Of a stretch of 64,000 nt of DNA, positions 1 to 64,000 are shown piece after piece. Every line of letters starts with the position of its first letter. The first letter of the stretch is position 1. Source of the stretch: Nageia nagi. Its lineage: Eukaryota; Plantae; Pinophyta. A program made the translations under genes and the position numbers. The DNA is taken from positions 165,540,001 through 165,604,000 of the forward strand of contig JBITNC010000001.1 of the NCBI GenBank assembly GCA_050084985.1, read 5' to 3'. The notes below the pieces were generated by a model that saw nothing but the letters and a program-made list of their open reading frames with translations, was not told the DNA's origin and searched no databases.

Positions 1-1033
1 TTTGGTAGTGACATTTATATTTGGTCTGACTTTTAAGTGCCACTTGCATCGATTCATGTGAACAATCTGATTTTGTATTGGTTTGTGTGTTTGTGTGTGT
101 GCACACCATATCAAATTTGATGCCTTTAGGGCTACACTTCTAGTGGCCTAGTTATACCCCATCATGGTCATTTAGAAGAAGATTTTGCATTTGGGATTTT
201 TGCATGACATTATGCATTTTTGCATATGTGAGACTCTACACTTAATAAAAATATTGCATATTGAGGATCTTGCATTTTGGGATGTTGGCTACAAGCTTTT
301 GTATGTGTAAGAATTTTTGAGTTGTTGCATCTGTTATAACTGAGGTTTATTGTATTTCATATGAATGCAACGAGGTTTTTCTACATATGTTTGGGTTGTT
401 GCATCCTTAAGCTTTTACATTTTGTTGCATAGAGGTTCATTGCATAAGGGGTTTCTATGCATGTTCATCATTGAATATCATCATGAATGTATTTCTTTTG
501 AGGAATGAGATTATAAAGTTAATACTATGAAGGATGTCATTTGTGGGATCATGCATATTTGAATAGCTTTTCTCTTGGAGTTACGTATTGAATATTGATT
601 GAAGTGGTTTGAGTTGTTCTTTGCATGGTTTGCATGTAAGTGAATGTATTATGAGGCTCATAACTTATCTTTATACCATTCGGTTAGGTTTTTGTGCTCA
701 CACCCTCACTTCATTTATTTCTCCCCATTGAGTCTTCCACCAAAGACCCCACAACTTCTTGCTCTCGTCTGGTAGTGATTTGAGTATATTTTGCTATTTT
801 CTTCCTGGCTTGATAGTGAGTACATTGACCTTAATGAATCTGAAGATGACCTGCCGAGACACTGCATCACTGGTGATACCTTCATAAGTTCATTTTTACT
901 TGTATTCCTTTGCATTTATCCTTGTGTTTTGTCCCTGCATTTGTGATCTTTCTTCTCATTTGTTCACATTTGTAGTCTTTCCTCATTGTGAAGAAGAATT
1001 CTGAAGTTGTATTTCCCTTGTATACGGTTAACA
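1..1033 (+). mobile_element. Probable distal part of an LTR, ending ...TATACGGTTAACA
   Basis: T-rich non-coding sequence ending in an LTR-like ...AACA terminus at 1033, followed shortly by LINE-like sequence. No partner LTR in the window. Confidence 0.4.
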
Positions 1034-1129
1034 ACATGCATCTCTGACTACTATGCCTTCAAGACCATATTCCATGTGAGCGCTTGGGGTAACCAGTCCT
1101 TTCAGGCGGAAACAAGTAACAATGTTTCC

Positions 1130-2400
1130 TCTAAGTCTTGTGCATGTTTTGGACTAGGAAAGAAAAACATACCAACAAATGGGTCTTTTCTGGATCCCTA
1201 GGAATGTGAACCAACAAATTAAAACCCTCATGCGGAACTTTCCATGGTGTGGCAACTCAAAGGAAAGGAAAACCCACCTAGTACCCAAGTAGACTGTTTG
1301 TTCAGACTTGGAATTGGGAGGTTTGGGCATCAAAACTATTTGTATCATGACTATTGCCTTAATTGGCAGGCTAGAATGGCAGTGCTACAAACAATCTGAC
1401 TCCCGATGGAGCCAAGCATTTAGATCCAAATACTTAGATCACTTTTCTCCCCATAGAATTTTCACAGCAGTAAATCTTCCTTTCGATTCTATGATTTGGA
1501 ATGGATGAGGAAGGCCAGGGACCATATATCACATCTCTTGAAATGGGTCACTTTTGGAAAGATACATGGCTGTCAACAACGCCGCTAGCATAGTTAAACA
1601 AGTTCAAGTAGCTGCAAAACTTGCTCATCCAAATAAGAGGAGAACATTTTGTTGATTACATAGAATGGAGCAATGTTGATGGCCGACTGTTACCAAAATG
1701 GCGCAGTCTTGACATAATTCCTGAAGATCTTAGCGCTGAACAAAAGGCTCTAGAGTCCATGTTACTACTTTATAAGCTTACGCCAGATGAAGAAGACCAC
1801 CTCATCTAGGCCCCAACTTCGATGAGAGACTATACAGTTAGATCAGCGTACACCAATCTGGCTCCCCCTCTTCCTCCAGCTTGGCCTCTTATTGTTTGAA
1901 ACAAAATATGGAAATCAAAAGACTGGCACAAGGCCAGTTTCTTCTTACGGGCTGCCACACAGCAAATTCCTCTCCAACAAGCAATTATTCAAGAGAGGTT
2001 GGCCTGAGATTTTATGATGCGTTTTGTATAAAGAATCAGCTGAGATGGGCTCTCATCTACTCCTTCAGTGCCTTTTTTTTTTTGAAATTTGGGGTCATTT
2101 TTGTTGGGAAGGAAATCTTTCCTCTAACTAAGATCGTCAAAAAGATGATAAATGGGAAAGCAACCAGCATTTAGGTGAGATGGTGTTACCTATCCCTTCT
2201 TGTAAGGACTGATACCCCAAGGTTTCTGAATTCAGAGTTGCAAAAATGCTCTTCTTTTGCATGGCCATCTGCAGTCCTTCATTCTTTAAGATATCCAGCA
2301 TGAGAAACTTTGAATCCTTGTTTTTTATGTTTGGCAATGCACTTTGGTCAAAAGGATGCAATCTTGGAGGTAGGCACTATTTTTCTTGGTTTGATATCTT
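1130..2400 (+). pseudogene. Degraded plant L1 LINE ORF2 (post-RT region plus zf-RVT)
   Basis: Reads FWIPRNVNQQIKTLMRNFPWCGNSKERKTHLV..TVCSDLELGGLGIK..ALIGRLEWQC..SRWSQAFRSKY, the typical L1 'VCxPKxxGGLGI..ALLxKxxW..W..KY' block. It continues DHLI*APTSMRDYTVRSAY and IWKSK..KASFFL..CVL..ES..HLLLQC (zf-RVT-like). Many stops and frameshifts. Confidence 0.8.
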
Positions 2401-2453
2401 TTCCTCAAAAATGCTCAAAAAATGTAAGCTTTGTGGAGAAGAGTGGAGTGTAA

Positions 2454-3958
2454 TGTGATATCCCCAGTTTTATGGTCTTTTCCCCATTTCACCCATGATA
2501 AATGGGAACATTAGATTAGGAGTATATTTATTTAATTTTAGCAATTAAGTTGATTTGTAGCCCAATTATTGTAAGTTTCACTTGGAGAGTAATTAATTAC
2601 TCCAATTATGGGACATTGGGGTCTATTTTAGCTTGCTAGGTATTATTTTATATTTAATTATTCTAATAATTATGTAATCAAAATACCAAGGCTAATTATT
2701 AATAGTAAATGCAATATTAGTCACCTAATTTGGGACGTTGCATATTTAGAGCTTTGATGAATGTAAATTGGCATTAATGGGCCTCTATTGTATTTATTGC
2801 ATCCCTTTTGAGGTAGAGCATGAACTATGGTGATTTCACTCATCACGAGGCACAAGAAGACAATCTGGCTTGGACATGGCACATTTAGAGAGATATTTGT
2901 CATCCCAAGGCATGGAGAGGCTCCCACACCCAGACGTTGGGCTTATGAGGAGGATTGGACCCCATGTTGAGCATTTGGGAATCCCAAGACACCCACGTCT
3001 CACCTTGGAGGCTTGCTAGCTTATGGCATTGACACTGAGGCGCATGGAAGTCCCTACTTACCCAACATTGGCATTCTAGGCCCTTAGATGTGATAACACT
3101 CATCTCAAGGCATCTCATTTTAGGTGTTGGATATATGAGCACACAGCTCACCTTTGTACACCGTTGGATCAATCCCAACGCATGATTAGAAGATAAGCTA
3201 CCTCTCTTATTTAAGGAGAACTCCCAAAAGACCAAAGGCATGTTATGATTATTACTTCTTTTTCTTGGTTCGAGCTCTACTCTTTTGGGATTCCACATCT
3301 TCGGAGTGACGTACCTATAGAGGGGTGCAATATAGAACTTATGTGGGCACACACTTGGGGGTTGGCGCAACCCAAGTTGTAGCTAGCTATTTGAGAGGTG
3401 TTGACATTACCCTCGGATTAATAGAATACTACTAGTGGATCTCTGAGATTCCACCACAGCTGTTGGAGGAAGCCCTAGTGCAAGCCTTGCCACACTACGG
3501 ATCTAAGCCCTGGTGCATCAGTCTTCTTTGGTTAATTTCTATAATTGTGATTCCATCACTTCCATTATTTGAATACAATTGCATATTGGCCATTATATTG
3601 TTATTTGCTTATTGTTTATGGTGATTGTCTCTCATTGCTTGGCATTAGACTATTAAGGGCATGATTGTGGTGACTATATGAGGATTAGTTTCCATAAGTG
3701 AGATGTTGAGCTTGTTGCATGAGATCTAGCCTTTAGCACCTAGGCGTTGGGTATTTTTCAGATTGTTTGCTTTGTTCATGATCCATATTGCTATACGTTG
3801 GTGTATTTGCATTATTTGAAGCTTAATTGATGAGATCTGGAGTTTGGGAGACCAACATCCCTCTCCTAGGGCACGTTTGGTGGTTTTGCTTGCTATTCGG
3901 ATTCCAGACTTGAGGGATTTAGGCGAAATCCCATTAAGCACATTTTAGGCTCATCACA
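2454..3958 (+). repeat. 5' LTR (~1.5 kb)
   Basis: TG...CA termini, PBS immediately downstream, first ~180 bp repeated at 6708-6886. Confidence 0.8.
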
Positions 3959-5568
3959 ATGGTATCAAAGCCAAGATCTTGCCATCCTGTTGGGTTAGAT
4001 CTTGGAAAGTTTTTCATTTGCTGAAGAGGGGAATTCGAAGAAGATTATTTGGAGTTGATTCTAAAAGGAGTTTGAAGGAGATCTCTTTGTCCTGTTGGAG
4101 AGAAGTTGCTGAATAGATCTTGTAGTCCTACTAGAAGATTTTGAAGAGGTGAAGAAAACCTGACATCACATCACAATGGTATTATCCTGGAGTTAAAGTG
4201 GTATTGAGAGAAGTGAAGGATTGAGGAGATATGGAGGTAAAGAGAGCATTTCGACATCTGGATTGAGTTTGTTTGGACACTAGGAGGCTGACGTTGAGTT
4301 GTGGACATCATATTTGTTGGATCTAGACACTTGGAAGCCTATGTTGGAGGTCTAGGAGATTGGATCTCACCTTATAGCAGTTCGTTGGACCTAGTTTGAT
4401 CACATTTTCCGGAATGCAAGGCTCTTAAGGAGGTCTTCTAGCTTGGTGAGTAATTATTTTCAGAATTTTGCATCTTTTCCATTAAATTCAAGGTTCGTTT
4501 TGCTTGGATCTGAGTTTTAAGGAGGAAAAAGGGAGTTCGTTTTGAGCTGAGGAGGCCTAGATCTGAGGTAATTGACATTGCATGAGGATCATCTAGCCAT
4601 TTTGGAGCTGAATTTGGTTTTTGAGGCCATTTGGAGGATCATTTGGCTTATAGGAGTGTCAAATTGAAAAATTTGACACATTTTTACCTTGATATCTACA
4701 TAATGGAGGCATACGAAGAAATGTTGGTCCTTAGGAAGGCTTAATTTGCTATGGATCCGAGAAATTTGGTCATTGGAGCTTGGACATTTGGCATTTTGGT
4801 GGACATTATTCATATTTTGTATCAGTTCCAATGATTACAGGCATTTGTGTGTGAACGTTGAGCCTAAAGGAGGAATAGTTAGAATCAAAGTTGATTTTTA
4901 GGCCCATAATGCATAGGAATGATTAATTTGGCACCTAGACTGGATCATCCCACCGTGGAAGGAATTAAAATTCAGGTTTGAGTAATTTTAAGTATGCAAT
5001 TTAAACTTCAAGCTTGGACTAAGGAAGAAAAATAAATTTATTTAGAAAATTAAAATTTAATTTGAAAAGCAAATTAAATTAGGAGTGATAAGGTATTTTA
5101 TTTTGTGTTTGAAAATTTGAATTTTGGAGGGAAAGCAAGATGCAAATGTGAAAAGCAAAATTCAAATATTTTTAAGACTATATAACCAAACGTTGGAGTA
5201 AAAGGAAAGCATACCAATTTTGAAGAGCAAAAATTTGAAATTTGAGTGTAGAGGCAATTCGTTTGGAAATTGAGGAGCTTGGAGGTAAACGTTGAGCATC
5301 AAGATAGCTAGGAAACCTGCGTTTAGCATCTTAGTGACTGGAAGGCATGTACTGAACACCTAAGAGGCAATTAAGCACCAAAGATCAGTCGTGGTTCTTG
5401 AAAGCAAATTATCAGGCTTGAGCTAGTTTGTTGGGTCCAAGGAGACAGAATATTGAGCTTCAAGAAGATGTTCAAAACAAATTTCGACCTCAAAATCCAT
5501 CTGAGAACAATTCGTCCATTAAAAGAGAGCAATTCAATTAATAAGTAGAAAATTCTAGCCTTATCTTC

Positions 5569-6700
5569 ATGGCAACCTCTAACTCTATGAGGAACAAAGG
5601 AGACCAAATTCCAATTCCACTGGAGTTCAATGTCCTATTCCAAGATTACTCCTCACTTCCTCAAAATTACAAAGGAACTCACATATTTCGGGATTTACTA
5701 GAATACTTGGGATTCAACATTAAAGGAGAAGCAATTTCCTCAACATCATCCGAGCGTGTTAAAGCAGAGAGAGCTCCAAGGTCTACAGATAGAAAACTGA
5801 AAAAGGATATATGGTTAGGAAATGCTGAAAGATTTACTACCAACAATACAGGGTGGAACATAAACGAAGGACACCAGACTTACTTCCATTGTAAGGCACC
5901 ATGGGAGACGAACCATCTTTGCAAACACCCATATTTTCCCTTTCACACAGAAGTAGGAGGGTGAAGTAAAAAGCAGAAGACTAACTACCCAAATCCATGT
6001 ATTTCTTTCCACCACAGAACCAATCGGAAATTGGAGAACATGATCAAAATGATGAAACAAATAGCAGTCAAAATGAGCGAGATGGAAGCACCTCCAAAGG
6101 AAATTAAGGACGAACCACATGTCATACCTTCTCACCAAATGATGGCTCTGGATTGTGTTGTGCAGGAATATCAAGCAAAAACCAAAGCTTTCAAAGAAAT
6201 AGTCCCTTTCCCTACTTACTGGAAAAGAAAAAACAAAATGAGGTTCTAGAAGACTTGCTGATTTGCCAGAAGAACCAGGTAATACTCCAAGATTACGAAA
6301 TGGAGTTTGATAAAAAAAGGAGAGATCATGCCACAAGGTTTCCAAAGGCAAGGACAACCGAAATGCAAGATATTTTTGAACCATGCCACATCAAGTCCTT
6401 GAAGAATCTTGTTGAGGACTAAGGCCTCACAAAAGATAACCATCAAAAAGAGTACACATCAATCAAAATGGAAAAGATGGTATGGCAGAAAAATAAATTT
6501 GTTGATGAAGGGCTACCTAAGGAACCAAAGTTTGTAGACTCAAAACATGTTCCATGGACAGAAGATGAAGTTAAGCCAGAGTTTGTTGATTCTAGCTTCG
6601 CCACAAAGACCAGCTATGAGGAAGACAAAGAAGAGGATCATGAGGACTTTGTTGCAGCTAATGATGTTCCGAATTACTTAGGGGCAAGCAATTTGGGAGG
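5569..6700 (+). pseudogene. gag: Internally deleted gag remnant plus unknown C-terminal region
   Basis: PIPLEFNVLFQDYSSLP..FRDLLEYLG resembles SSPLELNKHHRDYNLL..FNRYLELLG in the gag at ~21.0 kb. YFHCKAPWETNHLC is a degenerate zinc knuckle resembling CFHCKKKWEPGHCC at ~20.2 kb. Confidence 0.55.
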
Positions 6701-6889
6701 GCGGAATTGTAATGTCCCCATTTTTATGGTGTTTTCCCCATTTCACCTCTAATAAATGGAAACATTAGATTAGGAGTATTTTTATTTAAATTTAGCAATT
6801 TAGTGGATTTTTAGCTCAATTATTGTAAGTTCCACTTGAAGAGTAATTAATTACTCCAATTATGGGACGTTGGGCCTATTTTAGCTAGG

Positions 6890-9800
6890 GGACTTAGTTA
6901 ATTGTTGCAAGGTATTTTCTCCTCCAAGGTTGATCACACAGTTTTACAAAGACACACTTGCATCTTTTTGGAGAGGTGTGACCACCACCTTTTGCATGAA
7001 AATTGGTTGACACATGTTCATTGACCATCCTCTCATCCTATAGCATGGTGACACCTGTCACGTCCCAATTATAAAAGCCTTGCAATAGTCATAACTTTGC
7101 ATTGATCATTTCAAATGAATATGGTCACATGATTTTCAGGAGATAAGATTTCATCTTTTGAAGGTGGTGCACTCATTAAGTTGGAAGCCTTAGCCAATGT
7201 TAGTCAAGTCAATTTACCTTATCATCCGATCGCATGGCTTCTAGAAGTTACTTGTGTATCTTTGTTTTAAGGTGCACCTCACATGAGCATTAAAAGAGTT
7301 AAGCCTTGTGTTAAGTAACCCTTGGGGGGGCACACTTAAATGCATAATAGAGTTTAGTTTCTTCTCATTAAGTCGTCCATTGTTTCCGTTTACATGTCAT
7401 CCCTCCATTTTGTCCTAGCCATGTTCCATAGAGTCAACTTTCCCCACCATCTCACCTGGTCGTACCATCCATTCAAGTTGCAAAGTTAACATCTAAATTG
7501 GGTGCGACCAAAGACTTTTGAGCATTAATTCAAGTTTCCATATTAAGTTGGGTCCCACAAGATGGCTAAGGGAGACATATGCATGCACATTGTATTAATT
7601 GATTAAAGCACAAATTCTAGATGTTGTATGCATCAAGGAAGGTCAACCATCTTTCGTCGTGAACATTAAATTCCGAATTTGTCTACATTAGTACATCACC
7701 TTCATCGTCTTAACCGCAAGTATACAGGCTTGCCAGGCACCGTACATCTCATTATCCCACTTGCATCACTCCCTATTGCGTTTATCAGTCAGTCCAATCA
7801 TCCACTAACTTGGTTTGCCTTTGCAAGTTTAAGATGTCAAAGAGCAATTCCAGGTTGAGAAAGACTTGAAAGCTCCAGCTAGCTAGACTGACTGAGCTAA
7901 GTAAAATAGAGTTTGCTAAGGAAAATCCCGAGAATCCATTGGAGGCCAAGTTCAAAAATAACCTTTTGAAAATCCAAGACACTTATTGGTCTTACACAAA
8001 TCCTAGTCGAACGTTACAATCTATTAGCGGGCTGGAGAAAAATCAAGTGCTTAATGAAGTGATTTGCACTGTTGGATTGGCTACTGCCACCCTATTCCTG
8101 TTTGCTACATCTTTTCCTGAACTGTGTTGTGAAGTAGGCAAGCATGCCAACTTCAAAGACTACGCCCTTTATGACACCAATGGCAACAAGATCCTCGATT
8201 TCTCTCCTGAAGGTATTGATGAAGCTTTCAAATGGAGTGGCAAAGGGGTCATCTACACTAAAAGAGACTCCTTGGATTACTATCAAAAGTCTCAACAAGA
8301 TAGGGATCTTATCCCAGACTAGCTCGAAAATGAAAGCAAGGAGTTCACCAAAAATAAGTTGATCAATGCAAAGAGGCAGCATTTCTATCCCACCATCTTG
8401 AAAATCATCAATATGTTGTCTCAGGTCACTGGTAAGGAGGACGACCTCAAGTTCAAAAAAGAATTCACTGGTTTCATTGCAATAATCAGGAATAGGCAAA
8501 AGATCAAGTGAAGTAAGGTGATCAGTGACTCCCTTCTTCAGCAGTTGGCTCATATTGGCACATCCAAGAGATTTTAAATGAATTCTTATCTAGTTTATCT
8601 CATCATCCACGACAAGAATAGAAGATCGGCACATGCAACCATGGATATTTTGAACAATCCTACAAAGCATGTATGGAGAACCTATCCCAAATGGTGGTTG
8701 GAATCTAGATGGGAGAATTATGCCATGAGAAATGATGGATGGGAATATCAGCTCTACAAGGAGATCAAAGGCAGGCAAATGGTGAAAAAGATATTTGATT
8801 ATACTGTGGAAGCCATCAGGGGGCATGCGGATTTCTTCTTGGAAGACCTTGCACATACATACATTCAGGTCTATGGCTCTGATATCAAGCCTTATCTTCT
8901 GCAGGCAATTGTTATTCATGTATGAGAATGTATGGAAGAAGAAGGATGCCAACGTGAATCTCCCTATTTTCATCGGGGAGTACACTTGTTCTGCCTGTCA
9001 GGAAGCCAAAGAAATGAAAAATGTATTGTCTTATTATCACTTTGGTGAGGAATAGGCAACCTCCCACTGTGAACCCCAAGGAAGAATCTAAGCCTTCTAT
9101 AGGCAAGCTTTCAGAAACCTAGTTACTTATGAGCACCGACCTCTAGGTGACAAGGAGAGATATCGGAACAAAAGGGAAGAAAAACAAATTCAATAGGTGC
9201 ATCAATTACTAGTAGCCGAGGGCCGAATCCATAGGAGAATCCAAAGTTTGAATAAGCCTCAAATGGCTTTAGCTAAGAAATCTACCTCCCAACAACAGTA
9301 AGAAGGCGCCAAGGGAGAACAAGCAAACATGCTACCTTGGGAGGCTCTAGACCAAAAATCCATTCTGTCATCAAGGAGATTACTAGAGATGTCCAAGTCA
9401 TGGCAGAAACGGGGTATCCTGACTTCCCATTTCAGCAACTCAAGGATGCTACCCCAAAGGACGTCCCCATGGTGTCAATAATGCCAATTAGAGCTGAGAA
9501 TCCCTTGGCTTGATGCCTGCAGAAGACCATGTAGAAATCGAGTTCTCTGAGCCAATTGAGACAAAATTCCCATACGGAAGATCAAAATATTCCTGTTGCA
9601 AACCAACCTAGAGAGCCTAACTCACCTCACTATTCAAGTTCTTCAGATTCTGAGACATCTTTTGAATCTTTTGGCTCATTCGAGTCTAGTTCAAGTGAAG
9701 AAGGAGAAGATACTAAAAGGGAACATAAGGATGATAAAGACTCGCAGCTTGACACAGAAGACACCTAGATGGTAGACATTGAAGGCGAGTCTAAGGCTGA

Positions 9801-12491
9801 AATAGCCAATGAGACTTTACCAGCAAGATCAATGTCTACGAAACAGGTTGCTTCCTTTGAGTCCACCTCTCCGAGAAGGAAAAGGAGGTATTCACCCAAG
9901 AAGGAAGTCCCTAAGGCGACCCCAGCAAGCCTTCAAACTTGAGTAAGACCCCTACAAAAGGAGGAGATGAGGAAGATGGAGGCGATAATGAAGAGCAAAG
10001 AAAGAAGAGGAAGCAGTTAGAACACGGTAACCAAAAACCATTGAAAATCAAGGAGAAGCTAGTTGAAGTTAAAAACCAACAGTTAAGAATCGAGGAGATC
10101 CCCAAGAAGCTTACTCCCACAAACATAGATACCACTATGGCCAACATTGCGTCACGTTCTGGTCCCCAGAAGCGGTATGATTTTGATATTGACGCAATCA
10201 TCAAGGACCTACAAATGAGCTATCACAGTGATGACGAAGAATCCAACCAGAGAATGGACAACGCTTTCGAGGACTCCTCGATTGAAGAGCTTGACACCTT
10301 CGTCTTCATGAAAAAGGATATGATGACCATTAATAGATGTTATTCGAAAAAAGAAGCATCCACAAGGTTTACAAGATGTGCGGGTCCACACTGAGAAGTT
10401 CAAAGTCAAGAAGATTGGATGGGTTAGGCAAAAGCATGCCATCAATTATAACGTGGATGAGATGGTCAACCAAGGCATTGAGAGGGAACATAAGATCAAA
10501 GAATTAAAAAAAGAGTTGGCTGGCAAAAACAAACTCGTGAAAAAGATAGAAGCTGCTAAGATGTTCGTTGAAGATGTCAAGTTACAGGCCTCCTTGAACA
10601 TGGGTGTAACGGCAACTAAAGAAGCCCTAGTGAATGGCATAATGAGGATAGTCAATGAGCTCGTGCTCTGGATGAATTCCCTCATAGACGAGCAAAAGGC
10701 AAAAGAGAATATGACCGCAACTGTTTCTCAGTTGTTGCAAACTTTCTAGAATCACAAACAAACTATTTAGAATTTGAAGAGAATGTCTGTAGGGCAAGCG
10801 GATTGGATACAATACTGCCAGGAATTCGCCTACCATTTGCGTTGGCTAAGGTTTGTGGTAGGAGAATGCGTCAACCTAACCAAGATGAGGACCGATTTGT
10901 TATTCAACCTAACCTTCCAGATGAGTCAGTTCGTCTGGCCAATTGGGTTTTATTAATGAAGATGGTAGCGCAAGGAGAGTTGAGCTTGTGGCCCAAGAAT
11001 TCCAGAACATCGTTCAAGAGCTCATCTTCACCAAGGACATGAATTTGTTGAATGTGGGAATGCACATTGAGAACCAACAATGATTGGTCATTTGGAAATT
11101 CCAGATGGAATGCACCTCTTGCTACATTCTGGATTTCCATAATAGGAAGGATGAAAATCTGCAAGGTGCACTCACTGTAGGACTCAAAGGCGAAGGCCTT
11201 TTTCGAGGATAGGTCTCATGGGATTTTTGATGAGGTCTTCGTTGCCGCTTGTGGTGAAGTTGTCGGTCCCACTAATGAATAATGGAAAATGGATATTTTA
11301 TTTAAATATTCCTGATCAGCTACTTTTTAAGACAATTATTATTATGACTTGCGTTGTAACAGATGAGTTTTTGCTCCCACAACTGCAAGAGAACTTGATG
11401 ATGTGATGTAACATTGATGTGTTGTTTGAGTGGTATTGTGTAGCTGTAGTTTTGTTTTGTTAATGGTTTTATTTTAGAAAGCAATATTAGGGTTGCTTTT
11501 GTTGTTTTAGGGAAACACTGCAATTAATATTAGGGCAACACTTCATTTAATGTGGTTGTCAGACATTATGCTATAAGTAGCCTAGTTGGGCCATTTCTAA
11601 GAGAGCCCTTAAATTTTGTGACAAAGTTCTATGCTTGTTAGAAGGAGTTTCATTTTGAGGAAAGATTGAATGCAAAACTTTTGGGAGCATTTTGGAGTTG
11701 AGGTTTCCAATTGTATGTATGATCTATCATTTTGGGAAACATTGTTATTAATGCAAGTGATGCTTTTCATTTCATGGAATTATGGATTTGTAGATAACAT
11801 GCTAGTTATCTTGTTGTGTTATTTATAAATTTATGAGCATTTTCTTTGAAAGTCCAGCACTTTAAGAAAAGTTGGTTGAATATCTTTCTTAAGTGTATGA
11901 ATGGCCGTTTCCATGATTTGCATAAAGTTGTGTTATTTTGGGTTACTTTGCTCTTATGTCATTTGATTAGAATCATCCACTGGAACATAGACAAACGAAT
12001 GCTCCACTCCTTTCCTTTTATCCACCCTGACTATTGTCTCATGCTCTTGATTGGGAGTGATCTGAACCCAATCATTTCCTTCCTTGCTTGATAACCCAAA
12101 TGGAAATTCTTAATAAATCCGAGAGATAAAAGCCCCAAACCCTACATAGCGACGAAAATCTATCACTTATCTTACCATCATCTACCAACCATTCCCATAT
12201 CTCTTCCTCATATTCCTTTTGCTTTAGTGTAATTTCACGTGAACATTAGTTGAGATAAAGCCCAATAGGTTCGTATAATTGTGAGCTAACCATCCTTGAG
12301 CGCATCCTCACCTGAACCATCGTGCAAACGATAAACCACCATTGCTTAAAACATGTTATATCTCAAAGTTAAAACTTGTTATATCTTAAAGAAAACCTTG
12401 GGGTTAAAGTCTTTTCAAGTGGGGTAAGTAACGCTACTCCAACCTCAAGCAGTGTTCTTTCCCGCAAGGGGGAAAAGAATACACGTCAACA
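6890..12491 (+). mobile_element. 3' fragment of an LTR retrotransposon with a long accessory (env-position) ORF and putative 3' LTR (~11261-12491)
   Basis: Long decayed sense ORF followed by TGTCGG (11261) ... GTCAACA (12491), with a TATA-like GCTATAAGTAG at ~11570. No gag/pol or 5' LTR visible. Confidence 0.5.
7834..11200 (+). pseudogene. Degraded ~1100-codon retrotransposon accessory ORF (globular N-terminus, acidic/Ser-rich middle, coiled-coil C-terminus)
   Basis: The ATG at 7834 is in the same frame as ORFs 7939-8322 and 8578-8925, interrupted only by point stops. Motifs FPELCCE..DFSPEGIDEAF, VISDSLLQQL..F*MNSYLVY and YIQVYGSDIKPYLL. Later pieces at 9556-9768 (acidic), 9939-10394 and 10378-10749 (heptad-like). 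Confidence 0.6.
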
Positions 12492-12492
12492 C

Positions 12493-12947
12493 CATAGAAT
12501 AAAAAAACTATTTTTTGAAAATACAGCTCGTGGCTAAACACGTAAAAACAAAAAAAAATAGTCAAAGTGCAGTGAATACGGCAAAAATCGTGGGTTTTAA
12601 AATTCGTGAATAAAGAAAAAATGCCAAAAAACAGGAAAAGTTTGTGACAAAAAAATTGGCTAATTTGAGGAAAAACGTAAAAAAGGCCAAAAAACAACGG
12701 GTACGTCAAGTACAGAAAAACTTGTATTTTTTTTTATTTTTTGGACGTTTAAAAGGGAAAAATGGCAAATACGAAAAATATGGGAAAAAACAGCCACGTT
12801 TTCAACGTTTTTTGCCCCTTTTTTGCACGTTTAAACGACCATTTTTTGCTAGTAAAAAATAACATTTTTTGTGTTTTTTGAGGGAAAGTACAGATTTTTT
12901 AGAAAAACGGCATTTTTTGCGTTTAAACTACGATTTTTTATTCTATG
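12493..12947. mobile_element. hAT-family MITE (455 bp)
   Basis: 14-bp perfect TIRs CATAGAATAAAAAA / TTTTTTATTCTATG. 8-bp TSD GTCAACAC (12485-12492) / ATCAACAC (12948-12955) with one mismatch. Many AAACG-type subterminal motifs. Confidence 0.85.
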
Positions 12948-14099
12948 ATCAACACACACTTGCTCAGACAAAGTGATTAATGTATACCTATATACAAATG
13001 CAATATAAAATAACAAAAATCCATAATGCAAATAACAATGATTATATCAAATTATGCTCTTACTATTAGACTCCTTGTGTTCTTTTTTTGTTGTTAGACC
13101 TTTTTTGGTATGCAAAAACGTTTATTTATAACCAATGAAGTTTGTTGAAATTACATTACCTGGCATGGATTTGTGGGGTATGCTACGGATTAGGAAGTGG
13201 GCTTATCCAGAATCGGCCAATGCACTTTGTGAGTCACCATGCCAAATCACTTTTTTGTTTTGTTTTTACATAAATTAGAGTTGTTGGCATTCGATCGTGG
13301 TCAATCATCTGCGATCCGATCAAAGTCCTAGTTAATCGTCCGTGACTGTGTAAAGGGACCCATTTTAGGTATTTACATTTTGCCCATTTTTCAACTATCT
13401 TTTGACAAGGCGGAAGATAGTTCAAAAATATTTGAAGTAGGTCAACGAGTTTTGCGCAAACATTTTAACCCGCAGCTTTTAAGTATGATACTATTCTCAA
13501 GCGGTTTATTTTTAGTGTAAAGACAAATTTAATTACCTTAGCCACGATTAAACATGGTTCTCTTATCTTTGCAATTGATGTGTTTTGAAAAAAGTTGTGT
13601 TATACACCAAATTGGTATTTAGGCTTGTCTACAATGTCGTTATCATGAGTGTATTGTTTTCAAAGGCAAATCCTATATGTATATACAAATTTGATTTTAA
13701 TTATTCTGCTATTGCCCCAACAAGACGGTTCCGTGATGATCTTTCGCAAAAAGTCATAGGAATCATGTCTATTCAAACTTGTGGTTCTTAAATTAACCAA
13801 CTATTTGAATGAACCATATCGAACAAATTTTGAATGTCAAAACGACAAACAACAAGAGGCAATTTTTTGAAAAAAATTAGGTGTCTGATTGGATTGTCAA
13901 TATTTGTGCAAGATTGTCAACGTTTGTGTATGATTGTCGGCGATTTAATAGGATCGACGATTCTAATTCGAACGTCAACGATCGCTTACGAGGGTTTTTA
14001 TACAAAAAAGCCAAGCGTTATTTTCATTTTCACCTCTCATCATTGACTTCTGTCCAGAGGCATTTTCTCATTTTGTCATTGTTGTGCTACGTGTCGCTG

Positions 14100-14900
14100 A
14101 CCAACAAACGTGAGCAGAGTTATAGTCAATGGGTCCAGATGCCACCTAGGAGGGTACAAAACAAGAGAGTTAGGCCCATTACGTCAGAGGTATATGCTTG
14201 GGCGGTCTCGATCATTATTAAACCAAGCACTTGGAGATGGTCAAAGCTTACAGGCAAAGATCCAACAGCTTCGTCAATTTGAGGATGACTGTCTATGATA
14301 TCCAGTGGAGAGGGATTGATATCGTAGAGAGAAAGATACTGCACAAGATACAATGAGGTCTTTAAAGCAATAGATAGTTGCTCAGGTGGTAGCAGATGGA
14401 GCACAGGCACCTCCGACAGCTTTCATCAGGGAGATTGCTAGAGAGAGATTATTATTGTGGCATGGTGGAAGAACGACTCGCAGGTTTTCTTCCTTATCAA
14501 GCAGGACATGACTTTCCTTTACCACTTCCAAGTTATAGATCTCCAGCCATTCCATCACAAGTTTGACCCGTAGCAGTGGTACTCATGTAGGATCTAGTAT
14601 GCAGGTCGGGAGACATCATACTAATTCTAGGATTTTTGCAATGACTTCATTTCAATGACGGTCGACCGCTTAAGAGCTACAGGCTGCAACTCGAGAGAGG
14701 AGTATTGGAGAGGTAAGAGATTCATGGCGATTACGAGGACATGGTGGATTGGCAGGAGAGGAGATAGGGACCATTGTTCTTGGAGCAGCAAGACCTTCAA
14801 GTTCCAGGCTCTCCATTTTTAGAGCGACTAGGTGTTCGTTTTACTAGTCCTAGTCCTAGAGGTGGAGAGTCACAGGGAGATGCTCCGAGTGATCGTACTA
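14100..14900 (+). pseudogene. Degraded ORF antisense to the host retroelement
   Basis: RYMLGRSRSLLNQALGDGQSLQAKIQQLRQFEDDCL*YPVERD aligns with the ORF at 58377-58625. Confidence 0.5.
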
Positions 14901-15144
14901 GTTAGCATATTGATTATGACTCTTATGTTTACATTATGTTATTATGATGTATGATGATATTGTATTTCAAGGACTTTGTTATTTTTTTGATACATACATG
15001 ATATGGGACTTTCTTATGTTATGATTATTTGATGTGTATGTTTTTAATTTATGTATGTATTTAGCCTTGTTACTACGTTTATGATATGATAAATGCATTT
15101 GATTTATGTATATGTTTAATTTCATTATCATGATATTTATGGTG

Positions 15145-16785
15145 ATTGTCTATTGATAGAGTAGATGTATATGATCTGATTTAATTTCATGTATGGGTTT
15201 ATAATGAATGTATGGGTTTAATGTACATGGTTATTTATATTTGATGATTTTGGATAATGGTTTGTCATATATAAGATTTATGATTGATGATGATAATTAC
15301 AATTGATATGTAAATATTTATATGATGATATGAAATTATTTTAATAATTAATTAATTAGTAATTAATTATGAAACATCATTTAGACATTTAAAGATATGA
15401 ATCCTTTTAAATGATGTATAGACAACATTCTAGTTTAAAAAATTTGAAATCAAATATCATCATTTTTTGAACTTGCCTATTTTTATAAACATTTTGTAGA
15501 TAGGAATAAGACTTATCGCAAATGAAATATAGGTTGCTGGAAAGAACAATTACTCATTCTTTTTTCCAAAAATGTGAAAGCACCTCGAATTTAACAACCC
15601 GTAAGACAAGTGGATGGTTAGGTATGAGATAAACAAGATGTGACAAATGTGTGTAAATAAAGAATAGGTGTTTCTATATAGGATCTATTGAGTTCTTAGA
15701 GATATAAACTAATTAATTCACCAAAGAATAATAAATATAAATGTGATGTTAATCAAGATGTACTATTGCATAGTATGAAATGAAGGTGATTGTATATTGA
15801 TAGAGTAGATGTATATGATCTGATTTAATTTCATGTCTTGGTTTATAATGAATGTTAGTGGATATTACTTTCTAAAGTACATGGTTATTTATATTTGATG
15901 ATTTTGGATAACGGTTTTGTAACTTTTGTTATATATAAGATTTATGATTGGTGATGATAATTACATTTGATGTGTAAGCATTTATATGATGATATGGAAT
16001 GATTTAAATAATTAATTAATTAGTAATTAATTTAGTGTAAATGTATAAAACATCATTTAGACATATTAAGATATAAATCCTTTTAAATGATGTATGGACA
16101 ACATTTTATTTTAAAATTTTCAAAATCAGATATCATCATTTTCCGAACTTGGCTATTTTTATAAACATTTTGTAAATAAGAATGACTTATCACAAATGAA
16201 ATGTAGGTTGATGGTAATGAATGTAATAAGAAGAACATTGACTTCCATTTCAAAAGGAAGAACAATTGCTTTTTCTTGATCCTAGAGAATAATAGAAGCT
16301 ATATAATTTAACAATGTTCTAAGGAGGGGAAATGAATGAAATTTGGTAGGGAAAGAACACTAACTTCCAATTTGATGGGAAGAACAAATTCTTATTCTCA
16401 ATCCCAAAAAATGATGGAAGCTATAAAATCTAAGAATGTTCTAGGGTTGACTCATGTTAATTTACAAGGACCAGTTTCTTGCTCAATCTTGTATATAAGA
16501 AAATAAGCAAGAGGTTTTAACAACAGTAGTGTTGGTTTCCATATTGATGGGAAGAACAATTACTCATTCTTTTTCCAAAAAATGTGGAAGCACCTCGAAT
16601 TTAACAACCCATAAGACAAGTGGATGGTTGGGTATGGGATAAACAAGGTGTAACAAATGTACAAATATAGGTAATGTATGTAAGTAAAGAATAGGTGTGT
16701 ATATACAAGATGTATTGAGTACTTAGATACACTAATTAATTCATCAAGGCATTAATAAATATAAATGTGATGTTAATTAAATGAA
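15145..16785. repeat. Imperfect tandem duplication (~640-bp unit); the second copy is expanded by ~120-bp subrepeats
   Basis: TTGATAGAGTAGATGTATATGATCTGATTTAATTTCATG..AAATATAAATGTGATGTTAAT starts at ~15153 and ~15798. GAAGAACAA..CT..TTCT units recur at 16230-16570. Confidence 0.85.
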
Positions 16786-17495
16786 GGTATGGGATAACAA
16801 CGAAATGTAATGACCAAAATATTCAAGTTGACTTTATTAACCAATTCTTATTAGATTTTCTCAGCTTAAGATGATATGAAACCTTAGGAGTGGCATTGGA
16901 GCATCTTGGAGACTTTCAGCTTTCAACATATTCAAGCAATTCTTCTTCTTGCAAATATGAGTTAGGGATTTGCCCTTCTTTTCCTTCTTTGGCCTAGGGA
17001 TACGCCCAACAACCATAGAAGTTTGCACTTGAATAATTGTGAGATATTTTGGACTTCTTACCTTATATTTTGGATGCCCTAGCACTTGTTACAAAAAGTT
17101 ATAGTCTTGTTACAAAATTGCAACCATATTATCTTGCATATTTTAAGATTTTGGTTACATATTTTATTCTTTGTATGATAGGCACTTAAACGAATGGTTC
17201 TCTTGTCTCATTAATGTGTTTTGATGATCGTGATACTGTTGTTACCAAATCAGATTTTTGTTACAAATACTAAAGGCTAAAAGTTATATGATTATTTGGA
17301 TTTGAAGTTAAATATTGAAGTATTACAGATCTGAGTTTATGCTCTAATTTGTTGGAAAAATATTTGGGATATTTCAATGGTATCAAAGCTAATTGTCTTC
17401 TAGCCTATGAAGGAATGATTCAACTATATACCTAGGGGAATACCTAGGGTTTGTGCTTCAATTTTGTTGAAGTTAATACCCAAGGTTTTTGGATC

Positions 17496-17808
17496 ATGAC
17501 ATCATTGGGAGGAAGCGAGTTGGTCGAAAGGCTTACTAATGTAGAAGGCAAACTTGGACTTATATTTCGACGAAAAAATGCCCTCCTCACATTAGGAGAA
17601 ATAGAAGATTGTTTGCACATGATGGATCCATCACATTCTCAAGTAGCTATGACTTATGAGGTGATATCCTTGGGCAAGCCTAGATGGTTGAGACACACTA
17701 ATATGCAGGTAAGAATCATGGTTCTTTTTAGAGTGAGATTTTAAGAATTTCAACACCTAAAGCACTTTATGATGATGACACGTTGAAATAATAATTCAGC
17801 TATTAATT
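17496..17808 (+). pseudogene. PDS5: Captured PDS5 (sister chromatid cohesion protein) N-terminus, part 1
   Basis: ELVERLTNVEGKL..KNALLTLGEIEDCLHMMDPS..SLGKPRWLRHTNMQVRIMV/SEILRISTPKALYDDDTLK/IIQLLI matches the plant PDS5 pattern LKEVGSKL..KDALVKLL...CLAELDQS..KPELLKHQDRDVKLLV..EITRITAPEAPYSDDVLKDIFQLI. Two frameshifts. Confidence 0.85.
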
Positions 17809-20800
17809 TGTGACGATTTAAAATCACTCTCAATACAAACAACTCTAACTATGCAACTTAAACCCTTGACAAATAAAGCTAGCACACCTACGTTGGGCCC
17901 CTAGGGCACCCCTCCACCCCACAATGCAGATGTGAGCCTCCCAAGGCCTCCACACAACCCCTACACCTTGACGTTAGCCCTTTAGGACATAGTAACACTT
18001 GGCACCTCAACGAATGCCTCACAGATATGAACACAACACAATGGAGCTTCCAACACCAGTATACAAGAGACAACACATACACATCAATGAACAACACGAT
18101 GTATTTAATTATGGAATGGAGGTGGAATACAATGAGGATCTCAACATCCAAATCTAGGGTTCCAAACCCTTGTACAAGCCGAACACCACAGGAAAGACTA
18201 ACTCCCTCAGACTCTGAACCCTCTCCTGCAAAGGAGCCTCCTCGAACCCTGGCTAACCACTAAAGGTAGAAGCTCGCCCTTAGAATACCACCAGATGGTA
18301 AGTCATAGAGTGCCAGGCTCCCAACCTTGTCACCCCTTTGGACACTGCCTAGGAAGAATGCTCAACACCGCCAAGACTTGCAAGCCCGATCGGGTTCAAT
18401 GTAATATAAGTATAATCAATAGTTAACCTCGTCATGGAGCTCCATCCTCAATATATAGCCTCCCGTGTCTATCCACCATGCCTCGATATCATCCCAAGCC
18501 AAGTCTATTCCAACGTTGGGGTCAACAGGTCAACCATGCCAACGTGGAGTCATATTGACTTAGTATGTTGTGGGGGTCCCATGGGCCTAGAACATGGGGG
18601 TCATATAGGCCCTCAAGGCTGATGTGGGGTTTGATGGGCCTCTCAAGGGTGACGTGGGGTCTAGGTGACCTCATAAGCTAGCGTGGCGTATGTGGGGCCC
18701 TCCCAACACTACTATGCTCCTCCATGCATTCTGGCCTACGCAAGACTCATACCTATCTAGGGATTCCCACAATCCAGGATAACTGAATACAAACTAACAC
18801 AACACTACTCAAGGGGAGACGTCCCATTATTGGGCTCATAATGGGGTCCACAGACCATAAGCTCTTGCTTGAGTTACACATGTACAACATGACAATGAAC
18901 AAACACTAGATTACAAAGTGACCATGAAACAATTTGTCAACGGTCCAAATGGGACATCACAAAGCCTCCCCTCTCGAATTGCTTGCCCTCAAGCAATGGT
19001 AGGAGATAGCTATGCACCATCTTCCAAGAATCCCTTGGTGTCTTCAACCGTAGCACACCTCTTTGGGAAACCATCCCTATCTCAAATCCCTTTGTATGTA
19101 ATGGGTCTTCAGCGTTGGATAACTCAATCATCTCTGAACTCATGAAGCATCCATGACCACCTCTCCTCAATATATATTCATGGATGAATCTCTTCAGCCA
19201 TGGACCTGAGTGTACTCCCACACTTAGTTGCACCTGCAATGTCCTGCAAAAGATGATTATCAACACAAAATGTATTAGACCTAGGCCCCTCTCAGGATTG
19301 ATGCTGATCCCCTCATTGAGTAATCTCCCAATCTGCAACGTGGGGTTTCAGAACTCTCGGATAACATGCATAGGCACTCCTGCCTCCCCAAGGTTCAACG
19401 TGGAATTCCCTCCTTGGTACCCAACAGAGCTCCCTCCAGTGTCAGCATATCCAACGTGGAGTCCTAATCTCCTTGGACACCCAATGTGACATCCCCGGAT
19501 GGCCTCCCTCCCAACATGAGGCTCCAACCTCCCTAGCTACCAAACATGGTACTCCAACCTTCCTAGCCCTATCCAAGCTCAACGAGGTCCTCCTGGTATC
19601 ATCCTATCCCGGCTCCACAAATTCTAGCCAGTTGTTGGTTATCTGCATGTCCTCCTCTTACAGCCCCTATAGTGTGTACTCCACTCCATCCATCTCAAAC
19701 CTCATAGTAAGGCTTTGGTAGTTAGTGTGAATGTCACCCACCTCGAACAACCACTATAACCCTAAAATGACATGCGGGTGCCCCATGAGTGGATACAGGT
19801 ATAAGTTCCCCCTTACCACACAACCTTGTAGCTTAATCCCCACTCTCTCCACAACCTGATCCACCAATGTCAACTTGCCATTAGCATTCAAAACTCGGAA
19901 GCCCTCAAAACCCTTGGTCTTCAAGTCCTTCCTCTCTACGAAATTGATGTCAATAAAATTGTGTGATGCCCTCGAATCTATCATCACCATGACATCCTAA
20001 CCGCAAGCTTGACCAATCAGCTTCAGCATTAGAACTTCTTTACCCCATGAAGTGAAGCTACCATGCTACCCAATGTGCCCTCTGCATGCAGCAACTACGA
20101 GTCCTCCTCCTCCTCATTTAGGTCCAACTTTGACTCTTCGAAGTTATCCTCAGGAGGCACCTCGATGTGGTGTATTTGTCCTTTACCTATGCAACAATGT
20201 CCTGGCTCCCACTTCTTCTTGCAATGGAAGCACTTACCCTCTTGTCTTAGCTTCTTCCTAGCAGTAGCATCCAATTGATCCGATCCAGGTATGGGGGTTG
20301 CCTTGGCCTTGCTAGGCCCTTCCCACATCCGTCGACTTGGTGGTGCCTTGTTGGCCGATCCTCCCCCAAGGGATTTCATAGTAGGCTCCAAGTCATATGT
20401 CGCTCGAATGGCATCATCTAAGGTCATGGGATATGAAACCTTGACCATCCCCTCAACGGTTCGACCAACCCCTCAATGAACATGAATGTCAATCTCTCCT
20501 CAGGAATGTCATGGATCATTATAGCCAGCTTTTGAAATTCCATCACAAACTCATCCATTGTCTCTTTCTGCCTCAAAGAGTTCAGATCTCGGAAGTAGTC
20601 ATTCTGCTTCTTCCGATCGAACGTCTTCACCAACCTCCTAATGAACTCCTCAAACGTGGTGATGTGAGCATAGCCTTGACTCACCATGCCATGCTGCCAC
20701 CACTCCAATGCATGTCCTTCCAGATGTAGAGATGCAAAATTGATGGCTTCCTCCATCATGCTAGGGTTTAAAACGAAGTATGTCTGCAATTGGTGCACCC

Positions 20801-23145
20801 AAGCTCTTGCCTTCATCTTCTTGGCGTCAAACATGGGCACTTGCATCTTACCAATCTTGTGTTGTAGCTCTCTTTTTTCGTCCCACTACCCTCCTGACTG
20901 ACATTGGCCATGTGAGCCACCCTTCAACCCTAGTAGCTCTAGATACCTATTGAAATTGATGTCTCGCCTCACATCCGGATGCAACAGGTTGTAATCTCTA
21001 TGATGCTTGTTCAATTCTAGCGGACTCGACACCCTTGCCCTCGAGTCCTCTCCTCCTTTAGACACAAACATGGGCTTGTTCGATCTAGGAATGATCGGTT
21101 GATCATCCCTTCCTCCAACGTAGGCCTCCAAGTAGCGCTTGAGAGGGGGGCTTTCCTACTGAGGCATACGTTGTGACTAGGATCTCCGGAATTGTGGTAC
21201 GAATTGCTCCCTGGATCCTCGGATGGAATCCTTATCCCTCAAGCTCCTAGATCTCCTCAACGAATGCTCACCATATGTCTGATCTCCCTCCGAAGACTCT
21301 TCGGAGTCATTCTCATCCAGACATGGGGGTGGGGTGGCTTCTTTGGCATGACATGGGGTGGCTTCTTTGGCATGACGTGGGGTCCTAAAACCCTCATTTC
21401 CCTGGCGTGACCCCTCTTGGCCTTCATCATGCTAACGTGGGCCTTCTTGGCCTCTACTATCACCTTGTGCGGCTCAAAAACCCCTCTAGGAATGGAGTAG
21501 ATCTGGATCTTCATTATCCTCCCCTCGTGGACCTACACCCTCGTCCTTGGTCCTTTGTCCATGCCTTCTCCTATTTAAGTCATGTCAGGAAGGTTCTGGA
21601 TCATTTTGGACATGGCGCCTTATTCTCAGCTCTTCTCTTCCTTGTCGTCTCTGTCGATCTCCTTCCTCTTCTTCGCCCCAATACCGATCCATTCTTTGCT
21701 CCAAGGATCGCATGGTTCCTATCATGCTGTGCAACACTAAGATAAAAGCCCTTAACTCTTGTTTGGGTGTGCCATCCTTATTTCTCCTCCTCTCAATTAG
21801 GGGATTCTCCAATGCAGCTCCCTCACATTCCCTCTCTGAGATCTCTGTCTCCTCTTTAATCCAATGTCTAGGCCCTTCTTCTTGGCAACCATCTTCGAAC
21901 CTCCCTCCCTTCTTGGCGGAAGAAATCTCTCTTACTGGATCTCGTGTAATAGCGGTGAACCTTGGGTCTCATACAATAGGCTAGCAAGATCTAGGCTCTG
22001 ATACCACTTGTGACTATCTAGAATCACTCTCACTACAAACGACTCCAACTATGCAACTTAAACCCTTGACAAATGAAGCTAAAACACCTAAGTTGGGCCC
22101 CTAGGGCACCCCTATACCCCACAATGCAGATGTGAGCGTCCCATGGCCTCCACGCAACTCCTACACCCTGATGTCAGCCCTTTAAGGCACACAGTAACAC
22201 TTGGCACCTCAACGAATGCCTCACAAATATGAACACAACACAATGGAGCTTCCAACACCAGTATACAAGAGACAACACATACACATCAAGGAACAACACA
22301 ATGATGAGAGACAATGATTTATTTTATTATGGAATGGAGGTGGAATACAATGAGGATCTCAACATCCAGATCTAGGATTCCAAACCATTGTACAAGCCGA
22401 ACACCACAGAAAAGACTAACTCCCTCAAACTTCAAATCCTCTCCTGTGAAGGAGCCTCCTTGAACCCTGGCTAACCATTGAAGGTAGAAGCTCGCCCTCG
22501 GAATACCATCGGATGGACTAGGTGACCCACCTAAGTCGTAGAGTGCTAGGCTTCCAACCCTATCACTCCTTTAAACACTGCCTAGGAAGAATGCTCGACA
22601 CTGCCAAGACTTGCAAGCCTGATCAAGTTCAGTGTAATAGAAGTATAATCAATAGTTAACCTCATCATGGAGCTCCATCCTCAATATATAGCCTCCCATG
22701 TCTATCCACCATGCCTCGATATCATCCCAAGCCAAGTCTATTCCAACGTTGGGGTCAACAGGTTAACTATGCCAACGTGGGAGTCATATTAGCCCAGTAT
22801 GCTAATGTGGGAGTCCCATGGGCCCAGTGTGTCAAACTGGGGGTCATAAAGGCCCTCAAGGCTGACGTGGAGTCTAGGTGGCCTCATAAGCCAACGTGGG
22901 GTATATGGAGCCCTCCCAACACTGCAAGACTCATACCTATCTAGGGATTCCCACAATTCAGGATAACCCAATACAAACTAACACAACACTACTCAAGGGG
23001 AGACATCCCATTACTAGGCTCAAAGTGGGATCCACAAACCATAAGCTCCTGTTTGAGTTGCATATGTATAACAAGACAATGAACAAACACTAGATTACAA
23101 AGTGACCATGACACAATTTGTCAATGGTCCAAATGGGACGTCACA
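17809..23145 (-). mobile_element. Complete gag-protease-only (TR-GAG-like) Gypsy-derived element nested in the PDS5 copy
   Basis: LTRs 17809-18961 and 22009-23145 (TGTGAC..TCACA). 5-bp TSD TAATT (17804-17808 / 23146-23150). PBS (rc GCTCTGATACCA) at 21995-22006, PPT (rc) at 18962-18975. The ~3-kb interior has gag and PR but no RT/RH/IN. Confidence 0.92.
19660..21972 (-). pseudogene. gag: Decayed gag (capsid plus zinc knuckle) and aspartic protease
   Basis: Retrotrans_gag-like ARAWVHQLQTYF..FASLHLEGHALEWW..TFEEF..LRQKETMDEFVMEFQKL..FIEGL. Knuckle CFHCKKKWEPGHCC. Protease VMIDSRASHNFI..HVILGL. Confidence 0.85.
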
Positions 23146-23150
23146 TAATT

Positions 23151-23480
23151 GATAGTTTAAAGAGTTTGGGAGATGTCACAAGTTCTCATTTTTCTAGAAA
23201 GGTTGCCATACTTGAATCATTTGTCAAAACTAGAATAGGCAACATCTTGTTAGATTTGGGCATGAATGAGTTAATTTACGAAATGTTTCATCACTTCATT
23301 GCTTCAGCTAGGAAAAAACATAATGATAATGTTATCTCAGCCATGAGGGACATTATGATTTTGATCATAGATGAAAGTGATTATATTTACCAGCCACTCT
23401 TATCTATGTTAGTGGATGTTTGGAGGCAAGACTTGGTGTCCTCTACTACTACACATGAATTGGTTGGGCTGATGAAGAAC
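23151..23480 (+). pseudogene. PDS5: Captured PDS5 N-terminus, part 2 (resumes after the nested insertion)
   Basis: DSLKSLGDVTSSHFSRKVAILESFVKTRIGNILLDLGMNELIYEMFHHFIASARKKHNDNVISAMRDIMILIIDESDYIYQPLLSML matches plant PDS5 ..FGRRVVILETLAKYRSCVVMLDLECDDLVNEMF..F..ARDDHPESVLSSMQTIM..LLEESED..LL. Confidence 0.9.
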
Positions 23481-26276
23481 AGTTTGAAGAGCTTGGGAAA
23501 GTCATCAATGAGCTAGATAGCATATGGGGCAAGTCAGATTTAGCAAAAGCTGAGAATGAAGGGAAAGTACAGCAGGAAGAATGGCCGCAAAACAAATATA
23601 ACAGTCCCCTGTATGGAATACTTGTTGATGAGGAGTTTTGCAATATCATCTTGGGAGGAAAATATTCGAATGATGGCACACATGGCACTAGGAAAAGTGA
23701 CGATAGGTCTGGTTCTATGTGCAGAACTGCAAATTTGCAAGAAAGGGGTAGTATGTGGAATGAACGCATTGGTTTAGGGACTGTTATGGATCATCTACAA
23801 AGAAGGGCACTTGTTGTTGAATAAAGCAGGTTGGGCATCAATGGAAGGCAGCAATGTAATAAAGGTAACAATCTATTATTTCCTCATTTTGATGAATTCA
23901 GTTTTGACATCATGGTAGATGAGAGGTTCTAGCAAAATCAAATCAAGGCATCAATAGTAGCATTAGGAAGACAATTGGATTGGGACTGTTTTGGGATTGA
24001 TTTCACAAGGGCAGCAGTGAGTCTTTTTTTAAGGTATGTCCACAAGTGTGTTCTATAAGAGGGCATTTGAAAGGGCATTCATTTTTAAGGAAGATTCAAT
24101 TATGGGAGTAATCACAGGACAAAAAAATGGACAGCCATATGGTGTCATCATAGAGGCCACTTTGAATGAAAATGGTAATCATCTCATGTGTACTTGTTTA
24201 GGCATCGATCAGTTAGGAGGAAAAGGTTAATTCTTGAACACATTTGGGATTCATGAAGGTAAAGAAGTTGTGCAAGTATATAAAGAGACAGTCCAAAAGA
24301 TGTTTAAACCGCAGTATAGAGTTGAGGATGTTAGAGATGAAGGCATTTTGTTGTGGTTTTTTGCACTTGAGAGCCTTGGGAGTTTTGAGAAACCTAGTCA
24401 TGGGGTTGAAGGGCCTTTATTCCCTGCTGATATGAACAGCCAAACAATGGCTGTAACACATATGGAGGACTGCCCTTTATGGGCCAAAAATGACTGCTAT
24501 CATTTGGCTGAGAATGGAACGACTAATTGTTTGTTTGACGATAGTTTGATTTCAAAAGCCAATAAGTTCTTGCAGGAACAACAAACTTCAATGAAGACAC
24601 CAAAAAGATGGACCCAAACTTCACAACATCAGCAAGAGAGAGACACAAACCAGCCACCAATTGGAGGAAAGTTCAAAAAGGGAGAAATGTCATTGAATGA
24701 GGTTAAAAATGAAAATAGTAAGATTTCCTCTTTTGGAAAGCATGGTGATTCTTGTTTTGGTCAAGAAACAAAGGGGAACGTTGCCATGATTGCCCCAAAG
24801 AAGGGGCACACTCAGTAGGGCTCTATTTGAAGAGTGCAATGATGATCTTTTAGATGCACACTCAGATTTTGGCTAGGTAGAAACAGCAGTGCTTAGGAAG
24901 GTTCCCTTTGGGGGAAATATTGATTATCTTGTATGCCATATCAACTCAGAGATACATGTTGGAGGAGCAGTCATTATAGGAGAAGACAATGATAATAAGG
25001 GTGCAACGATGGGCCAAGAAAGGACTGATCATTGGTGGATCAAAATAACAATCATTCGTTCACACATAGAGGGTGCGTTGGACACAGAGGACTGACTTTT
25101 GGACAGCAGTACATTGTGCGCTCATACACAGTTTTGACAAGACAATCTTGAGAAAGGAATGCTATCACTTGATTGAATTTTGTGTTTGGGGTTGGCCAAA
25201 CAAGAACTGTTGTATAAGGTATAAATTGAAGACCTCCATGACTGATTTTTGCATTGCAAAGACAGCAGTGGGCTGTCAAAAGGGAAGTTGTGTGTCTTAC
25301 AAAATATTGGGGAAATTGGTGATTGATGAACATTTGGAAAAGACAGTTTGGTATGACCAAAAAAAGGACTGCTATGTGATTGAGATTTGTGCAAAAAGGA
25401 CTGTTAGGGGCTGCCCAAACTATGACAACAGTAAGGGGATTTGTGGGACTGATATTGGCATCAAATGAGCAGTCTTAGAGGGTTGTCCAATGATAAATTT
25501 TGAGACTAAAACTTATGTTTTTGGGGCTTCTTGGGACTGCTGTTGGGAAGATGTAACGTTGGGAATCCTCAAGACTGAGTGTTGCAATAAGAAGACAGTT
25601 TTGGGCTGTAAAGAAATAGTTTGTTCATTGAAGAAGTTTAAGACTAATTTTTACATCTCAGAGACAGTGTTTGGTGATAAGAAGAGGGACTGTTTTTGGG
25701 GAGTCACCTTGGAAACCCTTGGAGCTGATTTGTGCACATTTGAGGTAGATTTTATGGCTATTTTAAAGAGGCAGCAGTAGATGAGCATGGACAGCAGTTG
25801 GGCAACACATGGGATCACACTCCAGTCCCAAAAGGAGATGAAGCCTTGTTTTTTCTAACATTTTTGTTTCCTTTTTGTAGATATTGTAGCTGTATATCTC
25901 ATGACTTCTTGACTTTTTCTTGTGGTGAGGGCAGCCAACTGCTGGTTAAACATTGTGATCATCATTGGTACAGCATATTTGAGACCCTTTCGACAACACT
26001 TGGGACAGGTTTGGTGCACCCAATTGACATCATTTTCACGAGAGATTCAGATCTGATCTTGACTAGTACCTATTTTGGCACATCATTCGATGCTTTGATC
26101 ACCATGAGTGCTAAAACAAAGAAGACTCAGCTTGGGCATGATAGTTTCTTCATCAAGATTGCTTGGAGACTGATTTGGAACCCGGGAATTGAAGATATTG
26201 CCACTTGGATCAGCCAAATTGTATGGAGAGGATACATTCATTGCTTGAGGACAAGCAATTTCGTGAGGGGTGGACT

Positions 26277-27341
26277 CGTGATGTCCCCAAATTTGGCGGC
26301 TTACTCATTCTGGCCACTTGGAGTGGAACGTTCCTCTTTATTGTGATATTCTAGCACTTAGTTCCTCTTCATTGTGATTTTCTAGCACTTAGGAGTATTT
26401 AGTTGTCATTTTGATACTTTTGGCATTGTCACATGCCTTTTGAGATATTTTTGGTGTTGTCACACACCCTTTGATGTAATGGTGTGTAATTTGTACTCCC
26501 AAGATCTCTTAATGATGTAAGAACTTCACCATTGGATATATCTCGTCGATTACATGCGAAACGAGTGGTCACATGACCACTGTGAATCAAAATCGAGCAT
26601 TGGAGGAGGTCGGCCATGATGATGATGTTTTCTCCTTGGACAAAGTCGGCCATGTCATGAAATTATGTATTTTTATGATGTTTGATCACATATAAAGGCA
26701 AAATGAGCACACCATGTCTAGGCATTCTTGGAGAACTTCGATCTTTGATCTTTCGAGTTAGGGTTGTGTCCTTCTCACCCTTCTAAGGTCTAGGGATGCG
26801 CTCGAAACCTTAGGAGTGGCATTGGAGCATCTTGGAGAGCAAATCCACCTAGGGTTTGCATTGAATCTTCTTGGAAACTTTTTGCTTTCAACATATTCAA
26901 GCAATTATTCTTCTTACAAATTTGAGTTAGATATGTGCCCTTCTTTTCTTTTTTTGGCCTAGGGATGCGCCCAACAGCCATAGAAGTCTGCATTTGAAGA
27001 ATTGTGAGATATTTTGGACTTCTTGTCTTCTATTTTGGATGCCCTAGCACTTGTTACAGAATGTTATAGTCTTGTTACAAAATTGCAGCCTTATTATTTT
27101 GCATATTTGAAGATTCTGTTTACATATTTTATTCTTCGTATGATAGGCTCTTAAACGAATGTTTCTCATCTCATTAATGCGTTTTGATGATCGTTATACT
27201 GCTATTACCAAATCAGATTTCTGTTACAAGTATTAAAGGCTGAAAGTTATGTTATTCTTTGGATTTGAAGTTAAATATTGAACTATTGCAGATCTGAATT
27301 TGTGCTCTAATTTGTTGGAAAAGTATTTGGGATATTTCACA
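26277..27341 (+). repeat. 3' LTR of the PDS5-carrying element (~1.07 kb)
   Basis: Follows the PPT; its distal half matches 16878-17376. Confidence 0.85.
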
Positions 27342-27918
27342 TTTACAAGTATTTTGCCTTATTATAATAACACTAAATGACTCTTAGAGTCCAATGTCCC
27401 ATATTGGAGAGCCTTCAAGTGGAACTTACATAGAAAAGGCCCTTTACATTGCCTAAATTATCACAATATTTCCAAATTTACTCTAAAATTAATAAAATAC
27501 TCCTAATTAACTAAGAGATCACAATGAGAATGAACATCCCACTTTCTTGTGCCAGAGTGAGTGAGGCGTCAAATTTGGGAATATTATAGAAACACCTACA
27601 TTGCATGCTTTAATGAAAGTTTCTTTGAAGTAAGGGGAATATGCAATGTGAAAAAGGAGACCACGAACGTGAAATAATTGTTAATAGCATCATTAACTTC
27701 CTCTTTGTCCTGAAATATTTAGCAAATCTATTACAAAAATGAAAGCTTTTATGATTCTTTTTCTTGGTATTGGTGGCTTTCTAAAACTATCTCCTCCAAT
27801 AGTTACTCTTATAGCTGTAGCTCTTTTTATCCCAACTCCAATTACCAATAATTGAAGCATCTATTGGTAAACCTAATACTAGAATCTTAGACTTATTCAC
27901 AAGCTTAGTTGTTTCAAC

Positions 27919-29330
27919 CATAGTTGTTAGACTTGGACTCAGCACGGACTGCCAAGGTCCACTCGGACTAGGGACTCAGAAAAAAACCATGGTCAGACTC
28001 CGCAAAAAAAAAGAAGATATTTTCATTGAAAATATAAGTTTTTTCAAATGCATATTGCTTATTACCGTTATTACTATCTTCTAGCAGCTTACTTACTCAA
28101 CATCAACATTATAAAAATTACAATATACACAATTACAAATAAGAAATGACAAATAGGAAGGGTTATATGTTTGCATTCATCAAAATGTAAAACTTCACAT
28201 TGTTCACAATACAAAATCCAACTATGATGGCTGCAAAATACAAAATCACAATCTATAAATGCTGCAAAATAAAAAATCACACAATCACAAAGTAAAAACA
28301 AAAACAATAAACACTATTTGTTTCTTTTCTTAAGTTTGTGATTGTAATTTATAATCACAATCTTAAAATAAAAAATAGAAACCCTAGTTATCCTACTACC
28401 AATTTTAGTTTTTTATCAAACAATCATAGATTTACAAAAACCTACTACTTATTTTTAAAATATATCAATGAAGAGAAAAAATAAAAACCCCAAAATAATG
28501 TTCAATTTCAAAGCAGCAATGAAAAACAAACCAAAAAAAAGAACGTAAGAGATATAAAAATAATTTTATTTACATCAATTCTTCAATTTGTGGGTGTGTT
28601 GGTGTCATTTGGTGGGTGTTAGATTCTTCCCGGCTCAAAAAAAATTCGTTCTATTTGTGAGAAATCGTGTTTTGTAGATGGAAAATGCTTATTGCCCTCT
28701 CTTTCACCTTTCTCCTTCCAGCAACAAATAGAAAAATGCAAAATGAGGGACGTTTTTATGTTTTTAAGATACCTTGTTGCTTCTTTTTTTTAGTTTGGTT
28801 GCATCCGGCAAATCCACGAGTCGAGACATATGTATGTTTTTGAGGTTACATGGCTCCTTTGCATATGTATGTTTTTGAGGTTACATGGCTCCTTTGCATA
28901 TTCTTCAAGAATTGTTGATGAACATTGAAAAGGGTTTGTTGTGTTGCAACCATTGTGGTGTTGCAACCATTACCTCCTATTGAATCTTGAGATCCTGTTT
29001 CACTACAACTAGAAGATACTCCAACATCAACATCAATTTCACTTTGTATTTCAACATTATTGAATTCATATTCTTAATTGCTGCTAATTTTTAAGCAATT
29101 ACAAATATTAGAATTTTAAGAGAGAATCAAGTACCCTTTTTAGCTTGTCTTTTTCACTTGGTTACTATTTTTGTTTGCACTTGTAGGAAAAAAAACCTTG
29201 GTGAAGTCGAAAATCTGTTTAGTTCAAAAAACATCAGACTTCCAAGCAAACACTCAGGTACCATTTTGGCTACATTTCTTCCTTGACTTTCTTTCTTCCC
29301 TTTTGTTGGTTGAGTTAAAAAACTGATGAA
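27919..29330. mobile_element. Possible degraded hAT-like non-autonomous DNA transposon
   Basis: Begins CATAGTTGTTAGACT followed by GACTC(G/A)G subterminal repeats. Only a degenerate right end (GAGTTAAAAAACTGATG) and no TSD. Confidence 0.3.
28827..28900. repeat. 35-bp perfect tandem duplication
   Basis: CATATGTATGTTTTTGAGGTTACATGGCTCCTTTG x2. Confidence 0.9.
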
Positions 29331-31269
29331 TGTTTAAGTAAAATAATAAAACTCTGCTATGTGCATAAGTTGAGAACAGGCAACGAAAGTGAACAATGAC
29401 AATGAAATCTCTTTTTACATTTTCAGTTTTGTTTTAAGTTTGTTGGTTGACTTTTTTTTATTTGTAACTTTTTTTAGGTTTGAAGGAGAAAAGACTTAGA
29501 TGGCCCCACATGTGTTTTTTTTTGGGGGTGTTTTAAATTGTGCAACAATAGGACTCCCCAAATCCCAAGACGTGTTTTAGAGATGCCTCAATGTCCTTGT
29601 TTTTTGGTATGTTTTGGGTAACATCCAAAAAAACTGTGTAAAATGTCCCTAGGAAGTCAGAAAAAAGGGGGCAATTTCAGAATGGCAGGAGACATCCATG
29701 AGCTGTCCATCCATCCTTAGAATTTCCACAAGGACAGGGACATATGTAAGGAGTCAGGAATGCATCTCCATCTATCCTTGATAATAATCAATATTTTCTC
29801 AAAATTCACCAAATATGCCAGAGTCTGCCACAAATACCACCTCATCCAAATCTTCTCTTTCATTCAATATTCGCCAAATTCTGCAGTTACCTTTCTGTAG
29901 CCTAAACCAAAAAAGAAATTCTATGTCTAGGCTCACAATGGTTAATTATTTGGAAACAAAAGAATTATATTCAGCATTGAAAGAAAATTTAGATCTATTG
30001 CAATTTGTGAGGCATATTATTATGTACAAACATATAGAATGTTGCTTCATACTAAAAGCACAAAATCTGCATAAATTAGAAAGTGAAACTAAGTTTGTCT
30101 GCCTTAGGATTACATCTTGTATTATTAAGATAAAACAATTTTTCCAACACTGAAAGCATGTATAGTTTAGCTGGAGAGAATCAGACTACTTGCAGAAAGC
30201 ATTCAAAGCCAGTTGGTTTTCCTTTCCATATTGAACCAAAAGAAATAAGGATAAAATTTGAATTAATTTTTTCTGACAAATTGTTGAAGAAGAATTTCTG
30301 AATTCTAACAGTTTTTCAAACAAAGTTCTGCACGACAAATAAATCATGAGGAATAGAGATAACAACATTTGTCTTCTTTGTAATATTCTTGTTGCGATAT
30401 TTCAGTTTTCGACAATCTATTTCTGATAGAGGCTCACAAAGTTACAGGATATGACTAGAATATTTGGAAAAGTCAAACAAATGTTATGTTTCAGTATAGG
30501 GCTTCTAAACTATTCTAAAGGTCATATAGGTTAAGATGTTGTCCAGGAAGGTTAAGCCACAGAGAAAGAAAGGTACATTCAAACCCCAAGTAAGGAAGCC
30601 CTAATGTTTCTGAACTCAGAAATAAATAAAATGCTGGTTGAGATTTCAGACTCTACAATAGCCTGAGAATATAGAAGAATCTCAAAGACAAATATGGTAA
30701 TACCGTATGTCAGATAGAGGGATGTCCTTTTTTCTAAAGAACCTTTTATTTTCTTAAGAGTTGAAGGGAGTTCCTTACAACAACATGAATTGAATAACAA
30801 CTTACAAAGAACTGACTACAAGATTGCAGAAAGAAACTCACTCTTATTGCTTTGAGATGTTTGTATGTTTCTTTTGAATCTTTATTGAAACTTCAAATCA
30901 AACTTTCAAAGATGTCAATATGATTTTCACAGGTAATGTATGTTCAAGCTTTTGTTGTAAGATGGATAAAAATTCAGAAAGAACATGAAACAATCAGAGA
31001 GTGCATTTGTTACCAGACAAATGTAAAGGAGATAAAGAAGATACAGCAAGATGAAATAAGCAATGCTAGAATGACTTAAGATAAAGGTAAGGCTTTCTAC
31101 TTTTCACAGCTAATCCCACTCTCAGAACTTAGTCTTTAAGCTTTCTTCCTCATTTTGTAAGTTTATAATAAATAGGTATACATCTTAAATTGCAATTCAT
31201 TATCTTGTCCTTGTGAGCAAACACATAAAATATAGTCAGTACCTGATGCCTCCGATAAAGGGCTTAAGA

Positions 31270-31670
31270 CAAAAAAGCCTAAAAGATGCACCAACTGGAT
31301 CCCCTCATCATCCAAATAGTATAAACTCAACTTTGATGGGACATCCAAACCCAATAGATGGGGTAGTAAAAAATAAATTGAGGCATACATGCCCTCTACT
31401 TCAGAGATTTTGGAATAAGATCCAATAGAGAAGATTAACATGGACAAATTTCAGAGGATTGTACATTTCTTTCCACTTAAAGCTAAAAATTATATGGTTT
31501 GAAGGTGATTGGCTAATTCTGATCAATAACCAATCCAAGAGAAACAATGTCTTTTGGAACATCAAGAACATCCATAGCAAGATTGAAATCTGTTGCAAAA
31601 CTTTCCAAAGACCAAAATGACAGACATCAAAATATAAGGCCATAGACTAGCTGATAAGCTAGACAATGAA
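31270..31670 (+). pseudogene. LINE RNase H (RVT_3-like) remnant
   Basis: WIPSSSK*YKLNFDGTSKPN ... FRGLYISFHLKLKIIWFEGDWLILIN..WNIKNIHSKI matches the 'WxPP..KLNFDG' and 'IxxEGDSLxLI' motifs. Confidence 0.65.
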
Positions 31671-32208
31671 GGGTTTTCTTCAAAAGCCATCTACAAATCC
31701 ATTAAACTAGTTGATAAGCTAGACCAGTGATGAAGAATTCTGGGTGCATATGGATAAAGAACCGGTCTATTTCCTTGTCTCACATGTTTTTTTTTGGTGA
31801 ACATGAAGGTATAGTTGGCATGATGAGTTCTATTGTCAGCTCCACATCTGCATGTGGCATGATCAATGGATATAAGCTGTTGGTGGCATGGGCCCCCGTT
31901 CACCTTTGATCAAAGGAGGGTGTGTGTTACCATGCTTATTGGGATCATATTGATGGTTGAGTTCACTCTCCTACAGTGTTGTCCAAGGTGTCAATTGGGG
32001 ATCCAGATGATCATTTGCAAAACTAAGGCCTTATGAATCCTCATTTTCTATCCATGAACATGTATTGGGAAAAAAGGCTGTTTATTTTTCCTATACCTTG
32101 TGATTTGTGCTTTTTTTGTATAAGATTTGTGAGTGATGCCTGCTGGATTGATGCTTGTTGTGAGTGGAATTTATTGCATTATACTACCAATATTCTAATG
32201 CATGATAA

Positions 32209-35200
32209 TGTTACAATGCTACAATTATGAAAAAGGGAAATATTGCAGAAATGAAACGAATATTGATTTGAAACAGGAAAATGACAACTATCTATTGGAA
32301 ATAATAGAGCATGCACTGGTAAATAGAACACGAAATAGCATCAAATAGCAGATAAGCATAGGATTTTACTGAATAGTAACAGAATCACATGTTGCTTCGA
32401 GGGGGCTACCTCCTTACAACTCCAAAGGCGAAAAATAATATTCAAGATACCTTTCTCCACACACTTCCATCTATTTATATTAAAATAACCCTAACCCTAA
32501 TAGTAATGCAAAATCGGGCCCCGCCCTTAAAATCACAATATTATGGTTTACAATATAGGCCGACAATTTAATAAAATACTAATACTAACACTAAAATGTT
32601 AGGATGTGGGATCCTAACATGCCACCCCTCTTGGGATGAAGCTTTGTCCTCAAAACTTGAAGTGTGGAAATTGTTGCTGCTGATGATGAAGGATTTCCCA
32701 TGTTGCATCTTCTAGTGCCATGCCTTGCCACTGCACAAGGACTTCTGTGATGGAGCGATTACGAAGCTGTCGTGAGCGTTGATCCAGAACTGCCTCAAGT
32801 ACCACTACCATTGATCCATCCTCTACCAACTCAGGTAATTGTGTCTGAACCCGAACCTCTGATCCAACCACTTTCTTGAGGCAAGAGACACGAAACACTG
32901 GGTGAATCTTGGAAGAAGCAAGAAGCTCTAATTTGTATGCAGCTGGGCCAATGCGTTGTAACACCTTATAAGGACCATAAAACTTTGGGGCCAATTTTTG
33001 AGGGCCTTTTATTTTTAAAGATTTCTGGCAATAAGGTGGCAACCTCAGAAAGACCATGTCATCTACCTGGAACTCTCTTTCCACATGTTGCTGATCAGCC
33101 TATTGTTTCATACGATGTTGGGCTATCTGAAGGTTATCCTTAAGCAAACGAAGAATATCATCCCGAGTAACTAAAGCTAAGTCAACTGCCTAAACTTTAT
33201 TGGTACCTGCAACATACGAGGTGATTGTTGGTGGAGCTTGACCATTCATTGCTTCATAAGGGGTCATCTTGCTAGCAGAATGATAAGATGTATTATACCA
33301 CCATTCAGCCAAAGGAAGCCATCGTTTCCAAGCATTTGTTGACAATTTCAATCTGGCCATCAGTTTATGGGTGATATGCTGAGCTCATGTTTAATTGGGT
33401 GCCTTGCAGTTTAAAAAGCTCTTGCCAAAAATGACTTGTAAAAGTGGGATCACAATCAGTGACAATCATCTCTAGCATGCCATGTAGTTTGAAAATTGTA
33501 TCCAGGAATAATTGTGCCACTATTACTGCTTTGTAGGGATGAGCCAATGAACCAAAATGAGCATTGGATAACCGATTGACCACCACTACAATTGAGATAT
33601 CGGTCCATGAACGGGTAGGTATGGGAAGAGGTTGAAGGAGTCCCGGAGTACCCACTATCTCACCCCTTTGTCGTTGACACACATCACAAGCTGCCACAAA
33701 CTGCTTGATATCTAATTTCATACCTATCCAATAGAATGACCGTGCCACTCATTTATAAGTTTTCAAAAATCCTTCATGTCCTGATGTAGGTGTGGAATGC
33801 AATTCGGCAAGTATTTCTGATTTACATTTTGAAGGAGACAGTAACAAAATTCGACCTTTGAATCTCAAAATACCATCATGCCATGTATGGTGTGGTTTAC
33901 CCGTGGGGTCTGGAGTGATCTGTTTTAGCAATTCTTGGGTGGAACTATCCTCTACCCACTCTTGTTTAACTTTATCCAACCATTGAGGAATAGGAGATGA
34001 AAGAGCTTGCAATGCTACTTGATCTTCAAATTTTCTGGACAAAGCATCAGCAACCACATTCCCCTTACCTTTACGATATACTATCTCATAATCATACCCC
34101 AGTAGTTTGGTTACCCATTTTTGTTGCTCATGCTTAGAAATGCGTTGCTCAATGAAAAATTTCAAATTGTGATGATCTGTGAGGATGATGAAATGGCGAC
34201 CAATGAGATATGGTCTCCAACGTTGAACTGCATGAATGATAGCAAGAATTTCTTTTTCATAAGTGGATTTACCCAAATTTTTTCTAGAGAGTGCTCTACT
34301 AATGAATGCCAAGGGACGCCCTTCCTGCATTAATACTGCCCCGATTCCTACTCCACAAGCATCACTTTCTATCATAAAGGTTTTAGTAAAATCTGGCATT
34401 GCTAATACCGTGGTGGTACACATCACCTCTTTGAGCTTAAGGAAAGCTGCCTCAGCTTGAGGGGACCATTGGAATGCATTCTTTTTCAACAACATGGTTA
34501 AAGGTGTTGGAATCTTGCCATAATCCTTCATAAATTTCCTATAATAGCCTATCAACTCCAAGAATCCTCGAAGACTTTTCAAAGATGTAGGAATAGACCA
34601 GTTTTGCATGTCAGTAATCTTTTGTGGATCCACCTTAACTCCCTTTTCGGATATAACATGGCCTAAGTAGTTAATTTCCCTCTTGCCGAATGAACATTTT
34701 GATTTTTTTGCATATAGCCGGTGTTCCTTCAAGATTTGTAAGGTTTGGTCAACATATGTCATATGTTCTTGCCATGTCTTACTGTAGATCAAGATATCAT
34801 CAAAGAAAACTAAAATGAATTTCCTGAGGAACGGACGAAACACCTAATTCATTAAACTTTGAAATGTGGATGGAGCATTTGTGAGGCCAAAAGGCATGAT
34901 CAGGAACTCATAATGGCCCTCATGGATGCGAAATGGAGTTTTTGGTATATCCTCCTCCTTGAGGCAGATTTGGTGATACCCAAATCGCAGGTCCAGCTTG
35001 GAAAAATATCTTGCCTCATGCAGTTCATCCAATAATTCATCAATGACCGAGATGGGAAATTTGTCCTTGATGGTAATTTTGTGGAGGGCCCTAAAATCCA
35101 CACACATACGCCAAGAACCATCTTTCTTACAAACCAATATAACTGGAGAAGAGTATGGGCTTACGCTATGTCGGATTACTCCTGCATCCAACAGTTTCTT

Positions 35201-38099
35201 AACCAATTTTTCAATTCCGTTTGTCTGTAAACAAGGATACCGATAAGGATGAATGTTTGGTGGGTGACTTCCCGGCACCAACTAGATAGCATGATCATGT
35301 GATCGCTTAGGTGGTAAGCCCCTTAGTTCCTCAAATGTACTTGAATGCTTAAGATGGGCTACAGATCCTTAAGCTCTGTGATTTTTGATTCGAAGATTGA
35401 TAAAAAGTACAACTATGCCAGCATCCCTTTTCCAATTTTTTGTAGGATCTTTTCCATGCGATGTGAGCTCACAATTTGTATAGATCCACCTTGTAATCCC
35501 CTAAGAGTATGCTCTTGTTCATCTATTTTGAAGATCATCCATAGCTCTGCAAAATTCCACTGTACGGTGCCCAAAGTCTTCAGCCATTGTACCTCCAAAA
35601 CTATATCACATCCTCCAAGTGGTAAAGCGTACATGTCGCTTTTCAAAATATAGTGGTCCATGCTCAGTTTAACATTGTCACATGTGCCTTTACATGCTAT
35701 TTTTCTTCCATTACCAACCATAACCTCAATTATTTGTAGGGTGGATGTAACAGTCAGCAACCTTAGCCACTCGTGGATCAATGAAATTATGAGTACTTCC
35801 CGTGTCCAACAATATTATGAGAGGGAGTTTTTTTAAGAACCCTTTGACCTTCATAGTTTGAAGGGTGGTAATTCTTACCAATGCATTGTAAGAGATAACT
35901 GGGGCCTCCTCATCTGGAATTTTCTCTGTAGCCTCTTTAGGTGCACTCTCATATTCCTCCTCACTAGAAGCATCAGCATCAAGCAAATATAACTTTTGTT
36001 GTGTATAATGATGACCACGAACAAATTTCTCATCACAATTATAGCACAAGCCTTTCTTTCGACGCTCTTCCATTTCTTCCCACGTCAACTTCTTAGTTTG
36101 CATTGTGCAATTCAATGGTGGGGCAATTGTGTTATTAGAGAAATGGGTAATATTATGTGTTTTGGTGAATGGAGGTCTTGCATTTTGTCGATGAGCACTG
36201 GCTTTATCTTCAGTGAGCTTTGCCAAGGCAATAGCATCCATCATAGTTTTGGGATTAATCATTTTGACCTCAGGTTTAATTTCTTCCTTTAAGCCACTGA
36301 TAAAACAACTTGTGAAAAATGCATCGTCCAACCCCTCTATGTGATTTGCCAATTTCTCAAACTGATTTTGGTATTCCTTGACTGTTGTAGTTTGACGTAA
36401 CTAGGTCAATGCCCTTGTGAAGTTTTCATAGTCACTAGGACCAAAACGGATCAATAATTGTTGAGTGAATTCATCCCACGAAGGAGCAGGATGCGTTTTG
36501 GAGTACCACTGGTGCCACTGGAGAGCCTTACGGTCCAAATGAAAAGATGCCATGCGCACTTTCAAATCCTTTGGGATTTGGTTCAATGTGAAATATTGTC
36601 CAACTTTGTAAATCCAACCATTGGGATTATCTCCATCAAATCGAGGAAAATCCAATTTGGTTTTGTGGGGAAGAATGAACCCACTTTGTTGGCTCTGAAA
36701 GTTATGATGATACCCTTGTGGATTTCCTGACTGCCCTGATTGCTGTGAACTGGATGCATTATTGGTATAATTGAGACTTAGTTGAACAATGTCACATTTA
36801 CTATCAAGGGTTTGTATGTGTATGTACTTGTCGAATTTCTGCTCTGATTGTACTGGTAAGTGTATCTGCCATTTGTTGGATCATAGTTTGAAATGTCATC
36901 ATGGTAGGATCAGCTTGTGCTGCTGTTTGGGATCTTGTTTCAAGTGCCATTTCTGAAAACTGCTATTTTTAGAAACTATTATTTCTAGAAGTGCCCGAAA
37001 AAGTGTATGGGTGTAATATATCAAAACAATTAGCTCAAAAAGACGATCACAATGGACTAGGTCTCCCGATGATGATTTTCGGACCCCCAGACTCTACTGT
37101 GGATTTGTCTGCTCTTGTTAAAAACTACTGAAACGGAACAGATTTTTAGTTATTTTGCTCTGAAGTTTTTGCTGCCTCTGAACTGCTATTTTTGGTGGCT
37201 CTGAAAAACTGCATGTAAATTCTGCTTCCCAAATCAAGGTTTTTTGTGTGAAGGAACGAATCTAGGGTAAGGATTATTTGCTCTGTAGGCTTGTCTAAAC
37301 AACCCTCCTATCCAACTTTCGCAAGGAAAAAGGTTGCAGAGATGACTTCTGTGACAAGTAACTTTCCAGCAGCACTTGCTGGTTGACTACAGTTTACAAA
37401 CAGTCGACACAACTTCCTACCTAGTTTTCGTTTATAACCTAGATAGTCTCCGATATACCTTTCAGTACGTGGAGTCCAATTCCGTGTAGGGTTCTGTCTG
37501 AGGCCTAGGTATTGGTGCAGAGTGTTTTGCACCTCACTTCACACACAACTTTATGGGCAAATATGCTTAGCCAAAAACGACAGACCCTCCTGGATATTTT
37601 AAAACCCCCGATACAGGGTTTCTAGCCTAGCCCTCTAATTTTTTTTTCCTGCAATAGAATGGCCCAGGAAAGAGCTCTGATACCAGATGTTACAATGCTA
37701 CAATTATGAAAAAAGGGAAATATTGCAGAAATGAAATGAATATTGATTTGAAACAGGAAAATGACAACTATCTATTGGAAATAACAAAGCATGCACTGGT
37801 AAATAGAATACGAAATAGCATCAAATAGTAGATAAGGATAGGATTTTACTGAATAGTAACAGAATCACATGCCTCTTCGAGGGGGCTACCTCCTTACAAC
37901 TCCAAAGGCGAAAAATAATGTTCAAGATACCTTTCTCCACACACTTCCATTTATTTATATTAAACTAACCCTAACCCTAAAAGAAATGCAAAATCGGGCC
38001 CCGCCCTTACGATCACAATATTATGGTTTACAATATAGGCCAACAATTTAATAAAATACTAATACTAACACTAAAATGTTAGGATGTGGGATCCTAACA
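32209..38099 (-). mobile_element. Full-length Ty3/Gypsy chromovirus (Reina-like), decayed
   Basis: LTRs 32209-32619 and 37688-38099 (411/412 bp, about 17 substitutions plus 1 indel by eye). TSD GATAA (32204-32208 / 38100-38104). iMet PBS 37674-37685, PPT ~32620-32635. Order gag-PR-RT-RH-IN-chromodomain, 5.9 kb. Confidence 0.95.
32650..36950 (-). pseudogene. pol: gag-pol polyprotein with C-terminal chromodomain (stops and frameshifts)
   Basis: gag DFPRFDGDNPNGW and CYNCDEKFVRGH; PR LLDTGSTHNFI; [30 protein letters not shown]; RH ESDAC..GAVLMQ..TDHHNL; IN HSTPTSGH..CDVCQ..SSAYHP; GPY motif; chromodomain VLVQWQGMALEDATWE. Confidence 0.95.
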
Positions 38100-39007
38100 G
38101 ATAATTAGATCCTTACTGATCCATGTGTGGTTCACTTCACTGTTGAAACATAGGCCTTATGGCTTCGGTTCATTATGGATGAAGGATATTTAATGGAATT
38201 CTCTTCTATATGCACCACTAGAAAAAGGAAGACTAAAAGTGGTGTATTGTGTTCTTCAAATATTCCTCTCTTGTTACTGTCTGAACTTGCATGAGTGATG
38301 ACTTTATGTTGTGAAAGCCTGAGGTCTGATGATATAACCAGATTGTGTCTGCTTGATTTCATACAGGGATTTTCAAAAAAATAAAGCAATGGGTCTTTCT
38401 CTGTGTGGAGACTCTAGGGGTACAATGGTACATTGACATGTTTGTCAATTTAAAAGGATGATAGGGTATGTAGTGATTAATCTGCAAGAGGAGACAATAA
38501 TCAGACTTTAATTCCTACCATTGCTTATTTAGCCTGGGCTTCAGTGTGCTTGTTGACAGGTTGCTTGCAAGATTCATTGACTTGTGAATGCATGTGCGGG
38601 ATAATTTTGTTTAAAAGATGGCCTTGAGTGATACTTCGTGATTTCCTCTATCTATTGATGGCATATTCTAATGGTATTGAGTGGAAGGTCAAGCCAGCAG
38701 CATATGTTCAGGATATTGAGTGGAAGAACAAGCCATTGATAACTTGATCAGTAGTGTGCTAAGCAGTGAATCAGTATCACATTTCCTCTCTTGGTGTGTT
38801 CTGCTGAATGTGCTGCATTATTTGAAACAATTTAGTTGATCTTGAAAGGTCAAAACATCAACAAATGCAATCCAAACTATGGTGCATGACTCAGCCAAAT
38901 GTAGTAGAAGAAAAAAGAAAAACTCAAAATACAGTTCAAACATATTTATCTATCAACTACCTATTCTAAGTAAAAAAAGTGAATCAGACCAAAATGCAAT
39001 TCAACAT

Positions 39008-40271
39008 TGTAACATCCCCTTTTGTAAAAGATAATTAATTGTGGAATCCTAAGGATTCCCTTTTGTAAATAAATAATTATTTGAGGATAGAGTTTGCCAC
39101 AGGTCTTGGAGAGTTGATTTGATTTGTTCATTCGATAGGGCATCTCATGGGAAACGTTTTGACAGGTTACATGAAATGGTTTCATCAAGAAACGAAAGAG
39201 CTATGGCCTCTTGAAGTTCGCTAGTTGGACCAATCTTCCATATCGCGGCTGCTCATGGAAATCCATAAACATCTCCATATTGACCCCTTGAAATGTGACA
39301 TCCCACTCCTTAGGATATGAATTAATTATGGATTATATTTAGGTGTGAGCTTGGTAATTAAGAATAGATTTAGTATGTTTTATGAGGGCCACTTGTATGA
39401 GTTGTAATACATGATTCCAAGGCAATTAATAATTGTAAATGCAATATTAGCCTCCAATAATGAGGTGTTGCATATCTAGCCATTGGATCTTGTAACTATG
39501 GGCATCCCTAGTCAGAGTTGGCATATGTATGATACCTAGGACACATCTAACCCCACGTTTGGGCATTTGAGAGCCTCTAGGAGGCTAAAATTGTACTTGG
39601 AGGTTGGAGTGATGATTTCTAGGTGAGATTCAGATCCAAGGATTGTTATATAAAGAAGATTAGCATCATGGCATAGATATACCTAATTATTATTATTCCT
39701 CCTACCATCCAGTGGACACAAGTCTTGGCGCAACGTCAAGCAATCTTCCCTAGGTGCAGCATCTAGGAGGGTTAGCAAGCTGAGGGATCTTGCTAATCTA
39801 CGGCTAAGGTGTAGCATCTTAGTCCATATGGTGGTATTCCGAGGTCACACTTCTACCTTCAATGGTTTTCAAGCTTGGGAATTCTGCAACAGAGCATCCA
39901 GGCTTGAGGGAATGAGGTTGTCCCACCCATTGTTCCGTGGTACCAACAGTGATCACATTTGTATATTCATTGTGCCCTAGTTGGCTCCTTGGAGGCCAAC
40001 GTTGAGCCCTTTGGGCCTGGTATTGTATCATTGTCATTCTTCATCATTAATACAGTCGTGGGCATTTTGGATCTCTATATTTGTCTTGTATGTGATGTGT
40101 ATGCTTCCATATTTGCAACATTGGGGTGTTTGGGTGCATTCATGCTTGTATGTGTAAGACGTTGGCATTGAGGATCTGTTTATGCTTGAATTTGGGGCCC
40201 TAGGACAGACGTGGGTGCATATTTGCTTGAATTTGATTATTTGCACTTGAGATTGTGTTTGAGATCTTACA
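39008..40271 (+). mobile_element. Solo LTR (1264 bp)
   Basis: TGTAA...TTACA termini with perfect 5-bp TSD AACAT (39003-39007 / 40272-40276). Internal blocks resemble the LTRs at 2454 and 17809/22009. Confidence 0.85.
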
Positions 40272-41291
40272 AACATAAACCACCCAAATAAAATGTATGA
40301 AGGAACCACAACCAAGCAGCCTAAGAGAATCACAACTAGGTACAAACTGAAGTCCACACATGATCTTCAATGTGATCTTAAAAATAAGCATAAGGAACTG
40401 ACATATTAACAATATTAACTCTAGAAGGTATTACAAACCTTAAGGACAACATTGAATCTGTTTAATGTGGATACAAGAGCACTTATGAGATGGTCTAAGT
40501 CTTGTCCAAGCGAAGTCAGGTAGTATATAAGGATTCAATTGAAGTGTACTGGTTGACACATTTAAAAGACAAATCAGAAAATTCATTTCAAGCTTTAGTT
40601 GATCTTCATGATGGTCTAGCAGTTTTAAAAAAAAAAAAAAATACACAATTAAAATATTGTGCTCACCTCCATTTGATGTCTCCATTTCATTACATGTATG
40701 TTATTTACTACAAGACTTATATATTATATGAGGTATAAAACTTCTAGTAAGTACTGGATATACAAAGGAATGTAATAAACTGTAAGGAGATGGAGATACG
40801 AGTCTTATATGTACACTATTTCTCTCAAGCCAAGAGATAGAAGATGATGCAAGTACTATTAAGTAGTATAATGAACTTTAATATGTTGTTCATTTTTTAA
40901 CAGTTAATACCAGGTTCTGCATTTACAAGTGTGTTACACACTTTTATGATATTCAATTGTCTTCCAACTTGCGACAACACAAATGTACAAAAATGCAATT
41001 GCTGACTCCTATAGCTATTACTGAATAACACATACTGCAAAAACAGTTACAAATTGTAAAGTAACAATAAACTGTTACTGGTTATCTTATTGTTCTTCAA
41101 AATAAAACTCATAAACAAAAAAGAAATTATTTGAATCTGAACAAGAAGAGTTCCATTTCAAGATTTTGCATAATACGGACCCGAGGAAATTTCACTGAAC
41201 ACAACAAAGCTTGCCATAGACACCAAAACGTTAAAAACTTCTGTCTGTCATTCAGCAGCTACCTTTTTGTAGCCTGGACCAAAAAAGAAAG

Positions 41292-41466
41292 TCCAAGAAT
41301 TATAAGTTTACAATGGTGGATTATTTGAAAATCCAAGAATTATAAGTTTACAATGGTTGATTATTTGAAAATCAATGAATTATAAGTTTACAATGGTTGA
41401 TTATTTGAAAATCAAAGAATTATAAGTTTACAATGGTTGATTATTTGAAAATCAAAGAATTATAAG
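41292..41466. repeat. 40-bp minisatellite, ~4.4 copies
   Basis: Unit (TCC/TCA)AAGAATTATAAGTTTACAATGGTTGATTATTTGAAAA. Confidence 0.95.
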
Positions 41467-42120
41467 ATTCATCAAAACAAAACTTGTGAGCATTGCAATT
41501 TGTGAGGCACAAAATTATGATTTATCATATCAACTAGCAATAATTTATAGTACTGATTCTACTATTAATGTTAATTCCAGTCCTAATAATGGGTATCTCT
41601 AGTATAGCCTGCAAGGAAACAAGCTTTCATTGATCTATAACATTGATCACCGAGGGCTTGCAGATTCAATATTTCAGTTGCAAGGACAGAGTTCATATTT
41701 CAACGATTTTTGTTTTCAGTGCTTCAACCTTCATGATAATAATAATCTTACCTCTCTAGAGATGTTACTATATTCCAATGGAGATATAAGCCTAACAAAT
41801 ATTAAAAACTGCAATGATGTTAACTCCAATGGCTTGTTTCAATTGTGTGTATCTGCAATATGGCAATAACTTCAGCTAGATTTATAAGCTTTTAATTCAA
41901 CTTGGAAGCCATCCATGTGTGTTGCATGGAATATTGCCAGAATGAAAGCAATTGCAAGTATTTTTCACGGCGAGTTTAAGGAATATATCATCGTGTCCAG
42001 TAATGGGTCATTGGAAATGTTGAAGGGAATTGCAGGAGTTGATGACTGGGGGAAGGTTACCCATCACTTTATATCATACCCATAGTGAAAGATTTAGGAA
42101 ACCTTTTGATATCCATAAGC

Positions 42121-42210
42121 GTGAACCTATCAGTCCGACTGTAAGTTTAATTTATAAGGACAATGTGAACATATCAGTCCAACTGTAAGTTTAATTTATT
42201 AGGATAATGT
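42121..42210. repeat. ~44-bp tandem duplication
   Basis: GTGAAC.TATCAGTCC.ACTGTAAGTTTAATTTAT.AGGA.AATGT x2. Confidence 0.85.
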
Positions 42211-43679
42211 CAGCATCTCAGGATTATGGTCTTCCATAATGTTATCATTTTTTTCTTTGTTATCATCTATGCTGAAACTGATGAAAGCTTTATTAGGTAT
42301 CGGAGTGAATGCAACCATGATTGCTTAGCCTGATCAATATCTTGTCGAATTTATTTGACTTCCTTTGGATAAAGTAACTTCAAGAAGGAGGATGTCTCGA
42401 ACAATTTTAGTATGATATTTTTTCAATATTACTGTTTCAGGTAAGATATTATCGTGATGTAGCCTTTTTAAATAATATATTCTTGTGAAACCATCATGCA
42501 TCCTTTTTGGCCATGTGCAAGAAGTGAGGACTCCTTTTCAACAAAAGTGGATTTGTGTATTCACAACATTTCAACACCAAAAAACAGATAACATGATATT
42601 GGCTTAAGGAAATCCTCGTTATATACAAGAGCCTTTGTTAAACTTTACAAAAAAAAGGGATCCACAAAACCCGAAAATTGATAACACTAAAATAAAACAA
42701 TATACATACATAAATACATATGTATGATTTTTTTTTTCATTTGGCTATATCTAATTGTTACCAAATTGAAGACATGAAGCATCAGAATCATTGCTTTTTG
42801 ACTCTTGATTTTCTTTATGAAGTACTCGGAATATGTGATGACCCAGCATCCATTTGCATATTTGTTTGCCATGTCTCTAATGTTATTGAAATTGGATTTC
42901 AATGGATGCTCATGAAATAATGTAGTTAATGAGTAACATAGGAGATCACACATTTCAGGTACTTCAAGATTGCTAGACAGCAAGGATGGATGCAATGAAA
43001 AGGTAGTCAAGAAGAAGAAGTAGAAAAAGGATAGAACTACTTGCAGAGTTGCAGAGAGTTTAACAGTTTTTTAGTACTTTAGAGTAATCAATAATCTTTT
43101 AAACCTATTTGCATCTGATGAATACTCGGAAAAAAAAAAAGCTTCAAAGAAATGAATTAAACAGATCTGGTAGACTGATTTTCATATTTAGGACACTATG
43201 AAAACATTCTTCTTACATATTTGAAAATAAAAAGCAATCAATAATATATTCCACAACAGAAAAAGAAGCTTCACTGTATACAGCTGATTCTTACAAACTT
43301 TGACCTAAACCTTAAAATAAAAGAAAATGGTACATTCTCAAACAGAAAATAAAACCTGACTAAGTACAATACAATTAATTTTTAAAAATATAAGAATAAT
43401 TGATGTAAATACATTCTTAAGAATCTAAAACTTTGCACCAGAATAAATTACAATTACAATAAATCTATAATAAAAATCAGTTATAACATTAATTAACTCT
43501 AAATCTACACAATAATCGGTGCTATTCTAGTCCATACAAACAAATCATATGCAGAGAAAAGACCAAATACAAATCAAAATTAGCATGAGAAAACTAAAAA
43601 AAAAATACTAAAAGTAAAATTAAAATTGAACTTTCAAATATTCTTTGATTCTTATATAGCAAAGATCAAAATATCTCAC

Positions 43680-44480
43680 CTTGAGTTAGATGTTTTTTCT
43701 CCTCTTCCTTCCTCTTTAAGATACTTCTTAACTATCAAATATAAAAAGGGAAAACATAAAGATAACAAAAAGGAAAACAAATAACAGAAAGGAAAGAAGG
43801 AAATCATAAACAAAGTTAAAATAATAATAATGCATACTCCAAAGAAAACAAACTTAATTACAATTAAAAAAACATATTTAACATACATAAACTTTCAATT
43901 AAAATTAATAATAAAAATATTTATTAAAAAAAATCATAATCATGTATACCCATAAGATTCAATCGCATACAGAGCAAAGCCAAGTACGAATAAACGTTAA
44001 AATGTTTAAATTAAACCTCAGCTTCGTTAAATTCTTAACTAAAATTAAACGTAAACTCCTGATACTATTAAAGAGTACGAACATACCCTGAATTAGATGC
44101 CATTCTTCTCCTTCTTCCTTCCCTTGCAATGCCCTTTGGCCTCCCTCCGTCTATATGTAATCAAAATTAATAAAAAAGAGTGAAGATAACAGAAAAAGCA
44201 AATTAAAATGAAATCCATGGCCATGGCATATCACACAAAATAAACAGAATGCAACGTAGAAAAACAAATAAAAGTAAGCGAAAAAAAAATCGACTGAAAT
44301 GAAAGACAACGGATATAACACAAAGGGCTGTGCAGAAGGGCTGTATATTACCTCTTTTTTTAACGGCTATTTCAATCCCTGCTCGCTGGCTGCAACAGTT
44401 CAATCTCAAAATATCCATTGTGATCCTATCCAAGAAGTTATTTACCTAATGAACTAGATGTAGAAAGTCATATATAGAGG
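43680..44480 (-). other. Candidate 5' end of a spliced host transcript: TATA-like box ~44470, exons 44352-~44440, 44087-44150 and 43680-43731
   Basis: Canonical minus-strand splice sites AG|GTAATA, CATATAG|..GG|GTATGT and GATAG|..AG|GTGAGA. Purine-rich exons sit in U-rich introns. Product not recognised. Confidence 0.4.
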
Positions 44481-46182
44481 GACAGCTGAAAATTGTAGAT
44501 CTTAGGAATTGCAGTAACAATAGTTAACAATATAAGGAAATTAATTTGAGATAAATATTGTGTTTTTTTTTTTAAATATTGTTATGTTTTATAAAGATGT
44601 TAGAAATGCTATATTGGTTATAAGAATGTAGAGATAATTTCGATGTAGTTATGTTTGATCTTTTCAAATATAGACTTCAACTTGGTTTGCTTCTTACAAT
44701 TTCATTATTTGAACTTGCTTAATACGAATTTAAGTATAATATTTTTATGTGGTAGAATAAGTAAAAAACTTATAAAAAGTGCAAGTGTGATTGGGGTCAT
44801 ATCCAAGTTTGGCTGACTTTAATAAGATATATACCCTCAATCATGATAACTAAGCCAAAAGTAACCCATGCAAGATACTAATGTATGTTGGTTATAAATG
44901 CAATATGACTACTAAATCAATCACACTAACATTATGCCCTTGTGTGGTATGTGGTTCATAGTTCATAGTGCAGTGGACACTATCATATTAATCATATTAG
45001 CAAAGCTATAGGAGTTAGATGTTATCATATTGCATCTTCTAACTAAGGAGATAATGATGGAGGTGATTCTCCTCCATCCCATAAGAGGGATAACATGGGA
45101 TCTATTAAGAAATGTGTGGTAGGTCACATGACTTATCCCCATTATGTCATGTCCATAAGATAATAGAATAAGGAGGGGGGGGGATAGACAACATGCCCCC
45201 AGTACATTATATCCACAAGGTAAAGCACAAGGGAGAAAATGATATGTAGGATGCACCCTCAAAGGGACAAAAGTAAGAGGAGACTATGCCCTAAGAGAGA
45301 GAGAATTTAATCCCAAGGATTTTGAAGGAGCATGAATGATATCATTATCTCCCTTGATGGTTATGGATGATCTAACATGGATTTGGACTAGTGAGTGGTT
45401 ATTCATTTGATTTTAATATTCTATATATTATTATGATTGATTACTAACATATTTATTTTTTTTAAGTGGGATCAACAAATCAATGGAGGGTACTTATAAA
45501 AGCCCTATGTGATGAGATAAGAGATAATTATTTAGATATTTATGCAAGTGTTGATATTCTAGATGTAGGTTGTAATACCCTAACTTTTGAGTCATTTATA
45601 TTTATATAAGAGAGATATGATGCTAGTATTTATAAGATGATTTCATTTTGTAAGTTTATAAATGAAAGATACCTTAGAGGCTAGATTGGGATGATTGTGG
45701 AAAAAAGGAATGTTATAGTAGGGGTAACTATTCCTCTCTCTCCAACATTATTTGGAAATATTTTTATCATATTTTTTATATACCAACTTGCTAAGGATAG
45801 ATATTATCATGAGACTTTGATATAGAAGAGATATCACAACTTATGTGAGAAAGTAATTCTAATTAGTTAAAGGGCTAATAGTTCTACATAATAGGCTTGG
45901 AACTTTGATAAGATTCATAGGCTAATCACCTACATTTTATGGCAATGATCTAAAAAGGGAATATCATTCTATAATCTAAAGGTTGTTTTTCTATAACCTA
46001 TATACTTGATGGTTGATTGAAACATACACATATAATTAGTTTTCCCCTTACTTTAATACTATAAAGGAAAAGATCCCCTAAAAGCAAATAATAAGGGTTT
46101 TGAAGATGCCAAATGCCTCACCCTCATATTCCGAAAAAATTTCCAACATCTTCGTAGAAAGTATCAATCAAATATATATAAT

Positions 46183-49100
46183 TGTACATGCCTAAAAATA
46201 AATTATTATTTATTAAATAATTCATTTTGTAGCATCAAGGAATATTTATTGTAAAGAGGGTTAAAATATACCTAAGGCAATGTAATCAATGTAATGGACC
46301 ATGGCATAAATGTAAAAGGTGTCAAATATCAAGAAAGACATCAAAAATAATGTAATGTGCAATGATCCCAAGAATCAAAACATTGCTATAAAAGAATATC
46401 AAAGGCAACATAAAACATATGGGTCAATATTAGTAAAGATCCTGAGAGAGATATTAGAACATGCAATATCATTTTACCCAACCAACAAAGGTGTTTTGTA
46501 ACACCACCTATTCGTATAGTTGCTACATCCTTCATCTTTCTCTTGCATATTTCAATTTCTATATGTGGATTTGCATCTTTCAAGCTGTTAACAACATGCT
46601 CTTAGGCTCTTGGTGGAGTTTGTTTCTTATGGTATGATACTATGATTGATGTATGATTCATGTTGTTTCATTTGGATGTGAATCTGATGAACGTACCCCA
46701 TTTATCATAGTCGTTTGATATCATATTTATGATATATGCTTCAATAATACATTGTAGACAAATAGTGCATCGATTTATTATTCATGCATTATTTTTAGTC
46801 TACATTTTGGTGAACCTAACTATTTAGATTAATCTTGCCCTATCGATAAGATCTTGTAAGATTTATATGAAGGATTAATGTTGTTTATGATGTGGATAGA
46901 CTATTTTTACTCTATTAGCGATATGAAAAATGGAACAAATTATAATAAAATTGGCCAAATCAATGGAATATCTAGCCAAGCAAGTGGCTTTATTACAGAG
47001 TTTAGGCAGTAATTCATAGTCAGCTATAGATCCAGCAATACCTGCAAGGTTAACCAATCTTGAGACTTATAAGAGATCTCAACAAAAAGAAGAAGATTAT
47101 GATGGTGTCTTCACCACACCCTTTTTGGATGATATTCACAATTATCCCCCAGCAATCAATCATATCTTGTTAGCTTTTCAAGAGGGGTGCTTGTTGAGAT
47201 TGGGATCAAAGGATAAGTTGATAGTAAAGTTTTTCCCAAGGAGTTTAAAAGATAATGCCATCCAATGGTTCTGTAATTTGTTAAGAGGATCCATAAATTC
47301 ATTCAAGTCATTGCTACAAGCATTCATGAGTCAATACAAACATAATATCAAAGAGCAAGGAATAGTTACATAATTGTGTGCAATGTGCCAAGGAAGCAAT
47401 GAAACCCTAGAGAAGTATATTCTAAGATTCAAAAAGGTATGGCAATCTATTCGTAGCAAATTGGATGAGAGTGAAATTTGTGGTATATTTAGAGATTCTA
47501 TTTTTCCAATCATTAATTTGCATGCTCCAATTGATAATGGTATTGTATTTGGGATATTAGTAAAAGAATTATTGTAAAAAGAGAAAGTTTTACTTGATTT
47601 AGGAGATCTCAAGTATTCATATATTCCTTACAAATAAAAAAAATTGTAGGAAATACACAAAGGAGGAAAAAATAGTAAATATGGCTGATACACCTGCATC
47701 TCCTCCTACATTGATAAGATCAACTACAATAAGAGAAAGAAGGTATACGTTTCAAGTTCATCCAAGGTTTATTATGAGAGATCTGATAAAGAGGGGTTTA
47801 TTGCAGCCATTAGAAAAAACATCACAAGATGATAGTGTCTCAATGGGAAATTATGATGCTTATTGCACTTATCATCAAAGAAAAGATCATTATACAAATT
47901 TTTGTAAAGCATTAGAAGATGCAATTTTGGATCTTATTGCACAATGAAGATACAAAATTAATCAAAAAGATTCATATCTAGAGATAACAGTGAACATAGT
48001 TTCAATGGATAAAGAAGTATGTGTAGGACTAAGAAGAAACATTCCAAATCTGGTTACTATTGAACTAGTAAGTATCCCACCTGATCCTAAAACTTATAGC
48101 ATGATTGATCAAATTGAAAACTACTCTTGCTAAGATTAGTTTATATGATCTCATGTCCATATCTAGAACACATAAAGAGATATTCTATGCTTTCTTAAAA
48201 AAAGAAACAATTCCTACCAATATGTCTATTGCCATGTTCTAAAAAAAAATTAGATCTATCAAGGAATACGATGGAATTTCATTTTATAGATTTGAAAAGC
48301 TAAGTAAAGAAATTATTATTGAATGTTTAGCTTTGTATATTACACCTATGATAGAAGGATGGGAAATAAAAAGAATATTGGTAAATAATAGATCAATTGT
48401 TAATGTATGTTCACATAAGTTTTTAATATAACTTCAACAGAAAGGTGTAGAAATAGCTCCCCTAGAAGAAGCACTTTCTAAATTAGAGCATATGATAGTT
48501 CATCCAAAAAGTCAATTAGAATAACTACAATTTTGGTTACAATTGGAGTCAGGATAGTTGAAACTTATTTTCAGGTTATGGATTCAAATTTTTCATATAA
48601 CCTATTGTTAGGAAGACCTTGGCTTTATGATATGGATGCAATACCATATATAGTACATGGCAAGTTGAAAGTTAAATATCAAGGTTAAGTACATATGGTA
48701 ATAGGAGATCCAAAACCATATACCTTATGCAATGCAACAAACATGGAGGAATTCATAATGACTTGTCCTAGATATGAAATTGTACCTTTGTAAGTAGATG
48801 CAACAGTGGTGAAATCAGAAAAATAGCCTCAAATTGTAGAAACAAGAATGGGAATATATAGAATTGAGAACTTTGATCTATTAGTGTTCATAAAAGATTT
48901 GGGACAATAAAAAATACTCAATGGTGTACCATATTACCTAAATGCTATCAACGACATGAAAATAATGAAGATGATGAGGGTTCGTACTTTGTAGCAATGG
49001 TATCACCAAGTCTAGTGGGCTCAACAAAGGATAAAATGATAAACACAATGAGTAAAACCTTTCCATATCCTTTTGTTCATAAATAAATGACAAAAAATTT

Positions 49101-52100
49101 CAAATATAAAGGAGGAGGTTTAGGTAAATTAGAATAGGGCATGTCTTCATTTCCTACTACTTTAGAAGCTCATAAAACTAAGAATAGATTGGGTAGTGAT
49201 CAAAATACAAAACAAATAATGGGACCTATAAAGTTTATAAAAGAATGTAATTTGATTGAGCTTTCTAATGATATTGATAAAGATTTTATGGATTGATGAT
49301 ACCATACCACTTTAATTTGATTGCTTCAATATTGATAATGATATTTTAGAATACATGGAGGCACATTTAGAATTGTCTAAGTTAAATAAAAAAAGGCAAA
49401 CAAGTTACATTCTTAGTGAATATGGGTATTTTGGACAAGAGGTGAATTTTAATGAGGTGTTTTAGGTTTAGTAAGAAGATGATCATATAGGTGATATTTA
49501 GGGATTGGAAGAGTTGCCTTCATTATTGTAGACAAATGATGAATTAGCATTCCCAACTAAAGAGTTAATAGATTTCAACATTGGAACAAATGATGAGGAA
49601 AGGTTGATCAAAGTTAGAGCTACTCTTCCAACATCTCAAAAAGAAAGCTACAAAAATAAATTTATTAAATATCATAAGAATTTTACATGGTCTTATGCTG
49701 ATATGCTTGGTTTAGATCCCTCTTTTGTTATGCATAATTTACCATTTAAGGAAGGGGCTAAACCAATTAAATAAAAATCTAGAAAGATGCATCCTTATAA
49801 GCCATTATTATTCAAGAAAGAAATTGAAAAATATTTGAATGTTGGATTCATTAAACCAATTGATTACTCATAATGAATGGCTAACATTGTTCCTATTACA
49901 AAACCTATTAGAGAGATAAGAGTTTGTACTAATTTTCATGATATCAATAATGCTTGTCCAAAAGATGATTTTCCATTGCCAAATATTGATATGATTGTGG
50001 ATAGTATTTTTGTTCATGATACTTTATCTTTTATGGATGGATTTTGGGGATATAATCAAATTCTAATCAATTTGGCTTATCAACATAAAATTGCTTTTAC
50101 TACACCTTAAGGAAATTATTTTTGAAAGGTTATGCCCTTTGGATTAAGAAATGTAAGTGCTACTTATCAAAGAGTTATGGCATCCATGTTCCATGAGCAT
50201 ATTCATAAATTAGTAAAGGTGTATGTTGATGATATTTTGGTTAAATCAAAGCAAGACCAAGACCATTTGGAGCTTCTTGAAGAGGTATTTCATATTCTTA
50301 AAAAGTATAAGCTTAGACTAAAACCTCAAAAGTATGCTTTTAGTATTACTTTAGGAAAGTTGCTTGGTTTCATGGTCTCAAAAAGGGGAATTAAGGTTGA
50401 TCCCAAGAAGGTAAAAGCCATAGTGAGTATGCCAACTCTAAAGAACCTCAAACAACTAAGTCTTCAAGGGAAGATAAATTCGATAAGAAGGTTCATTTCT
50501 CAACTTGGGGATAAATGTAAGCCATTTTCTCATTTACTAAAAAAGGATGTCAAGTTTGTATGGGATGATAAGTGTCAAAAGGCATTTGAAGATATAAAAT
50601 AGTATTTGCTAAATTCTCCTATCTTAGTGCCCATGGATTTTGAAAAATCAACATATCTTTATATATCAGCCATATTATGTGCCTTGGGAGTAATGTTGTG
50701 TCAAAAAGATGATGAGAATAAAGAAAAAGCAATATATTATCTTAGCAAAACTCTTATTGATTATGAAAATAGATACACACCCATAGAAAAGCTTTTCTTT
50801 AGTATTATTTTTTCTATAGATAAACTACAACATTATCTTTTATACTACACTACATATATTGTTAGCCTAGTTAATCCACTAAAATATCTTATAGCAAACT
50901 AGCATTTATCAGGAAGGGTAGTTAAGTGGTTGATGTTATTTCAAGAGTTTGATATCAATGTGGTAAAATAAAAATCCATGAAAGGATAGGCAATTATAGA
51001 CTTGATAGAATAATTCCCTCATAATGATGGTACAATGGTGCACGAAGATTTCCTAGATGAACATGATGAAGAAGCATGCTGTCAATGGCATGTAGCCTTG
51101 CCTGAATGTTGTCAACAACATGATGGTGAAGAGATAATGATCCTAGATGAATTTGTGTGCTACATGGAGGACAAACCTACAGCTTGGACTTTGTATTTTG
51201 ATGAATCAAAATGTACTTACAGAATAGGGGCAGGTATTATTCTAGTGTCACCTTCTAATGAGGTAATCCCTATGGCATATAAACTTAGCTTTGATTATAC
51301 TAATAAGATGGAAGAATATAAAGCTCTAATTTTGGGTTTGAAAGCAGCTATATCTCTAAAAGTAAAAGATTTAGAGATCTATGGTGATTCACAACTTGTT
51401 GTAAATCAAGTCAATGATACATATAACACAAAAGATGAGAATTTGAAGCCATATAAGATAGTAGTTGCTAAATTTCTTGATGAGTTTGAGAGGTATAATA
51501 TTTAGAATATTCCAAGGAATAACAATAGGTATGGAGATGCAATGGCAAGTACATCTTCACTTGCACCAATTGAGATAGAAGATGAAGAAACTGTCCTCAT
51601 GATTAGAAAGGTTGGTACACCTTCTTACCTTCATCACATAGAAAAAGTACATGTATTACACCTTGATCTAGATGATTATGAATAATGGTATGTTGATATT
51701 TACAATTATTAGAAAGATCAAAGAGTTCCATCAAGTTTTGATAGAAATGAAAAAGTTAGACTAAAGAGGATAGCTATCAAGTATGTGATAATTGGTGAAG
51801 TTTTGTATATAAGGTCATTTGATGGTGCACTTTTAAGATGTCTAACACAACATGAAACAACAACAACATTAGGAAAATAACATGATGGGTTGTGTGGAGA
51901 GCATTTCTTTGCAAAAGTATTGTACACTAAGCTTTTACGAATTGGTTATTATTGGCCTACAATGTAGGAAGATTGCAAAAATCATGTTAAGGCTTGTTTA
52001 CAATGTCAAAAAGATGCAAATTTAGAAAAACAACCAACTTAAGAGTTGAAATCCATAATTTCACCATGGCCATTTGCAACATGGGGCATAGAAGTGATTG

Positions 52101-54556
52101 GGCTTATCAATCCAGATTCATGGGAAGGTCAAAAATTTATCATCACAACTATAGAGTTTACCAAAAAGTGGGAGGCCATTCCAATGATATTAGTGACATA
52201 GGATAGAACCATTGCTTTCTTAATTGAAAACATCATTACACAGTTTCGAGTAACATAAAGATTGATCATGGATAACGAACAAAATTTCAAAGCTAAGGAC
52301 ATGAAGGCATTTTGTAAAAATTTTCATGTTGCTTAAACATTTTCTTCAATATATTATCCTCAAGAGAATGGTCAAGTGAAAGCATCAAACAAAATCATAA
52401 AAGAGCATTTAAAAAAAATATGGCATATATACAAAACAAATTGGCATGGAAAGTTATCTTATGCACTTTGGACATATAGAACAAGCATTAGAACAACCAC
52501 TAGGGCAATACCATTTTCATTAGTGTATGGAAGTGAGGCTATTGTACCATTAGAGTGGGAGTTACCATATTTGAGGATTTCACTACAAGGAGATATATCA
52601 AATGAAAAAGTAAGGAAAGCTAGGTTACAACAGTTGGAGGCACTTGATGAAAAGCGAATCAAGGTAATTGAGCATCAAAAGGCATATCATGCAAAGATAA
52701 AGAGGGTATTTGAAAATAAGTTCAAATTAAAGGATTTCAAAATAGGAGATTGGTGTTAAAAGAAAACATCAACAAAAAAACTACAAATGATGAAGAAAAA
52801 GGAAATTTTGAACCAAATTGGATAGGTCCATTTATTATTAGTAATGCAACATGATTAGGAGCTTACAAGTTATCATCCATGGATGGTAAAGAAGAATAAA
52901 AAACCTTCAATGCCATGCATATTAAATGCTTTTTTGCATAAAATGATGGCTTCATACCTTGCAAAATTATGCATATATTATGTAAGGTACATGTATTTTA
53001 TGTTTTATTTTTGAAATTTATTTGATTGTTAGGACATTCTTAATAGTGTGCATTACTATATGTACACCATCATCAACATGAAAAAAAAGAGAATAAAAAA
53101 ATAAAAAAGATAGTATAATATCTTCAGACCATGGATATAAAAATGCTAGGTCATCAATGGCCATCAATACGGATAGTGAGAGTTCATTCACTTAAAATTT
53201 TATCTGACAATACAATCATTAGTAAGATGTTGATATTGATTCATTCTTAATGGATGATACAACTTATTATGTATCCACATGGTTTCTTCTTTTAACCATA
53301 CAAAGCATAATATCTCAGGGTCATAAACATAAAATGTATGACCACCGATAGCCATCGATATAGCCAATGAGAGTTCACTCACTTCAAAGATAAATTGATG
53401 ATGTAGCCATAAGTAGATTGTTGATATTGACTCATCATCAATGGAAGACACAACTCATTGTGTCTCTAAAATATTTTCATGCAGGGTATATCTAACATTT
53501 TTTGTAGGTACCTATATAAAAAGGAAGGAGAATGAAGCAAAATTTATACTATTAATAACATTTCATACTGTCTACATATCATTAGCGATGTTTATATCAA
53601 CAAACCTAGATCTAGAATTAAAGGGCCACTTCTTTTATCAAGGCATGGATGTAAGAGCATCAGATTCCTAAGTATAAAAAATGAAGGGATGACCAGATTC
53701 ATGGTTGAGTAGTGTAAGGGGAAAAAGGATGCATTTATTTAGGTTTTATCTTGACTGCACCACTTAAGGAGCTTTCTTGGGGAAACCAAGCTAAAAGAGG
53801 GTAGCAAAGGACCCTCGTCATTATCAAATGGAAATGCTAGATGGAGATTTCAAAAATTTCTTCTATACTTCTTCTTTGGATATGTAATCTCATTTCTTCA
53901 AGCACACCTCCAAAGAGGGGAAAAATGTAGATGCCTAAAAATGAATTATTATTTATTAAATAATTAATTTTATAGCATTAAGGAATATTTATTGTAAAGA
54001 GGGTTAAAATATACCAAGGAAATGTAATCAATAAAATGGACCATGGAATAAATGTAAAAGATATCAAATATCAAGAAAGACACCACAAATAATGTAATGT
54101 GCAATTATCCCAAGAATCAAAGAGGATCAAAATGTTACTATAAAAGAATATCAAAGGCAACATAAAAGATATGGGTCAATATCAGTAAAGATACTGAGAG
54201 AGATATTAGAACATGCAATATCATTTTACCTAACTAACAAAGGTATTTTGTAACACCACCTATTCGTAGATTTGCTACACCCTTTGTCTTGCTCTCGCGT
54301 ATTTCAATTTCTATGTGTGGATCTCCATCTTTTAGGATGTTAACAATGTGCTTTTAGGCCATTAACGAAATTAATTTCTTATGGTATGATACTATGATTG
54401 ATGTATGATTCCTGTTATTTCATTTGGATACGAATCTGATGAAGGTACCCCATTTATTATACTCATTTGATGTCATATTTATGATATATGCTTCAATAAT
54501 ACATTGTGGATAAATAGTGCATCGATTTATTATTCATGTGTTATTTTTAATCTACA
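46183..54556 (+). mobile_element. Full-length Ty3/Gypsy Tat-superclade (Ogre-like) element, heavily decayed
   Basis: LTRs 46183-46804 and 53926-54556 (TGTA..CTACA). TSD ATAAT (46178-46182 / 54557-54561). Non-Met PBS-like TGGTGAACC at ~46808. PPT AAAGAGGGGAAAAA at 53912-53925. Confidence 0.95.
46930..52942 (+). pseudogene. pol: gag-PR-(G-patch)-RT-RH-aRH-IN, many stops
   Basis: gag FFPRSLKDNAIQWF and YCTYHQRKDHYTNFC; PR YNLLLGRPWL; G-patch-like YKGGGLGKLE; RT ACPKDDFPLPNID..YVDDILVKS; RH AIYYLSK..YTPIEK; second RNase H WTLYFD..GAGIILVSP..EYKALILGL..GDSQLVVNQV; IN HDGLCGEH..YYWP..YYPQENGQ..PFSLVYGSEA..PNWIGPF. Confidence 0.92.
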
Positions 54557-57068
54557 ATAATAAAGAGACTTGCAAATGCTTGGTATGTTCATAGGTCCAC
54601 ATAAATTAATATGCACAAGCTAAAGTATCTTATAATTCCTCCAAGCCTCTCCATCAAGGAATTTTTCTCTAACATAATTTCCCAAAGAACATCCCTTATA
54701 ATATTCTCCTTTCTTTGTGTTAATAATAACAAGGGGATGGTAGTCCATGTACCATTCATTAAATAATTCATCAATAAATACATCATACCTTTGATATATA
54801 ATTTGAGGGATTAGAGATAGGAAGTGAGTGAAAAGGGAGAAGAGAAGAAAAGAAAATATAAGTCATTTGCATTAGTAATTATTGTGTTATTCGAGTCCCT
54901 TCCTATTATTAAATGGTAAATAATTTATTAATTTATTTTGACTTATAAATGCTTTGGTTCATATGTATGGATAAGACGTTCTTGTCTCATTCACTTGATA
55001 ATGGTTTGATTGAAGTTCATAAATTGATTTATTCATTTATGTGGATCCTAAATTATGGTATCAATGAAGAAATATAATAATTATAAAGCCTATTAAGAGT
55101 GTGACACTTATTCAAAAATACTATAATTAATATATGAAAAGTGTGCACCTGAGATGATGAATGAGCTATGTACAATCCTCAAAGTGTAACACTGATAGGC
55201 ATAGGATTGGACCAGATTTGAGGCAAGCCTTCAAGGTATTCTATTCCTTGGATCAATGCTCATTTCTCTCAATATTTGATACCCTAGATCACAAATAATC
55301 ATGGTGCAAACATCTTGGTTACAGTCTTCTCTCATGACATAGATGCCTCAAAACTTGTAAAGTTAGGAAGTGTGCAAGAGATAACAAGTAACCAAAGCTC
55401 ATAGCATAATAAATTCTTAGATAGGTGGTATCTAAAGACACCATAAGTATGATGATATGGGAAAACCACATATCAGAGAGATCTAATAGTGATGTCAACC
55501 TCCAACTCCTCCATTTATAACCTGTAAGGACATAGAAAGGAGCCAAAGCCAACTTATAGCAATAATATAATCTTTGTAACATTTAAGATACTTGCAAACA
55601 TAAATTATGGTTAATGATATTGCATTATACCTAGCACATGATATTATTTTGTAATAACACCATTATCTTGACTTTTGTAATATTACTTCTATTTCTTAGA
55701 GAAGTCTAAAATATGTTTTATTACAAAAATAATAAAATATTTTTAAGCATCTAATTTTTGCCCCTTTTTGGATATGAAACGAAAAAGCATTTCAAAATTG
55801 CATAATCCAAAGAAGCATAGAGAAGTAGAAAAAAATTTCAATAATAAAGTGTGATCAAGCCAAAACTTCATCCTTTATAGCAAATGATTTGATGGTGCCC
55901 TTAGCCCTACTCTCCTAGATGAACTATAAGAACAAAAGATATAATACCCACATAAATTATATCCATTAAAAGAATAATCAATATAGAAGCAAAGATGAAA
56001 TCAATATAATATCTATTCTGTAGACTATCGCCATTGTGACTAATAGCCTTTATGAAGAAATCATCAAGCTAAGATATCGAGATATGAGCTTGAGATAGAT
56101 TCTACGATCATATGAGAATATGACCTATAATTTTGAGAAAAATTTGTGCTCATGGGGTTACCATGGCTTACATTTTTAAATTTGTTAGTAGAATATGCAT
56201 TGCATTCGAAATATAATCAAGAAAAAATTAAATATTATGCCAATATAAGATACTAGATATTCAATGGCCTAACAAAAATAAATAATCAAATTTTATAATA
56301 AATTCATTGATTTACATGATACAAATGCCATAAAAATAGATTCGACATGACGTGAACACCATGATTTTTGTAGAATGTTCAAATCATGTCTTCAACAATT
56401 TATCTAATAATAATCACTAGATCTTGAATTCATGGTCAAACATGAAATGTTTATTTGTATACCAAATATTTGTATAAACAAAGGTGTTATGTAGTATATT
56501 AGAAAATTTATGCTAGATTTACGGTCGTTAATGAAGAAGGATGTCGACGTTACAAAATTTATAAAATTTATTTTCAAAAATAAATCCTAGTTATTTAACA
56601 TAATTTGTATTACCTTAACCAGATGTATAATGTTTCACATTTTTTAACATAAGGGAATTTTTACCATGTACCTGTTGTTTATCACTGAATGGGGGGGATT
56701 TTTGTAGTATTTTGAGAACCACCATTTTATATTTCTGTTTTTCCTCGTGCTTTGTGTATGCTTGCTATTTTATGACGATATGTGGAGTTTGTATATGCAT
56801 GCATCACGGGGATAATTTTTACTCGTCGATTTGTTCCATGTTTTGCTTCATGTTTGGTTACGAAATTATTCATATATTCCAAGCCACCAACATGGGGACC
56901 GTATACTTCATCCTTACCATGGAATCATTTTGGGAATGATCCATTATGGGGTTGATGCATTCTATCTTATATTTATCATTCATATTGGATTCTAGCTAAA
57001 AACCTTTGTTCTTTTATTTCCATGAAGCGCTCAATTTTTACTCTACGTTGATCAACTCCATGTGTGTA

Positions 57069-60000
57069 TGCAGACCCTAAAATATTTAATAAAGGGGAGG
57101 GGTGAATCAAGTTGGATGCACTAGAGAAGGCCCACACCTAGGTGAGGTTAAATAATAACAATGCTATGGTAGAGTGTATTGTATTATATAATTTGGTGAT
57201 TTATGGTTATATATCTAGATTGAATTTTGCATTCATGATTACCTTTATTGAGTGTTAGGATCTTAATTCTAAAACCTTCAATCTTCCTTCGAGCAAGATG
57301 ATAGTTACCCTATGTTGCACTTAAAAAGTAACTCTGTTAGCAAATAAGACAATACATGTCATGATCAACACTTTCTTTATTACTCATGAATAGACTTCAA
57401 TGATACGATTACAAATCTATTTCAATTCATTGCCTTGCAAAAAGATTTTTTACAAAATAATGTTTTGGCCTTTATAGACTTGTTTACAATGTTTGCAAGT
57501 CTCAAAAAGAATCTTGGATTTCTCTTTCTTCTGCTCTGTACTAATATCACCAATCAATTTTGTTGCTCTACACCTGTGAACCTTGCACATATGCAAATAG
57601 AAAGGACACCAAACATACCTATTCATATCATAAAATAAGCATAATACTGAACATAAACAAGCATGTAAAAAAGTAACACAGTAATGCATTTAACTCAATA
57701 AATTTGAATATATTCTAATGGAGTAACTTTGCATTCAAAACTGGGTCTCTTTGCTTCATTGTAGAAGGCTTTATTTATAGATTTTTGAAACAAGCAAAGT
57801 TTCCAATTTTAAGAAAAAAATTAGGATAGAAAAGCCTATCCAACTTTGTCATGGCTGTGATATGAAGCTGAGGTGCATGGGATGGATTATGAGTTACCAT
57901 TTTATTTTACTTTTGACAATTATAGAGTCACTGATGTCCATGTATCAAATGTTGGCATCTAACCTAAGTCACCGACAATTGATGTCAGACGTTGGTGATT
58001 AACAGACTATATTAAACTTTTTAATTTTATTTTAATTTTTTGTTTTTCTTTCATTTATTGAAAGAAGGGTCATTTTTGGGTATCTACATTTTACCCTTTT
58101 TTGAATTATCTGCTAATTGTGAGTGGGGGATAATTCTAAAACTTACCTTTCTAAAGGTGGGTACATTCAAGTTTCTTAACTTGTGTTTTTGACTTTAGTC
58201 AATGTTTCAGATTAACCTATTCTCTATGGATAAGTCAAATCTGATTGATTGAATTATAATTAATGGAGGAGACTGATGTTGGTGACTGGGATCATTAGGT
58301 GAGGTAGCATATGGAGGATCTTGGTGTGGAGGGAGAGCAGGATGTTGGGATGGCCCTTTTAGAGGATTTTCCCTAGATGGAGGTTCTAGATGAGATGGTT
58401 GGTATAGCTAAGGGAACTCCAAGGGAGGATAGACCAATCCTTGAGATACAAAGACATGACTTATTACTGGGCAAGATCGAGGAGCTCAAGTTTTTACTTG
58501 GGTATTCATTATCATTACTTAACTATTATCATAAAGATAATGAGTTTATACGTGTGCAGCTTCAACAACTTAGGCACTTAGATAAGAATAGGTTCAGATA
58601 CAGGGTGGAGAGAGATAGGGCATAAGCCATGGTGCAGACATTACAACATCAGGTAGAAGCAGAGGGTATTATAGCTGTTGTAGAGAGGCACTCTTCTACT
58701 TTTGTTAGATATATTTGTAGATAGAGGGACTACTATTATGGGGTAGTTAAAACATGGATGGTAGGCATTCTTGCTTTTAATTCTGGTTTGGAGTATCTAC
58801 TTCCTCCGCCAAGTTACATTCCTTTAGATATCAGTGCTCTTCCAATTGCTACATCTAATGAGGCACAACGAGGTGTTAGTGCAGAAGTGCATAGAGGCAG
58901 GGTTGCAGTGTCTCCTAGTAGGAGTGTTACTACTACTTCATCTCATCATAGGCCTAGGTATTCAAAGATTCAAGCGACCTGATGAGAGAGGAGTATTGGT
59001 AGCCCATCAATATAGAGGTATTAGGAGGTTAGCAAGACTAGTGGTTAGGGTGGTGGTTGGGGTAGCGAGTATGAGGATTCCCCTGAGGATTGATTGTTAG
59101 TCCTTTTTTGTTATGTCATTTTGTTTTTAGTTTATGATGTGATTTTGTAGACTCATATTCATTGATGGATGATATATTACATTCATTTTTTGGATTATGG
59201 TGATCATGATTGGGATGCTATAGATGCCTAGGTGATGGATACTATGATTATTATTTTTTGATATATACACATATGATGATATATTTGGAGACTTGTATTT
59301 ATGGTAATATTTTGATGAGTTGTTACTTTGATATTATCATGTGCTATGTTTTGATATTATCATGTGCTATGTTATGAATGATGACTCTAGGGTTATGTTT
59401 AATTTTAATGTTGTATATCATGATGATGAATTATTGATGTTACTTTATATTGTATTGGATGATAATAATATTTGGTATTTTGATGGATGAATGGTTCCCA
59501 TATGATGCAATCATTTAATTTTTTATAGATCATTATCATTACTTGTTATATTTTGGATAATATTTTATTTATAGTAGTACAAAATTAGATATCATCATTT
59601 TTTATTTTTCTTGGCTATTTATACATATGGGATAACGTATGAGTGTAAAATGGTATGAGCACACAAATGGATAAATATGTGAATGCATATGAATGTACAC
59701 TCATGGATAAGTGAATATGAATGGATGGTATAACTATTTGAATGTCAAACATAATAATCTAGTTAACCTGCCAAGATAATAATAATATGTATTATGGAAT
59801 GAAATGAATGTATAATATAATAACAAAGTGTAATAAATAATATATTCACACTAATTTTATCAAATAATCTTTTGTTTCAATTTCATCTACTAAGGATGAT
59901 ATAAAACAAAGTTATAATACACTTAAGTTTATTATGAACTCATGTATGTGCAATGACGTTCATTTCCTTCTCTTGACACTCACTAATTTAATATTTCATA

Positions 60001-63000
60001 AGCATAAAATATATAAGATGATTCGTCTGTATGAAACATGCATAGGTCCATTATAAATACTAGACATATTGCCACTTCGTAAGGTATACCTCAATGCCAG
60101 ATAGGTGTTCATAACCCCGATGAAAACTAACGCCTAGATCCCATTATAGCCTTACTCTATTTCCAATCAGGTGTCCATACTCCCAATAGAGGATACTGTA
60201 ATCACCCAAGAATTTTACTTTTTTAAAAAAAAACTTTTTTCTAATGATATATTTTTCCCTCCTATCTTTTTCTTTCTATCCTATCTCTTGGGTTTGGGAT
60301 GAAGCAAAATAATAAGATGAATAATCACTAGAAATTATGCTTAAGGAACATCAAATTTTTGATTGTTTCAAGATTTAGAATGTATAAAAGTGTATGAGTT
60401 CATAATATCTTAAAAAATGTATCAAGGTTATGTCTGTTTATCATCCAAAATTTTAGAAACTTTGTGGGAGATATTTTGGCAAAATAGGATATGAATATTA
60501 TACCCATAAACTACTTTATTTATATGAAAAATAATATATATGAATGATATATGGATGGATACGTAATGTGTATATATGTATTGGTAAATTACTATGATCA
60601 TCATGTTTGACACTTAATAGTTTTACGATGATGAAGGTAATGAACAAGATGAACATAATGGTATGGTATGAACAAATGGGGCAGCGCAACCCTATAATTT
60701 TGGTTTTTTATAATTTTTTGATTTTTTTGGTTTTTGATAATTTTAATCATCATTTATTTCTATGTAATGAATTCCATGTTGGGTAAGGTTTTGCAACAAT
60801 TGACTATGAGAGATGGGATGAAAATGATAGCGAGTATGAATGGTATGATCAACAGACTAATGTGTAACATGATGAGTGACAGACACAGAAAACATGAAGT
60901 CCCAATAAAAAATGTTTACAAATATTACATGAGCAATGATGAGTTCATCAAAAGAATCCTAATGATGCAAGGATGGTGTTCCACAAAACTTAACGAGTCT
61001 ACAAATAAATGGATTGACATGGGCATCGATCATAATCCTCCATACGAAATCTATTCTAGAAAATAAAAAAAATGAGGTTTTGGAGAAACTCTTCATTAGG
61101 TATATTATAAATTACGCAAGTTCCCCAATATGGTCAATGATCGATGTACATACTCACCCAAAAGGAATCCTTTAAAATATTATAAGAATGATAAGAGCTA
61201 TCCAACAGACTCGACAATTCTTCCATAGATAAAATTTTATATTGAACACCATTAGGCAACTCAAAAAAGTGGTCTATGTCTACATCTAATGATAAGGCCT
61301 GACTCTCTATATGGTCACTTGGGAATGTACATGGTGAACATGGGATACAAAGGGAAGATTACTCCCAAGGAGTAGGTGGAATATTATATGGACAGGCTAC
61401 CTCTTGATTGATAGATCTAGAAATACAATGATGATGAATCCTGATGCTTTGTGTTTGAAATACAATTAACCACCTACAACATTATATGCAAATTTTAGAA
61501 ATTGCATAAGGTTTATAAAAACACAATATATATAATTTTTTTATTTGCATGAAGATAATTAATAGGCATGCAAATATCAAACAATATATATACAACACAC
61601 ACATATGTATAAGACACATTTTTATTTATTTTTAATATTTTTGTTATTTTTTATGTTATTCTATTTTTATAATATTTTTTACAATTTTTTTTACAATGAA
61701 AAATGATTTACAACCTTTGAATGATGTTGGTATATAGTTTCCCTATGAATAACCCAACATCCATGATCTAAGAAGTAATAGTAAGGAGGTTGCAATTGAA
61801 GGTGAAGGGGACCTTCTACCAGAATAGATGGTTGAGAATGAATGGGATACGATAAAAGTGGTGGATTAGTGGTTTATGTTTTAGCTTAAACTTCCTAATG
61901 TCTCTCTTAGGTTTTATAAAGGAAGCTGAAGCTTCAGTTTGTACCTCAAGAAGTATAAAAAAGGAAGCAATGTATATAGGATGTAGTGAAATGAGAGGTG
62001 GTGTAATGGGTGGTAATGGAGAAGTCCATAGCAAGAAGTATGGAATGAGGCTCCCTACAAAAACACCAAAATTCTTGTTATGAACAATATTGGTACAATG
62101 TTCCTAGCTAATATTTTTAATTCATTTTTTTTTATTTAGATGTTGAGTAATTCATTCAAATTGCACTTTCACATTCAAAAGATTATTTGTACAATAACTA
62201 TTATTGAACAATGAACTATAATTATATACAATTTCATATTTTGGAAAGGATGGCATAAGATATGGAAATATCTGATAAAAAATAATCAAAGTCAAAACAA
62301 AATGATGTCCCATAAATTTGATATGAATATCTCCAACGCAATCTATCACAATTTTGGGTTTATCATAAGGCCAATGTAAATGAAACCATTGTAATGAACT
62401 CATTTTAGATTCTTATTCCATCCACATTTCTTGTGCCTTTACTTCAATTGCGACTTTTAAACCACTTATTTTTAATTCCCATGCATTTGATGTATGATTT
62501 TCAAAGTATTTCATGGCTATCACTAATTGCGCTTCTTTGGGTAAATCGAGGAATGTGCCATACGTGTAGAAGGAGTTTTCCAAAGTAATTGCATGCAAAC
62601 ATGTCCTTTATATCTATCCATGAAATTTTGACCAATGTAGTCAAACTAGAAATGTACTCATTTAGGGGCTTCTAACCTTTTAATTATTACTATTTTTTTA
62701 GAATAATCACAAGACATGGATATATAAACCTTTTCTTTACTCAAGAAAATCATTTATTGGTGTTTCTTTTGACTCTTTTTGATTTCCTAGGCCTAGGAAC
62801 AAATGAAGAAGAAAAATCATATATTAACTTTTGATGACACAAATCTCCTACAAGCTGATTCATCCAAGTTATGATTGGATGTAAGCTTTGTGGATTTTGA
62901 GATGTAATATTTAAAACTCAATCATTGAAAGTACAATAAAGTATGAGTTTGGGTGCTACAGTAGGCCAATACAAGCATAACAAATTTATTTTATGTACTT

Positions 63001-64000
63001 GTTAATGATAATGATAAAAAATTTGGAAATACATGGCCCTACCTAGGTAAATTTCAATATTTTCTTCTTTAACATAGATTTTCCAACCATCAGATGTACT
63101 TGGATAATGCCTCAAGGCTAGATCCCTCTGTATATCAATGGGTAATCAAATAATATTCCATGCTTCTTGCAAAGTGAATTCAATGAGTTTGGATACGGCT
63201 CTATCTCCCAAATATATAGATTTCTCAAACCATCATTCTTACTTTATTCATTTTATTCCTTGTGGCACAAGAATACTCTTGATCCTTTTGATTACCATAT
63301 GTTAAATTCATTTATTTTTATTAGTTCATTATGAAGGTTTTATTCTCTTTATCTAAATATTTACAACATATACATAAATAAAACAAAACAATTTTAACTA
63401 TAAAAGTGACAAAAATGTTTGATATTTATTGGTTCATACTCTTCATTAGCTTCTAAGTCAGCTAAGTGATATGCTCCTGAACCAAAATTTCTTTTAATTA
63501 TGTAAGGTCCTAACCAGTTAGGGGAAAATTTGTCACGAATTTGCTTTTCCATTCACAAAGTTTGTTGATTTTCTTTTAATACTAGGTATCCTATATTGAA
63601 TTCATGAATTTTAACCTTTTTATCAAAAGCTTGTTTGATAAAACTTTGGTAGGTATGCTTGTGTTCTAATGCATTAACTCATATTTCATCTAAGAGAAAT
63701 AATTGCTCCAATCTTGTTTGATGAGATGCTTCATTTGTGATATAATCTTCTAAAGAAATTCATAAATATGTGATTTCTATTTCTAAGGGTAAGACTGCTT
63801 TTTCCCTATAGACTAGCGAAAATGGGGTTACCCAAGTAGGAGTTCTAATACTAGTGTGGTAAGCCCATAAAGCATGCAAAATCCTTATTTTCTAATCTCT
63901 ATAAGAGTTGTCAACTATTTTGAGTAGAATACTATGAATAGTTTTATTTGTAGCCTTAGCTTGTCCATTCCCCTATGTGTAATAAGGCATTGAAAAAATA
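57069..64000 (-). mobile_element. 3' LTR (57069-58088) and long 3' internal region of a minus-strand Tat/Ogre-like element, probably continuing beyond the window
   Basis: On the minus strand: PPT AAAAAAGGGTAAAA, then TGTAGATACCCAAAAATG ... TTTTAGGGTCTGCA, with TATA CTATAAATAAAG at ~57775. No pol within the window, so the right-hand extent is inferred. Confidence 0.6.
58263..59100 (+). pseudogene. Degraded antisense accessory ORF (coiled-coil-like)
   Basis: KIEELKFLLGYSLSLLNYYHKDNEFIRVQLQQLRHLDKNRFRYRVERDRA, homologous to 14110-14330. Confidence 0.55.

Follow-up and report, generated by a model that had tools for sequence, protein, structure and literature searches.

A reasonably probable reading of the sequence analyzed here is that it holds a dead, non-autonomous LTR retrotransposon carrying an intronless segment from the 5′ end of a spliced mRNA for a PDS5-type protein, PDS5 being a cofactor of cohesin and of RdDM, and that this cargo belongs to an old, repeated lineage. 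The window examined is a stretch of 64,000 nucleotides from Nageia nagi (assembly GCA_050084985.1, contig JBITNC010000001.1, positions 165,540,001 to 165,604,000 of the forward strand), and the features discussed below are collected in Table 1. LTR-mediated gene capture is a known kind of event, whereas PDS5 as the cargo is new; a literature search found no paper joining PDS5 with retrotransposon capture.

Table 1. Features of the outer LTR element, its PDS5-like cargo and the nested insertion, in window coordinates. L002 is a metagenome contig that carries a related copy of the cargo.
Feature	Position	Strand	Description
5′ LTR, outer element	16877-17376	+	Termini TGAAA...TTTCA
PBS, initiator-Met type	17378-17389	+	TGGTATCAAAGC, 1 mismatch; starts 1 nt after 5′ LTR
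Leader	17440-17495	+	~80% identical to L002; holds TAGGGTTT, a telo-box-like motif
PDS5-like piece A	17496-17729	+	Native Met to ~codon 78; 4-nt deletion near 17715 shifts frame
PDS5-like piece B	17732-17788	+	SEILRISTPKALYDDDTLK; APEAP-loop position of PDS5B; 1-nt deletion near 17784
PDS5-like piece C0	17788-17808	+	IIIQLLI; ends in TAATT copy 17804-17808
TAATT TSD copies, nested element	17804-17808 and 23146-23150		Flank nested element
Nested gypsy-like element	17809-23145	-	Coding content limited to gag, a CCHC knuckle and protease
LTRs, nested element	17809-18961 and 22008-23145	-	~1.15 kb each, K2P 0.119
PBS, nested element, perfect initiator-Met	21995-22006	-	
PDS5-like piece C	23151-23491	+	PF20168 profile positions 83-171; L002 homology stops here
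Rest of outer interior	23492-26802	+	Without recognisable gag, pol or other domain
3′ LTR, outer element	26803-27339	+	Direct repeat of 5′ LTR

An intronless PDS5-like unit split by a nested element

The original prediction placed an ATG about 105 bp after an initiator-Met PBS and read a PDS5-like sequence from it. The ATG lies at 17496, 106 nt past the PBS, and is preceded by a leader of ~56 nt that starts 50 nt 3′ of the PBS in the sense orientation; this leader is probably a captured 5′ UTR. Homology to PDS5 was confirmed by a Pfam profile match to PF20168 at 23151-23510 (score 59 bits, family cut-off 27 bits, E=2.9e-16) and by ungapped alignment of Ginkgo PDS5, residues 89-107 of which correspond to 17732-17788 and residues 114-208 to 23148-23432. 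Compared with gymnosperm and angiosperm PDS5 proteins, the cargo shows 38-47% identity over ~95-105 residues. Each piece was searched separately, and only the counts of codon pairs combine the pieces.

In all, ~215-225 PDS5-like codons are present, collinear with canonical PDS5 N-termini and with no intron-sized gap relative to Ginkgo and other PDS5 sequences, in agreement with the prediction that the cargo span is intronless; the multi-exon structure and intron positions assumed for the host gene are those published for Arabidopsis (PMC4664637). Judged from these alignments, the cargo is a genuine, intronless piece of PDS5 starting at its native Met. The earlier claim of ~210 contiguous codons was right in that the pieces are collinear but not in that they form a single open frame, since comparison with L002 reveals both the 4-nt and the 1-nt deletion and only the second had been marked. 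The nested element was located as predicted, with a TAATT copy at each of its edges, and its insertion does split the PDS5-like sequence, as L002 is continuous through the corresponding site. With its two small deletions and the nested gag-protease element, the present copy is dead.

PDS5 homology stops near codon 225, so that the full HEAT-repeat body and the Tudor domain are absent. A Tudor-like motif at 23486-23821 (WPQNK..YGILVD, YSNDG) was not significant against ~150 PDS5 proteins and was rejected. No poly(A) was found at or after 23491, and the unit is 5′-complete and 3′-truncated. These features disfavor a LINE-type retrocopy: processed pseudogenes made by LINEs are also intronless copies of host mRNA, but the unit in the window lacks poly(A), is not flanked by its own TSD and lies behind a PBS.

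Boundaries of the outer element

The matching LTRs that had been described as bounding the element were recovered, with 90.4% identity and a K2P of 0.104 over 498 aligned nt; ~40 nt near the start of the 3′ LTR are absent from the 5′ LTR. Initiator-Met PBS-like matches are enriched in the window, with five found against 0.17 expected by chance. The absence of gag and pol from the outer interior was also upheld, both by Pfam searches of interior ORFs and by tblastn with RT and IN queries. A remnant resembling a CCHC knuckle near 24753-24806 lacked Pfam support and was rejected.

The 3′ boundary is less regular. The PPT reported at the 3′ LTR was not recovered, as the sequence directly 5′ of 26803 (...CTAGGGATGCGCTC) is not purine-rich; a candidate PPT, GTGAGGGGTGGA, at 26263-26274 is compatible only with a longer 3′ LTR. 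No outer TSD was found (flanks TGATA and CATTT), and the 5′ LTR has TG...CA termini whereas the 3′ LTR begins CG. Given the missing TSD, the missing clear PPT and this CG terminus, the outer element is possibly recombinant or truncated. Positions 26752-26801 are a diverged duplicate of 26921-26970, a segment within the LTR, and from ~26.1 kb onward the contigs pile up to high depth. The 3′ repeat may thus be longer than 26803-27339, the high-copy segment 26077-26802 may be part of it, and the 5′ LTR would then possibly be truncated.

Relatives of the PDS5-like unit

A metagenome scan with a single protein returned one locus, represented by contigs L001 and L002. Homology between L002 and the window comprises the PDS5 unit and the 56-nt leader and ends sharply at both sides. 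No homology to the LTR or interior of the window element was detected in L002 (Smith-Waterman scores against shuffles, z below 1), and no LTR pair was present within the 9.2 kb covered. A BLAST extension to 17281 had suggested LTR homology; it was rejected on the same measure, with dinucleotide shuffles. L002 has a single PBS-like match, on the correct strand and 238 nt upstream of its ATG. The sister copy, P0001, matches PDS5B chain 5HDT in the PDB (E=1.2e-8), and the P0001/L002 copy is disrupted by a 16-nt deletion. Word-index protein searches retrieved only 1-3 relatives, family-alignment scans of viral contigs and genome contigs gave no match, and the protein atlas yielded only generic HEAT-like look-alikes.

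The sharp limits of the shared segment are what would be expected if an amplified PDS5-N retrocopy or pseudogene had come to lie by chance, or through rearrangement, inside an unrelated gutted LTR element, in which case it would not be heritable cargo. The lack of both TSD and PPT in the outer element is consistent with such a juxtaposition, and so is the contig depth, which is much greater over the PDS5 unit than over the interior next to it. We nevertheless judge it unlikely: a sense-oriented unit would fall 50 nt after a PBS with only ~1% chance if placed at random in a 4-kb interior, a PBS-like motif lies upstream of the unit in L002 too, and a 5′-complete, 3′-truncated, poly(A)-less unit does not resemble the retrocopies that LINEs make.

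Abundance and reading frame of the short PDS5-N lineage

In a tree that also held 64 canonical PDS5 proteins, all 15 short PDS5-N ORFs grouped together in a separate clade (SH-aLRT 98). An annotated Cryptomeria protein is included, and most members were read from short, low-coverage contigs. In four runs, all of which consist of contigs only, summed contig depth was 48-712 over 23291-23489 and 0-20 in the adjoining bin, a 15-50x pile-up on the PDS5 unit relative to the neighbouring interior, where summed contig depth is not equivalent to copy number. These data point to a repeated PDS5 unit with many copies. Because the unit is more abundant than the element interior, many copies would lie in other contexts or in families too diverged to align. 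The proposal of a multi-copy cargo in a non-autonomous LTR family is therefore borne out for the repetition of PDS5, by clade and depth, but not for spread by the LTR family of the outer element, as L002 shares the PDS5 unit only.

Two copies were compared over 200 codons. They differ at 144 of 600 sites, and neither contains a nonsense codon; neutral simulation gave an expectation of 4-5 nonsense codons and a probability of 0.007-0.012 for none. So many differences yet no nonsense codon indicate that the frame probably stayed open over a long period. As proof of selection, Ka/Ks was rejected, since the in-frame value (0.52-0.69) overlaps those of wrong-frame controls (0.57-0.95). None of the RNA runs contains the stretch.

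A frame that is stop-free over long divergence would also suit an ordinary gymnosperm gene family of single-exon, N-terminal-only PDS5 paralogues, with the window holding a pseudogene amid retroelement debris. The monophyly of the short ORFs and the annotated Cryptomeria protein agree with this account, and the conserved leader holds a telo-box-like motif, which is typical of 5′ regions of plant genes. We consider it improbable, however, because contig pile-up in low-coverage runs implies many copies, the clade is drawn mainly from short contigs of low coverage and those copies that can be read are broken (the 16-nt deletion in P0001/L002, the frameshifts in the window), and a PBS adjoins the unit in two loci.

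Alternatively, the unit could be a working gene of the retroelement. A truncated HEAT/ARM protein might act as a dominant-negative decoy against the cohesin regulators WAPL and kleisin or against a PDS5C/RDM15 role in RdDM, or the locus might be a source of siRNA against host PDS5. The frame remains open across the 144 substitutions, the clade is old and diversified, and the unit is placed as the first ORF behind the LTR promoter. In addition, PDS5C/RDM15, which has an N-terminal ARM domain, is an RdDM factor binding NRPE3B (PMC8184781). Such a role seems doubtful to us, given a Ka/Ks indistinguishable from wrong-frame controls, damage in every copy whose DNA can be inspected, absence of the stretch from the RNA runs, and the fact that host gene fragments picked up by plant transposable elements are usually inert. 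We give similarly little credence to the wider proposal of a retroelement lineage common to several gymnosperm groups in which gag was replaced by a maintained PDS5 HEAT/ARM ORF without the Tudor reader, dominant-negative against cohesin unloading partners or PDS5C/RDM15-dependent RdDM and serving as a putative anti-silencing or chromatin decoy.

Proposed origin

Under the capture reading that we favor, the source of the cargo would be a spliced PDS5-type mRNA that contributed the native start codon with ~56 nt of 5′ UTR ahead of it and, counted from that start, 215-225 codons encoding the N-terminal HEAT/ARM domain. Reverse transcriptase may have switched templates between a co-packaged element RNA and the host mRNA, and would have switched back at the 5′ end of the mRNA. 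The cargo lies 50 nt past the PBS, the usual starting place of gag. Copies could then have spread in trans through proteins of autonomous elements. The lineage of short PDS5-N ORFs to which the cargo belongs, repeated, old and diversified, would have kept its frame open through much of its divergence. The present copy would have been disabled later, by the two small deletions, the nested gag-protease insertion and possibly partial loss of the 5′ LTR.

Comparison with known elements

Bs1 of maize and the gene-capturing LTR retrotransposons of grasses resemble the element proposed here in being LTR-bounded, lacking pol, containing intronless mRNA-derived host fragments and being mobilised in trans. 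The window element differs from them in that no gag remnant was found and its cargo consists of one N-terminal domain, from PDS5, that follows the PBS directly and keeps the native start codon. Moreover, the host is a gymnosperm, and the cargo lineage is an old one that has diversified, not a low-copy capture of recent date. LARD and TR-GAG elements share the LTRs, the PBS, a mostly non-coding ~4 kb interior and the lack of pol. However, host ORFs are absent from LARDs, whose LTRs are usually much longer, and TR-GAG elements keep gag, whereas the first ORF of the window element is host-derived.

Plant PDS5 proteins, including the truncated PDS5C/RDM15 type, have the same N-terminal HEAT/ARM domain (PF20168) with the APEAP-loop position included. 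The window unit, at ~215-225 residues, lacks their disordered middle region and Tudor domain and is intronless and repeated, and the short ORFs group separately from every canonical PDS5 protein sampled. Only under the decoy reading would there be a likeness to VANC, the anti-silencing factor of VANDAL21, as a transposon ORF interfering with host silencing; VANC has no sequence relation to the window ORF and is not a captured host domain.

Implications

Plant LTR retrotransposons are well known to capture gene fragments, mostly without consequence, and if the window holds a single decayed capture, the result is a matter of routine annotation. Capture would nonetheless account for spurious short "PDS5" proteins reported by ORF callers and gene predictors in gymnosperm data. 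The finding would carry more weight if the short PDS5-N clade turned out to be carried by transposons throughout the gymnosperms and to be maintained by selection. PDS5C/RDM15-type proteins have a part in silencing transposons and in controlling cohesin; a transposon bearing their protein-interaction domain would, if this is true, be a candidate case of conflict between host and transposon, mediated by a decoy protein or by siRNA cross-talk.

Identity of the PDS5-like sequence

The cargo opens at an ATG at 17496 (MTSLGG...VRIMV), from which PDS5 similarity passes to a second frame (17732-17788), to a third (17788-17808) and then, beyond the nested element, to 23151. We searched the pieces on either side of that element separately. 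The downstream piece (23151-23510) matched the Pfam PDS5 profile PF20168 (positions 83-171, E=2.9e-16), which supports the PDS5 identity given in the original prediction. An exhaustive phmmer search of 1.8 billion representatives returned 360 matches, with the matched residues of long PDS5 proteins lying at ~111-203; among named sequences, those nearest to the cargo belong to Cryptomeria, Ginkgo, and Taxus, which makes a gymnosperm host likely. In the alignment with Ginkgo PDS5, 17732-17788 matches residues 89-107 and 23148-23432 matches residues 114-208, both gap-free, and the six residues between these blocks correspond to 17789-17808. An intron-sized interruption is therefore absent from the cargo. 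Of the ~210 contiguous intronless codons originally proposed, collinearity and the lack of an intron-sized gap held, whereas a single frame did not, as three frames are used before the nested element. In Arabidopsis, the plant whose gene structure served for comparison, PDS5 genes are split into multiple exons, and T-DNA insertions have been reported in exons 7 and 14 (PMC4664637). P0001, a 192-aa sister protein, aligns with human PDS5B (5HDT) residues 54-176, APEAP loop included (E=1.2e-8); at the loop position the window indeed has TPKAL.

An independent copy of the cargo

P0001 is encoded on L001 and L002, which are plant-like contigs of identical sequence drawn from separate JGI metagenome records. 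L002 shares 70-74% identity with window 17440-17808 plus 23146-23491 and is continuous across the nested-insertion site, thus confirming the proposed splitting of PDS5 by a nested element with its TAATT target-site duplication. Homology runs from 56 nt upstream of the ATG to near codon 225, in agreement with retention of the PDS5 N-terminus only. Relative to L002, the window cargo has lost 4 nt near 17715 and 1 nt near 17784, so that this copy is dead, as had been claimed; the L002 copy itself carries a 16-nt deletion. The leader before the ATG (window 17440-17495, L002 961-1032) is ~80% identical, above the coding part, and contains ACCTAGGGTTT, within which lies the telo-box-like TAGGGTTT; CTAAGGTTTTTGG and similar motifs are repeated upstream in L002.

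Outside the homologous segment, Smith-Waterman scores against dinucleotide shuffles gave z below 1 both for the LTR and primer-binding site (PBS) region and for the interior, and no LTR pair was found in L002 within 9.2 kb. L002 contains a single PBS-like match, TGGTATGAGATC, which lies 238 nt before the ATG in the correct orientation (expectation 0.57 for the whole contig, both strands). Even related families would normally have LTRs too diverged to align at the distance separating these copies, and L002 is therefore neutral as to an LTR context. Downstream of the PDS5-N copy, ORFs at L002 6184-6926 resemble, by eye, a hAT-type transposase fragment.

Comparison of the window copy with that of L002 gave a Ka/Ks of 0.52-0.69 depending on method, not distinguishable from wrong-frame controls (0.57-0.95). 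A stop-codon simulation is more telling. The copies differ at 144 sites over 200 comparable codons and neither contains a nonsense codon, while neutral substitution simulated with the observed spectrum produced 4-5 stops (P(0)=0.007-0.012). Most of the divergence therefore probably arose while the reading frame was maintained, whether in master copies of the element or in a host gene, and both copies were disabled later, by indels.

Boundaries of the outer element

Direct-repeat and BLAST searches yielded one ~500-bp repeat pair (90.4% identity over 498 aligned nt, K2P 0.104), in line with the matching LTRs originally described. The 5' LTR terminates in ...TTTCA, and one base further begins TGGTATCAAAGC, the predicted initiator-Met PBS, with a single mismatch. 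Five such sites occur in the window against a chance expectation of 0.17, two of the others being assigned to other elements. The same one-mismatch variant, TGGTATCAAAGC, recurs at 3960-3971 (plus strand), where neither LTR nor PDS5 sequence resembling the outer element was found.

Features of the outer element and other retroelements in the window
Feature	Position	Strand	Details
Outer 5' LTR	16877-17376		
Outer PBS	17378-17389		
Outer 3' LTR	26803-27339		
Nested element	17809-23145	minus	~1.15-kb LTRs, K2P 0.119; TAATT both sides
Nested-element PBS	21995-22006		perfect initiator-Met match
Gypsy-type RT/RNase H/integrase region	33300-35350	minus	364-aa open stretch
Gypsy-type RT/RNase H/integrase region	49700-52540	plus	

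The 3' LTR begins CG, not TG; its 26804-26838 (35 nt) is identical to the 5' LTR start, and it holds ~40 additional nt flanked by two TCTTGGA(G/A)A repeats. The claimed polypurine tract was not recovered, no purine-rich tract lying immediately upstream of 26803, and the 5-bp flanks differ (TGATA versus CATTT), giving no outer target-site duplication. LTR segment 26921-26970 recurs as a 74% copy at 26752-26801, and contig depth in four runs is high from ~26.1 kb on; both observations suggest that the LTR originally extended further and that its 5' copy is truncated. Immediately before the 3' LTR, segment 26077-26802 has high contig depth (maximum at 26475-26673) and 31-nt tandem duplications (26330-26391, 26413-26474), and may represent the absent 5' portion of a longer LTR. 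Just upstream of the element, several direct repeats (15141-16744; spacings ~650-1030 bp, 82-96% identical) suggest a tandemly repeated block. The peptide CFGQETKGNVAMIAPKK (24753-24806) looks like a decayed CCHC gag knuckle, for which no Pfam support was found.

Coding capacity in the nested element is limited to gag, a CCHC knuckle, and a protease motif; RT and IN are absent. In 4/4 runs the contig depth summed over its LTRs is in the thousands, which suggests a very abundant family of gag-protease-only gypsy derivatives. For the minus-strand gypsy RT, the best named match is a plant-like protein from a cycad-symbiont assembly catalogued as Nostoc sp. DedSLP05, and probably reflects plant DNA inside a cyanobiont assembly.

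Repetition and ancestry of the PDS5 unit

With contigs of the four runs placed on 21500-27450, summed depth over 23291-23489 was 108, 48, 712, and 405, compared with 0-20 in the next bin and 0-44 in interior bins up to ~25.7 kb. This contrast, in a measure that is not copy number, indicates that the PDS5 unit is repeated, as the original prediction proposed. One of the four runs, probably from the same species, contains a contig 100% identical to the outer interior.

In a tree of 79 N-terminal segments (112-column alignment, quick search mode), 15 of 15 short proteins (77-235 aa), including the window piece, P0001, and a Cryptomeria japonica hypothetical protein, form one clade (SH-aLRT 98). 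The other 64 are canonical PDS5 proteins of ~900-aa and ~1600-1900-aa types from Ginkgo, Taxus, and angiosperms.

Discussion

The outer element is a real non-autonomous LTR element, now dead, whose first-ORF position is occupied by a captured, intronless ORF for the PDS5 N-terminus; this cargo is part of a repeated, old ORF lineage. Capture of the Bs1 kind is the same sort of event and already known, but the cargo here is new. The cargo may derive from an A/B-type or from a C-type gene. Truncated PDS5C-type homologues originated in seed plants (bioRxiv 10.1101/2025.05.08.652912). PDS5C/RDM15 acts in RdDM and binds NRPE3B, a subunit of Pol V (PMC8184781); given this RdDM role, a decoy or siRNA function of the cargo would be plausible as a hypothesis.
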